Positions 1 through 64,000 of a stretch of 64,000 nt of DNA are shown here, piece by piece. How positions within the stretch are numbered: the first letter of the stretch is position 1; every line of letters begins with the position of its first letter. The position numbers were made by a program, and so were the translations under genes. The stretch is taken from positions 1 through 64,000 of IMG/VR virus record IMGVR_UViG_3300011977_000007; one strand, written 5' to 3'. The stretch is from a virus (taxonomy: Duplodnaviria; Caudoviricetes). Under the pieces are notes generated by a model. The model was not told where the DNA came from. It ran no database searches and worked only from the letters and a program-made list of their open reading frames with translations.

Positions 1-62
1 AATTCATCAACACATCTTGCATTTCCTGAAACAATAATTTTAGCATCGCAATAATTTGGCAT
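1..62 (-). CDS. Partial CDS running off the window start (MPNYCDAKIIVSGNARCVDE...), DUF1281/YubB-like N-terminus
   Basis: AGGAG SD then ATG at 62; MPNxC start recognised by eye; not in ORF track. Confidence 0.55.
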   Translation of the reverse strand, partial: MPNYCDAKIIVSGNARCVDE

Positions 63-66
63 AGAT

Positions 67-288
67 TTATCTCCTATTATTAATTTTTCTTATATCACTT
101 TTAGTTGCTTCATTATGATAAAATACTTTACAGCAATTATGTGGATTACCCTTGCATATAGCTGCTGCTTTTCTACCATATAATTCGCAGTTTAAACTAT
201 CGTCGTTAAATTCTTCAGCTGCACTGCACCAAAATCCATATTGATTTTGTTTCTTATTTGGATCGTGTCTTGGTTTTCCTTTACCCAT
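67..288 (-). CDS. Small Cys-containing hypothetical protein
   Basis: 73-aa ORF with AGGAG SD, tightly packed with neighbours. Confidence 0.7.
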   Translation of the reverse strand: MGKGKPRHDPNKKQNQYGFWCSAAEEFNDDSLNCELYGRKAAAICKGNPHNCCKVFYHNEATKSDIRKINNRR

Positions 289-300
289 TTAATCACTCCT

Positions 301-477
301 TTAGAATAATGTAATATTGTGCTCTACTTTATCAATAATGCGTTTCTCCTTTGTTTCTCTATTCATAATAACAAATTCATCTGGAGTATTTTTTAAATAT
401 AACCACTCATCTGGATTCAATTTCATTTTACTTCCTACATATTTTTTCATTCTAAAAGTTAATTTTTTACCTTTCAT
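301..477 (-). CDS. Small hypothetical protein, 58 aa (MKGKKLTFRMKKYVGSKMKLNPDEWLYLK...)
   Basis: Hand-translated; GGAGG SD; early-type motif at 506-519 upstream. Confidence 0.7.
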   Translation of the reverse strand: MKGKKLTFRMKKYVGSKMKLNPDEWLYLKNTPDEFVIMNRETKEKRIIDKVEHNITLF

Positions 478-581
478 TTATATTCCTCCATTGTTTTATT
501 CGTATTTATAATATACATTTATTTTTAAGTTTAGAAAAAAATAAAAGCGTACTTTCGTACGCCTTTATTTTGTTGTTTATA

Positions 582-1508
582 CTACTCTAAGGATAATAAA
601 ATCTTCCTCTTTGTAGCTTCGGCAGTACAATACTTGCCGAGTTTTTCGATATCATCAGCAGATAAGTTATCTGCTAACTTAATAATATCTTTAATTGTAA
701 GTGGTGTTTCTTCCTTATCCTCCTTCTTATCATCTTTAGCCTGCAGAGCATATAACTCCACAGCAATGCCACCATATCTTTCATTTATATTGAGAACTGC
801 TAAAGCATTAGTTAATTTATCTGCAATTTTATCAGTTACAAATAAATTATCAGTTTTAGCATACTCAAGAATATATACTGGAATCTTAACAATATCAGCT
901 ATATCACTGATAGTTTTATCGGAAAAAGTCCTAATAAAATTGCTATTAACAAAGTAATTCTGCTTTGCCAATTTATTCTGGTAATTAGAAACTCTTTTTC
1001 TGTTAATCATACTACACTTGCCAGTAATGTAAAACTTATCCTGATTTAATGCCCAAGATAAATTATACATCGTCTTCTTTAGTACAGAGTTTGTGTTACC
1101 GTTAAGAATATTATAGATGTTATCATCTATAAATTCTGATAATGTAGCGGCACTCCATCCGACATTATCAATAGAGTAAGCAAGACGATTGTAATCAATC
1201 TCACATTTCTCATAATTCTCAGGATCGGATATATATGAGTATTGCCTTCCGCCTCCTCTCTTCTTTGGTTCCCCTTCATATTCAGTTTCCATAGGCTTTA
1301 TATTAGGCTCATCTACCACCATCATTAGATAATCTCTATCTACATTTAAAGTGGAACAGATCCTGTTAAGTACGTTTAACGGAATACTATTATTAAGATA
1401 TCTTTCTAAATCAATCTCCTTTCCGTATCCCATTAAATCTCTGAGCTCATTATAATTTTTCACACCTTGTTTAAGCATTACGCTTTCAAGTCTTTCCTTG
1501 CTAAACAT
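582..1508 (-). CDS. Putative XRE-like multi-HTH DNA-binding protein
   Basis: N-terminal HTH-like pattern (NELRDLMG...VLNRICSTLNVDRDYL); paralogous to next gene. Confidence 0.55.
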   Translation of the reverse strand: MFSKERLESVMLKQGVKNYNELRDLMGYGKEIDLERYLNNSIPLNVLNRICSTLNVDRDYLMMVVDEPNIKPMETEYEGEPKKRGGGRQYSYISDPENYEKCEIDYNRLAYSIDNVGWSAATLSEFIDDNIYNILNGNTNSVLKKTMYNLSWALNQDKFYITGKCSMINRKRVSNYQNKLAKQNYFVNSNFIRTFSDKTISDIADIVKIPVYILEYAKTDNLFVTDKIADKLTNALAVLNINERYGGIAVELYALQAKDDKKEDKEETPLTIKDIIKLADNLSADDIEKLGKYCTAEATKRKILLSLE

Positions 1509-1573
1509 TTGTTTTTCCTCCTAAGATAAAAATAAAAGGCTAGGAAATTAATCCTAGCCTTGCTTATAAGTTA

Positions 1574-2230
1574 CTAATTATTAATGGAACTAAGAAGTTC
1601 TTTCTTTTTAGCCTCCAGCTCGCAATATCTAGCAAGCTTCATCAAATCAGGTCCTGATAAATCAGAGTCTTCAATACTTTTAATGAAACTTGTTAAATAA
1701 TTACTATTATTACTTTCTGTCTTCTTCTGAGCCTGCTGTGGAACTTTACTGAAGAAACACTCAAGCGGAATATCAGACACCGCCGCACTATTAAACCGCT
1801 TTGCGAATAAATTTGCAAAACGTTCTGTGCAATACAACGGGGTATCTCCATCCCTCATATACTCAATTATATATGCTGGAACACCTATTATATGTGCATA
1901 ATTGGCAATTTCCTGTCTGCTTAAATAATAGAATGGCATATTATTTGAAGTACATGTCATAATTGCCGGGTAAACCGGCTGAGTGGAATAATAATTCCCA
2001 ACACCCGGATACTTTCCAGTAAGTTTTTCTGGTGAGCATCTCAATGCCCAGCTAAGATCTCTGATTACTCTCCAATCAAAAATCTTATTTGATAAGAGAT
2101 ACTTTCTTAAGTATTCTCCCTCAAATACAAACTCCTTAAGTATACCAATGTTCCATGCAGACTCATCAATGATTCTCTTAATCACCTTATTCTGCTCAGG
2201 GTTATCATAGGTAAATCTACTTTTATCCAT
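1574..2230 (-). CDS. Paralog of 582..1508, putative HTH protein
   Basis: Shared LSWAL motif and C-terminal LSxxDxxKLxxYCxxEAxKxxxLxS helix. Confidence 0.55.
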   Translation of the reverse strand: MDKSRFTYDNPEQNKVIKRIIDESAWNIGILKEFVFEGEYLRKYLLSNKIFDWRVIRDLSWALRCSPEKLTGKYPGVGNYYSTQPVYPAIMTCTSNNMPFYYLSRQEIANYAHIIGVPAYIIEYMRDGDTPLYCTERFANLFAKRFNSAAVSDIPLECFFSKVPQQAQKKTESNNSNYLTSFIKSIEDSDLSGPDLMKLARYCELEAKKKELLSSINN

Positions 2231-2273
2231 TTTATTTTTCCTCCTATATTTATACTAGTCATTAGTTGCATCA

Positions 2274-2289
2274 TTATAATATATAATTG
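2274..2289 (-). promoter_or_regulatory. Putative early (virion RNAP) promoter, minus-strand consensus AATTRTATATTATAA
   Basis: Motif recurs upstream of minus-strand genes at 506, 2274, 4720, 12028, 14644, 16838, 22703, 59274; the 2274 and 59274 copies are identical over 25 nt. Confidence 0.6.
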
Positions 2290-2313
2290 AAATTTATCAC
2301 CTTTCAAAAAATG

Positions 2314-2340
2314 AAAGAGTAGGGTATAGCCCTACTCTTT
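2314..2340. terminator. Intrinsic terminator hairpin at gyrA 3' end
   Basis: AAAGAGTAGGG-tatag-CCCTACTCTTT inverted repeat. Confidence 0.7.
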
Positions 2341-4689
2341 TTTAATTAATTCTACTTTTATAATTCCTTCTTTACACATCTTTGTTCCGGCAGAAATAGA
2401 ACTACCAACCGGAATATCTGCAACATTAATTTCTAATGTCTCATCTGATCGTATTACTCGTAATGCATAGCTAGCATTACAACTAAAGATATTATGAATA
2501 TAGTCACCCTTAACTAATTTAATGACTTTATTACCAGCCTTATTCCTATCACTTATAGGTAGACCGGAAATATTAAATCTATTAAATTTACCCTTATCGG
2601 TAACTACAACAATATCAGTAGTATCTCTAGTGATTACAGACATACCATCTATATCCAATGTAGTTTTCATTGCTGTATTACCTAAAGTAGATCTCTTAAG
2701 ATATGGAGTTGCTTCTACTGGCATTCTAAGAGCTTTAGCTTTAGTATAAACTACAATATCTGACTTATGGTTTACTACAATAATATCCTTAACGGAATCT
2801 CCTTTGTTAAGTTTTGTATAAGTAATACCACTTGGGGTTGCATTAATTATATCATTAAGATCAATACGTTTAATCAATGCTTTTGTGGTTACCATAGATA
2901 AATAGTATTTAGATTTCTTGTTAGCAAAAGTCTCTAAGATAGGCACATACATTACAGATATGATATTTGAAGTTAATTTCTTCAATAATAATCTAATATC
3001 TGTACCTGCTGAGTTCTTATCCGTAAATGGAATTTTGTGAACTTGTAATCTAAACACTTTACCCATTTGATCGAATAACAGTAAATCTTTAGAATTATCA
3101 GCTATAATTACGGATTTAGGGGTATCGCCTTTATATGCTTTTATTGGATCATTTACTTGCATTTTCTTTACGAAATTAGCTTCCGTAATTACTACTTTAA
3201 ATTCCCCTTCAGGTATATCTGATGCTTCAGCTTCAGAAATTAATATTGATTTTCTTGGTGAGCCATATTTAGCCTTGATCTCTAATAATTCCTGTTCAAT
3301 CTCTGTATCAATTAAAGATTCATTAGTAATATACTTTACACAAATATCTGCTTTACTTAATAAATCTTTTTGTTCATCCTCATACTTATGAAGATTACCT
3401 CTGGAGAGAGCTTTAAGCTGAGTTCTTAATACGAATGTAGCCTGTAAATCTGTAATCTTTAATTTCTTTACAAGCCAATCTACAAGATATGCTTCATCCA
3501 TTGATGATTGATTTCTTATCATATGAACGATGTTTTCGACATCTCCTGACTTAAGAATCTTAATATAAGTATCAATCTGATGTAATCTCGTTTCAATTTT
3601 CTGCAATCTAAAGTTATAAAGTCTAAATTTAATACTTCTACGATATTCTAAGAAGTATAATAAATATGCTTTATAACTAAGACGTTGAATATCCATTCCA
3701 TTTAATACTTGGAAGTTTACTCTCTTAGATACCTGAAGCTGTGTATTCTTATATAAGACCTGCTTTACGTAATTAGGATCAGCTCCCTTTGTAAGATAGA
3801 TTCGCAAATCTAATTGTTTATCTGTAGAGTGATCCTGAATATCGGATACCTGAATAAGTTTCTTTTCTTTGATCAAATCTTCAATGTTTTCATAAACCTT
3901 ATTTGACCAAACTAAATCCGGTGTTGATTGAATCGATAAATATTTACCACTCTTATCTTCACCATCTCTAATAATTCCTCGTACTAAGAAATTACCAAAT
4001 CCCATATTAGAAATCTTTTTCCAATCAGTATTTACTATTTCACAAGGCATACATTGATCTGGAATTAAGATAATTTTCGCATTTGGATTATGAAGTAATG
4101 TTATCGTAGCATCAATTACATCATTTAATGAATGACATGGAACTTCAATACGCATACCGATTGCAATACCAAATGTACCATTTACTAAAAGAAGTGGTAC
4201 TTTAACTGGTAAAGATTCTGGTTCTTTTTCATGGTTATCAAATGTAGGTTGCCAGTTAACAACCTGTTTAGTTTCAGCTAATTCGCCAATTGCACAATGC
4301 AATCCAAAATCAGAAATATATGATTCAGTATATCGCATTGCAGCTTGATCACCACCCTGAATTGAACCACTAGCACTATCATATGTTACCAGTGGTACTT
4401 TAGATTCAAACCAGTTAGCCATTGGCTTCATTGCATCATAAATAGATGTGTCACCATGAGGGTGATAAGTACCCATACAATCACCGACGGTTTTAGCTGA
4501 TTTACGTTTTGTATTAATACTAATACATTTAGTGTCGTTAAACATCGTGTATAGTATTCTACGTTGTACTGGTTTTAAACCATCTCTAATATCTGGCACG
4601 TATCTATTATATAATATATATAATGAATATCTAGCCATACCACGTTTTGATTCTTCTCTAGAATCAACCTGTATGATATTATCTTTCAT
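2332..4689 (-). CDS. gyrA: Type IIA topoisomerase (DNA gyrase) subunit A
   Basis: PDIRDGLKPVQRRILY, YHPHGD, AAMRYTE catalytic Tyr, C-terminal pinwheel-like repeats. Confidence 0.95.
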   Translation of the reverse strand: MKDNIIQVDSREESKRGMARYSLYILYNRYVPDIRDGLKPVQRRILYTMFNDTKCISINTKRKSAKTVGDCMGTYHPHGDTSIYDAMKPMANWFESKVPLVTYDSASGSIQGGDQAAMRYTESYISDFGLHCAIGELAETKQVVNWQPTFDNHEKEPESLPVKVPLLLVNGTFGIAIGMRIEVPCHSLNDVIDATITLLHNPNAKIILIPDQCMPCEIVNTDWKKISNMGFGNFLVRGIIRDGEDKSGKYLSIQSTPDLVWSNKVYENIEDLIKEKKLIQVSDIQDHSTDKQLDLRIYLTKGADPNYVKQVLYKNTQLQVSKRVNFQVLNGMDIQRLSYKAYLLYFLEYRRSIKFRLYNFRLQKIETRLHQIDTYIKILKSGDVENIVHMIRNQSSMDEAYLVDWLVKKLKITDLQATFVLRTQLKALSRGNLHKYEDEQKDLLSKADICVKYITNESLIDTEIEQELLEIKAKYGSPRKSILISEAEASDIPEGEFKVVITEANFVKKMQVNDPIKAYKGDTPKSVIIADNSKDLLLFDQMGKVFRLQVHKIPFTDKNSAGTDIRLLLKKLTSNIISVMYVPILETFANKKSKYYLSMVTTKALIKRIDLNDIINATPSGITYTKLNKGDSVKDIIVVNHKSDIVVYTKAKALRMPVEATPYLKRSTLGNTAMKTTLDIDGMSVITRDTTDIVVVTDKGKFNRFNISGLPISDRNKAGNKVIKLVKGDYIHNIFSCNASYALRVIRSDETLEINVADIPVGSSISAGTKMCKEGIIKVELIKKE

Positions 4690-4753
4690 TTTTTATTACC
4701 TCCTTGATTGTTATATTAATATAATATACAATCAATTTTTAATTTACAAAATT

Positions 4754-4785
4754 CGTACTCAACTAGCGCTAACTAGTTGAGTACG
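4754..4785. terminator. Hairpin/terminator
   Basis: CGTACTCAACTAG-cgctaa-CTAGTTGAGTACG. Confidence 0.6.
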
Positions 4786-4795
4786 TTATTTTTAA

Positions 4796-5263
4796 TTATT
4801 CAGCAGTTTCAGTCTGTTCGATTGGTGATTCTTCATCATCTGAATTTGTTGCTTCACTTGTCTCTTCTGTAGCTCCTGAAGCATTGATGAGGACAAGTCT
4901 ATTGACTCTTGAAAGGTGATCTTTAAATACACCAAAATCAATGCCAATTCCTTTCTCGCTAATCTCATTTACTGCATCTTTAAATGCATTAAAGATAGTT
5001 GCATTGAATGTACAAGTGTCCGGATCGAATGATTTAATAAAACCAATTGTAATACACTTATGGCTACTTGTATCATCTTCAGTTCCAAAGATATCGCATC
5101 TGTATGCGTTAAGCGGAATTGAGAATCTATTGAATGGGATACTCTTAATTGTTGAAAGCACTTCTCTGGAAATATCTTCTGAAGCTTCCTGTAAGAAGAA
5201 TGCCTGAATGTCCTTAAGAGTAAATTTTGTTGTGTTTTTGTTTTCATTGGAAATCTTTTTCAT
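4796..5263 (-). CDS. Hypothetical protein with acidic tail
   Basis: 155-aa ORF, GGAGG SD. Confidence 0.75.
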   Translation of the reverse strand: MKKISNENKNTTKFTLKDIQAFFLQEASEDISREVLSTIKSIPFNRFSIPLNAYRCDIFGTEDDTSSHKCITIGFIKSFDPDTCTFNATIFNAFKDAVNEISEKGIGIDFGVFKDHLSRVNRLVLINASGATEETSEATNSDDEESPIEQTETAE

Positions 5264-5390
5264 GTTTTAATCCTCCATATAAAATAATAAAGTTAATATG
5301 TATTTATTCTGCACTTCGCAGTATTATCATGTTATAAAATAGATAAAATAATACCCACATTAATGTAATAAAGTGAAGGAGGAAATAAAA

Positions 5391-5756
5391 ATGGGTAATA
5401 ATACACATATGAGTAAATATCCTGAAATTGTAATTGATAATCAAAGTAATTCTGTCAATAGCAATATGACATTCCCTATTACCATTGAACAATTCTATGA
5501 CTTTATGCATCATACACACAGAGCTTCGGATTTAGTTTTTGAAGGTGGAGACGGTAGTGGAAGTATTAGCGATGCTGTAGTTCAGCAGATTAATAATAAG
5601 ATTAGTGAAATGAATACTAAGATGGAAGAACAACAAAAAACAATTGAAGCACAAAAGAAAACTATTGCAGATTTGGATAAAAAGCTTCAAGATTATATTG
5701 ATAATGATATTCACGTAGATGTGGATACTGACGTTGATACTGGTAATGGAAATTAA
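5391..5756 (+). CDS. Coiled-coil hypothetical protein
   Basis: AGGAGG SD before ATG 5391; heptad-like KQE-rich C-terminal half. Confidence 0.7.
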   Translation: MGNNTHMSKYPEIVIDNQSNSVNSNMTFPITIEQFYDFMHHTHRASDLVFEGGDGSGSISDAVVQQINNKISEMNTKMEEQQKTIEAQKKTIADLDKKLQDYIDNDIHVDVDTDVDTGNGN

Positions 5757-5769
5757 AAATAAAAAAATA

Positions 5770-5803
5770 AAGATATAGTATAGCTTGCGCTATACTATAT
5801 CTT
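5770..5803. terminator. Bidirectional terminator between convergent genes
   Basis: AAGATATAGTATAGC-ttgc-GCTATACTATATCTT. Confidence 0.7.
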
Positions 5804-5963
5804 CTTTTCGAATTTCGATACCTTTAATAAATGCTGATTTGTCAGATTGTAATTCTGTAAAGTATTTAAGTTCTTTCTTAATATCATCTATTGTATATTG
5901 TTTTAATATACGTCCTTGGTTTGGCAATACAGTTGATGCTGCCAAATCTTCGCCTGGCATTTC
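5790..5963 (-). CDS. gyrB: gyrB exon 5 (EMPGEDLAASTVLP...)
   Basis: Follows the intron terminal G; completes KGLG-EM motif. Confidence 0.88.
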   Translation of the reverse strand, partial: EMPGEDLAASTVLPNQGRILKQYTIDDIKKELKYFTELQSDKSAFIKGIEIRKEDIV

Positions 5964-8900
5964 CAGTGCCTTCACATAGGTCGTTAATCTATGCAGTTCT
6001 CTAATGAACTTCTCTAGTTTTTCTCTAGATGTTGAGACTATATCATCATCTTAGAAAGATGCTTTTCCACTTCCATTTAAAGGGTTCTCACCTACTCACT
6101 TGAGCCGTACTCCTATAGACGAATCTCACGTCCCTTCCGGGGATAGTCGTTGAACTAATATAAATTATATTAGTTGCTGATTATACATTATATAAGACCT
6201 TAGCACGTATATTTATTATACGCTTTTATTTCAGCATAGCCCATCTCTCTACTTGTTTCTGAATTTCTTCTCCTTATTAGGCTAGAGAGCTTTAGCATTT
6301 CCCAGCAATTCGAAAAAGTTTTCATGCTATATTGCTATAGTATGGGGCAAAATGTCTACCCAATCCTTTATATCTTGATATATTCTTTGGTTCAAATGAT
6401 TTAAATAATGTCATAAGCCCATATATAGTCATTTTATTATTATTGACTATATAATATTCTTCTGATTTATCAATATACTTGATTACTTCAGCACAATCAT
6501 TGATTAATCTTTGTGTAAAGAATACTGTTTGGATTTGATTATTACTTAATACCTTAAGAACTAACACACCATTTATAGTTTTAACCTCAGCATACTTATA
6601 AGTTTTATTAATTAAAGATATGAGTTTCTTTTCATTAAGTTTTCTATTATATAATAGAAACTCTAATAAATATGGGTCAAGCGAATAAGTTAATGCTATT
6701 TTATTAAGCTCATCTACATAATATCTATTCTTATAAAGAATTTGAGTAATTTCCTTTTTAGTATAAGGTCTCTTTTTAAGATTAAAAATCTTATTTTCTT
6801 TACAGAATGTAGACTGTACGTATTCAATATAATCTATATTATTAGCAAAGAACTTCTTTTGCTTACCAATCATAACGCCGAATAATGGTGGGTTTGCCAC
6901 ATATAATTTTCCTTGTTCGATTACGAATGGTAAATATCTTAAGAAGAATGTAAATAATAAGAATGTAATATGATCACCATCAGCATCGGCATCTGTTGCT
7001 ATTACAACTTTTTCTGGTCTAAATTTCTCTGGATCAAATTTCTTTGAATATCCCTTGTATCCAAATATATTTAATAATCCGGATACTTCAGCATTATCAA
7101 AGAATTTCTGTTTAGGCGTCGTTAACGCATTAGAGAATTTCAATTGTCTTCACATAGGTCGTTAATCTATGCAGTTCTCTAATGAACTTCTATGGTTTTT
7201 CTCCATACGTTGAGACTATATCATTATCCATTACTGGATATCTTATTACTTCCATTTAAAGGATTCTCACCTACCTACTTAGGCCGTACTCCAATTGACG
7301 ATTTTCACGTCCCGTATAGGGGATAGTCGTTGAACTATATTAAAAATATAGCTGCTGATTATACATTGTTAATACTACTTAGCACTCTATAATATAGAGC
7401 TTTTATTTCAGCTTATAGCATCTTAGAACTTGTTTCTGTCTTTCGACTCCTAAATTAGGCATCTAAGCTTTAGCAACTCCCAGCAATTCAATAAGATTTA
7501 GACACTATATTACTATAGTGAATAGGCAAATATCTACCTCGTATAGGCATTATCATTCTCTTCACACTAGTCGTTAATTAGTGCAGTTCTCTTATGAACT
7601 TCCTAGGTATTTCTCCTAGAGTTGAGACTATATCATCATCTTAGAAAGATGCGCTTCCACTTCGATTTAAGAGGTTCTCACTCACCCACTTGGGCCCTAC
7701 TCCAATTGACGATTTTCACGTCCCATATAGGGGATAGTCGTTGAACGTTCCTAATAAAATATTAGGCTTCGCTGCTGATTATACATTGTTAATAGTTTTT
7801 AGGGCATATTTATTTTATAAATACGCTTTTATTTCACCATGAACCATCTTAGAACTTGTTTCTGTCTTTCGACTCCCATAGGCATCTAAGCTTTAGCAAC
7901 TCCCAGCAATTCAAAAGCATACGCATGCTATATCTCTATAGCATGGGGCATAATGTTTACCTTGTGTTTGTTTATCTCTATTATTTTCAAGAGAAGAAGC
8001 AGCTGAATCACCCTCAACAATCCAAACTTCAATATTCTTCTTTCCGTTTGGCTTTTTATATTTAGCTGGTAATCCACCCGGTAATACAGATGTAGTATAT
8101 TTATCTGAAAGCTTGATTTTACTATCATCAACTTTAGATCTAATCTCACATACTTCCTTTAAATATTTACATACTTTATGTAAATCATTAGGATTAGACT
8201 GAGCCCATGCATCTAAAGCTTTAAGGGTCTGATCACAAGCAAATGGCTTCATATCTTCTTTAGAGAAATCTTCTTTACTTTGCGTTATCTTCACACTAGT
8301 CGTTAATTAGTGCAGTTCTCTTATGAACTTCTCTAGGTGTTACCTAGAAGACGAGACTATATCATTATACTTTATTCAAGTATTCTTCCACTTTGATTTA
8401 AGAGGTTCTCACTCACCTACTTAGGCCCTACTCCTATAGACGAATTTCACGTCCCTTCCGGGGATAGTCGTTGAACTTTCTATAATATTATAAATTCGTT
8501 TTCCTTTCTACTACTTTAGCTACTAGTTTAGGATTCGTATTATGTTTTATAAATTCTTCTGGCGGTATATATGGTACCTTATTTAGTAATGGTACTAATT
8601 CATAATTATGATAGTATTCTTGAAAATGATTAAATACATTAGCTGCAACTATTTCATCATCAAATGTACCTAAATATATGCTTGTATTATTCACTGATAT
8701 ACTTGCACTATATGTACTATTTGTTTCTTGATGAACCCCAAAATATTTTGATGATATATTATTTTGATAATTTTGTTTATATTCAATCTTTGCAAGATTG
8801 ATATTATCAATATAGTATAAGAATATACATGTTTTCGGAGAATATATTCTCATATTTTTGGGTATTGATAATTGTAGATAATCTTTATCTAGATTATATA

Positions 8901-10759
8901 AAGTTGGAAATCTGCACCATTTTTCATATTGTTCTACCATACAAATAGTTTTAGAAAAATTATTAAAATCCATCCATTCATTACATACGGTTACTCCAAT
9001 GCCACCATAAAATTTATAATTACTGGCATTTTTATTAGTGCATCGTTTAATCATTTCTCTCCATACATTATATTTATATCTATTTATTTTTTCAGCCCTA
9101 TCATAATTGCTTAGAATATTAGTATCTATTGGAGTAGTATGATTAGCTAATTTATCGCAGATATCTCCATTTTTTGCATGGAATAATTCAACAATATCTT
9201 CAAATCCTGTACTAATAAATTTTATTTTAGCCTTAGTACCAACTCCAGTTTTTCCATTGTAAACTTCTAATATTTTATATGCTCCGTAATTATCAGAGTA
9301 ATATATTTTATTGAAATTTATACCATAGTATGGATCTCGTACTCTCCCATGTAATGCTCTACTTAATCTAGTTACAGTGCATCCATTGGAAATTAAAAAT
9401 ACTATTTTAACTAATACACAACCGTTATTATCATATCCCATATTTTCTTTAATTATATACGGGCCATATTTTGAATCAAATTGCTTATTTATATATTCTT
9501 CTTCTTTTATTTTCATTTTTTGCCATTACGAATTTTATAATATTATAGCTTAGCTGCTGATTATACATTATATAATACCTTAGGACTTATATATTAAATA
9601 TATAAGCTTTTATTTCACCATAGTACATCTCTCTACTTGTTTCTGAATTTCTTCACCTTATAGGCTAGAGAGCTTTAGCATTTTCCAGCAATTCAAAAGA
9701 TTATTCGACACTTTATTACTAAAGTGAAGCGGCAATCGTAAAAACGTTACCGGTAAATAAGGGTTTGATATGAAAACACGAAACTACTGCACGTAGTCCT
9801 GTTCTAATATCTTGAGCATTTACTGTAAGCTTTTTATTATTAACTAAGTAAATCTTATTCATATAATCCCTAAAGAATTTAATTAATCCATCTGTAAAAC
9901 CATCAATATGAGTTCCTTTATTAGATGGACACATATTTGCAAATCCTAAGATTTCAGGATCATCCATTGCTGCTACATCATATGAAAATAGAATATCTAC
10001 TTTCATTGTACCATTATCATGCATAAAATGAATTGGTTGCATGAGATTATTCTTACAAATACCATTTAAAATTCCATATAATCCATCTTTATTTTCAATA
10101 ATGGATTTATGTTTTTGACCCATTTTATCAATAGCATTGAATGTAACCCTAGTACCAATTTTACATAAATGAACAATGCACCATGTAAGATATTCAAGAT
10201 CCTGCCATTCCACGGTAATATCTCCGACCATATCAGATGGTGCAAATGTAGTTATTAATCCGTGTTTTTTACTGTTCTTATTTGTTTTTATAGGAGTTAA
10301 ATGTTTTGATACAACTCCTTCTACAAACTCAACTCTTGCTGCAGTACCATCCATACGATATGATTCTACATTAAAGAATTTTGATAAGAAGTTTGTAATT
10401 GTAGATCCCATACCATTCTTACCAGAAGAATATTCACCAGAACCTTCCTTCTTATCATAGTTTGTTGATGAATGCAATACAGAGAATACCCTTTCCAAAT
10501 CTGGTAAATTAATTCCCTGACCAAAATCTTCAATAATGAACGTATAATTTCTAGTATCTACTGAAACTATAATATTCATATCTAAGGTATTTCCTTTAAT
10601 AATTTCATCTAGGGAGTTCTGAATAATTTCCCTATACATATTAATTAATCCACGGTTACCGAGAGCTCCAATATATACATCTGGTAACTTTCTGACCGCT
10701 TCTAACTCACTCGTTAGATATTGCATTTCTTTTTGTTTATGAATTTTTTGCTCTGCCAT
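5790..10759 (-). CDS. gyrB: DNA gyrase subunit B, spliced from five exons: 10759-9749, 8282-7959, 7553-7536, 7140-6358, 5963-5790 (769 aa)
   Basis: Joined exons restore PLFTG|QSKE, EGDSA...RDKQTQG|IMPIRG|KFSNA, TDADADGDHI and RYKGLG|EMP; N-terminal GHKL motifs EIIQNSLDE, DFGQGI, GKNGMGS. Confidence 0.93.
5964..6357 (-). ncRNA. Group I intron 4 of gyrB, 394 nt, ORF-less
   Basis: Exon ends GGU, intron ends G; core AAUUGCUGGGA, AUCAGCA, GUUCAACGACUA, GAUAUAGUCU; P1 GGU/GCC. Confidence 0.9.
6358..7140 (-). CDS. gyrB: gyrB exon 4 (TOPRIM plus insertion)
   Basis: KFSNA...TDADADGDHI...PPLFG...RYKGLG. Confidence 0.92.
7141..7535 (-). ncRNA. Group I intron 3 of gyrB, 395 nt, ORF-less
   Basis: Same core motifs as sibling introns; GGU 5' site, terminal G. 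Confidence 0.9.
7536..7553 (-). CDS. gyrB: gyrB exon 3, 18-nt micro-exon IMPIRG
   Basis: ATA ATG CCT ATA CGA GGT between two introns; equivalent to the conserved ILPLRG motif. Confidence 0.9.
7554..7958 (-). ncRNA. Group I intron 2 of gyrB, 405 nt, ORF-less
   Basis: Core motifs; CAUUAU in the P1 loop is complementary to the exon 3 start AUAAUG (P10). Confidence 0.9.
7959..8282 (-). CDS. gyrB: gyrB exon 2
   Basis: QSKEDFS...IVEGDSA...RDKQTQG. Confidence 0.92.
8283..9748 (-). mobile_element. Group I intron 1 of gyrB, 1466 nt, carrying a homing endonuclease in the P6 loop
   Basis: Core motifs split around the ORF; ORF flanked by inverted repeat 8481-8499 / 9528-9547. Confidence 0.9.
8488..9516 (-). 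CDS. Intron-encoded HNH-like homing endonuclease with C-terminal AP2 domain
   Basis: YGGIGVTVCNEW..F..F, LDKD...YSPKTCIF, then SKYFGV...YLGTFDDEIVAA. Confidence 0.8.
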   Translation of the reverse strand: MKIKEEEYINKQFDSKYGPYIIKENMGYDNNGCVLVKIVFLISNGCTVTRLSRALHGRVRDPYYGINFNKIYYSDNYGAYKILEVYNGKTGVGTKAKIKFISTGFEDIVELFHAKNGDICDKLANHTTPIDTNILSNYDRAEKINRYKYNVWREMIKRCTNKNASNYKFYGGIGVTVCNEWMDFNNFSKTICMVEQYEKWCRFPTLYNLDKDYLQLSIPKNMRIYSPKTCIFLYYIDNINLAKIEYKQNYQNNISSKYFGVHQETNSTYSASISVNNTSIYLGTFDDEIVAANVFNHFQEYYHNYELVPLLNKVPYIPPEEFIKHNTNPKLVAKVVERKTNL

Positions 10760-10949
10760 ATCATCACCTCTTTAATTCTTTGGTTAGTTGAGATATAAAA
10801 TATTATAAATTAGCTCATCAATGTTAATTCCTATAGCGAAATAAATACTGCTAATAGCATAACAATTGCAAATTATAGTAATTTTACAATATTTTTAGTA
10901 TTCATACTAACCACTTCTTAAGAAAAAATCATTTAATATAAAGCAACAT

Positions 10950-10983
10950 TTAGGACTAATAGGACAACGCCTATTAGTCCTAA
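10950..10983. terminator. Hairpin/terminator
   Basis: TTAGGACTAATAGG-acaacg-CCTATTAGTCCTAA. Confidence 0.6.
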
Positions 10984-11009
10984 TTTATTGTTTGTAATAA
11001 TTTTTAATC

Positions 11010-11951
11010 TTAAGACAGCTGAACTTCAGTGCTTGATGTTGTTGTTCCATTAGCATTCTCAGTTACTGTTGTATTTCCCTGAGTAGCCTGTTGTGGCTGC
11101 TGAGCTGCTGCTGGAGAATATGTTGGTGCTCCCATTGTAGGAACTCCCGGAGTTGGTGCAATTGGAGCATATGGATTTACATATGGCTGCTGCTGATACA
11201 TATTAGCCTGCATTGGATTTATATTTGTAGCATTCTGAGCTACGGTAGGATTAACTGCTGGCTGATTCATGTATCCCGGCATTACCTGCTGTCCCATATA
11301 TCCAGGCATTGGCTGACCCATGTATCCTGCCTGATATCCTGCTGGCTGCTGAGTCATACCCATTCCATAATATCCCTGAGGTGCTCCATAGCTTGGTGCT
11401 GCTGAATATCCCATTAAGTTATTGTACTGGTTATAAATAGCTGCATCATTAGCTGACTGATAGCCATTTACATTGCAATACTTATTGAACTGCTTCATAG
11501 CATACTCATATAAATCTGGGAACTTCTCAAGTAATGGGATCATAGCAAAGTACTCTCTTGTTAACTGTACTCCATAATCTCCAACCCATTTAGCATTCTG
11601 CATAGCTGCAATGAGTTTATCACATACTTCTTTTACTTCTTCCTTGCTAAGATTTTCAGGGCTCCATCTGTTATTACAGATCGGGCAATATACATCACCT
11701 GAACCGTCCTGAATCTGAACAACACGATCAATCTTATTTTGATCTTTGTGGTTACAGATAGCTCTTAACTTATCTGCTTCTGTAATCGTAATATCAATTT
11801 TTGATGGGTTTACCTGTTTGATAATCTGCATCTCTTCAGCTGTAAGAGATGGATTATTCTGTGGAGTTACCATTCCAGTATTATACATTCCTGGCTGATT
11901 ATACATTGGTGCTCCATAGTAAGCCTGCTGTCCATAATAGTTCATATCCAT
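11010..11951 (-). CDS. Zinc-ribbon protein with Q/Y/G/P/M low-complexity termini
   Basis: CNH...CPIC; YYGQQAYYG, GYMGQ repeats. Confidence 0.75.
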   Translation of the reverse strand: MDMNYYGQQAYYGAPMYNQPGMYNTGMVTPQNNPSLTAEEMQIIKQVNPSKIDITITEADKLRAICNHKDQNKIDRVVQIQDGSGDVYCPICNNRWSPENLSKEEVKEVCDKLIAAMQNAKWVGDYGVQLTREYFAMIPLLEKFPDLYEYAMKQFNKYCNVNGYQSANDAAIYNQYNNLMGYSAAPSYGAPQGYYGMGMTQQPAGYQAGYMGQPMPGYMGQQVMPGYMNQPAVNPTVAQNATNINPMQANMYQQQPYVNPYAPIAPTPGVPTMGAPTYSPAAAQQPQQATQGNTTVTENANGTTTSSTEVQLS

Positions 11952-12127
11952 TTTTTCTTCCTCCTTAATAATAATATTTTAATCAATGGATTATAGCTGC
12001 GAATTAGATTATGCATCTAATTCTTGTTTATAATATACAACTATAATTTATTTTACTAGACCTAAATCTAGTAAATAAATTATAATCATATTTATTACTT
12101 TTTAGTTATTATGGTTATAAATTTATA

Positions 12128-12667
12128 TTAACCATTGTTCTTGTTCTTATCATCGATCTCTCTATTTCGATCTCTGTATCTTGTTGTTTCTTTGAATGAT
12201 TCTGTCATTCTACCATGATAATAATCATCACGAGTATCAAGATCAGAACCAAGAAGTTTATTAGTTTCTTCGTGCGATAATTCATATCTATCAGTATCAA
12301 GAACTTTGTTATAGAAATTCTTAATCATAGCAATTCTATCATCGCTAATATCTTTTCCAGATGCCTTAATTGTAGAAAATAAATCATCAAGATCTTCTAC
12401 TTTAATTAATGCATTTTTAATACATTGAATTGAATCATAATCTACAGCAAACATGGATACTTGTTTTTTATTTGTTGCAAATTTATCAGATTGTATATCG
12501 GCATATGCCATTTCATATAAGATACCATTTGTATCATCCCAGAATGTAAAATGACCAGTCATAGACTCATCAATTACTCTGAAATCATTATCTATTAGAA
12601 CCGCTAGTGGTAAGTTTTTTCCTGCCTTTAGTGCTGTTCTAAGTTTAATAACTTTATCCTTTTCCAT
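12128..12667 (-). CDS. Hypothetical protein
   Basis: 179-aa ORF; AACA-N6-TA motif at 12734-12745 on minus strand. Confidence 0.75.
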   Translation of the reverse strand: MEKDKVIKLRTALKAGKNLPLAVLIDNDFRVIDESMTGHFTFWDDTNGILYEMAYADIQSDKFATNKKQVSMFAVDYDSIQCIKNALIKVEDLDDLFSTIKASGKDISDDRIAMIKNFYNKVLDTDRYELSHEETNKLLGSDLDTRDDYYHGRMTESFKETTRYRDRNREIDDKNKNNG

Positions 12668-12745
12668 AGTAATCTCCTTTCAAATAATATCATGGGTTAC
12701 AATTAAGTAACCCATGCTTATTTTTTTAATGATTACTATATTGTT

Positions 12746-13219
12746 TTATAAATCATAAAATATCCTAGAATCAATTTTGTATAAATTACTAATTGAGGCT
12801 CCAATATCAGCACCGTTAGAAATATCAATGAATATTCTATACGCGATGTTCCATAATGTAGCTTTATTAGTAACTTTACCTAATTCATTAGATACAATTG
12901 ATCTTTCTTCCCAAAGATTAATATTTGGGTATAAAAGCGTACCATTTGATAATGGTACGTTGAAATAATATGTTAATGCATTTCTAATAGTTTCAGCACT
13001 CTTCCATTGCTCATAAGATTCTGTAATGCATGCTGAAATTATTTTGTCATTCTTAAAATATACGTAATCCTGTTCTTCAATATTAGAATTACGCATATCC
13101 CTAACAATACGTTTAACCTGCCTTCTAAGGTCTTCATCACGCATATTTACATAGAAATTAGGGTTATTATTTCTACCCCTTTCCTCTGCAAAATAACTAA
13201 TTCCTCTTCTAGCTGCCAT
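12746..13219 (-). CDS. Hypothetical protein
   Basis: 157-aa ORF with AGGAGG SD. Confidence 0.75.
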   Translation of the reverse strand: MAARRGISYFAEERGRNNNPNFYVNMRDEDLRRQVKRIVRDMRNSNIEEQDYVYFKNDKIISACITESYEQWKSAETIRNALTYYFNVPLSNGTLLYPNINLWEERSIVSNELGKVTNKATLWNIAYRIFIDISNGADIGASISNLYKIDSRIFYDL

Positions 13220-13231
13220 TTTAATTCCTCC

Positions 13232-13381
13232 TTAATTTTCTACATAAACTGCATAACTTTTTGTAGGGCATGATTCTACATGAGCTTCTCCTGCTTTACA
13301 TTCTTCGCAATGAGTGCACTCACCCGCCGTGTCCTTTGCGTTATTGCAACCATAGCATTTACAAGTTTTACAATCCTTCAT
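13232..13381 (-). CDS. 49-aa Cys-rich metal-binding mini-protein
   Basis: Hand-translated MKDCKTCKCYGC...CTHCEEC...SCP; AAGGAGG SD; below ORF-track cutoff. Confidence 0.75.
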   Translation of the reverse strand: MKDCKTCKCYGCNNAKDTAGECTHCEECKAGEAHVESCPTKSYAVYVEN

Positions 13382-13416
13382 TTTTAAATCCTCCTTTAAA
13401 TATTTATTTATAGTGA

Positions 13417-14205
13417 TTAAATATTATCACTTATAAATTTCTTAAGATCTTTTAATTTTTGGTTATTATTAAAAGTATAGCGATAATTTATCACTTGCAA
13501 ATTTTTATTAAGCTTGTAAGTTGTTTTTAAAGCATACATAGATGCAATATCATTTATAGTATCTTTATTTAATTGATCCATAGGTACTGGGTTAATGTCT
13601 GGATCTAATGGAAATAAATTATACTTAAAAATATAAATACCATAATCAGCTAATATATTTTCTACATTTTTTAGTTTAAATTTTGCCCCTTCAAATGATA
13701 TAGCCCATCCTTGATTAACCTCATCATCTTCTTTACAATAAAATTCATATTTATATATTTCTGTACAATGATCCCATTTACCATTAACAGTACTTATGCA
13801 TTTTAATTTAGTATAATCTGGAATTGGTAAATTATTTGGAATATCCTGCCATTCATCTGATTCTGCTTTATCTTCATTATTACCAAAATTCATATCATAA
13901 ATAGCTGCTTGAAAATTATTAATGGTACTATCAAATTTATATGGTTTATTTAAAACCTCCATTAATAAATTAATTTGTTCTTTTGTCATAATATAATTAC
14001 CATTTTCAGCGTATATATATTCTGGCTCGAAAAATGATAATCTACAAAATTTATCCCCAAAATATACTTTCATATATCCATGCGGAAAATTATTTGGTTT
14101 TTTATAATTATATGGTACTGATATATAAAAATCATTTTCATAATCTTCATATATTGTACTAATATCTATAGGTTTTTCACCTAAAATTTTAGAATAATCA
14201 TTCAT
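13417..14205 (-). CDS. Hypothetical protein (LPIPDYTKL family)
   Basis: Shares domain with next gene. Confidence 0.7.
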   Translation of the reverse strand: MNDYSKILGEKPIDISTIYEDYENDFYISVPYNYKKPNNFPHGYMKVYFGDKFCRLSFFEPEYIYAENGNYIMTKEQINLLMEVLNKPYKFDSTINNFQAAIYDMNFGNNEDKAESDEWQDIPNNLPIPDYTKLKCISTVNGKWDHCTEIYKYEFYCKEDDEVNQGWAISFEGAKFKLKNVENILADYGIYIFKYNLFPLDPDINPVPMDQLNKDTINDIASMYALKTTYKLNKNLQVINYRYTFNNNQKLKDLKKFISDNI

Positions 14206-14215
14206 TTTATTTACC

Positions 14216-14620
14216 TCATTTATATTGTAATTTAGTGTAATCTGGAATTGGTAAATTAAGTGGTAATTGATCTTCTTGCTTTACCTTTTTATTATACATA
14301 ATAATCAATGCTTGCCAAGCAGTATTATATTGAATATTTTTATATATTACTGGTTCATTAAGCATTGACATAAGATGCATTTTTTCATTTGAACTAAGTT
14401 TATATAACGGTAATCCTTTATTATGGATTTCATATTCTGCATCATAAAAATGTAATCTAATTAGCTTTGTTGCTGTTCTATAACTATTACTATTATACAG
14501 TTTAAAATAAGCTTTTTTACCATAAGATCTTCCGGGATCTAAATTTACCGACAATAGCATTCCGTAATTTGAATAAATATTTTCTTCATTTATTGGTAAT
14601 AAATTATTTAAAAATATCAT
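14216..14620 (-). CDS. Hypothetical protein (LPIPDYTKL family)
   Basis: AGGAGG SD; early-type motif upstream. Confidence 0.7.
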   Translation of the reverse strand: MIFLNNLLPINEENIYSNYGMLLSVNLDPGRSYGKKAYFKLYNSNSYRTATKLIRLHFYDAEYEIHNKGLPLYKLSSNEKMHLMSMLNEPVIYKNIQYNTAWQALIIMYNKKVKQEDQLPLNLPIPDYTKLQYK

Positions 14621-14667
14621 TATTTATTCCTCCTTTCTATTTATATAATATATAATTATATGCTATT

Positions 14668-15108
14668 TTACTCTCCTAAAGATTTAGTATTTATATTACC
14701 ATTTAGCATATCTTCCATATTTAATCTATCATTGTTTGGAATAAAACTAGTATCAATATCATTATTTTTTAAATATTCTTGCTCATCCCAATCTCCTTTA
14801 ATATAATCTTCAATATCAAATGAATCATTGAAGAATTGTTCTGCATATTTCATAAATGCAACAATAGATTTTCTATTCTCTAATTTTGCAGACTCTACCA
14901 AAACAAATGATCTATCTAAATCAATAAAATCAATAGAATTCTTAATTGTTTCATATAATTCTGTTCTTCCTGTAATAAGTTCCCATGAATCATCTGCTCC
15001 ATCTTTACCAGCAATACAAAGTAAATATACTTTTTCTTCTGGATCTTTTTGTAATATTCTTTGTGGTGGATTTTTCTCCACCACTCTAGCAACCATTTGT
15101 TTTTCCAT
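14668..15108 (-). CDS. Hypothetical protein
   Basis: 146-aa ORF downstream of helicase. Confidence 0.7.
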   Translation of the reverse strand: MEKQMVARVVEKNPPQRILQKDPEEKVYLLCIAGKDGADDSWELITGRTELYETIKNSIDFIDLDRSFVLVESAKLENRKSIVAFMKYAEQFFNDSFDIEDYIKGDWDEQEYLKNNDIDTSFIPNNDRLNMEDMLNGNINTKSLGE

Positions 15109-15120
15109 AATAAATCCCTC

Positions 15121-16326
15121 CTAATAAGATTTTACATATATCAATTGCTGATCTGGTCTTGATGCACCAACAACATTAAGATTTGTTTGTATATCTGGAC
15201 TCATACGTTCTTCGATATAAACAACTCTATGCCATTGGCTACCCTGTGCAACATGATCTGTTATTGCGTATGCATATTCAAACATGTTTCCAACTTCATA
15301 TCTATTATTTTTTATATTTTTTCTGCCTTGATAATCGGAAACCATGTACTTGTAATTACATCTTGTTTGCTCAAACATCATATTCGGTACCAATTGCGGT
15401 ACGAAATTCATTGAGAATAGTTTACCATCAAATGATGATACATCTGGATTACTAGCAACTGTGCCTATTAACCCATTTACAAGATTAAGTTCTCCACCAT
15501 TACTAAATGGTATCCCTTCAATCCAATTATTTTTACGGCATACTACTTTTTCGCCATATTCAGGTAATTTTGAATTATGACCTATAATATTCCTTATTTT
15601 ATAATTTAATTCATCTCTAGTTCTATTTTTACAACAGATTACTTGATCTGCCCATAATAGCATATTATCTGATAAATCACTATAATTAATAACTAATGAA
15701 TTACCGTAATATCCATTAAGTAATGGTAATCCTGCTCTTACTCTATTAGTAAGATATATAATATCATCTCTTCCTGTTTGTCTCATAACTTCTGTTAAAT
15801 GATATATTTTACCTGAAACTAGAAATCCCGGTAAATCACCTACTGGAGGTAACTGCCCTTGGTCTCCACATACCAATATTTTTAACCCAAATTTCTCTAA
15901 TTGCGGTCTCATTGATAATGGCACTGTAAATCCCTCATCTATAACTATAAGTTTAATTGATGGATTTAGTGCTGTTACTGGTATAAATTTTGGTGCTTTA
16001 ATTGGTCTATTGAATAATGTATCCATAATTACATTACCATTTTCATCTAATGCATTTACTTCTTTTACGTTATATAACCATGAATGAATTGTTTTAGCGC
16101 TTAATAAGCCTTTCAATCTCATTACCAGAGATGCAGAACCAATAAAACTCATAGGGGCAATTTCATTCATTATATCTAAACCAAGTCTTTTTATAATTTC
16201 CATAAGTACTACTGATTTACCACTTCCGGGTGGCCCATCATATTGAAATACTTGTTCATGGCTATTATAATACCACTTTACTGCTTCTTCAACTACAAAT
16301 CTTTGCCCTTCATTTAGTTGAAACAT
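15121..16326 (-). CDS. SF1B helicase, Dda/RecD-like
   Basis: GPPGSGKS, VIDE, GDQGQLPPV, LTEVMRQ, AYAITxHxAQGSQW. Confidence 0.9.
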   Translation of the reverse strand: MFQLNEGQRFVVEEAVKWYYNSHEQVFQYDGPPGSGKSVVLMEIIKRLGLDIMNEIAPMSFIGSASLVMRLKGLLSAKTIHSWLYNVKEVNALDENGNVIMDTLFNRPIKAPKFIPVTALNPSIKLIVIDEGFTVPLSMRPQLEKFGLKILVCGDQGQLPPVGDLPGFLVSGKIYHLTEVMRQTGRDDIIYLTNRVRAGLPLLNGYYGNSLVINYSDLSDNMLLWADQVICCKNRTRDELNYKIRNIIGHNSKLPEYGEKVVCRKNNWIEGIPFSNGGELNLVNGLIGTVASNPDVSSFDGKLFSMNFVPQLVPNMMFEQTRCNYKYMVSDYQGRKNIKNNRYEVGNMFEYAYAITDHVAQGSQWHRVVYIEERMSPDIQTNLNVVGASRPDQQLIYVKSY

Positions 16327-16327
16327 A

Positions 16328-16807
16328 TTATTCCTCCACTATATCAAAGATTGAAAAATCATATAAGTGAGAAGTATTATTTAATTTAGTTATTAAATTA
16401 AACATTCTTAACGACTCATTTTTGAAACTATCAGATCTATATTCTAACGTCTTCCCATTACATAAGTATGTGAAAGCACAATACCCATCCCCTCCAGGAT
16501 TTGGTGATTGTAAAATAGATGTGATTTCAATATTATTACGACGCTGATAATCATCGAGAAATCTAGATAATAAGCTTTCCATAATTCTAGTATTCTTTAA
16601 TAAATTAAATTCGATTTCATCTGGACGAATATTAGTATATTCGCTTTCTGGATACTTAAGGAATTTATCATTATACTTTAAGATTTCATTAGTATCCATA
16701 TAATATACTTTATCATCATCGGTTATATCCAATTTTAATTCGCGCATACAAAAATCATTAAATCCGCATTTAATGTCGTATGTTATTAATTCCTTCTTTT
16801 TTGCCAT
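16328..16807 (-). CDS. Hypothetical protein
   Basis: 159-aa ORF abutting helicase. Confidence 0.7.
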   Translation of the reverse strand: MAKKKELITYDIKCGFNDFCMRELKLDITDDDKVYYMDTNEILKYNDKFLKYPESEYTNIRPDEIEFNLLKNTRIMESLLSRFLDDYQRRNNIEITSILQSPNPGGDGYCAFTYLCNGKTLEYRSDSFKNESLRMFNLITKLNNTSHLYDFSIFDIVEE

Positions 16808-16888
16808 AATATATGACCTCCTTATTATTTTATACTTTTATAATATATAATTGTAAGACATTTTAAAACGGTTATATTATATAAGCCG

Positions 16889-16900
16889 AACACTTATATA
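16889..16900 (+). promoter_or_regulatory. Putative late promoter AACA-N6-TA
   Basis: AACActtataTA; motif recurs before at least 13 late-type genes. Confidence 0.65.
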
Positions 16901-16920
16901 ATTATTTTAAAGTTAGGGGA

Positions 16921-17292
16921 ATGGTAATTATGCAAAATTCAGACAATCAATCATATATGGCGCAAGATAATTTGCGATTAGAAATAGCAATATTACAAGA
17001 TGATATAAAATCTCAAGATCCTAAATGTGCAAGATTTAAAATCCCTGCAATTATGACAGGGAATGAAGTAGGGCGCACACATGCTTCGTCTAGTAACTCT
17101 GCTAATATGAATGTATATAGATGCAAATCAAATGTTACATATGATGATACTATTACATTGAAAGTACCATTAGAGTATACTGCATTTTTTGGTAAACGTA
17201 TTGTTCCTAAGGGTACTAAGTTTATTGTAGCCTTTATTGGTGGAGATATAAATAATATTAGAATTGTTGGAAGATATAATGGAGGAATATAA
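16921..17292 (+). CDS. Putative baseplate/spike OB-fold-like protein
   Basis: PKGTKFIVAFIGGDINNIRIVG resembles gp5/gpV OB-fold motif. Confidence 0.4.
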   Translation: MVIMQNSDNQSYMAQDNLRLEIAILQDDIKSQDPKCARFKIPAIMTGNEVGRTHASSSNSANMNVYRCKSNVTYDDTITLKVPLEYTAFFGKRIVPKGTKFIVAFIGGDINNIRIVGRYNGGI

Positions 17293-17293
17293 T

Positions 17294-17749
17294 ATGGGGG
17301 CTACTACATACTTATATGATTATATAAAATCAGAAGATACTTATACTCTAGATCAATATATAGAATGCCAATCTGATGATAATGCTTGCTATAATAATTT
17401 ATCATTTATTGATGAGCATGATGGTATAAGATTTAATACTTATAATGTATTAAGCGATTATATAGATGAGATTAGGGAAAATTATTGTATGACTATTAAA
17501 TTAAATACAGATCAATTATTCAAATATATGTATAAGCCTAAATTATTATGCCATGATATTTATGGTAATGGTGAATTAGCATTTATTATAATGGAAATTA
17601 ACGATATATGTAATATAAAAGAATTTACTAAAGATACGTTACTAATGCCAACTAAAGATAATATGAATTTAATAACGTCGAGAATTTTTAATTCAGATAA
17701 AGATGATATTAAAATTTATAATGAAAAAAATAAAGAGTCTAATACATAA
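17294..17749 (+). CDS. Putative baseplate wedge protein (T4 gp53/LysM-like)
   Basis: KPKLLCHDIYGNGELAFIIMEINDI; GGAGG SD before ATG 17294. Confidence 0.55.
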   Translation: MGATTYLYDYIKSEDTYTLDQYIECQSDDNACYNNLSFIDEHDGIRFNTYNVLSDYIDEIRENYCMTIKLNTDQLFKYMYKPKLLCHDIYGNGELAFIIMEINDICNIKEFTKDTLLMPTKDNMNLITSRIFNSDKDDIKIYNEKNKESNT

Positions 17750-17754
17750 ATTTA

Positions 17755-17779
17755 GCAGGTTAGCGTATTGCTAACCTGC
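17755..17779. terminator. Hairpin between convergent genes
   Basis: GCAGGTTAGC-gtatt-GCTAACCTGC. Confidence 0.6.
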
Positions 17780-19498
17780 CACTCTTTTGATTGCTATAAC
17801 ATTTTGAGATTGTGCAAACCTTTGCATAATAGCCATATTATAAGCTACCATTGCTGATGCATTCATAAACATATTTGTTCCATTATCTGTTGGAAGTTTA
17901 ACATTATTGACTTCGGTAAATTCTTTAATGTCATTAATAATACCTTGATTATTATTACTAATTCCATTATCCATCTCAGGTCTTAATGTAGTCTTATGAA
18001 CTGGTACTTGAGAATAGAAGTCCTCAACAAATTTAATGGTACCTGCAATATACGGAATAAATGCAGTATATAAATCACCAGCAATAAAGTATCTTGATTT
18101 AACTCTTTGCATTCCGAGATATTTATTACCGTCTCTATCATACTCAGGCGCAATTAAACATACCCAATCTGAGTTCTGAAGAATTAAGTTAGAATCACCA
18201 ACATTACTTCTACCAAGAAGTCTTACTAAATCCGCTTTATTTTTTCCTCTTGCTTCATCAATATGTGCTGTTGCATCTCTATTTAACTGAGATGCTGTAA
18301 TAACAGGTATATCTTTTAATGTAGCAAAAGTCTTAAACTCATCAACAATTGCTCCAAGTTGTAGACGTAAATCGCCACCAAATAATCCATCAGCAGATCT
18401 AATTCTTTTAAGATAATCTTGCAATACACAAATTGTTTCATATCCCTCATCTTCAAGGTCCTCAACCATATCATATAAATAACTTGTATCTACTGAAAGG
18501 TTTGGCTTAAATTTAATAATTAAATCAATTGGATCATCTGTACTAACATGAAGATTTCCTTGAGTTTTTAATATCTCAACAGCTTCATCTTCTGTATAGT
18601 TTAACATGTCTACTCCAACGCACATACTAAATATACGTTGGATTGTTTCTTTAACGCTGTTTTCCATTATTAATAGAACTACGCATGGTTTCTTTGTAGG
18701 GTCTTTGCATTTATAATCTTTATTATATCTCTTTATTTCAATAGCCATATCAGCTAATGTAGTAGATTTTCCCTCACCTGGTAATCCTAATAATGTATAT
18801 ACACGTTGGCTTTCTACACCACCGCCTGTTAAGATATTTAAAGCTTGAGTTCCAAATCTTAATTTATTTGACGGTGATGATAATTTTCTATGTGTTTCTC
18901 TCATTGAAGATTCATAATTATCACCTGTAAGTCTAAATTCCATATCTGATGAATCATCAGCTCTAGCTCTACGGAACTTGACCTGCATTTGATTAATGAA
19001 ATTTTCAATATCTTTTACTATAGGTCCTCTGCTAGCGTATTCTGTAGATTTAAATTTTGTGAATAGAGCTAATCCTCTATCCACATCATTATATATAATA
19101 GAATCCTTAAGAATTTGACTTACAGTTTTATTAACCCATGCTATCTCATCATTATTTAATTCTTTAAAACAATCATTTAACTCACGTCCTAACTCCCCAG
19201 CAATCTGATGGAGAATCATATTACGATCTGTTAAATTATATTGCAATCTAGCTTCAATGCCCTTATTGATAAAATCAATTCTATTTAAACGTTCATGATC
19301 ATTATTATAAGCATTCATATCTATAATACAGAATAAATTTCTCATATTAATAACACTACCACGTCTAATATTTCTATTGCTACTAACAATATATGAGCAC
19401 ATCAAATCTAGCATTGTTATATCAAAATTTACATCTATTTTTAAATCCTTATTTTTAACAGGATTTTTTCTATATAATTCTCTTCTAGATTCATTCAT
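17771..19498 (-). CDS. dnaB: DnaB-like replicative helicase
   Basis: GLPGEGKST Walker A, LQDYL, TASQLNR, KSRY. Confidence 0.88.
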   Translation of the reverse strand: MNESRRELYRKNPVKNKDLKIDVNFDITMLDLMCSYIVSSNRNIRRGSVINMRNLFCIIDMNAYNNDHERLNRIDFINKGIEARLQYNLTDRNMILHQIAGELGRELNDCFKELNNDEIAWVNKTVSQILKDSIIYNDVDRGLALFTKFKSTEYASRGPIVKDIENFINQMQVKFRRARADDSSDMEFRLTGDNYESSMRETHRKLSSPSNKLRFGTQALNILTGGGVESQRVYTLLGLPGEGKSTTLADMAIEIKRYNKDYKCKDPTKKPCVVLLIMENSVKETIQRIFSMCVGVDMLNYTEDEAVEILKTQGNLHVSTDDPIDLIIKFKPNLSVDTSYLYDMVEDLEDEGYETICVLQDYLKRIRSADGLFGGDLRLQLGAIVDEFKTFATLKDIPVITASQLNRDATAHIDEARGKNKADLVRLLGRSNVGDSNLILQNSDWVCLIAPEYDRDGNKYLGMQRVKSRYFIAGDLYTAFIPYIAGTIKFVEDFYSQVPVHKTTLRPEMDNGISNNNQGIINDIKEFTEVNNVKLPTDNGTNMFMNASAMVAYNMAIMQRFAQSQNVIAIKRVAG

Positions 19499-19554
19499 TA
19501 CCTTCCACTCCTATATCAGTTGTATTTTTATGTCCAGCTGATATTAATAGAATA

Positions 19555-19965
19555 CTATTCAGAAAATTTATTAAATAATACTGATAAAATTTTAACATCA
19601 TCATCAGTTATTATATTATTTTCTTTATACTCATTAATCTTTTGAGCGGCGATTTTATCTTTAAGGGATTGAAATTCACAATTTAAATGCATTGTTGCCA
19701 TTCCCATGAATATAACAGTTACTGCTAAAATAGCAATTGCTATAAGAGAAATATTAGGGATAATATAATTATTTAATATCATACCCGCTATAACACTACC
19801 GAATAAGCAAATAATTGTTTCTATTAGTATTAGTATAGGACGTATTGTATTAAGTTTATTTATAGCCCGATCAATTTTCTGTTTTTCAATGGCATATTCT
19901 ATCTGTATATCATCATATAATAATTTAAGATTTTTTTCTAATTCTGATTTATTATTATCGCTCAT
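19555..19965 (-). CDS. Two-TM membrane protein
   Basis: Hydrophobic hairpin; GGAGG SD before ATG 19965. Confidence 0.7.
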   Translation of the reverse strand: MSDNNKSELEKNLKLLYDDIQIEYAIEKQKIDRAINKLNTIRPILILIETIICLFGSVIAGMILNNYIIPNISLIAIAILAVTVIFMGMATMHLNCEFQSLKDKIAAQKINEYKENNIITDDDVKILSVLFNKFSE

Positions 19966-19966
19966 C

Positions 19967-20431
19967 TTAATCCTCCATACTAATTGCAAATTGACAGTAA
20001 ATATGGCATCTTTTCAGAAATCCCTTCCATACATCACTATTAATATTTCTATCATAGTAATCCAAATTATGATCTAAAAATAAATTCATAATGAATTCTG
20101 CATACTCATCCATGTCATGCATTAAAGTTTGTTTTCTTTTAATTATTAGGTATTCCGATATTGATGTACATAAGAATCCTAATACAATGCAAAAAGTCAC
20201 AATGCATATATTAAATGGATGCGGCGCTAGAAATGCAACTAGCGCCATGGCAAATAAATAAGTTAATATAGTTCTATTCCTATTGATAATATCTTTTTTG
20301 TTTTTATTTAAAACTTCATTACGAGTTTTAAATTCATCTATAAAGATATTAAATAATTCATTATGTGGTGTTTCTATTTTATATTTTACTAATTTATCAA
20401 GAGTTTCTTGAATAATATCTTTATCTTTCAT
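19967..20431 (-). CDS. Two-TM membrane protein
   Basis: Hydrophobic hairpin. Confidence 0.7.
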   Translation of the reverse strand: MKDKDIIQETLDKLVKYKIETPHNELFNIFIDEFKTRNEVLNKNKKDIINRNRTILTYLFAMALVAFLAPHPFNICIVTFCIVLGFLCTSISEYLIIKRKQTLMHDMDEYAEFIMNLFLDHNLDYYDRNINSDVWKGFLKRCHIYCQFAISMED

Positions 20432-20924
20432 TATCTAATCCTCTCATTATATTATTTGAATATTCTACGCATTTAGCTGCTAATTCATTTAATTGATCTA
20501 TATCCTCCTGGCTCACCGTTCCACTATATTTATCATTAGATTGCATATAGTTGTTTACAGCAATATTTAGAATCACTGCACTTATTAATGGAAATTCATT
20601 TATTGCCTTTCGTATCAAGAATTTTAATTTAAAATATTTATAAATATTTAATACTAGCGAAATTATAAGAACTGCAATAACGATGATTGAAAACGTACGG
20701 CTTTTAATTATTAAGCTCATTAACGTTATAAGTATATTTATTATTGCAGCAATCTTAAGTTTTGCATTTGATGCTTTCCGCATAATATTAATCGCTTCTA
20801 AAAGCGATTTATGCAATGTATCTACAGTATCCTTAAAAATATTATATAAATCCGGTATCTCTTTAGGATTATATTTGTTAAATAAGTTATCTAGTAATTC
20901 ATCCATGTGATTTAAATTTTCCAT
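20421..20924 (-). CDS. Two-TM membrane protein
   Basis: Hydrophobic hairpin. Confidence 0.7.
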   Translation of the reverse strand: MENLNHMDELLDNLFNKYNPKEIPDLYNIFKDTVDTLHKSLLEAINIMRKASNAKLKIAAIINILITLMSLIIKSRTFSIIVIAVLIISLVLNIYKYFKLKFLIRKAINEFPLISAVILNIAVNNYMQSNDKYSGTVSQEDIDQLNELAAKCVEYSNNIMRGLDNER

Positions 20925-22046
20925 TTAAATAGCCTCCTCTAATAGATTTATTAATTCGTCTGATGTAATAAAGTCATATCCTTCTGACTGATTTACATAC
21001 ATACAGAATTTATTATAATCACTGACCTCAGGGTCTAGTATATAGTCATATTGACTAAATTTTTCAAGCACGGCGGAATCTATCTGCTGTGCTCGTTTTT
21101 CTTTTTTATTAATTTCTTGTAGTTTCACATTTCCCGAATTACGGAAGTATGAGCGCACTACATTCATATTTTCTCCCGGATTATTAAATTGAACACGAAT
21201 AAAATCAATGTGATTAACCGCTTTTTCGTGTTTAATATATTCAATAATCTTTTTAGGATCTTCATTCATCAAATGATCTATATTAATTGTATTATAAATA
21301 TAAGAATCAATTTGAATTAATTGCGTATAATGACGTCTGCTTATAGGATCATATAAAGTTATCATGAATCCTTTAGGTTCTTCTTGCCCAAACGCAAATC
21401 TTAATGGTGAACCATTATAGTACATATATTCTTCATAGCAACCTGCTATGTGATAATGACCACATATTACAGGTCCGCTACAATTTATAAAATTATTTAT
21501 TCCGAATATAGGAGCATGGTTGCTATTTAATGTAGCAACATCTGATCCTTTAAAGGAATTTTTTAATGTACCATGCAGTACACATAAATCATAACCACCA
21601 GATTCAAATAGCACTTTTCTATATTCTGATTCTGGTAATCCATACTTTTCTGGAATACATAATACCCGTAACCCTTTTACCACTTCAAACTGAATATTTT
21701 CTACAATTCGAATATCAATTGTAGGATCTTGTAAGTAATGATAAAATAACGATAGCTGTCCACAATCATGTGATTCTGTTCCAGCTAATAATATTATAGA
21801 AGCTTGTTTTGTTTTACATAAATTAACTACTTCATCCATAAATAATAATGCATATGAAATTATAGGATTATTACTCATGAATTTAGAATCAAATAAGTCA
21901 CCACAAATTGCTAAAATATCAAATCTAATATTTTGCAATGGCTGTATAAATTGATTTCTTAAAGTTTCGTAAGTATACTTTGGATCTAATGCCCCAAAAT
22001 GAATATCTGCAATACTTACTATAGTTAAAGGATTATTATTATTCAT
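20925..22046 (-). CDS. sbcD: SbcD/Mre11-like metallophosphoesterase nuclease
   Basis: ADIHFG, GDLFD, GTESHD, LHGT, GHYH, YNGSP. Confidence 0.85.
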   Translation of the reverse strand: MNNNNPLTIVSIADIHFGALDPKYTYETLRNQFIQPLQNIRFDILAICGDLFDSKFMSNNPIISYALLFMDEVVNLCKTKQASIILLAGTESHDCGQLSLFYHYLQDPTIDIRIVENIQFEVVKGLRVLCIPEKYGLPESEYRKVLFESGGYDLCVLHGTLKNSFKGSDVATLNSNHAPIFGINNFINCSGPVICGHYHIAGCYEEYMYYNGSPLRFAFGQEEPKGFMITLYDPISRRHYTQLIQIDSYIYNTINIDHLMNEDPKKIIEYIKHEKAVNHIDFIRVQFNNPGENMNVVRSYFRNSGNVKLQEINKKEKRAQQIDSAVLEKFSQYDYILDPEVSDYNKFCMYVNQSEGYDFITSDELINLLEEAI

Positions 22047-22674
22047 CTTTATTAATTACCTCTTCTATTAAATTAATCACGTCTTTAAATACTTCATCTT
22101 CATTTCTATTAGCATCTACCATATGAGATTTAAATTTAGGCATTGCCATGCCTAAATATATAAGTAGATTTCTAATATTTGTGTGCCATTCTAATGGTTG
22201 TACATCGTTATAGTTTGTTTCTCTATTATTTAAAGCAATCCTATTTATTGCTGTTTCAGGATCTATGTCTAAAATAATAGTAGCATCTATGTCAATACAA
22301 TCGGTAGCATAATTATTTAAATCGTCTATTACATTTGTGCCTAAAGATTTGTTTTGTAGTACTAATGATGATAGAACAAATCTATCGGCTAATATTACTT
22401 TTCCAGCTTCTAGTGCTGGTTTTATAATATGTAAGTAATTCTCTCTCCTTCCAGCTTCTAATAAATACAATTTAGTTTGTTCATCTAATGAGCTAGAATA
22501 TTCTTTGTTTAATAATATATTTCTTATATCATTTCCTACTTCTGTTCCTCCGGGTTCTTTGAATGTGATACAATCAATTCCTTTATTTTTTAAATACTCG
22601 TATGTATTTTTAACCATTGTGGATTTACCACTTCCCTCTCCACCTTCAAAACAAATTAATTTTCCTTTTTTCAT
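22039..22674 (-). CDS. tmk: Thymidylate (dNMP) kinase
   Basis: FEGGEGSGKST, KEPGG, LADRF. Confidence 0.92.
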   Translation of the reverse strand: MKKGKLICFEGGEGSGKSTMVKNTYEYLKNKGIDCITFKEPGGTEVGNDIRNILLNKEYSSSLDEQTKLYLLEAGRRENYLHIIKPALEAGKVILADRFVLSSLVLQNKSLGTNVIDDLNNYATDCIDIDATIILDIDPETAINRIALNNRETNYNDVQPLEWHTNIRNLLIYLGMAMPKFKSHMVDANRNEDEVFKDVINLIEEVINKDE

Positions 22675-22788
22675 TTTAACCTTCCTTTCCGTATAATTAT
22701 TATTATAATATACAATTGAAATTTAATATTAATAATGTAACATATAAATGAGTTCTTTATTAACTTCCATGTGTAAATTAGTAAGATA

Positions 22789-22814
22789 CCCCCTGAGATT
22801 AATTTCTCAGGGGG
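22789..22814. terminator. Hairpin/terminator
   Basis: CCCCCTGAGA-ttaatt-TCTCAGGGGG. Confidence 0.65.
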
Positions 22815-22824
22815 ATCTTATGCT

Positions 22825-23334
22825 TTATAATTTTTTGTTGTTATAGTAATAAGTGACAAGCTCTGCAACTCCATTCATTAAGCATGATATAATAAATAAA
22901 AAGAATTGTTCATCTTCTTTACTATGAATTATATTATCGCCTTCATTGAACTTTAAACTCTTGGTTCTTTCCCCACTAGATCGTGTAGTTCTACGGGTTT
23001 GTATATTTATTTCATTATCATTGTCGATTGATTTTCCTAGAACAAATTTAATTTCAAAATTATTTTCAGCATATATCATTGCTGCATCGTATCCTTTAGG
23101 GACTCTTGCACTAAATAAATTATGGCTAGAATCATTACCATACATATAAATTTCCTCTAATAATTTAATGAAATTATATATCTCCATCATCATATTGAAA
23201 TCTGGAGAAGTTTTCTTTATCATCCTTAGTAATCTCTTCAATTCTATATAACTGGGGAGATAATGCTTATACTTTTTATCAAATATTGGTTTGATGAATA
23301 TATTAACGTCTTCTTTTTTATTATTTTTCTTCAT
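22825..23334 (-). CDS. Hypothetical protein
   Basis: 169-aa ORF with SD. Confidence 0.7.
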   Translation of the reverse strand: MKKNNKKEDVNIFIKPIFDKKYKHYLPSYIELKRLLRMIKKTSPDFNMMMEIYNFIKLLEEIYMYGNDSSHNLFSARVPKGYDAAMIYAENNFEIKFVLGKSIDNDNEINIQTRRTTRSSGERTKSLKFNEGDNIIHSKEDEQFFLFIISCLMNGVAELVTYYYNNKKL

Positions 23335-23351
23335 AAATTAATCCTCCTAAA

Positions 23352-23810
23352 TTATAGAATAATTGAAACTATTACTAAATCGTAAATTATAGGTAATAGA
23401 CAATCCCAAATATATTGGAGTCTGGAGTTTTTTAATGGTTGCGTCTTCGATATATAAAATATTGAATTTTCATAAACAACTTTAAATTCTTTATTATCAA
23501 GATAATACTGAATATATCCTTCTGGTATATCTATAGCTATCATACCGCTATCTAGATATGATATGTCGTAATAATATTCTTTGCACCCTACATATTTAGT
23601 ACTATAATATCTTATCGATTTATTATCTATATGAATATAATTATACATGGCACATAATAAGTCGTGAATATCTAAACTACAAATAATATTCCCTAGATCA
23701 TTGAGTGATTTATTTATTTTTTTCCGTTTTATAAATTTATATCTTTTAAGAGATATAAGTTCTTTATATAATTCAGAATATTCACTAATATATTGAAATA
23801 TTTCCACCAC
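23352..23810 (-). CDS. Hypothetical protein
   Basis: 152-aa ORF in operon. Confidence 0.65.
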   Translation of the reverse strand: MVEIFQYISEYSELYKELISLKRYKFIKRKKINKSLNDLGNIICSLDIHDLLCAMYNYIHIDNKSIRYYSTKYVGCKEYYYDISYLDSGMIAIDIPEGYIQYYLDNKEFKVVYENSIFYISKTQPLKNSRLQYIWDCLLPIIYDLVIVSIIL

Positions 23811-23811
23811 A

Positions 23812-24549
23812 TTATACCCCCCATTCTATTTTTTTAAAATCATTTTCTACTTTAGAAATATTATAATATGAAAATACCATAGCTAAAAATGTTTGTTCGC
23901 ATTCATTTATGTACGCTAAATGCTCCGGAACATAGAAATTTAGCACATATTCATTATAGGATATATCATTTTTCGATAGCTGCAATACAATACAACCATC
24001 AGCTTCAATACCTAATTCTTCTCTGAGGATATATCTATAAGCTGCAATTTGTAAAAAATATCTAAATGTGACATGATTGCTGGTTTTATAATCTACAATA
24101 TATATTTTCCCATTTACTTCATATAGGCCATCCATAGTACCACCAAAGAATTTACAGATTAATGGAAATTCGTGATATATTACTTTTACTGTATTTCCCA
24201 TGTTTATATCATTCCACCATTTTAAATAAGATTCATAAGCGAATCTAGAATCTCTAAACATGTCATCCGGAGTTTCATAATTAAATTCACTTGCTATAAA
24301 AGCATCTATAGTTTCATGACATTGAGAACCAATCTGAGCAGATAAATCTAATGTTTTCTTATATGATTTGTGTTTAAATCCTAATGAATTAGCCCAATAC
24401 ATTAATGAATCCGAATGTATGCATTTTGATATAATCTCTGTTACTCTTGGTACTAATATACCATTGTATGTATATTGTGAATTAGACTCGCTATTTACAA
24501 CAATTTCTGATGAATCTAATAATTTAATTAAATTATTCATTATTACCAC
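23812..24549 (-). CDS. PD-(D/E)XK (Cas4/RecB-like) exonuclease
   Basis: PRVTEII, GSQCHE, GTMDGL, IVDYKTS, LQIAAY. Confidence 0.85.
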   Translation of the reverse strand: MVIMNNLIKLLDSSEIVVNSESNSQYTYNGILVPRVTEIISKCIHSDSLMYWANSLGFKHKSYKKTLDLSAQIGSQCHETIDAFIASEFNYETPDDMFRDSRFAYESYLKWWNDINMGNTVKVIYHEFPLICKFFGGTMDGLYEVNGKIYIVDYKTSNHVTFRYFLQIAAYRYILREELGIEADGCIVLQLSKNDISYNEYVLNFYVPEHLAYINECEQTFLAMVFSYYNISKVENDFKKIEWGV

Positions 24550-25084
24550 CTAATTCTTTCTCTATTTTTTCTTTACGTTTATCAATTTCACTATATGGTA
24601 AAAACCATATATCTGCAATGATTCTAAATAACGCTTCCTTAATCTGTCCAGCCAATCCATTTGATGAAAAATCATTACATATAGACGTAGCGACTCTAGT
24701 TATTTCATTATACCGTACAACTCCCTTACATACAACATCTCTAATTTGCAATATAAAATCGTTATATATAAAATGTACATCATTACTATGCACAATATAT
24801 GTCTTTATGCAGAATAATGCGCCTGATATAACCATTAAACATTCCATCATATGCCTAGTATCAATCATAACTAAAGTATCGCTATTCAAATCATCAGTAT
24901 CATATCCAACTTTATCTGGATCATCTAATACTATATCAAACCCTACTGCAAATAATTTATTTTCTATATCTGTATTTATTTTTAATGCTGGAGATTTTTC
25001 TACAATTTTACCGGGGTTAAATTGTTTAAAGAAATCATCCATACTTGCATTTAAGCCTTCTATATCTAGTTTATTATCACTCAT
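24533..25084 (-). CDS. Hypothetical protein
   Basis: 183-aa ORF with AGGAGG SD. Confidence 0.7.
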   Translation of the reverse strand: MSDNKLDIEGLNASMDDFFKQFNPGKIVEKSPALKINTDIENKLFAVGFDIVLDDPDKVGYDTDDLNSDTLVMIDTRHMMECLMVISGALFCIKTYIVHSNDVHFIYNDFILQIRDVVCKGVVRYNEITRVATSICNDFSSNGLAGQIKEALFRIIADIWFLPYSEIDKRKEKIEKELGGNNE

Positions 25085-25156
25085 TATAATTACCTCCTAA
25101 AACCTTATACTTTAATGTAAACGGCTTCATTATTTATTACTTTTTCTTATAGCCCA

Positions 25157-25168
25157 AACATTATTATA
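25157..25168 (+). promoter_or_regulatory. Putative late promoter AACA-N6-TA
   Basis: AACAttattaTA upstream of the structural operon. Confidence 0.65.
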
Positions 25169-25183
25169 ATATTTTAAGGAGGT

Positions 25184-26137
25184 ATGAATAATATGGCTAG
25201 GAATTTTTCGGATACATATTTATATAGAAAGTATCCAGAGTATGATAAAAAATTATTTCAATTTATTATGAATGCTGATCGTATAGATACTACAAGTGAG
25301 GAATTTGAAGATGTATTATATGATGTAAAAAGGAGAAAGATAAGCGATTCTGTTGCTAAAGTTCTTCAATCACCAAATACAGTTATTGCTATTCAACCTG
25401 GTAAAGCATTACCTAAAGCACTTAAGGTATTTGTTGCTAAAGATATTAAAGAAGATAAAACTAAAGATAAAGTATTTATTGATGCTAGTGATTGTATTTT
25501 CCTTAAAAATGGAAAATATATTTGTAATCATCCAGATTGGATTATTAGTTATGCTATCAATGCAATGGTATCTTTAATTTATGCTAAAGTACCTAATAAC
25601 TTTACTAATAATTCATCTATTGTAAAATATGGTGGTGAAGCATTCGTTAAATGTTTCTCATACATTCTTGATAGAATATATAAAATTAGTACAGTGCAGC
25701 AATTAAGAAAACGAGTTGAATATGCGATTGCATTGTATTATCAAATCAATCTTTTAGGTAAAGATTATTCTAAATACCAAGATTCGATTAAAGTTACAGC
25801 AATGAGAATTGCTGATGTGGATAATAAAGATGCACAAATTGTTGATATAATGCTTGAGGATTCTGATTTCTTAGATATTAATCATTTTATTGATGGTTTG
25901 AATAGAATCTTTAAATTTAAAGATTTAACGTATACCATTATTATAGATAAGTGGATGCAAGCATTTGGCACTGGAACTGTATTTGCTTTAGAGTTTTTCC
26001 CTGCATTTTCTATGATGATGACTAATACTTATGTCGGAGGATATATTGATCAACAAATGACAATAGAAAAAGTTGCAGGTAGATCTATGGTTGATTTCAC
26101 TAAAAACATTCTTGAGATTGGAGCGAGAGTTGTATGA
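25184..26137 (+). CDS. Late hypothetical, probable virion protein
   Basis: 317-aa ORF after late motif. Confidence 0.6.
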   Translation: MNNMARNFSDTYLYRKYPEYDKKLFQFIMNADRIDTTSEEFEDVLYDVKRRKISDSVAKVLQSPNTVIAIQPGKALPKALKVFVAKDIKEDKTKDKVFIDASDCIFLKNGKYICNHPDWIISYAINAMVSLIYAKVPNNFTNNSSIVKYGGEAFVKCFSYILDRIYKISTVQQLRKRVEYAIALYYQINLLGKDYSKYQDSIKVTAMRIADVDNKDAQIVDIMLEDSDFLDINHFIDGLNRIFKFKDLTYTIIIDKWMQAFGTGTVFALEFFPAFSMMMTNTYVGGYIDQQMTIEKVAGRSMVDFTKNILEIGARVV

Positions 26138-29100
26138 TTACCGATAAGCAAAAGTATGCTATGGTTAATCAGTTTAGAGCACATTCATTATCAGTTATTA
26201 GAAAGAATCAAAAATCATTCTTACCAGTATTAAATACTGGTAAGATTTTTTGTTGCGATAAATATAGATATATGGATAAGTGGCATGGTTATGCATACTC
26301 TGCTGATGAACCAGAAAAATCATTTACAATTTTATATGTAGAGCATATGCCATATAGATCTTTATATAAGCGTGCAGGAAACGCTGCCAAGTCATTTACA
26401 TCAAGTATTGATAAGATGATATTTGATAATGAATTAGTACCATTTTTATTATTTATAAATAATAGATTTGTTCCATGGGGTAAAATTGATATAGTATATG
26501 ATTATGGCGAGACTTTTCTTAAGATTCACGGACCGGAATATTATAAGGATCTTATATCAGATATAAAAATGGTTATATTACCATATAATATATCATTTTT
26601 ATATGGTACTGAACCGGATTATTCATTTAATTCTAATTTTGAAGCTTTACGTTCTTATATTAATAGTAATGCTGTTGTTAAAGGTCAGGATATATTTATC
26701 ACTTTACCAGATACTAGCGTTGATTATACATATGAGCATAATACTTACAATGTCGGATTTTGGTTATTGAACCAAAATAAATTAAAACGTTTAGGAGTAT
26801 TATCGCAAGAGCGAATTGATAAATTAAGACAAATAGACGTGAATAAAATTGTTAATAAAAACGGTCATGACGAATATGTTAAAACAACAGTAAATATTTT
26901 TGATAGAGATAGCTATGATAACGTTGAATTAGAAAGATTATGTAACATTTGTCCTGATAATGTATTATTAAAATTTAATGATGATGGTGAATTAAGTGAT
27001 GATGGTACTAATATTATTTATCTTATTGATAAATCGGAAGTTTATTATGAAAGAACTGATGTTGATGGGAATTCATATATTGGTAGAGTAAAAGACGGAA
27101 GATTATATATACAAGAAGATCCACTTGGAGCTACAGTGCAGAACCAATTAACTCATGTTCATTTAAATAATAGCGATGAATATGTGAATGGTAGAGATAT
27201 ATTATTTGAAGAAAATTTTTTAGTTTTTAAAAATGGATGCTTATGCACTGATTGTAAATTTGACTTTGCAATGTATAATAATTATAAAATTTATGATGTT
27301 GATAAATCTACTGACTATACTGCTGATGGTAAACCATATCACCAAATTCAAAATAATCATATTACTATACTTACATTTTTAGGAAATTGTGATCATTTAA
27401 TTACTCATCTAGATCAATTTCCTAATAAGAAATATGTTAAACAGAGATTATCTGAATCATTTTTCTTAAATACTGATGTTAATGGTTATAGAGATATGAT
27501 ATCAGAACCTTTAGATTTCGATGTTTATGATTCTAAATTATATAAACAAAATGTATTAGATTCAATGAATTCTGTATTAGCGTATAACCCATTATTACTA
27601 GATTCATTATTTACAAAATATGTAAAATCTGTAAGCTATACAGGTAAAGAATTAAATGATAAAATTACTATAAAAAAGAAATATAAATATAAATACGTTG
27701 AGGAAAATAATCAACAGGTAATGAAAAGGATGTTAATTAATTCTAGAGGAATAGATATTCCTAGAATGAGATTTGATGAAGATCATGAGACTTACCCTTT
27801 AGTATTTCTCAATGGTGAATTAATTGCTAATTATGATGAACTTAAAGTTACGTCTAATAAATTATTTCTACCAGTTATTGAAGATTTTGATCCTACGGAT
27901 GAAATTGAATTTTTATATATAACCGGTATAAATAATAATGAATATGAGATTGATAAATTTGAAGGTACTGATCATTGCTATTCTAAAGCAATTCCTAAAG
28001 ATGAATTACGTATATTCTCTACTGACGTAAAAGATTTACTAGAGTATCCTGATATAAAATATGATTATGATAATATTGCTTTTCCAGTATATAAAAGAAC
28101 TTATAAAGTTTTAGAGCAGGATAATGTTTTAGGTAGAAGAATTCAAAATAAATTAGGAGATACTATAGAATATGATGAGGTAGTTACAATACCGGATGAC
28201 TTTAATGGAAGAAAAGTTATTGCTGCATCTTATAAGAAATTTGTTTATCAAAGAATAAAAGTAGATAAAAAAGCTTATCGAGTTAGAATAAGTAGAAAAT
28301 TTAGATGCTGCGATAATCAAAAACAATATTGTTTATTTATAAATGGTAGGTTAGTTGATAGAGATGATTATATAATTACTTTACCTAAACTAAGTAGACC
28401 ATTTGATGGTATGTATTTATATTCATCTAGATTCTTTAAAGCAACAGATAGAATTGACTTATTTTATTTACCATATGAATTTATGAATATGAATAGCGAC
28501 AAAACATTTGAGCTTAAAGAAAATGGATATATTGAGTACGATAGACAAAGCCTTAAATTTCCATTAGATCCTGATTTATATATGATTTTTATAAATGGCA
28601 AGAAGGTAGCTAAAGATGATATTATAAGAATATCTACCAATACAATGAGAATTACTAAAGACACTCAGAGCACTAATGATTTATGTATGTTTTCTGTCGT
28701 AAAAGATGATATACCTGAAGTATCTAATTATATAGCTACAGGAAAATTATCTAAATATGAAAAACTTATTGATTTTATTAAGTATAATGATAGGCTTGGA
28801 TATGATGAATTAGATAGATTATTTAATGAATATATCAAAATGTCTAATTTTGAAGCTCCATTAAATGCAGACGTTGCAAGGATTGCTATTATAAATGAAA
28901 TTGTTAGAGATTTCTGGGTTGCTAGCGGATATGATTATAATGCTCATCCATTTGTATATGATTTTGAACATGATGATTATATTAGTAAAGATTATGAGAC
29001 TGGTAATTATATATTACCATCTATGGATGCTGTGCCTAATATAAATATTATAAAATATGATTTACATCATTTATATTTTGTACTATATGATGGCAATTCT

Positions 29101-29880
29101 AAGATCTCTGGCAAAACATATTTAGAGAATGGAAGAATTATCGAAAATCCAGTATTTAAATGGGCTTATAATGATAATTATAATACTGAGGAAATAGAGT
29201 ATCAAAAATTAAATGATATGGATATTCCAATACATGATGATTATGAATATGAATATCACTCTAATTTTGTAATTGGTAAGAAATCTAAAGTTGCTGAATT
29301 TAAGCTTGAATCTTCTAATGGGTTTAATATATGTAAGTCATATATTACGCTTAATTATTGTAGTCCAATTTATTATGGATTAGTTGATAAATCTCTAGTA
29401 GATGGTTCTAATAGCGATATTTATAGTAATCATCCTAGTGATATAATTAAAACCCTTAATAAAGTAATACAACCTAGAAGAGATTTAACTCTTGATAAAT
29501 ATGTAATTGGTAATAATAAACGATTTGTTTATGCTGTTCCTAAAGAATATGCATGTGATGAAGATGGTACATTATTATTAACATTTTTCTTACCAGATAT
29601 TAATTCTCCTGAAGTTATAAATGCAAATATGGATGATAAATCTACTCCTATATATACTGATGGGGTTGCATCTAGTAATGTATCTGATTCTTCTGATAGT
29701 ACAGAAAATTCATATGAGAGTGGATTAAGAGAATTGAATGCTTTTACAATGCAACAATTTAAGAATAATGTAATCTACACTAATCAATATGGATATCAAG
29801 AAGAATATATGATTTTTATATCCAATGGTTATTTCACTAGATTATATGACAATATTGGATTTAATATCAAGGTCAAATAA
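26134..29880 (+). CDS. Large virion structural protein (baseplate/tail-associated)
   Basis: 1248 aa; repeated LFINGR/VFLNGE beta modules; late operon. Confidence 0.6.
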   Translation: MITDKQKYAMVNQFRAHSLSVIRKNQKSFLPVLNTGKIFCCDKYRYMDKWHGYAYSADEPEKSFTILYVEHMPYRSLYKRAGNAAKSFTSSIDKMIFDNELVPFLLFINNRFVPWGKIDIVYDYGETFLKIHGPEYYKDLISDIKMVILPYNISFLYGTEPDYSFNSNFEALRSYINSNAVVKGQDIFITLPDTSVDYTYEHNTYNVGFWLLNQNKLKRLGVLSQERIDKLRQIDVNKIVNKNGHDEYVKTTVNIFDRDSYDNVELERLCNICPDNVLLKFNDDGELSDDGTNIIYLIDKSEVYYERTDVDGNSYIGRVKDGRLYIQEDPLGATVQNQLTHVHLNNSDEYVNGRDILFEENFLVFKNGCLCTDCKFDFAMYNNYKIYDVDKSTDYTADGKPYHQIQNNHITILTFLGNCDHLITHLDQFPNKKYVKQRLSESFFLNTDVNGYRDMISEPLDFDVYDSKLYKQNVLDSMNSVLAYNPLLLDSLFTKYVKSVSYTGKELNDKITIKKKYKYKYVEENNQQVMKRMLINSRGIDIPRMRFDEDHETYPLVFLNGELIANYDELKVTSNKLFLPVIEDFDPTDEIEFLYITGINNNEYEIDKFEGTDHCYSKAIPKDELRIFSTDVKDLLEYPDIKYDYDNIAFPVYKRTYKVLEQDNVLGRRIQNKLGDTIEYDEVVTIPDDFNGRKVIAASYKKFVYQRIKVDKKAYRVRISRKFRCCDNQKQYCLFINGRLVDRDDYIITLPKLSRPFDGMYLYSSRFFKATDRIDLFYLPYEFMNMNSDKTFELKENGYIEYDRQSLKFPLDPDLYMIFINGKKVAKDDIIRISTNTMRITKDTQSTNDLCMFSVVKDDIPEVSNYIATGKLSKYEKLIDFIKYNDRLGYDELDRLFNEYIKMSNFEAPLNADVARIAIINEIVRDFWVASGYDYNAHPFVYDFEHDDYISKDYETGNYILPSMDAVPNINIIKYDLHHLYFVLYDGNSKISGKTYLENGRIIENPVFKWAYNDNYNTEEIEYQKLNDMDIPIHDDYEYEYHSNFVIGKKSKVAEFKLESSNGFNICKSYITLNYCSPIYYGLVDKSLVDGSNSDIYSNHPSDIIKTLNKVIQPRRDLTLDKYVIGNNKRFVYAVPKEYACDEDGTLLLTFFLPDINSPEVINANMDDKSTPIYTDGVASSNVSDSSDSTENSYESGLRELNAFTMQQFKNNVIYTNQYGYQEEYMIFISNGYFTRLYDNIGFNIKVK

Positions 29881-29917
29881 CATATCAGTAATATCTGTAT
29901 AAAGGAGGGTACTAACT

Positions 29918-30112
29918 ATGAAGAAAAAAATTCTTGAGAAGTTATCAAGTAAAGTAGTTTGGGCTACAGCAATTCCGTTAATTGCTAACTTAGTTGCTAC
30001 GTTTGCTTCTAAAGCATATGCTGATCAGTTCTCAGGTGTAGCTACACCCGTTGTGTCTTTACTTGCTTTATTTGGTATTCTTAATAACCCAAATGACAAA
30101 GGTTCATTTTAA
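29918..30112 (+). CDS. Small two-TM holin
   Basis: KLSSKVVW...LLALFGILNNP; late motif at 29879. Confidence 0.7.
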   Translation: MKKKILEKLSSKVVWATAIPLIANLVATFASKAYADQFSGVATPVVSLLALFGILNNPNDKGSF

Positions 30113-30161
30113 GGTTAGATGTACAAAAGATATTGCTTAAATCATTATGCCATACTTTTTA

Positions 30162-30186
30162 CCCCTATGGGAATTTCCCATAGGGG
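30162..30186. terminator. Hairpin between convergent genes
   Basis: CCCCTATGGGA-att-TCCCATAGGGG. Confidence 0.65.
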
Positions 30187-30194
30187 CATAAGTT

Positions 30195-30968
30195 TTAATT
30201 CGTAGATATAATTACACTTATAATATCATCTGTTGGATATGGAGTATCAAAATCAGTCTTTATAATAAATTTATTTCCTAAAATAGATGTATAAAATAAT
30301 CCGCTTACATCTAATCTTGATTTATCTGCATACGCTCTATATATTTTGTAATTGGATACACTACCTAATATTGTTGCTGAGATAGATGAGTATCCTTTTT
30401 TAATATTAAATCTATATAAAGAAATATCTTTTTCTTCTGGAATTGGGTTAAGCATGCATAATTGAGAAAGATATTTAGTTACTTTTTTGTTTCCATGAAG
30501 TATTAGAGTACTATTATCATATAAATCATCCCCAATAGGCATTTTACTAATGAAATTACTTACAACTTCCTTGTCTGTTATTTTATCGTATTTTTTATTA
30601 AACGATATACCTAAATCATCATTACTTTCTTTTTTAGGTATATTTTTAGATATTTCTTCTTCTTTAATTTTATTATAAATTACATTCGCAGTAGAATTTA
30701 TTTTTAATTTAATGCTATTATCTTTAGATATATCTATAGATGCATTAAATGTATATATATTAATGCCCGATTTTAAATTTAATGTAAACTGCTGAATAAC
30801 TGTATTGTTGATATAAACAATAATAGATGCATTTATATCATAATTATTCTCAATTACAATGGTTATATTAGTTTTTGCCGTATCATAATCAGTATCCGCA
30901 TATGCAGTTATTTTATAAGATTTATTATCACTGAGACCTGAAGTACCAAAACTTACCATTATAATCAC
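30195..30968 (-). CDS. Hypothetical, probable virion protein
   Basis: 257-aa beta-rich ORF. Confidence 0.6.
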   Translation of the reverse strand: MIIMVSFGTSGLSDNKSYKITAYADTDYDTAKTNITIVIENNYDINASIIVYINNTVIQQFTLNLKSGINIYTFNASIDISKDNSIKLKINSTANVIYNKIKEEEISKNIPKKESNDDLGISFNKKYDKITDKEVVSNFISKMPIGDDLYDNSTLILHGNKKVTKYLSQLCMLNPIPEEKDISLYRFNIKKGYSSISATILGSVSNYKIYRAYADKSRLDVSGLFYTSILGNKFIIKTDFDTPYPTDDIISVIISTN

Positions 30969-32155
30969 TTCCTTTCAGCTATTAAATACTCAAATACAAA
31001 GCGCTCATGCTGCTCTGTTGTAATATAAGTTGTTATAGATTTATTAATTGTATCCATAGAATAATCTATAGATTCAAATTGTCTTACTCCATTTCTATAA
31101 ACAATTATATCATGATCACAATCTTTATTAAATGCTAATTTTCTATATGGGATTGTAGTCTCACCATCTTTTTGAATAGAGTATACATATCTATTGCTAG
31201 AAATTTTTAAATCTCCAATATTTGGAGTGCTAGTTTCTGGATTTATATTAAGCTTTTTACAGCAAAATTTATATAAGTTATAAAGTGCTTTACTACTAGC
31301 TAAGCAAGTAGAATCTGGTACCGTAAAACTATCGGAAACCTTCTCAATTTTACCAGATGGTATGGAATTATTCGCAATATTTCCACCGTATAAATATAGA
31401 TTGTTACCATTAGAAACATCCGCTGAATTATATATAAATAAGAAATTTACAGCTCTACCAATATCTATTGATTCATCAATAAAATTTATTGTTGCAGTAT
31501 AGATATGCCCATCGGTAGATTTATTATCTATAATTTCATATCTTGCCTTATCAATATATGTAGAGCCAATCTTTACCTCTATATAATTACCACCAGCAGA
31601 ATAATCTTTAAATGGATAGGTAAATTCAAAACTTGATTGATGATCTGTTGCAGCTCTTACATAACTTGTAGTAAATCCTATCCTGGTCATATTATCAAGT
31701 CGTTCCTGAACAGTAATACCATTATTATCGTATACGGCATCTGCTTTAGATATTGGTAAGTATATATTAGCGCCAGTATCTTTAAGTAAAACTGTTTTAG
31801 TATCTTGATCAAATATCTTATCATAATCTAATGCAGGATTAAATCCATTAGTATTGTCTGGCATTAAATATCTTTTATAAATAAAATTAATAATATATTT
31901 TAGTTTTTGTGGATCAATTAATCCATCAATTGTGATTGTTAAATTATCACCGCTAATATTTGGATTTTCTGAATATAAATTTGTTAAATCTATTAATCTT
32001 GTTCTATCCTTTGAATCTGTTATATAAATATGATATGATGGGTCGTCACCAAGATTATCTATTAATATCTCTTTTGTTTGAGCAAGTTCTTTATCATTCA
32101 ATGATAATGGTCTCAATGGTAATCTACCCATATTAAACTGATCATTTACAGACAT
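30965..32155 (-). CDS. Probable virion/tail-associated protein
   Basis: VYRNGVRQ module; divergent late motif at 32180-32191. Confidence 0.6.
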   Translation of the reverse strand: MSVNDQFNMGRLPLRPLSLNDKELAQTKEILIDNLGDDPSYHIYITDSKDRTRLIDLTNLYSENPNISGDNLTITIDGLIDPQKLKYIINFIYKRYLMPDNTNGFNPALDYDKIFDQDTKTVLLKDTGANIYLPISKADAVYDNNGITVQERLDNMTRIGFTTSYVRAATDHQSSFEFTYPFKDYSAGGNYIEVKIGSTYIDKARYEIIDNKSTDGHIYTATINFIDESIDIGRAVNFLFIYNSADVSNGNNLYLYGGNIANNSIPSGKIEKVSDSFTVPDSTCLASSKALYNLYKFCCKKLNINPETSTPNIGDLKISSNRYVYSIQKDGETTIPYRKLAFNKDCDHDIIVYRNGVRQFESIDYSMDTINKSITTYITTEQHERFVFEYLIAERK

Positions 32156-32249
32156 CTTAATTCCTCCTTTATCGATTATTATAAGAATGTTTCGCCAAAA
32201 TGCACACTTAAAACATTTATATAATTAACTTAGAAGGAGGTTGAGTTAT

Positions 32250-32921
32250 ATGAATAGTAATCGATATACGCCTTCTGCAGTTGGGTTTGAGCGAATAAGT
32301 AAAGAACCATTAGATAAATTTGAAATTTTTAATTCAATTGCTGAATTACAAGATTATGTATTAAATGGTCCAGCTTATCCGGGCCAAAAATGCACTGTAA
32401 ATTTTTCTGATGGCAAAGTATTATCATACCAACTCATAAAGAAAGCTGATAAATGTACAATACGACCCATATATCCAATAGAAGAACATATAATGCGTAA
32501 ATCTGAATATGCTAAATACGGATTTACTGATTCTGCCGTTACTGTAAAAAATCCAAGTGACGATAGTAATAAATGGTTATTGGTATATAATTATAACCCT
32601 GAATATAAATACATGTATTCTAGTCGTGATGGGTACGAAATGTTAGCAGAAGCATATTCAATATTGCATAATTTACAGTTATATAATAATAATGGTATTA
32701 ACCTTATGATTGTCATTAATGGAGAAATAAAGTATAAATGGAAACAAGAATACAATTTTATGCTTAGTAGTAGTACGAGTGATGTTGGTGCTTGTATTAA
32801 ATATGCTCCAGATGATAGTACATTTATATGCCCGCTAGTTGTAGATGCTACATTAACTAATTATGGATTATTTCCTAAAAAGGAAAATAATAATTTCATA
32901 AGTCTATATGTCGGATTATAG
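32250..32921 (+). CDS. Virion protein with divergent PLD-type N-terminal domain
   Basis: FERISKEPLDKFEIFNSIAEL; late motif at 32212. Confidence 0.55.
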   Translation: MNSNRYTPSAVGFERISKEPLDKFEIFNSIAELQDYVLNGPAYPGQKCTVNFSDGKVLSYQLIKKADKCTIRPIYPIEEHIMRKSEYAKYGFTDSAVTVKNPSDDSNKWLLVYNYNPEYKYMYSSRDGYEMLAEAYSILHNLQLYNNNGINLMIVINGEIKYKWKQEYNFMLSSSTSDVGACIKYAPDDSTFICPLVVDATLTNYGLFPKKENNNFISLYVGL

Positions 32922-32932
32922 GAGGTGCTAAC

Positions 32933-33466
32933 GTGAGTGATATAAATTTAGGGCCTTTTAGATTAAATCCTAGAGGTGAAATAAAACCTGGAGAAAAATA
33001 TAAGTTTCTTGATTTAGTGACTTATAAGGGTAGTTCATATGTAAATATTAATAATGATATTATTGATGGCGATGCAAGTATAAATGTATTACCAACACAA
33101 GAAGAGGGGGCTACAAAATATTATCAGTTAGTAGCTTCTAAAGGAGATAAAGGCGAAGCTCCAGAGCAATATGATAAATTCACTACAATTACTACTAATG
33201 ATTGGGATTATCCTACTGCAGATAAAATAAAAATATCTGGAGCTTATGATAATACTAAACCTATAAATATTTTAAATGCCTATGATGGATGCTGTGGAAT
33301 TATTGTTACTGATCTTGATATTATTTTGCCTGCGAATAGTGATGTAAGTATAGATTTTTATTATCTTACATTAAGTAATAATGAATATTTTGTTTATTCA
33401 TTTATATATGATGGTGGTAGGCAAAGATTTATATGGAATAGGACGATTTATAAAGCAAATGTTTAA
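32933..33466 (+). CDS. Probable tail-associated protein
   Basis: PRGE...YKFLDLVTYKGSSY...LVASKGDKG module typical of phage tail proteins. Confidence 0.55.
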   Translation: MSDINLGPFRLNPRGEIKPGEKYKFLDLVTYKGSSYVNINNDIIDGDASINVLPTQEEGATKYYQLVASKGDKGEAPEQYDKFTTITTNDWDYPTADKIKISGAYDNTKPINILNAYDGCCGIIVTDLDIILPANSDVSIDFYYLTLSNNEYFVYSFIYDGGRQRFIWNRTIYKANV

Positions 33467-34616
33467 TGGAAGACATTTAACGCACGTATTTCACAGTCAA
33501 AATAAAACAGGCATTAAAAGATATGGAGTATGCTCAACTCGTGAATATTCTATATTAGAATCCACTTTTAATAATAAAGGTGGAACTCATGAATTTAAAA
33601 ATTTATCACCTGGATTATATGCTTTTAAAACAGATACATCATGTTATATGATATCTTTACCTGTAACACTTGCTGGTGATGATAAACTAGTTATTGAAAA
33701 TAGATCTAGTGTATATACGGTAATTAATGGTATAAAGAAGATGCTAATTCCTTATGAAATGTCAGCATCATTTACAAGTAAAAGTCTTCAAGTTGTGCTT
33801 CAAAGTATGTTTCAGGGAGATACTAATGCTAACTATCTTAGTATAAATAATGCTATTAATGGATATATTGATATGATAGCAGTGGCAGGATTAACTACAA
33901 TGAGTAGGGAGAATCCTAGTCCGTATAAGCCAGCGGAACTTACATCTTTAGGTTCTTTTACGATAGAATCTAATGGTATATTGGATGGTCAGCATTCTGA
34001 ATTAACTATTAATTTAAATAATAATATTAAAAAATTACCATGTGGTAGAAGTGATTTATTCGTAATGGATGCTATTCATAAAGAATCATATATAATCTAT
34101 AGAGTTGGTAGATTAGTTCTTACAGGAAGTGAGCAATGGCAAGCTATAAAAGAAGATAATGGTCATTGTATATATTTCTTACCATTTAATCTAATTAGTA
34201 CTTCTATTAGTAATGGTGCTATAATATCCAATTATTTTCCTGGTGAATCATATGATAATATGATGCTAAAATCAAGTATTGATTATTGTATAGCAAACAG
34301 TGTAGAACAGAGTAAGCCAGGAATATATATTAAATTGCCTACAGAACTTATAGCTGAAACTGGAGTAGAAAATTTTAAGAAATATCTCAAGTATTTAGTT
34401 AATAAGAAAAATCCTGTTATAATAGAATATTTATCGAAAGATATTAGGGTTAAATCTGTATTATTGGATGATTATATTATACCTCAATATAGTCCTAATA
34501 CTAATATAAATATAGATGCGGATACTTATGCCGCATTTTTCTTTAGAACTATTAATTATGAAGATGATCCTGCTAAGAGGCCTAAACAGGACCGTAAATT
34601 ACAAATTAAAATTTAG
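33459..34616 (+). CDS. Probable tail-associated protein
   Basis: ENPSPYKP...LKKLP...RVGRLVLTGSEQW; coupled start overlapping previous stop. Confidence 0.55.
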   Translation: MFNGRHLTHVFHSQNKTGIKRYGVCSTREYSILESTFNNKGGTHEFKNLSPGLYAFKTDTSCYMISLPVTLAGDDKLVIENRSSVYTVINGIKKMLIPYEMSASFTSKSLQVVLQSMFQGDTNANYLSINNAINGYIDMIAVAGLTTMSRENPSPYKPAELTSLGSFTIESNGILDGQHSELTINLNNNIKKLPCGRSDLFVMDAIHKESYIIYRVGRLVLTGSEQWQAIKEDNGHCIYFLPFNLISTSISNGAIISNYFPGESYDNMMLKSSIDYCIANSVEQSKPGIYIKLPTELIAETGVENFKKYLKYLVNKKNPVIIEYLSKDIRVKSVLLDDYIIPQYSPNTNINIDADTYAAFFFRTINYEDDPAKRPKQDRKLQIKI

Positions 34617-34627
34617 GAGGTAATATT

Positions 34628-35020
34628 ATGAAAATAACTTTTACTGATAAGGAAGATATAGTAGGTCTTCCTGAAGTTAATATAAAAAATAAAGTAACAG
34701 CTGCTGATATGAATGAAATTAAAAATGTTGTTAATAAGAATAGTGAGATACTTGATGATGTACAATATTCAGTAGAGCAAAGTAACGTACCAGTTGGATT
34801 TATAATGACAGTTAATAATCTTAATTCTATACCAGATAATTGGTTACCTTGCGACGGACAAGCATTAAATAAAATAGATTATAGTGCTTTATATAGAGTT
34901 ATTGGTAATGCTTATGGATCTACATCTGATACATTTAATTTACCGAACCAAAATGCTTGCTCTATTAATATAAATGCTAATTTAATTCCTAAATATTATT
35001 ATATTATACGAGCTAAATAA
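34628..35020 (+). CDS. Phage tail collar domain protein
   Basis: PVGFIM...PDNWLPCDGQ...YSALYRVIGNAYG...TFNLPN. Confidence 0.85.
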   Translation: MKITFTDKEDIVGLPEVNIKNKVTAADMNEIKNVVNKNSEILDDVQYSVEQSNVPVGFIMTVNNLNSIPDNWLPCDGQALNKIDYSALYRVIGNAYGSTSDTFNLPNQNACSININANLIPKYYYIIRAK

Positions 35021-35032
35021 GGTGGTGATGAT

Positions 35033-35278
35033 ATGCAATCCGGTAATACTTTTATAAGAGGAGTATTGGAATTAGTCACTGGGCAGCCAACCATAAAGGC
35101 TAAAGTTCATGGTGTACTAAAACCATTATCAATAGAATCATCAAATGTATCATTCTCTAATGATATTACTGTTAAGGATTCTACCAAAACTAATAAAATT
35201 ATATTATCTGGTAGTTATGGGACCGAAGATCCACCAACAGATGCTGTTGAAGGACAAATATATTTTAAAATAATTTAA
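35033..35278 (+). CDS. Small tail-fibre-associated protein
   Basis: YGTEDPPTDAVEGQIYFK. Confidence 0.55.
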   Translation: MQSGNTFIRGVLELVTGQPTIKAKVHGVLKPLSIESSNVSFSNDITVKDSTKTNKIILSGSYGTEDPPTDAVEGQIYFKII

Positions 35279-35364
35279 AGAGTTTATAGTATGGTGATAG
35301 CCTAATAATGGCTATCACTATATTAAAGCTTATTCAGGGATAATTAAAGTAAAGGAGATAAGCT

Positions 35365-36420
35365 ATGGCTGTTCATAATTTTGGACCAATATATCATTCT
35401 GAATCACCCAAAAGTATGAAAATGACTGGATGGGTTGATGATGATGGAAATTATTCAATAACTTTTGCTTCTGCATTTACAGATGCAGATAGTAGTTTTA
35501 AGTATTCATGGACAATTTATGTAGGAGCAGACTCTTCAAACCCAGTAATAGAAATTCCTCAGGATACTATTAATAATGATGCTAGTTTTACTAAAACTGT
35601 TACAGGTAAAATAAGTGGTGCTAAATTTCATGCATGGGCTCATTGTGGGTGTGATGGATGTGCTAATAATACTGCACCTTTAGTAATAGCAGATATTAAT
35701 CTATATGTCCCACCAACTTTAGGTACTATAGAAGTTACCAATAGAACTACAAAGTCAATTACTGTTAAGGCTACATGGAATGATGTAAATGGCGAAGAAT
35801 ATACAAAAGCTAATGCTACTATAAAATTAGTAAAATCAGATGGCAATGTTGTTGCTACAAAAACAGAGTATTTAAAAGATGGATCTGATCCTGTTACATT
35901 TGATAATCTAGATCATAATACAGCTTATACTATAAAAGCTTCATTATCAGATGGTACTACTACATTAAATTATACCGATATCACTACAAGTACAAAGTTA
36001 TTAAAAGTAGAATATTCTAATTTAGAAATTCATCAGTATTCAGCTATTGTTAATTTCATATCATCAATAGACAATAAAAAAGAATATGACCAAACAAATA
36101 TTGCAAGGCAAAAATGTAATTTAACGAGTGCTGGTACTACATATAATGATAATATATCTTTTGAAGATGATAAAACAAGACCTGCTAATTCTAAAGTAAC
36201 CATACATGATTTAAAATCATACACTAAATATAATTTAAAGTATGATATAACCGATGGTCATAATATAGTAAGCGTAGCTATTGATTTTACTACAGTATTC
36301 CCTTATGCAAGGATAAATATAAATGGTGAATCTAAAAAAGCAATACCGTATATTTATACTAATAAAAAATGGCATATTGCTAAAGGATATATTGGTAGTA
36401 AAGAATTTAATGGTGAATGA
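35365..36420 (+). CDS. FN3/Ig-like repeat virion protein
   Basis: TFDNLDHNTAYTI and IHDLKSYTKYNL FN3-like signatures. Confidence 0.6.
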   Translation: MAVHNFGPIYHSESPKSMKMTGWVDDDGNYSITFASAFTDADSSFKYSWTIYVGADSSNPVIEIPQDTINNDASFTKTVTGKISGAKFHAWAHCGCDGCANNTAPLVIADINLYVPPTLGTIEVTNRTTKSITVKATWNDVNGEEYTKANATIKLVKSDGNVVATKTEYLKDGSDPVTFDNLDHNTAYTIKASLSDGTTTLNYTDITTSTKLLKVEYSNLEIHQYSAIVNFISSIDNKKEYDQTNIARQKCNLTSAGTTYNDNISFEDDKTRPANSKVTIHDLKSYTKYNLKYDITDGHNIVSVAIDFTTVFPYARININGESKKAIPYIYTNKKWHIAKGYIGSKEFNGE

Positions 36421-36481
36421 TTGCACCTAAACCTCTGTAATATGCGAACATAAGATTAATTTATGTAGGAGGTGCGATCAA

Positions 36482-37270
36482 ATGGAACATAATGATCCAT
36501 TAACAGTAGCCCAAGCAATTAATGATTATGGGCCATATGCAGTTATATTAGCTTTTGTATTAGTTCTATTTTTATATTGCATATGCAATGTAAATAGAAT
36601 GTATAAAAAATTTCAAAACCAATCTATAAAGAATAATGAAGAGTACAAAAATGGTATGATGGAAATTGCTAATAAAATGGTTGATCAGATGCTGGAGATT
36701 GATAAAAAGAAGAATTCCAAATCTGAACCTGATCTTATGAAGGTATTTGTTAAATTAAAAGAATCAATGCACGATTATTGCAAAGATTGTATGGATAATT
36801 TAAATGCTGATAGGTTAGCAATTTATTTATTCCATAATGGAACTCATAGCACTCATGGTGTTAAGTTTTTTAAAGTATCATGCATTTGTGAAAATGTGAG
36901 AATAGGAAGTGGTATTAGAGAGCATTCAATTGAGCACTCAAATATTCCGCTTAACTTATTTGATACTATGATTGATAATTTATTAAAAGACGGGGAGTAT
37001 ATTATTAAGAATGATGGTGATTTACAATGCATGAATTGTAGAATTTTTATATCATCTGATAAAATAAAATATGCTGTTACTGAAGCTATATTTGACAAGA
37101 ATAATGTAATTCTTGGATTTGTTATTATTGAATCTTCTAAGGATTACGATGAAAATAATATAGATTCTCAAAGACAGGAATTAAGAAAATTAATATCTCA
37201 AATATCACCAATACTTGATTATGGAGATTATATAGATATTAATATAGCGAAAACAAATTCGACTTATTAA
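36482..37270 (+). CDS. Single-TM protein with GAF-like domain, candidate holin
   Basis: N-terminal TM; LNADRLAIYLFHNG...IFDKNNVILGFV; late motif at 36447. Confidence 0.45.
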   Translation: MEHNDPLTVAQAINDYGPYAVILAFVLVLFLYCICNVNRMYKKFQNQSIKNNEEYKNGMMEIANKMVDQMLEIDKKKNSKSEPDLMKVFVKLKESMHDYCKDCMDNLNADRLAIYLFHNGTHSTHGVKFFKVSCICENVRIGSGIREHSIEHSNIPLNLFDTMIDNLLKDGEYIIKNDGDLQCMNCRIFISSDKIKYAVTEAIFDKNNVILGFVIIESSKDYDENNIDSQRQELRKLISQISPILDYGDYIDINIAKTNSTY

Positions 37271-37275
37271 TTAAT

Positions 37276-37348
37276 GCACCATGGGGTAACGCCCATGGTG
37301 CCATCTTTAACATTTTATTAATAATTTATAGACAAAGGAGGAAAAGAA
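37276..37348 (+). repeat. Repeated intergenic cassette: CCATGG hairpin + AACATTTTATTA promoter + SD (copies at 37276, 40187, 43085; related at 48941)
   Basis: GCACCATGGG-N6-CCCATGGTGC followed by ctttAACATTTTATTAA. Confidence 0.75.
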
Positions 37349-38950
37349 ATGGCTATTAAGATAGGCGATAATTTTCTATATAGAGGAAAGAAACCTTTAG
37401 ATGAGCGAGATTCATTTAATAATATTGCTGATATGAAAGCTTATGATGAAACTTCTTTAGATGAAGGTCATATTTCATACTGTAAAGCTACTGATAAATA
37501 TTATAAATTTAACTCATCTAATAGCGAAGATGCAAATCTTGGAAAATGGAGAGAGTATACTGTAACTCCAAGTGTTAATGCTGAAGTAGCATTTGATGAT
37601 TATGATGTAAATACTCCATATAAAACTGGCAAATATGTAGTATATAATAATATTATATATAAAGTATTAAAAGATTATACTAGTAAAGATATATCTACGG
37701 ATATTACCGATGGTAATATTGAAAAATACATTGGCGATACTTATAATGATACTAATATTAAGAAAAATATTGCGAGTATAAATAAAGCAATTGGCGATAT
37801 GTCACAATTATCTGTAGTTGGAGTTGCGGATATTGTAAGTGCATTAAATAAAATAGATTTAAGCTTTATGCAATCTATAGTTTTTAATACTAAAGTTGAT
37901 CAACAAAGTGGAAAACCTATTAAAGTATTAACTATAACTTATAAGAATAATAATAGTATTGATGTTGATATTAGCGGAATTATTACTTCTACTAATATTG
38001 GTGAGTTAAAGAATGTAGATGATACTGGAATTACTGACAAGCAGGTATTATCATATGATACTGCTAGTAATAAATATATTCCCACGACTATTGATACTTC
38101 AACAGTATTAACATCAGCTAAGAATTATACAGATTCCAAATTCAATACTTTAAATAAGCAGACTGGTATTGTTGTAGATTCAAAACCATCTATAGTTGAT
38201 AATGGTGATACTACATATACTATTACTTATATAAAAGATAAAGAGACTAAGACTACTAATGATACTAATATTTGGTTTTATTATCCTACGGGAACAGGTG
38301 ATTATTCACAGACTATTTTTATTAGTGGTACTGAAGTTACATTAAGTGTTACTGGTGGTATTGATTTAACTGATTACGTTAATAAGAATAAAGATTTAGC
38401 TAATGGTTTTACTGGGACTGAAGTAGATACTACTAAGATCACTACAATTAAAGAATTGCAGGATTTACTTAATATTGTAAATACTGCATTAGGGAAGAAG
38501 ATAGGAACGACTGACGTAATTGATGATTTATACCATCAGGATAGCGATAAGCCGCTATCCGCTAAACAAGGTAATGAAATTAAGAAATTAATCGATAATA
38601 GTATTGGTGCTATTAGTGGAAATACAATGCTTCGTAAAGTATTTGAGAATGTTAAAGCTAATGAGGAATATACATTGGATTCTGCTTTTTCTCTTAAAGG
38701 TGCATATATTTCTGGAGTTTATAAAATTCAAGATGGTACTTTAAATCAATCTGCCGAATTAAAGAAATTATCATCAAATACAAAACAGGATTTCACTAAG
38801 AATATGGATGAAATTATTATTGATGATAGTGGTGCTAAAATTAAAGATGAATATGATTATAGATTAAATGTAAACGCTGCAGGATTTTTTGAAACTAATA
38901 TTATTACTAAAAATGATTTTATTGATATTATTGGAATTGAGGTGATATAA
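37349..38950 (+). CDS. Tail fibre/adaptor protein, GDNFxYRGKKPLD family copy 1
   Basis: About 70-aa N-terminus shared with 40259, 44049, 45233; PLSAKQG motif. Confidence 0.65.
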   Translation: MAIKIGDNFLYRGKKPLDERDSFNNIADMKAYDETSLDEGHISYCKATDKYYKFNSSNSEDANLGKWREYTVTPSVNAEVAFDDYDVNTPYKTGKYVVYNNIIYKVLKDYTSKDISTDITDGNIEKYIGDTYNDTNIKKNIASINKAIGDMSQLSVVGVADIVSALNKIDLSFMQSIVFNTKVDQQSGKPIKVLTITYKNNNSIDVDISGIITSTNIGELKNVDDTGITDKQVLSYDTASNKYIPTTIDTSTVLTSAKNYTDSKFNTLNKQTGIVVDSKPSIVDNGDTTYTITYIKDKETKTTNDTNIWFYYPTGTGDYSQTIFISGTEVTLSVTGGIDLTDYVNKNKDLANGFTGTEVDTTKITTIKELQDLLNIVNTALGKKIGTTDVIDDLYHQDSDKPLSAKQGNEIKKLIDNSIGAISGNTMLRKVFENVKANEEYTLDSAFSLKGAYISGVYKIQDGTLNQSAELKKLSSNTKQDFTKNMDEIIIDDSGAKIKDEYDYRLNVNAAGFFETNIITKNDFIDIIGIEVI

Positions 38951-40182
38951 TGACTAACTGGGCACTTAAATCTAATGGGGCGATTGCCACTGCAGACAAT
39001 TATGGTGATGCGAACGTTCCAGATAACGCAATAAATGGAAGTTTAGTTACTGGAAATAATCATAATTGGTATGGTGGAAATAGATTAATGGTAACCCTAA
39101 ATGGGAAAAAATCAATATCATCAATGAAGATTATGACTACTGATAATTGGGGGGTACATTGTAATACTTTTGATTTATACTATACTTTGGACGATTCCTT
39201 GGATGTAAATTCTGAATTATCTAAATTTAAAAAAGCTGGTACATTCAAATTTAAAAATACAAAGGATACATTAGAAGAAATAAAATTTGATAATAAATTA
39301 ATTGGAAAAAAATTTATGATTATCCCAGAAATACAAAACAATGGTGTAGCTGTAGTTGAATTTGAATTATGGGGCGATGATTTTGTAGGTGTAATATTAC
39401 AATCAAATAAAAACTATTATTCTATAGATGAAAAATATTATAATTCAAGTACAAAAAATTATAATGCAATATCCGATTTAAGCGCTAGTAATTTTAGCAA
39501 TTATGAATTTAATGTTTCTGATTTATTTAATGAAATTACGATTAATGAAGAAACATTTAAACCTATAGATAAATTTAAGAGTTTTTCTATTATATCTACA
39601 AGTCAAAATACATTAACTGTAAATGGTATTAAAGTAGATAAATCTATGATTGCAACTATGGAACCGTTATCTATGGCTGCATATGAAACAATTCATAATA
39701 TTACTGCGGATTATACTACAGAAAATAATGGTGTTATTAAACTTATTTTCTCATTTAATAAGGGTAATACTTGGAAAACGTACGATGTTTCTACTAATGC
39801 ATGGAATACTGTAAGTGTAAATATTCCCACTAAATTATACGATAATTTCACATCAGAAGAGAAATCTAATTGGGATTCTGCTAGAGATACTATATTATCC
39901 GATGGAATATCTGTACAAAATTTAGGAAATGTAGTATTTTCTACAGAAACAATTAAAACTCTTATGTTTGCCATTGCTTTTAGTAGACCTACATATGCTG
40001 ATACTTGCACTTTAAGGGGATTAAATATTAAGTATGATGGTGTAGTTACTTACATTCAGCTTGCTGTTGGTAGTGATTTAACTAAATATGAAGCTAAAGT
40101 AAGAATTACTGGAGATACTATTAGAGTTACAAGTTCTACAAACTGTGATAAATTACTTATTAGTGTAGTAACTAACGTATAA
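38950..40182 (+). CDS. Putative receptor-binding protein with N-terminal discoidin/F5-8 type C (CBM32-like) domain
   Basis: NWALKSNGAIATA...PDNAING...W...VVEFELWG. Confidence 0.6.
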   Translation: MTNWALKSNGAIATADNYGDANVPDNAINGSLVTGNNHNWYGGNRLMVTLNGKKSISSMKIMTTDNWGVHCNTFDLYYTLDDSLDVNSELSKFKKAGTFKFKNTKDTLEEIKFDNKLIGKKFMIIPEIQNNGVAVVEFELWGDDFVGVILQSNKNYYSIDEKYYNSSTKNYNAISDLSASNFSNYEFNVSDLFNEITINEETFKPIDKFKSFSIISTSQNTLTVNGIKVDKSMIATMEPLSMAAYETIHNITADYTTENNGVIKLIFSFNKGNTWKTYDVSTNAWNTVSVNIPTKLYDNFTSEEKSNWDSARDTILSDGISVQNLGNVVFSTETIKTLMFAIAFSRPTYADTCTLRGLNIKYDGVVTYIQLAVGSDLTKYEAKVRITGDTIRVTSSTNCDKLLISVVTNV

Positions 40183-40258
40183 AATAAGCACCATGGGATA
40201 ATGCCCATGGTGCTACCTTTAACATTTTATTAAAATAATGAATAAAGGGGGAAAAGAA

Positions 40259-42781
40259 ATGGCTATTAAGACGGGTGATAATTTCTTATATAGAGGAAAG
40301 AAGCCTTTAGACGATAGAGATAGTTTTGATACGATATCGGATATGATTGCATACGATATTAATTCGCTAGATGAAGGACATATTTCATATTGTAAGGCAA
40401 AAGATAAATATTATAAGTTTAATTCATCTAATGAAGATGATCCTACTACTGGTAAATGGAGAGAATATAATGCCGGTGGTTCTACTATAGATATAATAGA
40501 TGATCTAAATACTCAAAGTGCAATTGCTCCATTATCTGCTAATCAAGGTTATATATTAAGCCAAATGTTTTTAAGCGATTTAAAGTTTAATAGTATTACT
40601 AGGGAAGTTGAACTTATTTCTAAGAATGGTACTAAAACAACTTATTCATTGAAAACCTTTATAGATGATGTTCATAAAACCTTAATGCAGTCTAAAGCTA
40701 TTTATTGCGATAAGTTACCTACATGTGCTCAGGATAGTGATGGTAATTATATAGTTACATATGTAAAAGGTGGTACCACGTTAACAACAAGTGCTGCTAA
40801 TACATGGTTTTATTATAAAGATAATAATAGGGAAGATGTACAAACAATATTCGTTGATGGTGAAGAGATAACGATCCAATCTGGTACTATTGGTGATGTT
40901 GTTGCTATTGATCCTGTATCTAAAAATTGGTTAATTAATGGAGTTGATACTGGGGAATCTTCTAAGGGAGATGCCGGAAAAGATGGTAAATCTATTAGAT
41001 CTATTACAAAAGATGATGAAAATAATATTATTGTTACTTTCAGTGATTCAACAGTACAAAATATTGGTAAATTACAGATTGATATTCAGGGAGATTTCTT
41101 AACTGCTAATGGATTTGGTAATCTTAGGTATTATAATAGTCATTTCCAATATTATGATAAAAATACATCTACTTGGATAGATACTTCTGTCACTCCAGAT
41201 AATGTATATATTATGAATATGACACCACAGGAAATGAAGAAAATTTTTTGTGTGTATGATACAGCTTTAAGTAAATATAAACTTAAATTTAAAGAACCTG
41301 ATGATACTATTATTGATGGTCAAGTTGCTTGCATTGTTGAAAAGGTTATTATTCGTAGGAAACTTGGCTCAGTACCTACAAGTGAAACTGATGGAGAATT
41401 AGTTCTTGAAATAAAACGTAAAGATTTTGGAAGTTATAAAAATGAATATTTTGTAGATACTACTCTCTCACCTTCTGATGGTGATATTTATTATTATAAA
41501 GCATTCCCTATGAGTACAACAGGATTTTATAATACTAATCCTGCTAATGAAACAGATGGCATCAAGTGTAAGAATTATAACTTATATGGATTTAAATTAG
41601 ACCAAAATGAATCTGATCCAAATAGTATGATTACATATTTATCAGATTGTGACAACAAATATTATGAATCTGCAAAAATGAATTATACTGCTGATAAATT
41701 TAATTATGGTGATTGGGCAGATGCATGGTTTATTAAAAATTTGAAGCCTTGTATGCTAAAATATGATGGTACAGTTGATTATGAGTTGAATCCAAATGAT
41801 TATACCAAGAAACTTGATGGCACTGCTTCTGATGTTGCCAATGCTTCTTATGGTGGTAATGCTATGGTTGGTATACCAAAAATATATTGGAAGATCGTAG
41901 ATAATGGTGATAATACAGCCAATATCTATATCTGCGATAAGAAACTTGATGATGATTTTCATTGTTGGTCACATATTGATAATAATGGTAATGAGATAGA
42001 TTATTGTTATATGCCTATTTATAACGGAAGTCTTGTTAGTAGTAAACTACGAAGTTTGTCAGGGAAAACACCAATGGAGAACAAAACTACAACTAATGAA
42101 ATCACTTATGCTAAAGCAAATAACACTGGTTCGGATGTTATTTGGTATACAGAATTGTTTAATGACAGGATGTTAATCAATCTTCTATTATTGCTTATTG
42201 GTAAATCAACTGATACGCAGACTGTATTCGGAACAGGTAATAATAATTCATATGTTTCTACTTCTAATACAGGTGTTAAGAATACAGGTACTATGAATAC
42301 AAAAGGATTATTCTGGGGAAATCAGGATAATGTTAGTGGTGTCAAAGTATTTGGTATAGAACATTGGTATGGAAATATATGGAGACGTATTGGCGGTTGG
42401 ATTAATGATAAAGGCACACAGAAAATCAAGATGACTTATGGACAGTCTGACGGTTCAACATCTGACGGATATAATGAAACAGGTAGTGGATATATTTCTA
42501 TTGATGGTGCTACTCCTAGTGGTACAAGAGGTGGATATATTAGTAAGATGCTAATTACTGATAATGGTTTAATACCTACTATTATCAGTGGAAGTGCTAC
42601 TACTTATTATTGTGATGGATTTTGGTTTAATAATTCGCAAGTTGATTATGCTATGGTGGGTGGCGAATCTAACGACGTTTCTCTTGCGGGTGCGTTGTAC
42701 TCGAATCTCGACGAGGCGGTTTCGTCTGCTGGATGGTACGTCTGTGCTTCCCTTTCTTGTAAACCACTTGCAACAACTTAA
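40259..42781 (+). CDS. Tail fibre/RBP with FN3-like domain and C-terminal C-type-lectin-fold (Mtd-like) domain; PLD family copy 2
   Basis: FGIEHWYGNIWRRIGG...YYCD...VGG...AG...ASLSCKP. Confidence 0.7.
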   Translation: MAIKTGDNFLYRGKKPLDDRDSFDTISDMIAYDINSLDEGHISYCKAKDKYYKFNSSNEDDPTTGKWREYNAGGSTIDIIDDLNTQSAIAPLSANQGYILSQMFLSDLKFNSITREVELISKNGTKTTYSLKTFIDDVHKTLMQSKAIYCDKLPTCAQDSDGNYIVTYVKGGTTLTTSAANTWFYYKDNNREDVQTIFVDGEEITIQSGTIGDVVAIDPVSKNWLINGVDTGESSKGDAGKDGKSIRSITKDDENNIIVTFSDSTVQNIGKLQIDIQGDFLTANGFGNLRYYNSHFQYYDKNTSTWIDTSVTPDNVYIMNMTPQEMKKIFCVYDTALSKYKLKFKEPDDTIIDGQVACIVEKVIIRRKLGSVPTSETDGELVLEIKRKDFGSYKNEYFVDTTLSPSDGDIYYYKAFPMSTTGFYNTNPANETDGIKCKNYNLYGFKLDQNESDPNSMITYLSDCDNKYYESAKMNYTADKFNYGDWADAWFIKNLKPCMLKYDGTVDYELNPNDYTKKLDGTASDVANASYGGNAMVGIPKIYWKIVDNGDNTANIYICDKKLDDDFHCWSHIDNNGNEIDYCYMPIYNGSLVSSKLRSLSGKTPMENKTTTNEITYAKANNTGSDVIWYTELFNDRMLINLLLLLIGKSTDTQTVFGTGNNNSYVSTSNTGVKNTGTMNTKGLFWGNQDNVSGVKVFGIEHWYGNIWRRIGGWINDKGTQKIKMTYGQSDGSTSDGYNETGSGYISIDGATPSGTRGGYISKMLITDNGLIPTIISGSATTYYCDGFWFNNSQVDYAMVGGESNDVSLAGALYSNLDEAVSSAGWYVCASLSCKPLATT
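42653..42765 (+). other. Candidate DGR variable repeat
   Basis: 49/90 G+C over 42661-42750 by hand count, CpG-rich, NNC/NNT codons at typical variable positions. Confidence 0.55.
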
Positions 42782-42796
42782 TAGGAGGGATTGGTT

Positions 42797-43078
42797 ATGA
42801 AATTAAATTATATAAAATCACAATCTTCTGTTAAGCCCGATTTAGTTGATACTACTTCATCTAAAGTTGTTGTGTATTTAAGACAGAATATTGTAGAAAA
42901 TATAAAGACAGATGAAATGTCTGGAAAAGAAACTGTTTTTTATGAGTATGAAGAAGCTAAACTTACTAAAGAAGAGTATGAAGAATATAAAAAGCAATTA
43001 GATATTATTAATATTGAAAAACAAAGAGCTGATATTGATTTTCTTGCTCTTCTGACAGGAGCTGATTTAGGCTATTAA
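42797..43078 (+). CDS. XkdW-like small tail-fibre accessory protein
   Basis: C-terminal RADIDFLALLTGADL. Confidence 0.55.
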   Translation: MKLNYIKSQSSVKPDLVDTTSSKVVVYLRQNIVENIKTDEMSGKETVFYEYEEAKLTKEEYEEYKKQLDIINIEKQRADIDFLALLTGADLGY

Positions 43079-43153
43079 TTAATACGCCGTGGATACTATC
43101 CATGGCGCTATCTTTAACATTTTATTAAAATAATAAATAAAGGAGGAAATATA

Positions 43154-44026
43154 ATGGCTGTTAACGCTAAATTAACCCAAAATATTAAGGGCAAAAAGCA
43201 AATTATACATCCTGAAACTAGTGCTGAGCAAGTTTTATATGGTAATTCTACTGTTAAAAAAGCATTAGATGATTTAAAAAATGGATCATCTGGTAGCGGT
43301 AGTGGCGGATCTGAAAGGTTCGATAGAACAGATAAAACTTCAACTACAGTAGGCGGATTACCAGCTGGATCTTCTGTTAAAGATAAAACAACTAAAGAAG
43401 TTTTGGAATCTATTTTATTCCCATATCAAAAACCAGGAGTTTCTTTTTCTATTAATCCTTCTACTTCAGTATATGAAGTAGGAAACTCTATTCCGAGTAT
43501 TACATTCTCTATTAATGCTACAAAGCATAGCAATAATATTGAGAATATTAAAGTATATGTAGGAGGCACTTTGGTTACTACAATTACTGATAAAGTAGCA
43601 AATGGTGGTACATTCTCATATACTTATAATACTGCGATTAATACTAATACTACTTTTAAAGTAGAAGTATCTGATGATACTAATACTGTATCTGCTACTA
43701 AGAGTGTTACATTTACTAATAAATCTTATTTTGGATTTATTGCCGATGGTGTAACCGTAACAGATGCTGTAGTTAAAGCATTACAAAATAATAATCTTAA
43801 GACCACTAAAGCTTTAAGCTATAATGGTATTACTGCAACTAATTCTAAAATTGTATATGCTTATCCTAAATCATTTGGAGCTTTATCATCTATTCTTGAT
43901 GGTAGTGGTTTCGAATATATTTCTAGTTATACTAGAACAGAAGTAACAATTGATGGGGTAGATTACTATGTATATACTCTTACCGATCCTGTTACTGTTG
44001 ATGGTTTCTTACAGACTTATGCATAA
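43154..44026 (+). CDS. Virion protein, Ig-like; paralog of the 44049 C-terminal region
   Basis: IHPETSAEQV N-terminus; VGGLPAGSSVKDK...FPYQKP...YAYPKSFG. Confidence 0.65.
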   Translation: MAVNAKLTQNIKGKKQIIHPETSAEQVLYGNSTVKKALDDLKNGSSGSGSGGSERFDRTDKTSTTVGGLPAGSSVKDKTTKEVLESILFPYQKPGVSFSINPSTSVYEVGNSIPSITFSINATKHSNNIENIKVYVGGTLVTTITDKVANGGTFSYTYNTAINTNTTFKVEVSDDTNTVSATKSVTFTNKSYFGFIADGVTVTDAVVKALQNNNLKTTKALSYNGITATNSKIVYAYPKSFGALSSILDGSGFEYISSYTRTEVTIDGVDYYVYTLTDPVTVDGFLQTYA

Positions 44027-44048
44027 TGTGAAAAGAGAGGTGTTTTAA

Positions 44049-45212
44049 ATGGCAATTCAAATTGGTGCTAATTTTTCATTTAAAGGAAAGAAGTTTCTTG
44101 ATGACAGACAATCATTTGATACTTTAGCTGAGATGAAGTCCTTTATCGAATCCGGGTTACCAGAAGGATTCCTTGCTTATAATAAAGAAACAGATAAATA
44201 CTATAAGTTTAATTCAACAAATGAAGATGATGCTACTCTTGGAAAGTGGAAAGAGTATGCTACAGGTGGCGGTCATACTCATGATAATAAAGATTTGCTC
44301 GATACATTAATTAATACTGGAGCTGGAGATAAGTTTTTAGCAGATGATGGAAAATATAAATCTGTCTTTGTTATTAGCAATGAAGCTCCTACTGATACCG
44401 GAGTATTCTGGATTGATGATACTGATGCTACTAAGTTATTACTTAAGATTCATAAGAGTGATGAAGATGGATGGGTAACTATTAGTGCCGCTGGTGGTGA
44501 TAAGATTACTAGAGCTGATACTACAACTGTTAAAGTTGGTGGTTTAGATGCTGGATCTTCCGTTAAAGATAAGTCCGTTGCAGATATTCTGGAATCTATC
44601 TTATTCCCATATCAGAAACCAGAAGTTTCTATTTCTATCAATCCTGCAGCTACAATTTATGAGATTGGTGCTACAGTTTCTAGCATTACATTTTCAATTA
44701 CTGCAACGAAGAAGAGTAAAGATATTACATCTATCAAGATTTATGATGGAACCCAGTTAATTAATACCATTACTGATGATGTAGCTAATGGTGGTACATT
44801 CTCATATACTTACTCATGTAATATTACTACTAATACTTCATTAAAGGTTGAAGTAACTGATGGAACTAGTACAGCGTCTGCAGTTGAGGGTATTGTATTT
44901 ACTAACAGATCTTACTATGGTTTCGTAGCTAATAATGCGACTGTAGATGATACTGCTGTTAAGGCATTACAGAAGAATAGTCTTAAGACTACTAAGGATC
45001 TTACTTATTCTGGTATTACGTGCTCATTCTCTAAACTCGTATATGCTTACCCTAAGTCATTCGGTACATTAAAGTCTATCTTAGATAATAATGGATTCGA
45101 TTATATTAGCTCTTATGAATGCAAGGAAGTAGCTATTGATGGGGTAGATTACTATGTATATGTAATGAAGGATGCTACAACTGTAGATAACTTTAAGCAG
45201 ATTTATGCTTAA
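44049..45212 (+). CDS. Virion protein, PLD family copy 3 fused to a 43154-like domain
   Basis: Shared N- and C-terminal domains visible by alignment. Confidence 0.65.
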   Translation: MAIQIGANFSFKGKKFLDDRQSFDTLAEMKSFIESGLPEGFLAYNKETDKYYKFNSTNEDDATLGKWKEYATGGGHTHDNKDLLDTLINTGAGDKFLADDGKYKSVFVISNEAPTDTGVFWIDDTDATKLLLKIHKSDEDGWVTISAAGGDKITRADTTTVKVGGLDAGSSVKDKSVADILESILFPYQKPEVSISINPAATIYEIGATVSSITFSITATKKSKDITSIKIYDGTQLINTITDDVANGGTFSYTYSCNITTNTSLKVEVTDGTSTASAVEGIVFTNRSYYGFVANNATVDDTAVKALQKNSLKTTKDLTYSGITCSFSKLVYAYPKSFGTLKSILDNNGFDYISSYECKEVAIDGVDYYVYVMKDATTVDNFKQIYA

Positions 45213-45232
45213 TTAAAGGAGGTTGTTCTATT

Positions 45233-47221
45233 ATGCCAATTCAGATAGGGGACAACTTTCAATATAGAGGAAAGAAACCTTTGGATAATAGAAATAGTTT
45301 TGATACGACTTCTGAAATGAAGTCGTATCTTGACTCCTTTATTGATGAAGGTCATATCTCATATTGTAAAGAAACAAATAAGCATTATAAATATAATTCG
45401 TCTAATGAAGATGATCCTGTTTTAGGAAAATGGAGAGAATTTAATTCTGGTTCTTCTTCTGGTTCTGGAGATTCTACTCCTGCTAACATTATTGAAGTCA
45501 CCGATTTAATTAATACACCAAAAATTGGTGCTCAGCAAACTGTAACTTCAACAGATTTGAAAGCTAATATTTCTGATTTGAAAGTAAATCAGTTGGTATA
45601 TGATACCAGTGGATATATTGCTAAGATTGATTCTATCGATTCCACTCAAGATCAAATAGTATTAAAGGTTATTCATTACAATCCAAATTCTTCAGCTATT
45701 ACAGTAATCCCAGAACCAAATGATGATTCTAAATTATATTTTAGATCCAGAGAAGATGGGCAAAGTGCTGGTAAATGGATTGAATTTACTTCGGTAGATG
45801 GTACTAATATAAACGTAAAATTAAACGAAAAAGATAGCTCAAACACTACAGATGCAGATTATATACCTAAGCACGGAGAATTAGTTTACGATACTAATAA
45901 AAATATAATTGTACTTGGCGATGGTAAAACTAAATTGATTAATTTAAGAGCATTCTATTCAGTGGCTGTAACTGCACAAGATATTTTAAAATCTTTAGGA
46001 TTTACACCTGAGAATATTTTAAATAAAGGGCAACCTAATGGGTATGCTGGATTAGACGCTAATGGAATAGTTCCAGAGGCAAACCTTCCAGCAAGTGTTA
46101 CAAGTTCTTATAGTAAAGCTGATATTGATAAGAAGGATTCAGATGTATTAAATAGTGCTACTACTTTAGTAAATACCGAGGCTTCTACAGCTAGAAGTAA
46201 TGAAAATAAGATAAAGACAGATTTATCTAATCATACAAGTAATTTAGTTATTCATGTTACTCAAGATGATAAAGATAATTGGAATAAAAAAGTAGATCCT
46301 TCTGCATTAACTAATTATGATACTCATATTGCCGACGCTACAATTCATGTTACTCAGGCAGATAAAGATAAATGGAATGGCATGAATAAGAGTTACTTTG
46401 TGCAAAATATTTCTGATTTACCAACTACTGATAATGATATTGGTAATATTGGATATGTGCAAACATCAGCTGCTGGTATTACCCCTATAGCATGTGCTAC
46501 TTATATTTGGGACGGTACTCAATGGTTACAGTTAGATCAAACTCAAGTATCATTACAGTTTACTTGGAGTAATATAAGTGGAAGACCTAATGCTACGGCA
46601 TTAAAGATTGATGAAGCCGTAAATAGCTCTCATAAGCATAATAATAAAGGCGTATTAGATAAGATTTCTCAATCCGCTAATGGTAATTTTGTATTTAATG
46701 ATGTTGAGATTGGTATTAAGGTTATCTTTGAAGATACTGAAAAAGATTTACCTGATGCTGGTGCTGAAGATACTTTATATGTAGTATATAGAGATTCTCG
46801 TGTAAGAAATTACCCATCTATATCTGTATATAAAGACAAAGCATATCAAGTACTTGGTAGAGGTGCTCAAGATATACCTCAACAAGTAGGAGATATGAAT
46901 ATATTACAGCATGAATATTTTTCTGCTGCTAAGGGTGCACAGGTAATAATTAATGTAAATTCAAATCAATATTTTGCATTTTTACCTGTAGAAATATTAA
47001 AGAAAACTGAAGGTTTAAAAGCTCAAGATAAAGTAATACTTACAACTAATGATAGTGATAAATTTGTATATGATAAAGATCTTATTGCTGTATTAAATAG
47101 CGGGATAATTATTTCTCTTCAATCTATCCCATTAAAACTCGATAGTTCATCTGAGGGAACACATATGCTGTATGAAGATGTAGACTTATCGAAATATAAA
47201 GATATAAATTATATTGGATAG
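45233..47221 (+). CDS. Tail fibre/adaptor protein, PLD family copy 4
   Basis: GELVYD...LGDGKT, KGQPNGYAGLD, IHVTQxDKDxWN repeats. Confidence 0.7.
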   Translation: MPIQIGDNFQYRGKKPLDNRNSFDTTSEMKSYLDSFIDEGHISYCKETNKHYKYNSSNEDDPVLGKWREFNSGSSSGSGDSTPANIIEVTDLINTPKIGAQQTVTSTDLKANISDLKVNQLVYDTSGYIAKIDSIDSTQDQIVLKVIHYNPNSSAITVIPEPNDDSKLYFRSREDGQSAGKWIEFTSVDGTNINVKLNEKDSSNTTDADYIPKHGELVYDTNKNIIVLGDGKTKLINLRAFYSVAVTAQDILKSLGFTPENILNKGQPNGYAGLDANGIVPEANLPASVTSSYSKADIDKKDSDVLNSATTLVNTEASTARSNENKIKTDLSNHTSNLVIHVTQDDKDNWNKKVDPSALTNYDTHIADATIHVTQADKDKWNGMNKSYFVQNISDLPTTDNDIGNIGYVQTSAAGITPIACATYIWDGTQWLQLDQTQVSLQFTWSNISGRPNATALKIDEAVNSSHKHNNKGVLDKISQSANGNFVFNDVEIGIKVIFEDTEKDLPDAGAEDTLYVVYRDSRVRNYPSISVYKDKAYQVLGRGAQDIPQQVGDMNILQHEYFSAAKGAQVIINVNSNQYFAFLPVEILKKTEGLKAQDKVILTTNDSDKFVYDKDLIAVLNSGIIISLQSIPLKLDSSSEGTHMLYEDVDLSKYKDINYIG

Positions 47222-47235
47222 GCGGTGAAATTAAT

Positions 47236-48921
47236 ATGGGAACAATTTTACAATTTAAATCATGCGCATATGGCGGTGAATATACTGGTTATAATACTAC
47301 CCCTACTAATATATATTATGGATCTATGTATACGCCTGATAAAATAGGCGCATATATTAAAGAATGCTATAAAAATGATCCTAATATGGTAAACGTAGAG
47401 GGTATTGGATATGGATGGCAAAAATATACCGTTCCATATACATCTAAACTTAAATTTAGTGTTAGAGGAGCTGCTGGAGGAACCACATCAAGTGGCGCTG
47501 CTTCAATAGATCCAGTTACTGGTAAGGTAACTGGTAGCCTTAATAGACCTGGTAGAGGAGCAAAAATTGAAGGTGCGTGTTTACTTAATAAGGGTTCAAT
47601 TATATATATCTTAGTTGGTTGTAGAGGTTGGTCATCTAATGGCACTGCTTGGGGTAGTGGTGGTGGAGGAGCATCTGTAGTATTATTAGATAATCCTTCT
47701 GGTGCTTATACATTTACGCCCGTTAATAGAAAAGTTGATGTATTATTTGTTGCTGGCGGTGGTGCTGGTGCATATGTATGCTCGAGAATAGATTCGAGTA
47801 GATATGGAAACGATGCCGATATAAAGAATGGAACCAGTACAGGGGCTGGAAGTTCTAATAAAGCAAGTGGTGGTGCTGGATTAACTGCTGGAACTGGAGG
47901 GGATGAAGGTAATGCATATGCTATATTATCTGGAAATCCAAGTACTACCTCTAGTCCATATTATGGAGGATGGGGCGGTGGAGGAGTTTCATGGAATGGT
48001 GGTGGAGGAGGCGGTGGCTATAGCGGCGGAAATGCTACCGACTCTGGATTAAGTAATGGTGGAACATCATATATTAACCCCACTCTATGTACTGAAATAT
48101 TTAGAGGATATGCTACACTTGCACAAGATTCAAATAGAAATCTTGAGAATCCTTGGACTGCATATGGATTTGTAGAAATTGAGTTAGGTAGAAGCCCGGA
48201 GAAATATATTCTTGCGAAAGACTCTGATGGATATAAATATTTTAATGGTATTACGTTGCTCGATAATACCACTAATGATTCCGGTAATGATACTTGGGAA
48301 TTATTACCAGACCAGTCTTCTGTTCCAACACAAGATATTTATGAAACCTATGGTAAATATATGATTACTAGCGCTAATGGATTACAGAACAAAGTAAGAT
48401 TTCTTGTAAGTTCTAATGAGGAAGATGATACTATTGATATTTCTGGTAAAGTAAATAAAACTATAGTAGAAACTAAAGATAATAATACATCTGGTATTGA
48501 TACTATTAAGTCTATTACTTTTACCGGAAATACTGCTGGAGCTACAATTAAATTTGCCGTTTCTAAAGATAGCGGCGCTTCATGGCAAACTTATAGTAAT
48601 GGTGTTTGGAAAGATATAGATGTTACTGATAAAGATAAGTTCTTAAATGATGGATGTTATCTTGATCAAATAACTACTATTCCTGTAAATGATTGGAAGG
48701 ATTATCTTTCTAAGACATTAAGGTTTAAGTTCATTATTGATCAGAATGATACTACAGGAAATTTAATTAACGAAATTAAATTTAACGTAGACTTACTTGG
48801 ATCATGGATGCATTTTAAAGAATCGCAAGCTCAGTATGAGTATATTTCTGATACTGAATTAAAGATCACTTTCTTAGAAGCTGGAGATTATAAAGTAAAT
48901 TATTTGGATAAAATATCATAA
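47236..48921 (+). CDS. Glycine-rich (ALK/LTK- or gp38-like polyglycine) putative adhesin
   Basis: GAAGG, GGGGAS, VAGGGAG, GGWGGGG, GGGGGGYSGG, GGTSYI. Confidence 0.7.
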   Translation: MGTILQFKSCAYGGEYTGYNTTPTNIYYGSMYTPDKIGAYIKECYKNDPNMVNVEGIGYGWQKYTVPYTSKLKFSVRGAAGGTTSSGAASIDPVTGKVTGSLNRPGRGAKIEGACLLNKGSIIYILVGCRGWSSNGTAWGSGGGGASVVLLDNPSGAYTFTPVNRKVDVLFVAGGGAGAYVCSRIDSSRYGNDADIKNGTSTGAGSSNKASGGAGLTAGTGGDEGNAYAILSGNPSTTSSPYYGGWGGGGVSWNGGGGGGGYSGGNATDSGLSNGGTSYINPTLCTEIFRGYATLAQDSNRNLENPWTAYGFVEIELGRSPEKYILAKDSDGYKYFNGITLLDNTTNDSGNDTWELLPDQSSVPTQDIYETYGKYMITSANGLQNKVRFLVSSNEEDDTIDISGKVNKTIVETKDNNTSGIDTIKSITFTGNTAGATIKFAVSKDSGASWQTYSNGVWKDIDVTDKDKFLNDGCYLDQITTIPVNDWKDYLSKTLRFKFIIDQNDTTGNLINEIKFNVDLLGSWMHFKESQAQYEYISDTELKITFLEAGDYKVNYLDKIS

Positions 48922-48940
48922 AATTAAAAACCATTAAATT

Positions 48941-48971
48941 TGCACTATGGGAATCCCATAGTGCATTTTTG
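48941..48971 (+). terminator. Intrinsic terminator
   Basis: TGCACTATGGGA-a-TCCCATAGTGCA then T run. Confidence 0.7.
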
Positions 48972-49177
48972 ATATTAGCAACATTTCATTAATAGACTGA
49001 TTAGTCTGCTATCACTAAGAAGCATAACTACAAAGAAAAATATATTGAAATTTTTTATTTTAATTATTTATACATTATTTTATTTTTCTCGTAGTATAAA
49101 TATTGCATTCTGCGTATGATTAAATTCATACACTATATTTTTTGCTTCTTAAATATATAGAAAGGAAAATGAATATT

Positions 49178-49723
49178 ATGCAAGTAATAAAAACACCCAC
49201 TGGATTGATTGCTGTTGATGAATTAGCACAATCTATGACTCAAACAGAGTATAATAATTTACCTGCAGATAAACAGAAGGTTGGTACTTATTATATTATA
49301 AGTGGCGATGGTAAACATATAGCTCTTATTATAAAAGATGGTGTTCCACTAGATTCACTTCCTGCTAATAATGCTGCATTTACACCACCTAGTGGTATGA
49401 GTTCAACTACAGTTCAACAAGCTATAACAGAACTTTATAATAATATGAAAAATACACATAAGTCTATTACTGCAGTGGCTCCATCTACTAATTGGACTGG
49501 CAGCGCTGCTCCTTATACTAATAATATTGCTGTTGCTGGAGTAACAGCTAATAATATAGTTGAAGTTGGGTTAAGTAATAATGCGAATGACGATCAAGTT
49601 AAAGCATGTATGAAAGCAAGTATTGCTAAAATAGAACAACAAAACGGAAGATTAATATTATATGCTTATGGTACTAAACCTACGGTGGATATACCATTAT
49701 CATGCGTTATAGTAAATAATTAA
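49178..49723 (+). CDS. Short tail-fibre adaptor; C-terminal domain shared with 56539
   Basis: APYTNNIAV...VEVGL..NANDDQVKACMKASIAKI...YAYGTKPTVDIPLS; late motif at 48980. Confidence 0.65.
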   Translation: MQVIKTPTGLIAVDELAQSMTQTEYNNLPADKQKVGTYYIISGDGKHIALIIKDGVPLDSLPANNAAFTPPSGMSSTTVQQAITELYNNMKNTHKSITAVAPSTNWTGSAAPYTNNIAVAGVTANNIVEVGLSNNANDDQVKACMKASIAKIEQQNGRLILYAYGTKPTVDIPLSCVIVNN

Positions 49724-49739
49724 TAAGGAGGAAAATATT

Positions 49740-50907
49740 ATGCCAATTATTAATAGACTTCCAATCGGGGGGGGGGGCATCCTCTGAAGTAGGCATTAGT
49801 GACGGTAAAGGAATTGTAAATTTAAATATTTTTACACAAATGGATGAACCTACAAAGAAAGATGGAATTTGGATTAAAACTAATCATAAATATCAGAGAA
49901 TCATAATTAATAAACCTTATGTAGCATCAAATACTGAAACCGAAATATATTATGTACTAAATCCCGTACCATTTGACATTAGTTTTGCTCAGAAATATTC
50001 ATGTCTGCTACATGGAAATATGTATGTTGTAGGTTATATATATAATTCTAATAATGATTCGTGGACTTTTACTAATGAGCCATATGGTGTGTGGTATCAT
50101 AATGATATATATTATGCAACTTATTTGTCTAATGATGATTGGTACATATGTAGATATAATAATGGCAATCCTGTAAAAATATGCAAATTCTTGGAGAGTA
50201 GTGATAGTTTCTATGCAGTTTATAATGATGAAATATATATTAGTAATTTTGAGAATAGCACATATTATTCAATGTTTGTAAAATTTAATGGTAGTGCATA
50301 TACAGAACTTAATCCTAGCGATAGACCATCTGGTATTAGGCAAATAATATCTTATGGCGGATATTTAAATATATTTACTTTAAATGAGCATTATATATAT
50401 AATGCGGCTAATAATACTATAACGTATAAAACCTATCTCCCACGTACATATACAAATGGCTGTTGCGCAAAAGTTACGGTTCACAATAACGAGTTACATT
50501 ATTGTGCATATGATTCACATTATAAATTTAATGATTCTTCCAGTTCGTGGGTACAAGTATCTAAATGCGATGGCTTACCTAGCGATATAGATTATTTGTA
50601 TAGTGCAATTTCGTATAATGGAATTATTTATTTATTTACAGGTAAATATGATAAAAAGTTTATGTGCTTAAAATCTCCATCAGTAGTATATGATCCTAAT
50701 ACTTTAATTTTGCACAAGAAGAATACATATACTGGTACATATCTAACAGCAATTGCTGATACTTCAGCGATTATCGATGATGGAAATAATAATAATCGCT
50801 TTGTTTCCAGTTTCGATGATTGCTATTATTTTGCAGATTCTGCATTTGATTGGACTGCACCGATGTATTATGGTAATGGATCGCAATGGATAAAATTTAA
50901 AAATTAA
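49740..50907 (+). CDS. Beta-propeller-like putative RBP, frameshifted at G11 tract (388 aa if G10)
   Basis: AGGAGG SD, MPIINRLPI leader, G11 at 49767-49777, main ORF in +1 frame. Confidence 0.75.
49767..49777 (+). repeat. Poly-G tract G11
   Basis: CCAATC-G11-CATC. Confidence 0.95.
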
Positions 50908-50952
50908 TATAGAGGATTTATTATCCTCTATAAATTAAAGGAGGGTAATATC

Positions 50953-52153
50953 ATGCCAACAATTAATAGACTCCCAATCGGGGGGGGGGGCATCATCTAG
51001 TGGTGCTGCCGGATTAAATATCTTTACTCAGATGAATGAACCTGAGAAGAAAGATGGTATTTGGATACAAACCAATAATCGATATGAAAAAATAATTACT
51101 GATGCTAGGATTATGGTTAATACAGATAATGGTGTTATAAGTAACAAAAGATATTTGCACTATTCTGGCACTGGTGCCCCCTCTTATTATAATTACAGTA
51201 TTGATTGTGAATATTATAATGGATCGGTATATGGATTGGTTGACTGCCAAAATGGTAGCGAAACCATATGGGTATTGCTTGTACGAATAGATAATAATAT
51301 AATTACCACTATAAATGAAAATAATGTGAAAATTAAATATATAAATAAATACATGGATAAAATATATCTTACATCCGGAACTGATAAATCTGATGGATAC
51401 TCCGTCTCTTCATTATATGTATTAAATAGTCAAATGAATCAAGAAAATTTTTTATCAATACCTATTAGTGATATATGTGGTGTTATTGAGTATAATAATA
51501 CATTACTATTTATTGGTGCTTACAATGAGTATTGCCAATTTGATGGTAATTCATTCACAACTAAGTATACGACTACTGATAATATACATGGTAATTGCGT
51601 TGTATATAACGGATATATATACACATCATCGAATGTTGGTTTATATAGATGGGATACTAATAATATTACTTTAGTATTATCGTCATTTAGAATGAATGGT
51701 CAAATGTGTGTATATAATAATAGTATTTATTATACATATGGTCCTGATTTATATAAATATAATGCAATTGATAATTCTTGTACATTAATATCCGGTAATG
51801 TACTTGATCGAGAAGGTTCAATATTATTATGCACCGATGGATATAAATTATATATGCAGACATTTAATGATAGTTGTGGTCCAGATGATAGTCTTATAAA
51901 AAATATAACTGCTAGAGTTGCCGATTATTCTTTAGCTAAACAAAATTTTGATAATAATACCGTAATATTACAGCGTGGAGAAACCGGAAATGGGAAATAT
52001 CAAACTGCATTTGCTGATTTAACTAAAAGTGTTTCTGGCGTTAATCGTTTTATTTCTGGATTCGATGACGCTTGGTTTTATAGTAGTGGAGGATTTGAAA
52101 ATTGTCCTATGTATTATGGTAATGGATTTCAATGGATAAGATTTAAAAATTAA
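50953..52153 (+). CDS. Beta-propeller-like putative RBP, frameshifted at G11 tract (399 aa if G10)
   Basis: MPTINRLPI leader, G11 at 50980-50990; Kelch-like CVVYNGYIY repeats. Confidence 0.75.
50980..50990 (+). repeat. Poly-G tract G11
   Basis: CCAATC-G11-CATC. Confidence 0.95.
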
Positions 52154-52202
52154 AGAAGGCATTTTGCCTTCTTTTTTATTATTAATTAAAGGAGGCGATA
52201 AA

Positions 52203-53513
52203 ATGCCTGTATTAAATAGAATAAATAGGATGCTTAGTTTTCCTATGAATAGTAGTAGTGGGGTAAGCGGGAAGTATTTTCTCGGTAGTGGACATATTTA
52301 TAATTTTAATGACAATGGTACAATTACTACTATTAATGCCCCATCCAATATATCTTTTTCATCAGCAACAAAAAATGGTAGTTATATTTGCGCTTATCGT
52401 TATAGTGACAGCAACAGTTACTACATTTATCAATATAATGGTGATTCTATAACACAGACCCAAGATATTAGTGCTTATTTAAATAACTATAATTATAGTT
52501 CTAAAATAAATGATGGCAATACATATACAATTAATAGTATTAGTAGCCCTACATTTGCTAATACTGATCAATATATTGTATTTGCAGTATCATTAAAATA
52601 TGCTTCTACTCCTTACTTACATAAAGTATATATATGTGTATTGGAATTAAATAATGGCAAATATGAAATGAGTAAAGTTATAGATTCGAATATGGGTGAT
52701 CAAAATACTGTATCTACAGGCGTATCGCTACGCGGAGTATCCGACGATTTATCATATTTTTTCGTTAGTATCGATACCCCATCCGGTAATACATACGATT
52801 CTTCTTTATATATGATATATGCTAATTCGCCTAATGCATATACAGCATGGAAAATGGATACTGAAAGAGGAACACATATTACAGTTGGATATCCTGGCGG
52901 TTCTTCTAACTGGGATGAAATTCCTAGCTTTTACCTTGCGGATAATAAATATTTTATTACCGATGTAACATCAAGTGATTTTATATACGTATATAAAATA
53001 AATGATCATAGCTCTATTACTAGAACATTTACAAGTGATTATTGCCCGCTACATACGTCAATTTCCATTAAAAATATTGAGTACATTAATAATGATTATA
53101 TAGCGCATTATACGTATAGTTATAGTAGTGACAGTTACGATCAATATTATAATTGTATATATAGGTTACAGGATAGTATTTATAATTATCGTTATTCGTC
53201 GGAACGAGAAAATGTTAATATTGGATTTTATGATTATTATGTTATACTTATAGATGATTATAGTAGAAAGACATATTATAAGTCTTCAGACGGTAAATCG
53301 TTATACGTTAAAAATAATAAATATTATCTTAATGGTAGCGAAAATAATGTAGTGACCACTGGAGAATCGGAAGTTTCAACTATGATATATCATACTAATA
53401 GTGATAACTATAATGATAGAATTTCCATAGGAAGCTATTATGGATATGATGATAATAACGGAAATTATAAATTCTTTAATATGGCAGCAAGCGTATACGG
53501 CGGCCCTTATTAA
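52203..53513 (+). CDS. Tyr/Ser/Asn-rich putative RBP with related leader (MPVLNRI) but no poly-G; in frame
   Basis: AGGAGG SD before ATG 52203; uninterrupted ORF. Confidence 0.7.
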   Translation: MPVLNRINRMLSFPMNSSSGVSGKYFLGSGHIYNFNDNGTITTINAPSNISFSSATKNGSYICAYRYSDSNSYYIYQYNGDSITQTQDISAYLNNYNYSSKINDGNTYTINSISSPTFANTDQYIVFAVSLKYASTPYLHKVYICVLELNNGKYEMSKVIDSNMGDQNTVSTGVSLRGVSDDLSYFFVSIDTPSGNTYDSSLYMIYANSPNAYTAWKMDTERGTHITVGYPGGSSNWDEIPSFYLADNKYFITDVTSSDFIYVYKINDHSSITRTFTSDYCPLHTSISIKNIEYINNDYIAHYTYSYSSDSYDQYYNCIYRLQDSIYNYRYSSERENVNIGFYDYYVILIDDYSRKTYYKSSDGKSLYVKNNKYYLNGSENNVVTTGESEVSTMIYHTNSDNYNDRISIGSYYGYDDNNGNYKFFNMAASVYGGPY

Positions 53514-53546
53514 ACATATTTAATTTAATTTTTAGGAGGATTAATA

Positions 53547-54510
53547 ATGTCAATTTTAAATAAACTTCCAATTGGGGGGGGGGGCATCTGATAATACTTC
53601 CTCTGGAGAATTATTTACTAAAGATGCAATAATATCAAATGCATACTATTATTTTGATCAAATGGTACATTGTGCAACTTCAGATACGATTGTATTAGGT
53701 TATCATTTTTATTCCGATAATAAATATTGGTTTAGAAGATATACATATAAAAATAAAGTATTTACTATGTTACCTTCATTAGACCAGGTATGGAGCTCTG
53801 TAGCACGATATATCTTAGTATCAACAGATACTAGGGTATATCTTAATATAGCATCTGGATATATATATGAATACGATAATAATGATTTAGAAAATTGGAT
53901 TAATAGATATAATGATAATAATATATTTAATAGTGGGAATGGATGTGCATGTATGTTTAATAATAATATGTATGTGGTTGTTAATGATTATAATTACGTT
54001 AATGGGAATTACGAATATAATACTAATATATATTCATATGATTTTACAACCTATACGCTGTTATATTCATCTAGCTTTATTTATAATTATGCAGTACATC
54101 AGTGTATATATTATAACGGAGATATATATTTAAGATTTGGAAATCATTCTGGGGTAAAAGTATTTAATATATTAAATCATAATAATATTACAGATTTAGC
54201 TACTCCAATGAAGTATATTGGATCGATATGCGTATATAATCAATGCATATACTTTATTAGCGGAGCACAGGTAGAAGCGCAGAGGCTTTTTTATAAATAT
54301 GATGGAACTCAGTTTACATTAATATGTGATTTAACAAATCATATGAAATGTAATTATAGTTCCGATAGTATTATAATGGAAGTGATAAATAATAAATTAT
54401 ATCTTTTAGGAGATTGTATAGATAAAAGTGATAACCAAAATAGCGTATATATCTATAACTCTACGGATGGCGATTCATTTACTAAAGTATCTTGGTTATG
54501 TAGTAAGTAA
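53547..54510 (+). CDS. Beta-propeller-like putative RBP, frameshifted at G11 tract (320 aa if G10)
   Basis: MSILNKLPI leader, G11 at 53574-53584. Confidence 0.75.
53574..53584 (+). repeat. Poly-G tract G11
   Basis: CCAATT-G11-CATC. Confidence 0.95.
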
Positions 54511-54587
54511 TATTTTATAATTTTTAAAACAATTTAATAAATAAATATTTTTATTTACAATCAAATGGTGAAAGGAGACTATTCAAT

Positions 54588-54878
54588 ATGGCTAAGATTG
54601 ATAGTGGAAAAACTTTAGACAACAAGAAAATTGAGTATGAGATTCTTGACGATGGATATGATATCTATTTAGGTGGAAATCTTTGGATTACTCAGCACGC
54701 TCAGTATGGAAAACCGATTGATCCTGAAGGAACTTACGAAGAGAATTGTAAGAAACAGATTGAACAGATCACAACGGTTCCGGAACCAACTGTAACTCCA
54801 CAGGATAAGTTACGTGCAGATGTAGATTATCTTGCACTTATCACCGGTGTTGACTTAAATGAAAATGTATTAGCTTAA
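54588..54878 (+). CDS. XkdW-like tail-fibre accessory protein
   Basis: LRADVDYLALITGVDL; late motif at 54528. Confidence 0.6.
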   Translation: MAKIDSGKTLDNKKIEYEILDDGYDIYLGGNLWITQHAQYGKPIDPEGTYEENCKKQIEQITTVPEPTVTPQDKLRADVDYLALITGVDLNENVLA

Positions 54879-54892
54879 GGAGGAAATATATT

Positions 54893-55111
54893 ATGGCATT
54901 CACAGCAAGAGATTTATCAAAGAAATATTACCCAAGACTTTGGCCAATTTGTCGTTTGGTTGCTTTGGTAAAAGTAGGAAAATTATCTGAAGCTGATTAT
55001 AAGGAGATTACTGGATTTACATATCCGGCTACATCAGCACCAACAGAGGAGTCAAAGGATACTAAGAATGATGCTTCTGAGACTACAGAAGATTCTAATA
55101 AGCAGAAATAA
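54893..55111 (+). CDS. XkdX-family protein
   Basis: KKYYPRLW...LVKVGKLSEADYKEITG. Confidence 0.75.
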   Translation: MAFTARDLSKKYYPRLWPICRLVALVKVGKLSEADYKEITGFTYPATSAPTEESKDTKNDASETTEDSNKQK

Positions 55112-55125
55112 TAATTAAGAATAAA

Positions 55126-55157
55126 TATACTGGTGCAATATAATTTGCACCAGTATA
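55126..55157 (+). terminator. Intrinsic terminator
   Basis: TATACTGGTGCAA-tataat-TTGCACCAGTATA then T-rich run. Confidence 0.65.
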
Positions 55158-55205
55158 CTATTTATTTTTTATATAAAATAGGATGATTTTTAAGGAGGAA
55201 AGACT

Positions 55206-56397
55206 ATGCCAGTAATAAATCGACTTCCAATCGGGGGGGGGGGGGGCATCTGAATTAGGAATTTCCAACGGTAAAGGAACTGTTGGATTGAACGTATTCA
55301 CTCAGATGGATGAACCTCAAAAGAAAGACGGAATATGGATAAAAACAAATCATACCTATCAAAATGTGATGGTAAATCAACAGTTTGCTAATTATCAAGA
55401 TGGTGTTTGGAGTGCAATTTGTCCATTGAATAATATAGGAAGGACTAAATTAGTTACAAATCAAGGTGCATTATATTTATTTAGCGATAATTATAAGTTA
55501 TATCGCCTAAATGGATCAGCATTAGAATATATTTGTGATTATAATAGTAGAACTAATGTAATGGCATCTTATAATAATTCATTATATATTATTACTGCTT
55601 CTGTAAGTACCGGATATGTATTTAAATATAATGGTATTAACTGGGAAAGAGTATCTGAATTTTATGGTACAACATATTTTGATAATTGTGTTACATTATA
55701 TAACGATCAATTATGCCTTTTTTATGGTAATAGTAATCAGACAATAAGCAACGATATATATCTATTTAATGGATCTACATTTACGCAATTATGTGATGCG
55801 ACTTTTTACGGTAGTGATAATGATAAAATACTAATAAAGAGCATTATTACTTATAATGGTAAACTATATATGTTTGGTAGTGTATCAAGATTTCCAGCAG
55901 ATGGCTTATTTTACTTTGTTTTAAATGCAGGTAATAATTGGACAAAATCAACAGTGCCAGTGACTGCAAATTCATTGTGCGTATGTACTTGCGTTTATAA
56001 TAATGAATTATATTTGTTCTATGAGGACAGAGACACTACTTATAATGATATATACTATTGTAAATATAATGGTGCATCATGGACGCTTATAGGGAAAGTT
56101 GGATATTGTGGTCAAGTTTCTTTAAATCAATATATGTACGGTGCTAGATCTTCATTATATAGATATACTTTACCGCAAAAAGTATATAATCCAAATACTG
56201 TTATTATAAATAAGGGTGATTCTCAAAATGGTGTTTATTTAACCAATATGTTTGATACGTCTTACATGGTTGGTAATAATAGCAATAGATTTGTATCTGG
56301 ATTCGATGATTGTTTTTATTTTGCAGATTCTGCATTTGATTGGGGGGCTCCAATGTATTACGGCAATGGTTCTCAATGGATTAAGTTCAAGAATTAA
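55206..56397 (+). CDS. Beta-propeller-like putative RBP, frameshifted at G14 tract (396 aa if G13)
   Basis: MPVINRLPI leader, G14 at 55233-55246. Confidence 0.75.
55233..55246 (+). repeat. Poly-G tract G14
   Basis: CCAATC-G14-CATC. Confidence 0.95.
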
Positions 56398-56538
56398 TTT
56401 CTACATATAAGTAATGACTTATACGTAAACAAAAATATATTATACAGTTTATATTATGTGTCAGATTACGTTGCAGCATATGCTTAGCCATATGCTGCAT
56501 AAATATTGCAATATTTATGTAAAAGGATGTGATACAAA

Positions 56539-58707
56539 TTGTTTAGAAAAATTACTTATACTGATAAAGAAGATATACTTGGCCTTGTTTCTATTGATAA
56601 TAAAAATAAAGTAACAGCTCAAGATATGAATGATATCAAGAATGCTATTAATGATAATACTACAGAATTAGATAAAATAATGGTGCATTTAGCAGGAGAT
56701 ACCATGACTGGTGCTTTAAATTTTAAAGCTAATACTTGGAATAAATATGGTTCTAATGTTGCTGTTGGAGCTATTAATACTGCCGGTACCCTAGCAGTAA
56801 AGGGATTGGATGGAAAAACTACTATTAGATTAGTTCCTAATGGAGCTACTGATAATAATGGTGTTACATGGGCAGCTAATTCTGCTACAGATTCTACTAT
56901 TAGTGGCACTCTTAATGGTAGTTTTAAAGGCCCATTAGAAGGAAATGCTGCTACAACCACGAAGCTTCAAACTGCAAGAACCATTAATGATACTTCATTC
57001 AATGGTACTGCTAATATCACTACTGCTAAATGGGGAACTGCTAGAGATATTACATTAGGATTAACAAAGAAATCTGTTAATGGTTCTACTAATATGGCAT
57101 GGACTTTAGCAGAAATGGGCGCTTTACCAGCTGCCGGTGGTAGCATGACTGGCGATATTAAATTTTCAAATGTTCAAACTGGAATGCGCGGTATTACGGG
57201 AACAGTTGGAGATAATGATAACTGGAGAGTAGTTGGTGTATCTACTGCATCGGATGCTGGATATTTAGAAATTGCTACGGCTGATGGGGGAGACGAGCCA
57301 ATATATGTAAGACAATATTCTTTTAAAGATAGTAATTCATTTGGAACTGTTGCTAGAACTGCTACAATATTAGATGCTTCTGGTAATACTACTCTGCCCG
57401 GATTATTAACTGTTAATGGTATTCATTCATCTAAAGCTTGTACTTTTGATGATAATTTAACTGTTAAAAAGAATATTACAGGTAATGGTACCCTGTCAAT
57501 AGACGGAGTTACAACTCTTAAGAATAATGCAAATATTAACGGTACTTTATCTGTTGATGGAGCTACAACACTTAAAAATACATTAAGTGTTACTGGAGCG
57601 CTTACTGTACATGGTGGTATAACCGGATCTTTAACCGGTAACGCTTCTACTGCAACTAAGTTAGCTACTGCTAGAACAATTTCTTTAACAGGATCTGTAA
57701 CTGGTAGTGGTACATTTGATGGTAGTGGTAATTTATCAATAGCCACAACAACGAATCATACACATGCATATTTACCGACTGCCGGTGGTAGCATGACTGG
57801 AAATATTAATTTTAATGGTAGAGGTAATAATTATATAGGTGCTGGTCCAAGAGATGGTGCTGGCGGTGTAGGTGAAGAATTAAATAACCTTGTAATTTCA
57901 GCATGGTATGGTGTATCTTTTACAACATTATGCGATGGAAAATATAAAAATAAAAACGCTGTAAGTATTAATACTAGAACTGGCCATGTGTATGCTAATA
58001 CTTATCATGGTGCTTTAAGTGGAAATGCTTCTACAGCTACAAAAGCAACGCAAGATTCAGCAGGACAACAAATTAATACAACTTATATTAAAGGATTATC
58101 TGTATCTGGTAGGACTATTACTTATACTAAGGGTAATGGCACTACAGGAACAATTACAACTCAAGATACCACATACCCTTTTAAAGCTATGACTATTGAT
58201 GGTAGTTATACTACAAAATATCGTACACAAACAAAAGGTAATACTGCTAGTGGCGATTATATAACCACCATAAGAAACGATACAGCTAATGTAAGTAACT
58301 CCCCCCAATATGGTTCCGGTTTAGCTTGGGGTAGGGGTGATACACATGGATATATGTATATGAGTTATAGCTCACCTGAAGCTTATGTTGGTGGTGGCAA
58401 TGCTGATAAACTTAACTGGGTTAAAAAAATAGGATTTGCTCCGATAACCACTAATGTTATTGCATATGCTGGTTGGTGGGGAGGTGGTGCTGCTCCATAC
58501 ACATGCACTATTAATATAGCAAATGTTACAGCAAGTAATGTTGTTGAAGTAGGTTTAGCTTCTAATGCAAATGATGATCAGGTTAAAGCATGCATGAAAG
58601 CAAGTATTGCTAAAATAACCCAAGCAAATGGTTCTATTACATTATATGCTTATGGGACAAAACCAACGGTAGATATACCACTTTCTATAGTAATAATGGA
58701 AAATTAA
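56539..58707 (+). CDS. Long tail fibre protein
   Basis: GNAxTATKLxTARTI repeats, LPxAGGSMTG, LEIATADGGDEPIYVRQY; late motif at 56428. Confidence 0.85.
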   Translation: MFRKITYTDKEDILGLVSIDNKNKVTAQDMNDIKNAINDNTTELDKIMVHLAGDTMTGALNFKANTWNKYGSNVAVGAINTAGTLAVKGLDGKTTIRLVPNGATDNNGVTWAANSATDSTISGTLNGSFKGPLEGNAATTTKLQTARTINDTSFNGTANITTAKWGTARDITLGLTKKSVNGSTNMAWTLAEMGALPAAGGSMTGDIKFSNVQTGMRGITGTVGDNDNWRVVGVSTASDAGYLEIATADGGDEPIYVRQYSFKDSNSFGTVARTATILDASGNTTLPGLLTVNGIHSSKACTFDDNLTVKKNITGNGTLSIDGVTTLKNNANINGTLSVDGATTLKNTLSVTGALTVHGGITGSLTGNASTATKLATARTISLTGSVTGSGTFDGSGNLSIATTTNHTHAYLPTAGGSMTGNINFNGRGNNYIGAGPRDGAGGVGEELNNLVISAWYGVSFTTLCDGKYKNKNAVSINTRTGHVYANTYHGALSGNASTATKATQDSAGQQINTTYIKGLSVSGRTITYTKGNGTTGTITTQDTTYPFKAMTIDGSYTTKYRTQTKGNTASGDYITTIRNDTANVSNSPQYGSGLAWGRGDTHGYMYMSYSSPEAYVGGGNADKLNWVKKIGFAPITTNVIAYAGWWGGGAAPYTCTINIANVTASNVVEVGLASNANDDQVKACMKASIAKITQANGSITLYAYGTKPTVDIPLSIVIMEN

Positions 58708-58765
58708 AAAATAATGCATTAAAGAAGCTTAATCTGTATAATATAACTTTAATTAACAAAAAATA

Positions 58766-58795
58766 AAAACAGTAGGGCTAAGCCCCTACTGTTTT
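58766..58795. terminator. Bidirectional terminator
   Basis: AAAACAGTAGGG-ctaagc-CCCTACTGTTTT. Confidence 0.7.
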
Positions 58796-59244
58796 ACTTC
58801 TTCTATTATATCGGGATTCATTATTAATATACTATCGCAATCCCATCCGCATAATGAATAGTACAAATCTCGGCATTCGCTAATATTTACTTCAATCGCA
58901 TCATACTCTTTAGATAATTTTTCAAAATCCAAGAATATGAATATGCTAATACCCCTAAGTAATGGTAATTTGTTTTGTGCCATTGGTAATCTAGATAGTA
59001 TATCAGTATTATTGATATATAATACTTTGGCACCATCTTTTAATTTAAATCTAAATGCATCATTCTCATCAATATCTCTAAATTCTTCATCAATGCACCA
59101 ATCTTTCCACCCAAATTTAGCATCTATTCTAGATGCCCAGAACCCCCCTCTAGGTTTTGTAAATAGTTGTATGTTTTCTATAGGCCTACACATTTCCTTA
59201 CAAAATTTCTTATGCCCGTAATGAACGTATATTGGTTTTTCCAT
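58786..59244 (-). CDS. Hypothetical early-type protein (KPRGGFWAS...GWDCDS)
   Basis: GGAGG SD; early-type motif at 59274. Confidence 0.7.
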   Translation of the reverse strand: MEKPIYVHYGHKKFCKEMCRPIENIQLFTKPRGGFWASRIDAKFGWKDWCIDEEFRDIDENDAFRFKLKDGAKVLYINNTDILSRLPMAQNKLPLLRGISIFIFLDFEKLSKEYDAIEVNISECRDLYYSLCGWDCDSILIMNPDIIEEVKQ

Positions 59245-59342
59245 ATTAAATTCCTCCATTTCTTTTATTTATATTATAATATATAATTGAAATTTATTAC
59301 TATTTTTACATGATGATAAAATAATATAAAGAGGAGTGAAAT

Positions 59343-59876
59343 TTGCATATGATTAGAATAGCTGTAACTGGCCATAGATATGATAAATTATATGGATACA
59401 ATTTAAAAGATCCTAGATATATGACATTATATATTATGATTTATAGTCGTATATTTAAAGCTATAAAAGAGGATGAAGAACATAAAGTGGAATGTATTAC
59501 TGGTATGGCTTTGGGAGCTGATACTATATTTGCTATAGCCGCAATAAACTTAAAGCTAAAAGGTCATAATATACATTTAGTAGCAGCAATACCATTTAAG
59601 GGACAAGAATTAAAATGGAATGAGGATTCTATAAAAATATATAATAATATATTAAAATATGCTGATGAAATAGTTTATGTATGTAATGGTGGATACGCAC
59701 CATATAAGATGCAAAAAAGAAATGAATATATGATAGATAGATTAACAGGAGTAAATGATATGCTACTTGCGATATATAATGGTTCTAATAAAGGTGGAAC
59801 TGCAAATTGCGTTAATTACGCTAAATCTTTAGGTATAAATATTGAATATATAAATCCTTTAGAGGTACTAGCTTAA
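59343..59876 (+). CDS. SLOG superfamily protein (YspA/DUF1273-like)
   Basis: IAVTGHR, GMALGAD, KRNEYMID, GGTANCV. Confidence 0.85.
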   Translation: MHMIRIAVTGHRYDKLYGYNLKDPRYMTLYIMIYSRIFKAIKEDEEHKVECITGMALGADTIFAIAAINLKLKGHNIHLVAAIPFKGQELKWNEDSIKIYNNILKYADEIVYVCNGGYAPYKMQKRNEYMIDRLTGVNDMLLAIYNGSNKGGTANCVNYAKSLGINIEYINPLEVLA

Positions 59877-59939
59877 TTGCTAGTACCTTTTATTATCTTT
59901 AACATTTTAATAAAATTATAGCAAGGAGGATATATTAAA

Positions 59940-60827
59940 ATGGCAACAGCAAAACAAATTATGGATAAAGCTATTAGTTATGTAGGTACTAAAGAGAAAC
60001 CTGCTAATAGTAATAATGTTATTTTTAACACGCATTTTTATGGTAGATCTGTAAGTGGTATCCAGTATAAATGGTGTGCTGCATTCATATGGGATATTTT
60101 TAGAATGTGCGGGGCTTCTAAATTATTTTATGATGGAAAAAAGAGTGCTTATTGCCCTTCTATTAAAAATTGGGCTGTTAAAAATAAGCTCACGGTAGAT
60201 AAATCTAAAGCTAGATATGGGGATATTGTAATTTTTGATTGGGATCATAATAAAATTCCTGATCATATAGGATTTATTGAGGACTATAAAAATGGAATCT
60301 ATTATACTATAGAGGGTAATACTTCTGTTGGCAATGATAGTAATGGTGGTTGTGTAATGCGTAGAACTAGACTTGCTAATTCTATTTGCTGCGTTATAAG
60401 ACCAAAGTATTCTAATACTAAATCTAAAGAAGTATCTGCAGATAAAGATACCGGTAATTCTAAATCATATATAGGTGATCAGAATTATTATCTTAATAAT
60501 TCTAGAGTTGGTACATGGCAGGCAGCTATGAATAAAGGTTTTGATACTAAGACTCTTACTGTAGATAATAAATTTGGTGCTAATTCACAGGCATTTGCAT
60601 CTACTCATATTCTTTGGTCTGGTCAAGCTCATAACTGTATTACTGCAATCAATTGGCTTAGAAAGACTCTGCATGACGTATATGGATATAAAGAGCTTCC
60701 AGTAACAGGATGCTGGGATGCTACATTAACTAAATATGTAAAGAAATTTCAGAAATCTGTTGGTGAAAAACAGGATGGAAAAGTTGGTCTTATTACAACA
60801 TATCATCTTCTTAAGGGTTCTAAGTAA
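59940..60827 (+). CDS. Endolysin: CHAP domain plus peptidoglycan-binding-like repeats
   Basis: WCAAF, DHIGF, TIEGNT; VKKFQKS...DGKVG; late motif at 59901. Confidence 0.88.
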   Translation: MATAKQIMDKAISYVGTKEKPANSNNVIFNTHFYGRSVSGIQYKWCAAFIWDIFRMCGASKLFYDGKKSAYCPSIKNWAVKNKLTVDKSKARYGDIVIFDWDHNKIPDHIGFIEDYKNGIYYTIEGNTSVGNDSNGGCVMRRTRLANSICCVIRPKYSNTKSKEVSADKDTGNSKSYIGDQNYYLNNSRVGTWQAAMNKGFDTKTLTVDNKFGANSQAFASTHILWSGQAHNCITAINWLRKTLHDVYGYKELPVTGCWDATLTKYVKKFQKSVGEKQDGKVGLITTYHLLKGSK

Positions 60828-60892
60828 TACATAATAGGGTGGTGTTTTACCACCCTATATATTTTTAAATTTATGAAGGGAGATGATTTATA

Positions 60893-61545
60893 ATGGGAAT
60901 TAATGCTCCAAAGCACGTAATACGAAAGCCTAAGCACATTACAAATCCGAAAGACATAGAATATATATTGTCCTTAACAGAGGATGAGGCTGCAGCTAAA
61001 AATACGATAATGGATTTATTTGCCGATTTTGGAGACGGCCCAAGATTTAATACTTATGATATTATAGAAATTCCTAAGGGATCTTATGGTAAAACTAAGA
61101 AGAATAAAAATCAATTTACAACTACAGTTGGATTATATGTATTTAATAAAGGCTGCATAGAAGATATGTCTGATGTACTGGGATATATTAATGAGCCTAT
61201 TACTGCTGATAAGTATGATGAAATAAATGAATTAGTATCATATGCTAAATTGGAAGATAAGATCACTGTACAGCAGTTGAAAGATTTTATAATACAATCT
61301 CAGATTTATATGTCTTGTACTTCAGCATTATCACCATCTCATACAATGGTTCTTCTTTTAATCTCAGATAAAATTGAGGCTAGAAAGAAACAATTATTAA
61401 AAGATAAGTATGGCGAGGCTATAAAGAAGAAAGATATTAAAGCAATGGATGCTCTTGATAAAGAACTTCTTGATTATGCAAAGGAATTATTAAAAGATGA
61501 TCCATCTGTTGATATGTTTAATTCTGGTGCTCGTTCATCATGGGG
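60893..61545 (+). CDS. rpoC: Split multisubunit RNA polymerase beta-prime C-terminal subunit, exon 1
   Basis: TTTVGLYVFN and MFNSGARSSW match beta-prime TTxGRxxFN and SGARGS. Confidence 0.82.
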
Positions 61546-62025
61546 TAAAATTACTCAGCATATATAGTAATATGTGTGTTTCAATGGGGTTAATTGCAGG
61601 TAATACCTAAAGGCCTTACGCCAAAACGGAATTTGAAAAAATAAACGGTATGGTACGAAAGTAGAAAAAACGTAAGGATGCAATAAGCTGAAATAAAATT
61701 CTATTATAAATTATAATAGATGCTAAGTTGTAATAACAAGGGTTGTTCATGCAGCGAAATACCTAAGTCTATATAGATATGGTAAACGTTCAACGACTAG
61801 CCGATGACGTCGGCGGCTTTGCCTTAATGTAAAACCACAAGTTAATGGTGGAAGAAAAATCCCAGCCCTATAAATATAGGGATGACAAATAGTCTCTGCT
61901 ACTACTTAATCGTAGTGACAACTTGAAATAATATAAGTTGTGTATATAGAGTTGCGTCTATATATAAAGATATAAAAATTATATAATATAAAAATTAAAT
62001 ATAGGTAGATAATTACAATTCTCAA

Positions 62026-62037
62026 AACACTTCATTA
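62026..62037 (+). promoter_or_regulatory. Late promoter motif inside the intron, upstream of tnpB
   Basis: AACActtcatTA. Confidence 0.55.
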
Positions 62038-62052
62038 AATCTGTAATGAAAG

Positions 62053-63315
62053 GTGGTGAGGATCGTGAGTAAAATAAATAACAATAAGCAATATTATAAA
62101 GGTCATAAATATAAAATATACCCAACTGAGGAACAAAAACAAAAGTTGGATAAATTTATAAATCTTTATAGGTACGTTTATAATTGGGCTCTTGCTAAAG
62201 AACAAGAGATATATGAATCTTATAAAAATGGTGAAAGTGAAAAATCATTTTATACTTTCTTTGATTTGTCAAAAATATTTGTACAATATAGAAATTCGCC
62301 TGAAAATAAATGGTTATTAGAATTACCCAACGGTACTGCATGTAATGCGATAAATGAATTGGTTACTGCATATACAAGGTTTTTTAATAATATTAGTGGG
62401 TATCCTAAATTTAAATCTAAGAAAAATTCTAAAAAATCATTTACAACTAGAAATGATAGATTTTATATAGATAAAAATACTGTAAAAATAGAAGGATTAG
62501 ATCTAAATGATAGAATTCAATTAGGGTTTGATTCTGAATATAATAAAGATTCTGTTCATCATAATACAGTTATATCTAAGGATACTATAGGTGATTATTA
62601 TGTGTCATTTTGTACTATTGAAGAAAAAATAGAAATTGATAATTCTGATGGTGGGGTAATAGGTATTGATTTGGGAGTTAGAAATACATTAACAACATCT
62701 GTACCTATTGAAGGTGAATATTTTCATCATCAACCATTTAATAAGATTAGTAAATTAAAACGTAATATATCTAAATTACAAGTTAAAGTATCTCACGATC
62801 AATTACGTAGACTTAATGAAGCAAAACGTACGAAAACCAAGTACGAAGACATACCTAAAAGTAAACGAGAAATTAAGAGAGAAAAAATAATAAATAAGAA
62901 ATACATTAAGATTCATAATATTAAAAATACATATTATGATACTATTATTAAACGTATTATGGATACTAAGCCTAAGGCTGTTGTAATGGAAACTTTTGAA
63001 TATAATAAAATCATACATTCACAAAAATATATGACTAAATATATGGTTGATACTTCATTTTATGATATTACTCAAAAAACAAAGTATCAATGTAATAAAA
63101 GAAATATTCCATTTATTCAGGCACCAGTGCAATATGCATCATCCCAAATATGTAGTAATTGTGGAAATAGGATTAAAATAGGTAATAAAAAGATTTATAG
63201 ATGCCCTATATGTGGTAATACGTTAGATAGAGATCTTAATGCTGCTTATAATCTCGAAGATTTTTATTATGACTATACTGGTACTAATAGATTAGTTGCT
63301 GTAAGTATAGCGTAA
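62053..63315 (+). CDS. tnpB: TnpB RNA-guided endonuclease (start may be GTG 62065)
   Basis: KIYPTEEQ HTH, PKFKSKK, GIDLG (D), VMET (E), CSNCG/CPICG zinc finger, DRDLNAAYNL (D). Confidence 0.93.
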   Translation: MVRIVSKINNNKQYYKGHKYKIYPTEEQKQKLDKFINLYRYVYNWALAKEQEIYESYKNGESEKSFYTFFDLSKIFVQYRNSPENKWLLELPNGTACNAINELVTAYTRFFNNISGYPKFKSKKNSKKSFTTRNDRFYIDKNTVKIEGLDLNDRIQLGFDSEYNKDSVHHNTVISKDTIGDYYVSFCTIEEKIEIDNSDGGVIGIDLGVRNTLTTSVPIEGEYFHHQPFNKISKLKRNISKLQVKVSHDQLRRLNEAKRTKTKYEDIPKSKREIKREKIINKKYIKIHNIKNTYYDTIIKRIMDTKPKAVVMETFEYNKIIHSQKYMTKYMVDTSFYDITQKTKYQCNKRNIPFIQAPVQYASSQICSNCGNRIKIGNKKIYRCPICGNTLDRDLNAAYNLEDFYYDYTGTNRLVAVSIA

Positions 63316-63548
63316 TTCGTTTACACATTATTTAGGTTAAATAATGAATTTTAATGTACCGAGTTTTACTGTTCTCGGGATGTTAAGATCATTGAGAATT
63401 GTAAGTATATATCATTTATAAGCCCAACCAGCTTAACGTGTGGTATTCACACGGTTGATATATGAATTATGATTTGTTGATATGATAAGTAAATCATAAT
63501 TATATATTTACCTTTATAGGTTTACATATTATATGATTTTAAATACAG
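63316..63548 (+). ncRNA. Putative omegaRNA scaffold / element right end
   Basis: 233-nt non-coding stretch after tnpB with hairpins CCGAG..CTCGG and AATTATGATTT..AAATCATAATT; position expected for omegaRNA. Confidence 0.55.
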
Positions 63549-64000
63549 TAACAATTTTAAAAACATGTATGTTTCTCGTGGTACTGTTAAATTGACCGAT
63601 GGATCATTTGATATGGTTACTTCATCATATATATCTGGCCTATCAAAAGAAGATCTTGTTAAAGCAAATGATGCTGCTGTTGGTGGTCCTTATAGCCGTG
63701 CTGTAAAAACTAAAGAGGGTGGATATAATGAAAAGAAAATTCTCTATGGATTACAGCATGTAAAAGTATTACCTAAAGGATCTGATTGTGGAACTAATAG
63801 AACTATAGATGTGACTCTTACTAAAAAGAATATTAAGAATTGGATGTATAGTTTTGTTAAACAAGGATCTAATTTAATAGAAATTACATCTGATACTAAA
63901 GATAAATTTATTGGAAAAACTGTTAAAATGAGATATTTCTCATTATGTGAATCTAAAAATGGAATATGCGAAAAATGTGCCGGAACCTTATTTAATCGTT
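63549..64000 (+). CDS. rpoC: RNA polymerase beta-prime C-terminal subunit, exon 2 (runs off window)
   Basis: Hand translation: bridge-helix-like SRAVKTKEGGYNEKK, SDCGT, Zn site RYFSLCESKNGICEKCAG. Confidence 0.85.

Follow-up and report, generated by a model that had tools for sequence, protein, structure and literature searches.

Four predicted group I introns of one family in the gyrB gene of an uncultured jumbo phage from the gut

The gyrB locus

The window analysed here, the first 64,000 nt of IMG/VR record IMGVR_UViG_3300011977_000007 (Duplodnaviria; Caudoviricetes), lies on a 110-kb, metagenome-derived contig, about 35% complete, whose source is an uncultured gut jumbo phage. On its minus strand, adjacent to an uninterrupted gene for a GyrA-like protein, is a gyrB gene in five exons separated by four group I introns (Table 1), with a ribosome binding site (AAGAGGTGA) upstream of its ATG. 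Terminator-like hairpins bracket the gene, and between the exons no such site was found except one intron P2 hairpin. Since the upstream hairpin closes the preceding gene, gyrB looks like a transcription unit of its own.

Table 1. Features of the gyrB region, in window coordinates
Feature	Position	Strand	Description
Palindromic terminator-like hairpin	10950..10983	.	Upstream of gyrB
gyrB exon 1	9749..10759	-	337 aa; GHKL ATPase and transducer domains (PF00204, 6e-16; PF02518, 3e-6); 3' end ...CCC TTA TTT ACC GGT
Intron 1	8283..9748	-	1466 nt, group I, ORF in P6 loop; P1 CGGU/GCCG; terminal G
Intron-1 ORF	8488..9516	-	342 aa; two SH3/Tudor-like barrels, helical middle domain, C-terminal AP2 DNA-binding domain
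gyrB exon 2	7959..8282	-	108 aa; EGDSA Toprim glutamate motif (alignment to uninterrupted homologues, sequence)
Intron 2	7554..7958	-	405 nt, ORF-less group I; P1 GGU(A)/(U)GCC; P10 CAUUAU/AUAAUG
gyrB exon 3	7536..7553	-	18-nt micro-exon ATAATGCCTATACGAGGT, encoding IMPIRG (PxRGK motif)
Intron 3	7141..7535	-	395 nt, ORF-less group I; P1 AGGU/GCCU; P10 AUUU/AAAU
gyrB exon 4	6358..7140	-	261 aa; Toprim DADADGDH, 3' end RYKGLG (PF01751, 6e-7; alignment)
Intron 4	5964..6357	-	394 nt, ORF-less group I; P1 GGGU/GCCC; P10 CAUUUU/GAAAUG
gyrB exon 5	5790..5963	-	57 aa and stop; starts EMPGEDL (alignment, sequence)
Terminator-like hairpin and T-run	5769..5804	-	Overlaps gyrB stop codon; 16-bp stem, 4-nt loop, T-rich tail
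gyrA-like partner subunit	2332..4689	-	785 aa; PF00521 (1e-90), PF03989

Joined, the five exons form a 2310-nt coding sequence with a single terminal stop. This gives the 769-aa product proposed in an earlier sequence-only reading of the same DNA, whose intron coordinates and predicted junction contexts (FTG|Q, TQG|I, IRG|K, and GLG|E, in conserved GyrB motifs) proved exact. Misalignment of the joined protein with intron-less GyrB, which that reading had raised as a possible objection, was not seen: compared with uninterrupted homologues (766–770 aa), there are no gaps at any of the four junctions, in a set of 13 homologues that are uninterrupted or have the site-4 intron only, and exon 1 aligns gap-free as far as FTG|. 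The catalytic motifs EGDSA, PIRGK, DADADGDH, and YKGLGEM are all intact. The GyrB/ParE domains PF02518, PF00204, and PF01751 are each detected on single exons; uninterrupted homologues have PF00986. The predicted product is the B subunit of a type IIA topoisomerase, GyrB/ParE-like, an assignment that takes in both supercoiling gyrases and relaxing topoisomerases. Exon 3 appears to serve twice, its first 6 nt as the P10 partner of intron 2 and its last 4 nt in P1 of intron 3.

Intron structure and family

All four introns start after GGT and end in G. The P1 pairing GGU/GCC assigned to each of them is found in all four, with a U.G wobble at the 5' splice site and just 3–4 bp on the exon side. 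The P1-loop segment that was said to be complementary to the intron's own 3' exon in every case is a more mixed matter: at the canonical register P10 has 6, 4, and 6 bp in introns 2, 3, and 4, but 0 bp in intron 1. P10 is dispensable for some group I introns. On average an intron is complementary to its own 3' exon over 3.0 bp, vs. 1.0 bp for the exons of other introns, and at least 4 bp are reached for 7 of 16 own 3' exons compared with 2.6% of non-own ones.

Covariance-model searches with RF00028, the group I intron model of Rfam, bear out the group I assignment for introns 2 (57.3 bits), 4 (46.5 bits, E 1e-9), and 3 (33.5 bits, E 8e-6), while intron 1 as a whole scores only 13 bits. The gathering score is 50 bits, so that three of the four fall below it. 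For intron 1 the poor score arises because a 1-kb ORF splits the intron; both of its halves are 85–90% identical to an ORF-less paralogue, rnap_A, which itself scores 44.2 bits. With the ORF removed, intron 1 retains 80 of the 88 base pairs of the family, and introns 2, 3, and 4 retain 87, 82, and 84. The nearest paralogue of intron 3 is rnap_E, at 83%.

These 88 pairs, in 20 helices including P7, come from an alignment of 13 family members, in which 96.9% of cells are paired (34–43% in slid controls) and 52 pairs have compensatory changes (8–14 in slid controls); on four of five measures, none of 500 shuffles reached the observed values. The core helices P3–P9, with the P3/P7 pseudoknot, were recovered with covariation support. 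P4 and P7 are invariant across the alignment and thus uninformative for covariation. Two extra helices, P7.1 and P7.2 (alignment columns 302–327 and 340–364), also have compensatory changes, and there are a large P5 extension and P9.1/P9.2. P7.1 and P7.2 lie between P7 (5' strand) and P3 (3' strand), and this predicted architecture places the introns in subgroup IA, where they may be IA2-like. The four gyrB introns are, as judged by alignment and predicted folding, paralogues of one IA-like group I family. At least ten copies, at 70–87% identity, are present in the 110-kb contig, and an RNA polymerase (RNAP) gene of the same genome has five such introns. Together, covariance-model matches, covariation, gap-free alignment, and natural intron-less alleles (below) uphold the description of the four inserts as group I introns.

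That all four are in phase 0 after an in-frame GGT codon, as first noticed from the letters, is likewise correct. In-frame GGT codons end at 22 of the 733 T positions of the spliced coding sequence, and four of four by chance has p ~8e-7; phase 0 adds little to the GGT rule, since 22 of 29 GGT triplets are already in frame. Across the family, guide and exon change together: a GCC guide goes with GGU and a GUC guide with GAU. The rule follows from the descent of the introns from one family with a conserved GCC guide: it reflects common descent, not four independent coincidences.

The ORF of intron 1 is closed by an 11-bp P6 stem, and an AF2 model of its product has a pLDDT of 91.5. The AP2 domain occupies residues 254–316 (Z 6.4–6.8, Foldseek probability 1.0). 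PHROG families labelled "HNH endonuclease" match the protein (8e-31), in non-catalytic parts only; it has no Pfam match, and none to a nuclease family even with E allowed up to 10. In the search for a nuclease fold, the whole protein and the middle domain alone gave nothing over Z 4.3, the best nuclease being PacI at Z 4.2, and the middle domain matched no known fold. Invariant DKDY and DN.N motifs lie on a strand-strand-helix element. A search gave 44 homologues, of which the ten closest viral ones all sit between halves of the same intron family, and a 99% identical copy (P0121) occurs in another data set. By its modelled fold the product is a predicted DNA-binding protein of homing-endonuclease-type modules, without a recognisable nuclease domain.

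Related phages and known systems

The closest comparison is with a phage (L008) whose GyrB is 98.5% identical and whose gene has intron 2 only. This intron is orthologous, at the same site and 93% identical. Site 1 of L008 is empty, with a 42/42 nt match to the predicted ligated junction, as are sites 3 and 4; the empty site 4 reads GGC|GAG, compared with GGT|GAA here. The two sets of gyrB exons differ at 94 nt but at just 11 aa (rough dN/dS ~0.04), which shows them to be under purifying selection. No clear co-conversion tract was seen flanking the sites that are polymorphic between the two.

More widely, of 85 related loci, 64 matched in one unbroken stretch and were counted as uninterrupted; gyrB genes with introns in related viral contigs have from one to four. 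Site 4 is occupied in L007, L018, and L021, and in truncated homologues (P0001, P0002, P0051, P0070, P0095, and P0102). The DxDxDG motif is an intron site in L009 and L021 and is adjoined by an intein in P0118; in the window this site is empty. Across related phages at least seven different gyrB glycine GGT codons are occupied, along with several more in RNA polymerase genes, and the closest relative of an intron is often one at another site in its own genome.

The group I introns of the Gram-positive phages Twort (orf142/nrdE), SPO1/SP82 (DNA polymerase), and SPbeta/phi3T (nrd), and of T4 (td, nrdB, sunY), are self-splicing and of IA2 type. Those described here share with them the IA-type architecture with P7.1/P7.2, insertion in conserved motifs of DNA-metabolism genes, an ORF housed in a loop at the periphery (here P6), and a U.G wobble at the 5' splice site with a terminal G. 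They differ in being far more numerous (at least ten copies in 110 kb) and in their ORF, in which neither an HNH nor a GIY-YIG catalytic domain can be recognised. At the nucleotide level they detectably resemble introns of Staphylococcus and Bacillus phages, with cores 68–76% identical to those of AR9, PBS1, and Staphylococcus phages, and the best cultured GyrB relatives are 28–30% identical. AR9 itself has an uninterrupted gyrB of 767 aa, in contrast to the four introns here.

The suggestion that four introns in gyrB are unusual finds no support. Introns in gyrB have been published for Staphylococcus jumbo phages (Korn et al.) and are predicted in MarsHill-like phages, the published cases having been called from protein alignment only, and L021 is another four-intron gene. 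The Staphylococcus phages share with this one the host gene family, the broad AR9-like jumbo phage clade, and differing intron occupancy between sister phages; by comparison, the introns here number four, ~400 nt long except for one of 1466 nt that has an ORF, and come from one family, and one exon is 18 nt. Intron-dense gut jumbo phages have been reported as well: the "Jug" phages have about 18.5 group I introns per genome, averaging about 206 nt and splitting terL, nrdD, and DNA polymerase, with topoisomerase listed as an intact core gene (PMC12880540). Jug and crAss-like phages resemble the present one in being huge, gut-associated, and rich in group I introns that split essential genes, but the present phage belongs to a different group from Jug (contigs of 230–313 kb, 29% G+C, AR9-like), with full-size introns of ~400 nt. 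In T4, gene 39/60 is split by the MobA element (bioRxiv 10.1101/2022.08.31.505936), which also hits the Toprim region (DxDxDG) of the phage GyrB-equivalent (Topo2L); there, however, the protein is split into two polypeptides, with translational bypass and no RNA splicing. The four-intron gyrB is thus a crowded example of phage gyrB introns already reported, distinctive for its 18-nt exon and for a near-identical phage without three of the four introns.

Splicing, mobility, and alternative readings

The reading preferred here, with a probability of roughly 0.88, is that gyrB is one transcription unit with four paralogous group I introns, all of which are spliced to give a 769-aa GyrB, and that the introns are selfish elements, mobile or recently mobile. 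Mobility is suggested by presence and absence between near-identical phages and by the family's copy number in the contig. Precise excision, as deduced from the DNA, would restore the gyrB frame; according to the literature, related phages splice such introns. Each intron would fold on the pre-mRNA, its guide 5'-...GCC pairing with the GGU of the upstream exon, and an exogenous G would cleave at the U.G wobble. P10, which is clear in introns 2–4, would form between the segment directly 5' of GCC and the start of the downstream exon, with exon ligation to follow. All four introns would have to splice, with exon 3 kept, for the 769-aa GyrB to be made and to work with the adjacent GyrA-like protein. 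The introns also swap segments among themselves through recombination, and are located after GGU (or GAU with a GUC guide) in the most conserved motifs.

A further proposal, speculative and on the doubtful side, is that the family picks new sites by RNA guide, a free intron reverse-splicing (or the equivalent) into transcripts or DNA after GGU or GAU. This would explain both the number of occupied GGT codons in gyrB and RNA polymerase genes and the close relationship of introns at different sites; if true, it would be a rare natural case of guide-directed ectopic transposition of group I introns in phages. The link between guide and GGU/GAU, seen throughout the family, bears on the old question of the route by which group I introns without an ORF might spread to new sites.

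The introns could splice and also act as weapons or immunity determinants between co-infecting phages, or serve to time the synthesis of GyrB. The intron endonuclease gp210 of PhiPA3 is reportedly such a weapon. A 98.5%-identical phage without three of the four introns is the setting in which intron-encoded nucleases would give an advantage, and the empty site-4 allele differs at wobble bases by the insertion point. Such an added role is nonetheless rather unlikely, as intron 1 alone is protein-coding, and its product has no detectable nuclease domain.

Less probable still is that gyrB is a decaying pseudogene in which at least one group I-derived insert is splicing-dead, no full-length GyrB is made, and host topoisomerases are used. 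Three introns below the Rfam gathering score, the lack of a clear P10 in intron 1, and the apparent fragility of four obligatory splicing events around an 18-nt exon might suggest as much, but no exon is broken or out of frame, none of the catalytic motifs is missing, dN/dS relative to the L008 allele is low, the ribozyme cores retain 80–87 of 88 covarying pairs, P10 is tuned to its own exon in introns 2–4, and five introns of this kind are tolerated by an essential RNA polymerase gene of this phage. That an assembler stitched paralogous introns into gyrB from among the repeated ~400-nt copies is barely credible, even with at least ten copies at 70–87% identity in the contig and a metagenome-derived, incomplete source, since every insert directly follows an in-frame GGT, has G as its last base, and leaves the frame restored on removal, guide segments of introns 2–4 are complementary to their own downstream exons, independent assemblies repeat the pattern with intron 2 in place in L008 and site 4 occupied in many relatives, a 99% identical intron-1 ORF is known from a separate data set (P0121), and the copies are 13–30% diverged, too much for k-mer collapse.

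There are consequences for annotation. Standard gene callers break gyrB into four or five fragments and overlook the 18-nt exon, and with the default thresholds of Rfam one of the four introns is detected, so that GyrB in such phages will be mis-annotated as split or missing. The present contig and L008 form a natural pair for the study of homing and of intron-mediated competition between co-infecting phages, and of how two ribozymes 18 nt apart avoid exon skipping.

The interrupted gyrB and its joined product

Pieces of a gene matching GyrB lie on the minus strand of the window from 10759 to 5790, as five exons separated by four introns (see table; a caret marks the splice junction). Each removed segment begins after GGT and has G as its last base. 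The joined exons form a 2310-nt frame of 769 codons with one terminal stop, so the coordinates, junction contexts, and product length proposed in the sequence-only reading are exact.

Exons, introns, and intron sites of gyrB, with neighboring features (window coordinates unless another locus is named)
Feature	Position	Strand	Length	Junction	Content or occupancy
Upstream gene	11010-11951	-	313 aa		
Upstream hairpin	10983-10950				Terminator-like
gyrB exon 1	10759-9749	-			GHKL ATPase and transducer (PF02518, PF00204)
Site 337, intron 1	9748-8283	-	1466 nt	FTG^Q	Window only
Intron-1 ORF	9516-8488	-	342 aa		In P6 loop
ORF middle domain	8767-9144	-			Residues 125-250
gyrB exon 2	8282-7959	-			Joined reading frame
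Site 428				EG^D	L021 (1641 nt; holds homologue of intron-1 ORF)
Site 445, intron 2	7958-7554	-	405 nt	QG^I	Window, L008, L069, L088
gyrB exon 3	7553-7536	-	18 nt		Joined reading frame
Site 451, intron 3	7535-7141	-	395 nt	RG^K	Window only
gyrB exon 4	7140-6358	-			Toprim (PF01751)
Site 506				DADG^	L009, L021 (about 1218 nt in L021)
Site 528				EQG^K	L021 (366 nt)
Site 712, intron 4	6357-5964	-	394 nt	GLG^E	Window, L007, L017/L018, L021 (418 nt; only L021 site common to window), six truncated database proteins
gyrB exon 5	5963-5790	-			Joined reading frame
Downstream hairpin	5804-5769				Terminator-like, over stop codon
gyrA-like gene	2332-4689				Uninterrupted
Second intron type	L065:7513-7854			DVD^	
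Second intron type	L069:7472-7807			DVD^	
Second intron type	L088:7971-9067			DVD^	

Exon 1, used as a database query, retrieved over 100 full-length GyrB relatives of 766–770 aa, with 42–71% identity, encoded on contigs of 230–300 kb. When the joined protein was aligned to uninterrupted GyrB (MAFFT), as had been suggested as a check, there were no gaps at any of the four junctions, where the sequence reads FTG^QSKE, TQG^IMPIRG^KFSNALTT, and RYKGLG^EMPGE. In two 80%-identical relatives, database proteins P0001 and P0002, GyrB ends exactly at GLG^ and is followed by KHLAPYY or RHFAPS, the translated 5' end of an intron like intron 4. Terminator-like hairpins bracket the gene, and none separates its exons. 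The gyrA-like partner gene is uninterrupted. The protein encoded just upstream of gyrB has low-complexity ends rich in Q, P, M, Y, and G and a short Cys-containing core (CNH...CPICNN).

A near-identical phage, IMGVR_UViG_3300045988_173509 (L008/L060, 265,692 bp), has a GyrB 98.5% identical to that of the window, with intron 2 only. Its empty site 1 matches the predicted ligated junction at 42 of 42 nt. The sites of introns 3 and 4 are also empty, the latter reading GGC^GAG vs. GGT^GAA in the window. The two spliced coding sequences have 94 nucleotide and 11 amino-acid differences, and a rough dN/dS calculated here (~0.04) indicates that the interrupted gyrB is under purifying selection. Co-conversion tracts were considered as evidence of homing and set aside: exon differences between the two phages are evenly spread and only slightly enriched around sites 2/3 and 4.

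Group I structure and splice-site pairing

The suggested group I covariance-model check (Rfam RF00028) identified intron 2 (57.3 bits, above the gathering score), intron 4 (46.5 bits, E 1e-9), and intron 3 (33.5 bits, E 8e-6), but gave only 13 bits for intron 1, which is split by its ORF. Because the gathering threshold recovers intron 2 alone in the window and just two introns among its relatives, Rfam under-reports this family. The four gyrB introns are paralogues (73–79% mutual identity), and there are at least ten copies of the family in the 110-kb contig. Five of these, among them rnap_A, rnap_C, and rnap_E, interrupt an RNA polymerase beta'-like gene in tandem (93.3–95.7 kb of the genome; L012:3270-5703), with very short exons between them. 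Another, at ~64.07–64.48 kb (64065 to about 64480), has the guide GUCG and follows CGAT near the 3' end of a different RNA polymerase-like gene, which runs across the end of the window.

Thirteen ORF-less copies of the family, drawn from this genome and from four relatives, were aligned (499 columns), and a structure was derived with RNAalifold plus the P7 pseudoknot. It comprises 88 pairs in 20 helices. Alignment cells are paired at 96.9%, vs. 34–43% with slid partners, and 52 pairs show compensatory changes, vs. 8–14 in the slid controls. The helices match P2, P3, P4, P5 (with a large extension), P6, P7, P7.1, P7.2, P8, P9, P9.1, and P9.2, and the architecture is IA-type. Each gyrB intron, including intron 1 after removal of its ORF, retains between 80 and 87 of the 88 pairs. 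The predicted mechanism for all four is ordinary group I splicing.

In all 16 family introns with mappable ends, P1 joins the 3' end of the exon to the guide over 3–5 bp, and the pair at the cleavage site is a U.G wobble. Guide and exon covary: GCC accompanies GGU^, and GUC(C/G) accompanies GAU^ (rnap_C, the 64-kb copy, and the related viral locus L063). It had been noted that all four gyrB introns follow GGT in phase 0. This is true, and GGT in four of four cases would arise by chance with a probability of ~8e-7 (in-frame GGT ends occupy 22 of the 733 T positions of the spliced coding sequence); phase 0 is expected once GGT is given, because the reading frame already holds 22 of the 29 GGT triplets. 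Behind the regularity is a single family with a conserved GCC guide, not four coincidences. The observation of a four-intron gyrB is correct and well beyond chance.

The P10 pairing with the 3' exon, originally claimed for each intron, is present in introns 2, 3, and 4 (6, 4, and 6 bp), but there is none at the canonical register in intron 1. Shifted pairings can be drawn there by eye (UUUU/AAAG at +2..+5 or UUUUAC/GUAAAG at +5..+10) and were not relied upon. Across the family, mean complementarity is 3.0 bp to an intron's own 3' exon vs. 1.0 bp to those of other introns, and P10 tracks exon changes at orthologous sites (e.g., GAUAUGU/GUAUAUC in L069, a related locus). The short exon 3 is split between its neighbors, AUAAUG serving in P10 of intron 2 and AGGU in P1 of intron 3.

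The intron-1 ORF

An 11-bp stem (CUAUAAUAUUA/UAAUAUUAUAG) closes around the ORF of intron 1. Its product matches PHROG families labeled HNH endonuclease (8e-31), in their non-catalytic parts only, and has no Pfam matches. There are 44 homologues; in a search of related viral loci with the ORF alignment, all ten of the closest viral homologues were located between the two halves of a family intron, in various genes. In the confident AlphaFold model (pLDDT 91.5), a helical middle domain and a C-terminal AP2 DNA-binding domain (Z 6.4–6.8) accompany two SH3/Tudor-like barrels. No catalytic domain was found with Pfam, a PDB sequence search, or Foldseek and VIA-align (whole model and middle domain), nor in the ESM Atlas, where every score was <0.9 and only DNA-binding-type families appeared. 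Given this, the non-catalytic PHROG matches, and the AP2 domain, the product is a predicted DNA-binding protein of homing-endonuclease ancestry. The middle domain, with a pLDDT of 94.4 when folded alone, carries invariant motifs (RC, YGG.G..W, DKDY, S..TC, and DN.N) and has no significant structural matches in Foldseek or VIA-align, none exceeding Z 4.3. PacI, the best nuclease (Z 4.2), was rejected as too weak. The domain may be a DNA-binding module of a new type or else a nuclease that has escaped recognition.

Intron sites in related phages and comparison with known systems

Among 85 related viral loci, 64 showed one unbroken protein match, on which basis their gyrB was taken as uninterrupted. 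In the remainder, family introns follow GGT, and seven distinct gyrB sites are known in all (see table). The gyrB of L021 (IMGVR_UViG_3300032030_000004, 313 kb; 5992-11941), 64–72% identical, also has four family introns.

In a FastTree reconstruction of 17 family copies, intron 1 pairs with rnap_A (85%), intron 2 with its L008 orthologue (93%) and then rnap_C, and intron 3 with rnap_E (83%); the L021 copies L021_s4 and L021_s528 also pair. The last fifth of intron 2 (7554-7634), however, is 96% identical to rnap_C (L012:4197-4280) vs. 88% to the L008 orthologue, which suggests that gene conversion has recently taken place between intron copies residing in different genes. Since copies are mosaic in this way, recombination between them is frequent and confounds any simple history of transposition. 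The argument that introns cluster by genome and hence arose by transposition is weakened accordingly, as recombination between copies can mimic such clustering.

Family intron cores are 68–76% identical to introns of AR9/PBS1, Twort/K-like Staphylococcus phages, and SPbeta/phi3T, and RNA polymerase introns of Vibrio jumbo phages are 88–92% identical to them over short stretches. The gyrB of AR9 is intact (767 aa), in contrast to that of the window. Korn et al. (bioRxiv 10.1101/2020.12.14.422802) had already placed DNA gyrase B among the genes that introns disrupt in MarsHill, Madawaska, and Machias, and noted two introns in the gyrA of AR9. Genomes of Jug gut phages average 18.5 group I introns, and metatranscriptomes support 37 of the 76 that were predicted (PMC12880540). 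The sequence-only reading had considered four introns in gyrB unusual, but because elements of this kind, and their occurrence in phage gyrB, were already known, and L021 also has four, this gene is better described as a crowded new example. Its distinctive points are an exon of 18 nt with a ribozyme on either side, a near-identical phage in which three of the four introns are missing, and the guide-target rule that holds across the family.

More distant relatives have a different intron type at DVD^ (the Toprim DxD motif), after GAT/GAU and with the guide GUCC. It has no BLAST similarity to the family and appears to be a second, unrelated type. In T4-like phages, this protein carries the MobA element in its Toprim motif. 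The 1242-aa GyrB homologue P0118 has an intein (PF14890) directly before its Toprim DADxDG motif, a few residues from the DADG^ intron site of L009 and L021 and from the MobA-split region, so that mobile elements of three kinds converge on a single motif.

Follow-up and report, generated by a model that had tools for sequence, protein, structure and literature searches.

Why should four paralogous genes of a phage genome with 29.3% GC each carry a long, unbroken run of guanines directly behind the ninth codon, and why does each run, as assembled, separate the start codon from the frame of the gene body? This question is raised by a gene array in the stretch of 64,000 nt analysed here (the window), which belongs to a record of 110,263 bp. 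Sequence relationships support the assignment to an AR9-related jumbo phage, in agreement with the initial annotation: a sister genome (G001), which is 98% complete, contains an RNA polymerase beta-like ORF that is 35% identical to that of AR9/PBS1. The phage is from pig and cattle gut, and its hosts are probably Bacillota. The array is situated between tail and tail-fibre genes and the endolysin, and comprises the following features together with its surroundings.

40238..49723, plus strand: upstream tail module (phrog_5302, E 3e-89; phrog_7389; PF12810), with a tail protein (40238-42781), a fibre-like protein (45233-47221), a glycine-rich-domain protein (47236-48921) and a 193-aa ORF (49142-49723)
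49740..50907, plus strand: gated gene 1; leader MPIINRLPI (49740-49766), G11 (49767-49777), Kelch-propeller body from 49777 to the stop at 50907; OFF as assembled, 388 aa with G10
50908..50932, no strand assigned: terminator-like hairpin, 3' of gene 1
50953..52153, plus strand: gated gene 2; leader MPTINRLPI, G11 (50980-50990), body from 50990; OFF, 399 aa with G10
52152..52174, plus strand: intrinsic-terminator-like hairpin with a T run, 3' of gene 2
52203..53513, plus strand: ungated 436-aa ORF within the array, with a leader-like start (MPVLNR) and without poly-G
53547..54510, plus strand: gated gene 3; leader MSILNKLPI, G11 (53574-53584), body from 53584; OFF, 320 aa with G10
54588..54878, plus strand: conserved 96-aa gene of unknown function
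54893..55111, plus strand: XkdX-family small protein, 72 aa (PF09693, E 5.4e-6, 26.8 bits with a cut-off of 23.5)
55126..55157, plus strand: terminator-like hairpin, 5' of gene 4
55206..56397, plus strand: gated gene 4; leader MPVINRLPI, G14 (55233-55246), body from 55246; OFF, 396 aa with G13
56539..58707, plus strand: tail-fibre protein, 722 aa, immediately 3' of the array
59940..60827, plus strand: endolysin (phrog_21357, E 8e-39), marking the end of the structural module

As had been claimed, the array is bordered on both sides by tail and tail-fibre genes. Among cultured phages, those of Butyrivibrio, Bacillus, Faecalibacterium and Clostridioides have the nearest relatives of the tail protein at 40238-42781; the 722-aa protein matches 16 PHROG families, about half of which are annotated as tail fibre (best E 2e-11), and the endolysin orthologue in relatives bears a CHAP domain. 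Of the neighbours initially called XkdW/XkdX-like, XkdX stands, while the XkdW-like label could not be confirmed because the 96-aa gene has no match in Pfam; nor does it have one in PHROG. Pig and other gut assemblies contain this gene on about 80 and about 26 contig blocks, and it served as an unbiased anchor. The ungated 436-aa ORF is conserved in the sister genome (L007:2481-3812); no homology to the gated family could be detected for it with hhalign (probability 6%).

The four gated genes share a common layout. Each ATG is preceded by a strong ribosome-binding site, AAGGAGG or TAGGAGG, the 9-codon leader obeys the consensus M(P/S)x(I/L)N(R/K)LPI, the tract starts 27 nt past the ATG, and CATC follows directly; all these elements had been noticed before and were found again. 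A stop is encountered in the leader frame one or two codons past the Gly run, and all four tracts are one G too long. Loss of one G, or gain of two, fuses the leader to the ORFs listed above, in accordance with the 320-399 aa given earlier. The initial observation that the window has no other long G run can be extended to the whole record, in which G or C runs of at least 7 nt are confined to the four tracts, and a scan of the window yielded no homopolymers of at least 8 nt for bases other than G. Dinucleotide shuffles predict 0.03 G9 matches, versus 15 overlapping matches observed at four loci. Furthermore, GGG is the rarest Gly codon in the long ORFs of the record (7% of Gly codons), and none of the 15 other tri-Gly motifs in the record is encoded GGGGGGGGG. 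The leaders differ at synonymous sites and the paralogue bodies are only 29-42% identical, yet the G run is uninterrupted.

Several lines of evidence support the initial proposal that the products are Kelch beta-propeller proteins, encoded within a tail-fibre module. The family profile matches PDB Kelch proteins with an E value of 3.6e-38, Pfam Kelch families match 16 of the 58 family members, and the in-frame allele of gene 4, modelled with AF2 as the initial annotation had recommended (mean pLDDT 81.5), is an all-beta, Kelch-type propeller that could be matched to Keap1/KLHL domains. Similarity of the propeller extends to sugar-binding lectins and to virion structural proteins of other jumbo phages. 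In the paralogues, a hypervariable propeller is framed by conserved N- and C-terminal segments; gene 3 is a shorter paralogue without these segments, and hhalign identifies its body as a homologue of the family propeller (97.6%, E 4.5e-12). On a 55-kb contig, the gated family adjoins a Peptidase_S74 tail fibre. Searches for homologues of the gated proteins in cultured phages and for matches in PHROGs were negative. Gene position and architecture suggest that the gated proteins are probably accessory receptor-binding proteins, which would be located on the virion, bind host receptors and affect host range. The fused product is the real protein, judging by distant homologues in which leader, Gly/Ser linker and body form a single ORF that uses mixed Gly codons and contains no poly-G (L011, L014 and L019 are among them). 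The full leader, MPxINxLPIGGG(G)AS, stands at the start of about 12 database homologues; about 30 others begin at an internal Met.

Source-run and relative sequences, compared as assembled contigs, differ in tract length. Two assemblies of the same sample, the window and L020, have no mismatches over 14,969 nt, and their sole gap, of 4 nt, is tract 4 (G14 in the window versus G10). Gene 4 has G10 and is in frame, encoding 395 aa, in two assemblies of this sample other than that of the window. Similarly, L037 and L038 have no mismatches over 16,201 nt and a sole gap of 3 nt at a tract (G11 versus G8). The tract being the only difference between otherwise identical sequences of 15-16 kb, the switch that had been read from the window alone is supported. 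Relatives have 2 to 7 gated genes each, their tracts range from G7 to G14, and ON alleles occur alongside OFF alleles. In the gene that lies downstream of XkdX, tracts of G7, 8, 9, 10, 11 or 14 occur across samples, and in a gene 1 orthologue from another sample, G9 is combined with loss of the following C, which is likewise one G too long. A related gene (P0026) with leader DNA identical to that of gene 2 is ON, with G10, in two other runs. Of the seven gated genes in a syntenic relative of 262 kb, two are ON, three have one G too many and two lack one G; in a sister sample, which shares the gene order, called gene lengths put two of the seven in the opposite state. The 16 states initially given as a maximum are therefore a lower bound for the clade.

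Among 35 de-duplicated tracts, those of the window included, 21 are one G too long, eight are in frame (ON) and six are one G short. Simple unbiased switching would lead to a different distribution of states (chi-square p 0.003; 0.036 without the window), and the excess of tracts that are one G too long makes a second layer possible, such as recoding or biased mutation. If recoding were programmed, the allele that is one G too long would itself be functional, with the frame restored in a fraction of the transcripts, by slippage of the RNA polymerase on the G run, or for a fraction of the ribosomes, by a +1 slip on the rare GGG codons, and the consequence would be a constitutive, low, set protein level together with a leader peptide of 14-16 aa. 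Besides the excess itself, to which all four window tracts belong, this would account for the same offset where ON lengths are 8/11 or 9/12 (L007:3870, G10; L007:8019, G10; L023:7931, G9), and for the unchanged frame state of L037 and L038 in spite of the three Gs between them. The rarity of GGG and the stop 1-2 codons past the run point in the same direction, and the RNA polymerase that might slip would be an AR9-type enzyme encoded by the clade itself. However, in-frame G7/G10 alleles are common and one-G-short alleles occur, which a fixed site would not tolerate; tract length is not conserved (7-14); and the mRNA 3' of the tracts has a structure that is neither conserved nor unusually stable (z-scores -0.06, -1.9, 0.13 and -0.57). 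The skew fits equally well with a G10/G11 toggle by length-dependent mutation bias, G11 being the modal length (16 of 35 tracts). Programmed recoding as the explanation of the locus is thus rather unlikely; it could also overlay switching at the DNA level, leading to three expression levels instead of two.

It is less probable still that the tracts are truly in frame and stable, with homopolymer errors of sequencing or assembly accounting for the extra G and for the differing lengths. Long G runs are indeed error-prone in Illumina libraries, and same-sample assemblies disagree at two of the four tracts, to which PCR stutter in the library could contribute. Contigs also often break at tracts, an observation that counts equally for the switch: in the source run, Logan contigs stop at tracts 3 and 4 (exactly at tract 3), five short contigs end in a tract or at most 10 nt from one, and G001 has one end inside a tract and the other in the body of the same gene. 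Against this, tract 1 is G11 in all four source-run assemblies spanning it and shows no gap relative to a 2025 cattle-gut contig from another study, and tract 3 is G11 in all three that span it. For tract 2, three of four assemblies agree on G11, the Logan assembly having G12. Moreover, G9, G10 and G11 are resolved side by side in the same contigs, consensus shifts of 3-4 nt between samples exceed what stutter produces, and at 29% GC an unbroken G run after codon 9 of diverged paralogues needs explaining at any length. Hardest to sustain is a decay of redundant duplicates, frameshifted at a mutation-prone site and heading for loss: all four genes are out of frame in the window assembly and some relatives have interrupted tracts (L043, L045, L053), but the bodies are open for 308-387 codons despite the AT-rich genome, relatives have conserved the leader, the ribosome-binding site and the terminal segments, the same genes occur elsewhere as in-frame alleles, and frameshifts are confined to the tract.

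The reading that we consider likely is a bank of paralogous, tail-associated Kelch genes, each phase-varied by slippage of its poly-G tract and encoding an accessory receptor-binding protein. In this bank, the Gly linker behind the conserved 9-residue leader is encoded as an unbroken G run, and each gene has its own ribosome-binding site, with terminator-like hairpins between most genes (16 terminator-like sites were observed in 48800-58900, versus 2.7 expected). Slipped-strand mispairing during phage DNA replication would cause the run to gain or lose Gs, and the polymorphism between genomes would arise by this route within populations. The leader is joined to the propeller body only at 3n+1 Gs (7, 10, 13), with translation ending after 14-16 codons at other lengths; each gene would therefore toggle heritably, reversibly and independently of the others. 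The progeny of one burst may then differ in their set of proteins, a form of bet-hedging against variation in the host surface.

Programmed recoding is known from prfB (+1 frameshift), from dnaX and IS elements (transcriptional slippage) and from the phage tail-chaperone G/GT (-1 frameshift). The array shares with them a slippery homopolymer near a stop codon and two frames joined across it; in addition, one frame offset, one G too long, prevails, as it would at a fixed site. Unlike in those systems, the tract varies in length, many alleles are in frame and no structure that might stimulate frameshifting was detected; membership is not supported, while a contribution is possible. Phages Mu (Gin) and P1 (Cin) have invertible tail-fibre segments and Bordetella phage BPP-1 has a diversity-generating retroelement. 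There too, a dedicated genetic mechanism diversifies (putative, in our case) receptor-binding proteins population-wide, but here no invertase, inverted repeats or reverse transcriptase are involved: a slippery run would suffice, and whole genes would be turned on or off instead of a tip being swapped or mutated.

Contingency loci of T2/T4 and other phages (Gomez, Barrick and Waters 2025, bioRxiv 10.1101/2025.10.21.683753) equally consist of homopolymer repeats in phage genes, with reversible frameshift variants and bet-hedging. According to that survey, the repeats are short (at least 6 nt), scattered over all gene classes and under-represented in tail-fibre genes, whereas the runs described here are long (G11-G14), exclusive to tail-module paralogues and clearly selected. 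Poly-G phase-variable surface-structure genes are described for Campylobacter jejuni (Parkhill 2000, Bayliss 2012, as cited in PMC10877375). These also have intragenic G tracts of about 8-11 nt, ON/OFF control by slipped-strand mispairing (as proposed here) and several independent loci per genome, leading to combinatorial phenotypes. Here, in contrast, the loci are viral, gate paralogues of a single protein family and are presumably replicated by the phage's own replisome.

The principle of poly-G switching is already published for Campylobacter Fletchervirus phages, in which hypermutable polyG tracts reside in receptor-binding protein genes, as summarized in bioRxiv 10.1101/2025.10.21.683753, citing Sorensen et al. 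2021 (Cell Rep 35:109214; also in the reference list of PMC10877375). In both cases, runs within (here putative) host-recognition genes (G7-11 in Fletchervirus) shift the frame by their length, and the switch (proposed in our case) is stochastic, heritable, reversible and carried by the phage, not the host; for Fletchervirus, subpopulations with different receptor use are described. Unlike the 130-kb Campylobacter myovirus, the phage studied here is an AR9-related jumbo phage of pig and cattle gut with probable Bacillota hosts. Its gated proteins are Kelch propellers, its tracts always lie directly after a conserved 9-codon leader in a standard layout, and its genes form a bank of paralogues, with four members in the window and up to seven in a relative. 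With this array, the host-range trick of the Campylobacter phages would be extended both to another, new group of phages and to a new protein family.

Four genes in the window carry a poly-G tract directly after a leader of nine codons, and the length of this tract sets the reading frame of what follows:

49767-49777, tract 1 (gene 1, ATG at 49740): G11, leader MPIINRLPI, 388 aa with one G less
50980-50990, tract 2 (gene 2, ATG at 50953): G11, leader MPTINRLPI, 399 aa with one G less
53574-53584, tract 3 (gene 3, ATG at 53547): G11, leader MSILNKLPI, 320 aa with one G less
55233-55246, tract 4 (gene 4, ATG at 55206): G14, leader MPVINRLPI, 396 aa with one G less

In all four genes, a GGAGG ribosome-binding site precedes the ATG, the tract begins exactly 27 nt past it, and CATC lies directly 3' of the G run, with a stop in the leader frame one or two codons further on. 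Removal of one G or addition of two joins each leader to an open frame, and the long products (320-399 aa) arise at tract lengths of 3n+1 only. The genes, frames and lengths of the initial annotation were all found correct on recheck. Its remark that no other G run is this long also stands and can be extended to the whole 110,263-bp record, in which there is no further run of G or C of at least 7. This IMG/VR virus record, of which the window makes up the first 64 kb, has 29.3% GC (CheckV completeness 35%), and dinucleotide shuffles give an expectation of 0.03 chance matches to G9. In its long ORFs, GGG is the rarest glycine codon (7%) and none of the 15 other tri-Gly motifs is written as the homopolymer GGGGGGGGG. 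As in contingency loci, the tracts are in excess over base composition and codon usage; as in phase-variable loci, they are long enough to slip (at least 7), lie inside a reading frame and set the frame by their length.

The leaders were also folded as mRNA (windows 49725-49780, 50938-50995, 53532-53590 and 55191-55250), and none of the predicted folds is statistically significant. For genes 1 and 3, the GGAGG ribosome-binding site is predicted to pair with CUUCC of leader codons 7-8, while for genes 2 and 4 CUCCC or CUUCC pairs with the G run instead. The pairing may represent a leader-internal anti-SD element.

Slipped-strand phase variation is the best-supported explanation of this arrangement. 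Replication slippage would alter the length of the G run, leader and body would be joined at 3n+1 lengths only (ON) and not at lengths one G too long or too short (OFF), and the gated genes would switch independently of each other, so that progeny would differ in the accessory propeller proteins they carry. The slippage rate would be set by the phage's own replisome. The left half of the window (582-29880) is a replication module, as would suit a jumbo phage that has a replisome of its own, and includes:

2332-4689, minus strand: gyrase/topoisomerase IV subunit A
15121-16326, minus strand: AAA_30/PIF1-like helicase
17771-19498, minus strand: DnaB-like helicase

Tract lengths, read throughout from assembled contigs, vary. 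Four assemblies of the source run SRR948125 were compared, namely the window and contigs L020, L021 and L022. Tract 1 is G11 in all four; for tract 2, three assemblies have G11 and one has G12. Three have G11 at tract 3 as well, while the Logan contig ends inside this tract. At tract 4 the window has G14 (OFF) and L020 and L021 have G10 (in frame); the 4 nt of difference at this tract are the lone gap between the window and L020, without a mismatch in 14,969 aligned nt. The disagreement between assemblies at tracts 2 and 4, together with the contig breaks at tracts 3 and 4, is consistent with length heterogeneity within the population. A similar picture emerges from a syntenic 262-kb relative (L018, also L037) with seven gated genes, of which two are in frame, three carry one G too many and two lack one G. 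Contig L038 has no mismatch to it over 16,201 nt, the lone difference being G8 for G11 at one tract, and two of the gated genes are in the opposite state, as judged from called gene length, in another sample whose gene order is the same. Polymorphism between near-identical genomes and the natural occurrence of ON and OFF alleles of the same gene, both hallmarks of contingency loci, are thus observed (gene 4, G14 versus G10; two ON and five OFF in L018), with orthologous tracts ranging from G7 to G14. When the conserved ungated 96-aa gene (54588-54878) was used as an anchor for unbiased sampling, the gated gene downstream of XkdX was found with G7, 8, 9, 10, 11 or 14 behind an invariant leader. 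P0026, a gene-2-like relative with the exact leader DNA of gene 2, is G10 and ON in two further runs. A comparison with related genomes had been proposed initially; its outcome is that tract lengths vary and that both frame states are found.

The syntenic sister genome G001 has at least six leader-gated genes and two poly-G tracts in other genes:

L008:15324-15334 (G001:265323-265333; L008 is the end of G001): G11, within a small ORF that immediately precedes a gated gene
L007:10785-10793, minus strand (L007 is the start of G001): G9, frameshifting the homologue of window 58786-59259 (minus strand)

The window copy of the latter gene is intact (KPRGGFWAS), without a tract. The G001 contig ends inside a leader-gated G run (G001:265684-265692) and begins in the body of the same gene (G001:1-1184), and therefore this near-complete, probably circularly permuted assembly broke at the tract. 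Five short contigs end in a tract or within 10 nt of one.

The frame states are not evenly distributed. Among 35 de-duplicated tracts, a tally from which ON alleles retrieved via leader-starting proteins were excluded against ascertainment bias, 21 are one G too long, 8 in frame and 6 one G short (chi-square p 0.003; p 0.036 without the window tracts). The modal length is G11 (16 of 35), and genes with in-frame lengths 8/11 or 9/12 are likewise found one above. Possible sources of the skew are a length-dependent mutation bias toggling G10/G11, selection for OFF alleles able to revert when a single G is lost, or +1 recoding at a low level via RNA-polymerase or ribosomal slippage. Recoding, whether as programmed ribosomal frameshift or as transcriptional slippage, would account for the whole arrangement by expressing the body from an out-of-frame tract, and the skewed offset (21 of 35 one G too long) speaks for it. 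However, a tract length that ranges from 7 to 14, in all three frame states, differs from a slippery site of conserved length and frame offset; since RNA folding around the tracts revealed no conserved or significant mRNA structure and in-frame alleles are common, we rate recoding as a minority possibility, and an unlikely one. It can be combined with switching in a speculative and rather improbable scheme, in which the G run acts as a three-level rheostat, with one-G-too-long alleles read through at low efficiency, G(3n+1) fully expressed and G(3n) not at all. Read-through would then occur either because the phage's own RNA polymerase, of AR9 type, slips or because ribosomes slip by +1 on the rare GGG codons, every virion population would contain trace amounts of all accessory propeller proteins, and programmed recoding and contingency-locus switching would be united in one element. 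The non-random excess of one-G-too-long alleles poses a concrete, testable question, mutation bias versus recoding.

A pure sequencing artefact is unlikely, as different assemblers and studies agree on most tracts, G9, G10 and G11 are resolved within the same contigs, and consensus lengths lie 3-4 nt apart between samples. Gene decay is unlikely too, since the frameshifts are confined to the tract and, AT-rich as the genome is, the bodies run for 308-387 codons without a stop.

That the fused leader-linker-body protein is a real product follows from its homologues. Of the 82 database homologues (P0001-P0082), about a dozen start with MPxINxLPIGGG(G)AS and were therefore called from in-frame alleles, while about 30 start at an internal Met. 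Most public gene calls in this set begin at an internal Met or upstream in the wrong frame; these starts are misplaced because of the tract, and automated annotation therefore systematically misreads these genes. In distant homologues, leader, Gly/Ser linker and body form one ORF with mixed glycine codons and without a G run of at least 7 (at least 6 for L019), so the homopolymer is a derived feature. It has been maintained in the clade though the leaders diverged at synonymous sites and the bodies are only 29-42% identical. The L019 member (L019:10001-11332) comes immediately behind a Peptidase_S74 tail fibre, and the contig, 55 kb long with 39.7% GC, appears temperate (RecT, SSB, ANT/Bro); leader and Gly linker of this member are intact, MPLISRLPSGGGGGKPG, without poly-G. 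Interrupted tracts, presumably partly locked alleles, occur in contigs of three relatives:

L043:1404: G8-T-GGG, one G short
L045:1009: G8-T-GGGG, in frame
L053:588-600: GGGGG-A-GGGGGGG, in frame

The proteins of genes 1, 2 and 4 and their relatives have three parts in common, a conserved N-terminal segment (LNIFTQxxEPxKKDGIW), a hypervariable centre and a conserved C-terminal segment of about 70 aa (NRFVSGFDD...PMYYGNGSQWIKFKN); gene 3 is a shorter paralogue with a body that nonetheless matches the propeller of the family. With a profile built from 58 family members, solved Kelch proteins in the PDB are matched at E 3.6e-38, and 16 of the 58 match Pfam Kelch families (best E 3.6e-47); the match of window gene 4 to Pfam Kelch (8e-8) is under the curated cut-off. 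PHROGs gave no family match for the gated proteins. Structure prediction of an in-frame product, suggested at the outset, was run for the naturally in-frame gene 4 allele of L020 and yielded a Kelch-type propeller: the AF2 model (mean pLDDT 81.5, pTM 0.70) is all-beta, with the leader and Gly linker (residues 1-23) disordered. Foldseek retrieved Keap1, KLHL and designed six-bladed Kelch domains (target TM 0.58-0.65, rmsd ~4.4 A, ~270 columns), and the model superposes also on sugar-binding propeller lectins and on virion structural proteins of other jumbo phages. The original description of these ORFs as Kelch/beta-propeller-like is thus borne out by profile, Pfam, AF2 and Foldseek alike. On the basis of position, architecture and fold, the gated proteins are putative virion receptor-binding proteins. 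The context consists of the location in the tail module, the Peptidase_S74 fibre neighbour in L019 and the propeller fold resembling lectins and virion proteins.

Upstream of the array are a tail protein, two fibre-like proteins and a protein with a glycine-rich domain; downstream are a 722-aa tail fibre and then an endolysin. Terminator-like hairpins separate most genes (16 sites versus 2.7 expected). Of two neighbours for which XkdX and XkdW likeness had been proposed, the former (54893-55111) matches PF09693 with 26.8 bits against a cut-off of 23.5, and the 96-aa product of the latter (54588-54878) matches nothing in Pfam up to an E of 0.1. One ORF inside the array is ungated:

52203-53513: 436 aa, starting with the leader-like MPVLNR

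It is preceded by a clear terminator (52152-52174) and kept in G001. As a candidate 'default' paralogue it was rejected, its likeness to the leader being limited to the first six residues and its body having no detectable homology to the gated family. The 110-kb record contains no tRNA genes and hence no phage tRNA-Gly.

The assignment to an AR9-like jumbo phage finds its support in G001 (265,692 bp, 98% complete, syntenic), in which RNAP beta-like ORFs are present. One of them shares 35% identity, across 89% of its length, with its counterparts in the Bacillus phages AR9, PBS1 and Goe21 (E 5e-90) and ~31% with those in Staphylococcus jumbo phages. At that distance the assignment holds for the sister genome; in the window's own record, itself only 35% complete, the RNAP beta-like gene was not found. 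The nearest cultured relatives of the tail protein are phages of Butyrivibrio, Bacillus, Faecalibacterium and Clostridioides, and the endolysin orthologue has a CHAP domain; the host is likely a member of the Bacillota. Sequence carriers come from pig, cattle and other animal gut metagenomes in 12 studies. Among 50,697 GenBank phage records, neither the array region (megablast) nor gene 4 (tblastn) found a match, and a single-protein search of IMG/VR found no relatives of the gated protein. A family profile search returned three IMG/VR loci and four metagenome loci only, those other than G001 being more distant and all without poly-G; G001 was also the sole match in DNA pattern scans of IMG/VR.

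The clade is widespread in pig and cattle gut metagenomes, and its cassette of ribosome-binding site, nine-codon leader and G run stands ahead of each of four to seven Kelch-propeller paralogues. Should the proteins bind receptors, one phage genotype could give rise to 16 to 128 virion types, which would bear on host-range prediction from metagenomes and on the design of phage cocktails. Gene calling is affected because most database entries of the family are truncated at an internal Met, and assembly because contigs break at the tracts.

To our knowledge, the Campylobacter Fletchervirus phages are the only ones in which receptor-binding genes have been demonstrated to switch by poly-G, and a literature search turned up no relevant work on poly-G arrays or on homopolymer switching in jumbo phages. 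The poly-G-switched receptor-binding genes of Fletchervirus were published by Sorensen 2021 (as described in bioRxiv 10.1101/2025.10.21.683753 and cited in PMC10877375). Homopolymer contingency loci have recently been described in T-even and other phages; when coliphage genomes were surveyed, they proved to be under-represented in tail-fibre genes (bioRxiv 10.1101/2025.10.21.683753). The window array shares its probable working principle with bacterial contingency loci and its probable switching mechanism with Fletchervirus. It differs from the latter in its standardised leader-tract cassette, its bank of paralogues and its non-random frame states; what is new here is the phage lineage, AR9-like jumbo and unrelated to Fletchervirus, and the protein family.

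Follow-up and report, generated by a model that had tools for sequence, protein, structure and literature searches.

A transposase-less IStron in an RNA polymerase gene of a jumbo phage: a probable homing intron with a candidate RNA-guided nuclease

What is a tnpB gene doing in an insert that breaks an RNA polymerase gene of a phage at one of its invariant motifs, and how would such an element move? The question is raised by a locus near the end of a 64,000-nt stretch of viral DNA, here called the window, which comes from an uncultivated giant gut phage (jumbo phage). The host gene encodes a beta-prime-like RNA polymerase subunit and is interrupted at the FNSGARSSWG/NNFKNMY motif by a 2003-nt insert (61546-63548), in agreement with the preliminary description of the locus, which had placed the break just after the SGAR motif. 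The insert has four parts, namely a group I ribozyme, one intact tnpB, a structured 233-nt tail and an inverted-repeat (IR) stem. The ORFs on its two sides (60893-61567 and 63565-end) fall in one PHROG RNA polymerase family, at positions 70-237 and 257-389, and their uninterrupted homologue in the related phage L005 matches chain D of the AR9 nvRNAP and bacterial beta-prime at about residues 700-835. The gene and its insert are laid out as follows:

60893-61545, + strand: exon 1, beta-prime-like RNA polymerase (phrog_2962 positions 70-237), joined to exon 2 in L005-L008
61546-63548, + strand: whole IStron, 2003 nt, missing at precisely that site in L005-L008 and present as a single copy in the record
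63549-64000, + strand: exon 2 of the same gene (phrog_2962 positions 257-389; alignment to L005)

The preliminary description had also proposed a search for empty alleles in related phages, and four were found (L005-L008). Protein identity is 97% for L005 and about 60% for L006-L008, and in each of them exon 1 runs directly into exon 2, the junction falling precisely at 61545/63549. Removal of the 2003 nt therefore restores the frame, as had been claimed: at the DNA level, deleting 61546-63548 recreates the empty-allele sequence in frame. Exon 1 terminates in ...SGARSSW plus the GG of a Gly codon, its last five bases being TGGGG, which is kept in all four empty alleles. Because four nucleotides (GTAA) are common to both insert junctions, the boundary is fixed only to within this repeat; we picked 61546-63548, which yields a terminal G and gives the element U as its first base. 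This choice had already been made in the preliminary description (G as the last exon base, U as the first base of the element), and it matches a published peculiarity of group B IStrons, shown for BcISt1 (PMC4227781). Downstream, exon 2 runs on to record position 64067, where a second group I intron begins (Rfam match at 64055-64429 of the record). Many further group I introns are present in the same genome. A homologous IStron (L009) was identified in a complete 313-kb phage from IMG/VR (G006), where it occupies the RNA polymerase beta gene at the GDK...RHGNKG motif.

The intron was not detected here by Rfam at the gathering threshold, nor by a scan of 2.5 kb at E<=10, and only a 531-nt scan gave a match to RF00028, of 29.7 bits (E 1e-5) and thus under the gathering score of 50; the c-st intron scores 55.7 bits on the same model. 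Despite this sub-threshold score, the group I core recognised at first reading is supported by its homology to the intron of the c-st IStron CbISt3 (66.5% identity over 278 nt, with which nhmmer agrees) and by covariation. In a nine-sequence alignment with strong covariation, 30 pairs of the consensus fold are changed on both sides, and this element retains 40 of the 46 consensus pairs. The fold pairs 90.7% of cells, against 29-42% with the partners slid, and none of 500 shuffles reaches 90.7%. The predicted core helices P3-P8 are supported by this covariation:

61541-61583, + strand: proposed P1, read from the sequence, with an L009 counterpart in the same alignment columns
61585-61917, + strand: group I catalytic core (RF00028 29.7 bits; CbISt3 homology; covariation)
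61585-90/61859-64, + strand: P3, covarying with L009 and c-st
61595-600/61747-53, + strand: P4, from the consensus fold
61605-07/61741-43, + strand: P5 with extensions, from the consensus fold
61754-63/61781-89, + strand: P6, from the consensus fold
61795-99/61890-94, + strand: P7, from the consensus fold
61866-71/61876-81, + strand: P8, from the consensus fold
about 61897-61917, + strand: P9 hairpin, from the list of group I core helices

In the proposed P1, the exon end and the first intron U (61541-61546) would face the internal guide (UUUCA following a G; 61578-83), and the loop would hold a hairpin extension (about 61558-61577) predicted in this element and in L009; at the P1 alignment columns of L009, GGAG is paired with UUCC. 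We propose this helix tentatively since it is weak, G-U rich (three G-U pairs) and missing from the minimum-energy fold. The internal ATGGGGT (61584-90) might have marked a former left end or a duplicated target; we rejected this, because the segment forms the 5' side of P3, and the two sides of this helix covary in L009 and c-st. A P10 based on the complementarity of 61546-52 with exon 2 (63553-59) was not adopted, because a canonical P10 would use the other strand of P1. From this anatomy we infer that the insert is spliced at the RNA level; splicing has been reported for the group B members BcISt1 and CboIStron (PMC4227781; 10.1101/2023.11.20.567912).

The remainder of the insert, together with the beginning of exon 2, comprises:

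61975-61994, + strand: 5' arm of the IR stem, 20 nt, 85% complementary to 63521-63540
62006-62025, + strand: segment upstream of the tnpB ribosome-binding site, 20 nt, 90% complementary to the conserved tail at 63392-63411
62065-63315, + strand: tnpB, 416 aa (PF07282, PF12323; NF040570)
63316-63548, + strand: 233-nt tail, putative omega-RNA scaffold (fold z = -3.1; 5' half conserved with L009)
63549-63568, + strand: putative guide, the first 16-20 nt or so of exon 2, suggested by TnpB/omega-RNA architecture

The tnpB gene lies inside the insert, downstream of the ribozyme and on the same strand, and is the only family-matching ORF of at least 60 aa there; no ORF of the LAGLIDADG, GIY-YIG, HNH, His-Cys or PD-(D/E)xK type was found in the insert. 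Its likely start is the GTG at 62065 of an ORF open from 62053, and the resulting 416 aa are the length of all near-identical database copies. The protein scores 203.9 bits against NF040570 (cut-off 100) and harbors a RuvC triad (D206, E313, D394) and a zinc finger (C367, C370, C384, C387; residue numbers follow a 420-aa numbering) that are invariant across 21 homologues, bearing out the earlier view that both are intact. The same catalytic and zinc residues are all kept in 12 near-identical variants from other assemblies, each full-length. The closest solved relative is the IS607 TnpB of ISFba1 (PDB 8IAZ, E 7e-30), with ISDra2 TnpB at 2e-13. NCBIfam gives 168.8 bits for IS200_TnpB and 81.9 for IS607_TnpB, both under their own cut-offs, and identity to c-st OrfB (CbISt3) is 26%. 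Closer homologues (98%, 71% and 69%) were found only in the protein collection, and protein-pattern scans of IMG/VR and the metagenome collection returned no TnpB above 43% identity.

The tail, already described as structured, folds with z = -3.1, consistent with that description. Its conserved part starts at about 63355, and it contains the 3' IR arm (63521-63540) and ends in ACAG. The 5' half is well conserved with L009 despite a protein identity of 43%. No match to RAGATH-18 (RF03064) was obtained at E<=10 in 63200-63600 or 61300-63800, with positive controls (c-st, L010, L014, L018 and L021) at 50-67 bits. Similarly, none of the known omega-RNA families matched the tail, and nhmmer with the tails of this element and L009 on 253 loci gave no further homologues. 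The IR stem is a long-range helix enclosing tnpB and most of the tail; in a comparison of the two sequences, L009 has a GC-rich 9-bp helix of unrelated sequence at the same two positions. Both arms of the other complementarity (62006-62025/63392-63411) are conserved in L009.

By analogy with known TnpB systems, the start of exon 2 is a putative guide whose target would lie beside TGGGG in intron-less alleles. TGGGG is in turn a putative TAM, a suggestion drawn from two left flanks, both G-rich (TGGGG here, CGGAG in L009). Published TAMs of IS607 TnpB proteins are TGGG (10.1101/2023.11.20.567912), and AGGAG and GAGGG (ISFba1, PMC11061315); the first belongs to an IS607 IStron TnpB, as the preliminary description had stated. 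The TAM of ISFba1 is not transferable by homology, since its TAM-contact residues K80, K83 and N121 are replaced by G, C and R here. At the right end, this element, L009 and CboIStron all have C at -3, the position at which the TAM carries G, a difference published as a self/non-self discriminator (10.1101/2023.11.20.567912). Guide RNA processing and TAM-dependent cleavage would accordingly be predicted, the evidence for them being indirect: a structured tail conserved with L009 and the G-rich flanks.

The lack of tnpA noted in the preliminary description was borne out in this record and in two further genomes. The 110-kb record, about 35% complete, contains no resolvase, no Y1 transposase and a single tnpB, and neither tnpA nor a second copy was found in a 98%-complete close relative or in the complete 313-kb phage with the homologous IStron. 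The dispersed copies that the preliminary description had suggested looking for are thus missing from the record and from both of these genomes, and exact IMG/VR searches with both element ends gave no other copy. In addition, no PF00239 serine recombinase is present in the record or in G001, G002, G003 and G006, and c-st OrfA found nothing by tblastn in this element or L009.

The L009 IStron has the same ribozyme, a TnpB of the same clade (43-45% identity), the same 5' half of the tail, an IR stem at equal positions and a CAG 3' end (GCAG); it also lacks tnpA and is a single copy in a complete genome. It differs by its gene and target, with a CGGAG flank, by its GC-rich IR stem, and by a first base that is not U under the terminal-G boundary choice.

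IStrons, TnpB-only IStrons, the IStrons of phage c-st and TnpB-driven homing are all already published. We compared the element with group B (IS607-type) IStrons, i.e. CbISt3/CbISt4 of the Clostridium botulinum phages c-st and D-1873, CboIStron, BcISt1 and CsISt1 (Tourasse 2014, PMC4227781; Zedaveinyte 2023, 10.1101/2023.11.20.567912). It shares with them the 5' ribozyme (66.5% to c-st over 278 nt, with P3 covarying), a downstream tnpB on the same strand, insertion into a G-rich, GG-containing site with exon G and element U (TGGGG followed by T at 61546), a long-range IR stem running from the post-core region to the 3' end (61975-61994/63521-63540, 85% over 20 nt) and C at -3; moreover, TnpB-only and phage-borne copies have been described in this group. 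Several features depart from described members. The element ends in ACAG, and L009 in GCAG, instead of the CGG 3' terminus of group B (PMC13565253), which c-st has as TCGG; the tail lacks RAGATH-18, unlike that of c-st; and the TnpB is only 26% identical to that of CbISt3. No serine-recombinase tnpA or remnant is present, but published group B members can also lack tnpA. Finally, the element is single-copy at a conserved RNA polymerase motif of a jumbo phage, whereas group B IStrons are dispersed in a bacterial genome or plasmid-prophage. ISFba1 has G-rich TAMs (AGGAG or GAGGG) and a scaffold of about 190 nt, roughly as long as the conserved tail of this element, but its guide RNA is RAGATH-18-derived (PMC11061315) and its TAM contacts are not conserved in this TnpB.

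Phage group I introns with protein homing endonucleases, for example T4 td with I-TevI or the AR9 nvRNAP intron with its HNH enzyme, also sit in conserved motifs of essential genes, show presence/absence polymorphism among close relatives and have flanking divergence compatible with co-conversion. In contrast to these, the endonuclease here would be RNA-guided and would owe its specificity to the neighbouring exon, not to a protein-DNA interface; its gene follows the core on the 3' side instead of occupying a peripheral loop. Divergence from L005 peaks beside the insertion site and fades within about 180 nt, exon 2 having 8, 6, 4, 1, 0 and 1 mismatches in successive 60-nt intervals. This gradient fits the pattern expected from co-conversion during homing; other possible sources are the neighbouring intron and mutations by which the target escapes. 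All four empty alleles carry 3-4 mismatches to the putative guide in its first 16 positions, and none of those available stands out as a current target.

On balance, we consider the insert to be an IStron that lacks a transposase and lives as a homing intron within a core gene of a jumbo phage, a reading in which we have reasonable confidence. RNA-guided homing with a TGGGG TAM and an exon-2 guide would fit both the anatomy and the co-conversion-like gradient, and TnpB probably copies the intron into related phages without it. In the beta-prime-like pre-mRNA, where the group I ribozyme occupies the 5' end of the insert, the internal guide would pair with the G-rich exon end to form P1, while the IR stem would loop out tnpB and place the 3' splice site (after G 63548) next to the core. 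Joining of ...SSWG/NNFKNMY... by self-splicing would allow the polymerase subunit to be made, and unspliced transcripts would be available for translation of TnpB. The 3' tail with the first 16-20 nt of exon 2 would form the guide RNA, and the TnpB complex would recognise TGGGG directly followed by exon-2 sequence, an arrangement found only in the intron-less allele because the resident copy has ACAG there. Upon co-infection with an intron-less relative, the nuclease would cut the relative's allele, and repair by recombination from the IStron-bearing genome would copy the element with flanking exon sequence, or else the rival genome would be lost.

Alternatively, the IStron may have arrived once, by TnpA acting in trans or another rare event, and now be stranded, kept only by the need for precise splicing in an essential gene, with TnpB and the tail as passengers having no role in spread. 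The lack of tnpA anywhere, the absence of a perfect guide match in any of the four empty alleles and a broken TnpB of the same clade on another contig of 254 kb are in line with this reading. We regard it as unlikely, as conservation of the kind observed would not be expected of passengers: TnpB is full-length with its catalytic residues kept in the 12 near-identical variants, the same integrity extends to homologues as distant as 43% identity, found in another phage and another gene, and the non-coding tail is conserved between this element and L009. It is improbable, too, that TnpB is a phage weapon or regulator instead of a mobility factor, cutting the polymerase gene of rivals (exclusion without intron spread) or binding it without cutting. 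The motif targeted is indeed conserved and essential, and part of a core gene, and the notion that homing endonucleases of phages kill competitors is well established (PMC13565253). However, such a cut would in addition set off repair templated by the IStron-bearing genome, which makes exclusion and homing hard to separate, and the intact catalytic triad argues against a pure binding role. Last, that no splicing occurs and the insertion split the subunit into two assembling polypeptides is very improbable: exon 1 reads 7 codons further to a stop, an ATG lies 5 codons into exon 2 and split beta and beta-prime subunits are normal in jumbo phages (AR9 nvRNAP), but this ATG encodes the Met of NNFKNMY, which all relatives conserve, no ribosome-binding site is visible in front of it, an invariant motif would be broken in two, and the covarying ribozyme core and the IR stem conserved at the level of the helix would be purposeless.

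Beyond the homing-intron reading itself, it is conceivable, though we put it forward only tentatively, that a distinct lineage of TnpB and guide RNA has replaced the homing endonuclease in core-gene introns of jumbo phages, with a CAG end, a tail other than RAGATH-18, no transposase and one copy per genome, and that RNA-guided homing between co-infecting phages is its sole means of spread. What is understood of IStrons and of homing driven by TnpB comes from bacterial genomes and plasmids, in which TnpB is viewed as an insurance against loss after TnpA-mediated excision. A lone IStron with no transposase, placed where an essential phage gene has an invariant motif, occupies the classic niche of protein homing endonucleases. 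With the adjoining exon as guide, the nuclease would be re-aimed automatically at whichever gene is occupied, beta-prime here and beta in L009. If the proposed mechanism is true, RNA-guided nucleases would be true intron-homing enzymes in virus-virus competition, with the target set by the exon, and these phages would be a source of compact TnpB enzymes that use a G-rich TAM and a guide scaffold not described before. As the general idea is in print and the phage is uncultivated, the gain is incremental. If the distinct-lineage reading is also true, the element would represent a third group of IStrons, obligately viral in lifestyle and independent of a transposase.

The window forms the first 64 kb of a 110,263-nt IMG/VR virus record, which is about 35% complete according to CheckV and is therefore a fragment of a jumbo phage. 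Near its end, an ORF (60893-61567) and an open frame running from 63565 to the window end match successive stretches (positions 70-237 and 257-389) of a single PHROG RNA polymerase family. A related phage has an intact homologue, whose matches are the C-terminal beta-prime subunit of the phage AR9 non-virion RNA polymerase and residues ~700-835 of bacterial beta-prime, so the gene had been correctly assigned to beta-prime in the preliminary description. The two polymerase frames are separated by a group I intron core, an ORF of 416-420 aa and 233 nt of non-coding sequence. The locus and a homologous one identified in another phage are organized as follows.

The interrupted polymerase locus and its counterpart
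59343-60827 (+): YpsA/SLOG-family protein and CHAP plus peptidoglycan-binding endolysin, directly upstream of the polymerase gene
60893-61545: exon 1
61546-63548: IStron
63549 onwards: exon 2
L009:2523-4445: homologous TnpB-only IStron in an RNA polymerase beta gene (GDK...RHGNKG motif), single copy in the complete genome; empty alleles L250-L252

Scanning IMG/VR with the exon-1 protein pattern returned four loci, and the two exons are contiguous in all of them, providing the empty alleles that had been proposed as a check. The closest, L005, belongs to a 265,692-nt genome (98% complete) sharing 97% protein and 93-97% DNA identity with the window phage, and its alignment reaches window base 61548 and restarts at 63550. 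In the empty alleles, TGGGG is immediately followed by Asn-Asn-Phe-Lys-Asn-Met codons, and the motif FNSGARS(S/N)WGNNFKNMY is common to all five phages. The four bases GTAA are present at both junctions, so that any boundary placed within them gives an identical product; the originally proposed 61546-63548 is the choice with a terminal G. The insertion into the polymerase gene is thus confirmed as exact, and its removal from the DNA restores the reading frame. With these coordinates, G is the last base of the 5' exon and U the first base of the element, an unusual arrangement among group I introns. For BcISt1, Tourasse et al. (PMC4227781) demonstrated the same arrangement by RT-PCR, and they inferred it for every group B IStron.

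The second element, L009, lies in a complete, terminally repeated phage genome of 313,331 nt and shares with the window element the same ribozyme, the same 5' half of the tail and a TnpB with 43-45% identity. The sequences on either side of it fall into a single RNA polymerase beta family, at positions 14-389 and 394-696. Based on uninterrupted homologues in three relatives, including the close relative of the window phage, it is inserted within the Gly codon preceding Asp-Lys in the motif PGDK...DR(H/Y)GGKG. Under the terminal-G choice, its 3' end is GCAG and its 5' exon ends in CGGAG.

The group I core is detected by the Rfam model only in a short scan (29.7 bits, E 1e-5, below the gathering score of 50); the intron of the Clostridium phage c-st IStron scores 55.7 bits in the same kind of scan. 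It aligns over 278 nt (66.5% identity, blastn) with c-st 128254-128544, which adjoins, on the upstream side, the annotated IS transposase OrfA and OrfB of IStron CbISt3. Searching with a profile of the window element, L009 and c-st added nine more IMG/VR loci in which tnpB is preceded by a group I core, and from these comparisons homology is clear despite the sub-threshold score. A nine-sequence alignment yields a consensus fold of 46 pairs, of which 29 show compensatory changes. When three P3 pairs are added, 90.7% of cells are paired in the resulting 49-pair set versus 29-42% with partners slid, 30 pairs are changed on both sides versus 4-13, and 0/500 shuffles are as good, structure and test sharing the same nine-sequence alignment. 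The window element retains 40 of the 46 consensus pairs, the exceptions falling in one peripheral hairpin that is formed differently, and P3 (61585-90/61859-64) covaries across the window element, L009 and c-st. As a candidate P1, exon bases 61541-45 and the first intron U lie opposite GUUUCA (61578-83), and in L009 the exon end GGAG lies opposite UUCC in the same alignment columns; because this helix is weak and missing from the minimum-energy fold, we infer it only. The ATGGGGT of the exon-1 end (61539-61546) recurs within the intron at 61584-61590 as the 5' strand of P3, which means that the exon-1 end could compete with it for pairing with 61859-64. The 3' part of the ribozyme (61829-61991) also shows 72-73% identity over ~160 nt to unannotated stretches in 76 records of Staphylococcus Twort-like phages, such as StAP1 and Stau2.

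The ORF of the insert carries Cas12f1-like TNB and OrfB HTH domains and scores 203.9 bits with the NCBIfam TnpB model (cut-off 100). Its best solved relative is the IS607 TnpB ISFba1 (8IAZ, E 7e-30); ISDra2 TnpB scores E 2e-13. The RuvC triad and zinc finger, described earlier as intact, were located by alignment at D206, E313 and D394 and at C367, C370, C384 and C387; all seven residues are invariant in 21 homologues (43-98% identity) and kept in all twelve full-length variants inspected. At E <= 1e-20, 431 homologues were retrieved from a large protein collection, many of them encoded by contigs 150-310 kb long. One of the 28 members of the 90% cluster is identical to the window protein, and every full-length one has 416 aa, which fits a start at GTG 62065. 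A jumbo-phage-sized contig of 253,819 nt (P0003, P0135, P0139) harbors an intact TnpB of the window clade (69% identity) and a second copy broken into 77 and 342 aa.

The 233-nt tail was rightly described as structured, since it folds better than 200/200 shuffles (z = -3.1). While the TnpB proteins of the window element and L009 are only 43% identical, the 5' halves of their tails are well conserved, comprising a hairpin CCGAG...CUCGG, a small hairpin and GAGAAUUGUA; the 3' parts form strong hairpins in both, with differing sequences. No Rfam family matches the tail, even at E <= 10; RAGATH-18, published as the motif of IS607 TnpB guide RNAs, is present downstream of tnpB in c-st and four other loci. 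Two long-range pairings are predicted. Positions 61975-61994 and 63521-63540 are 85% complementary over 20 nt, the 3' arm lying eight bases from the 3' end, and L009 has at the two corresponding positions a GC-rich 9-bp complement of unrelated sequence, six bases from its 3' end. This helix matches the "IR stem" described for IStrons and amounts to helix-level covariation between the two sequences compared. In the second pairing (62006-62025 with 63392-63411, 20 nt, 90% complementary), one arm precedes the tnpB ribosome-binding site and the other is the tail's most conserved segment; both arms are conserved in L009, and the pairing may act as a switch among translation, splicing and guide formation.

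IStrons, their two groups, TnpB-only copies and copies in phages c-st and D-1873 have already been published, as have splicing after G and TnpB/guide-RNA homing with its conflict with splicing (PMC4227781, 10.1101/2023.11.20.567912, PMC13565253). The window element probably works like a group B IStron, which it resembles in target, first base and IR stem, but it lacks the CGG terminus, tnpA and RAGATH-18, and its TnpB is only 26% identical to c-st OrfB of CbISt3. A literature search of incomplete coverage retrieved no paper on IStrons in jumbo-phage polymerase genes.

In TnpB systems, the guide is generally derived from the sequence adjoining the right end of the element. By analogy, the guide would here be the first 16-20 nt of exon 2, so that TAM and target would exist only in the intron-less allele. 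The TGGG TAM given in the preliminary description is that published for CboIStron, where G at -3 is what chiefly distinguishes a target from the TCGG end of the element itself (10.1101/2023.11.20.567912), and the TAMs of 23 other IS607 TnpBs are AGGAG or GAGGG. The flanks TGGGG (window element) and CGGAG (L009) are of the same type, and both right ends (ACAG and GCAG) have C at -3 where the flank has G, as in CboIStron. These two flanks and the analogy suggest a TAM with self-discrimination; the TAM-reading residues of ISFba1 are not conserved in the window TnpB. Within the first 16 positions, the four empty alleles have 3-4 mismatches to the putative guide. Single mismatches within positions 1-13 cost ISFba1 TnpB its activity, and these alleles would be resistant provided that the window TnpB behaves similarly. 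Such resistance is expected of alleles staying empty, and none of the four would be a current target.

Several other introns are present in these phages.

Additional introns and intron-sized differences
6012-6367 (-): group I intron match
7603-7968 (-): group I intron, 57.3 bits, above the Rfam gathering score
record 64055-64429 (+), just beyond the window end: second group I intron in the same beta-prime-like gene (RF00028, 48 bits), ~520 nt downstream of the IStron and absent from L005
record 93317-94641 (-): group I intron match
64068-64495 and 67579-68583: extra in the window phage relative to L005
L005 6679-7028 and 8737-9189: extra in L005
L026:2436-4138 (also L025, L030, L041): portal protein gene of ~140-kb phages split by a group I core and TnpB (phrog_2739 12-342/366-495), with no serine transposase nearby

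The four indels lie within ~10 kb (58423-64000 and the record up to 69139, 93-97% identical to L005), pointing to rapid gain and loss of introns.

Neither a resolvase-family nor a Y1 transposase was found in the 110,263-nt record, the 98%-complete close relative, two further relatives or the complete L009 genome. The close relative is devoid of tnpB as well, and the L009 genome has exactly one. A c-st OrfA query found serine transposases adjoining more distant TnpBs in other loci and had no match in the window element or L009. The absence of tnpA noted initially therefore holds, and neither the record nor the L009 genome displays dispersed copies with a cognate transposase. Mismatches between the window phage and L005 cluster beside the insertion site.

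Mismatches to L005 per 60 nt, outward from the junction
Exon 1: 4, 0, 8, 2, 1, 1
Exon 2: 8, 6, 4, 1, 0, 1

Such a pattern would be left behind if homing from a diverged donor had involved co-conversion, and target-escape substitutions or the second intron (64055-64429) could also contribute to it. These comparisons support the initial proposal that TnpB may take the place of a protein homing endonuclease, driving homing of the intron or interference against co-infecting relatives at an essential gene.
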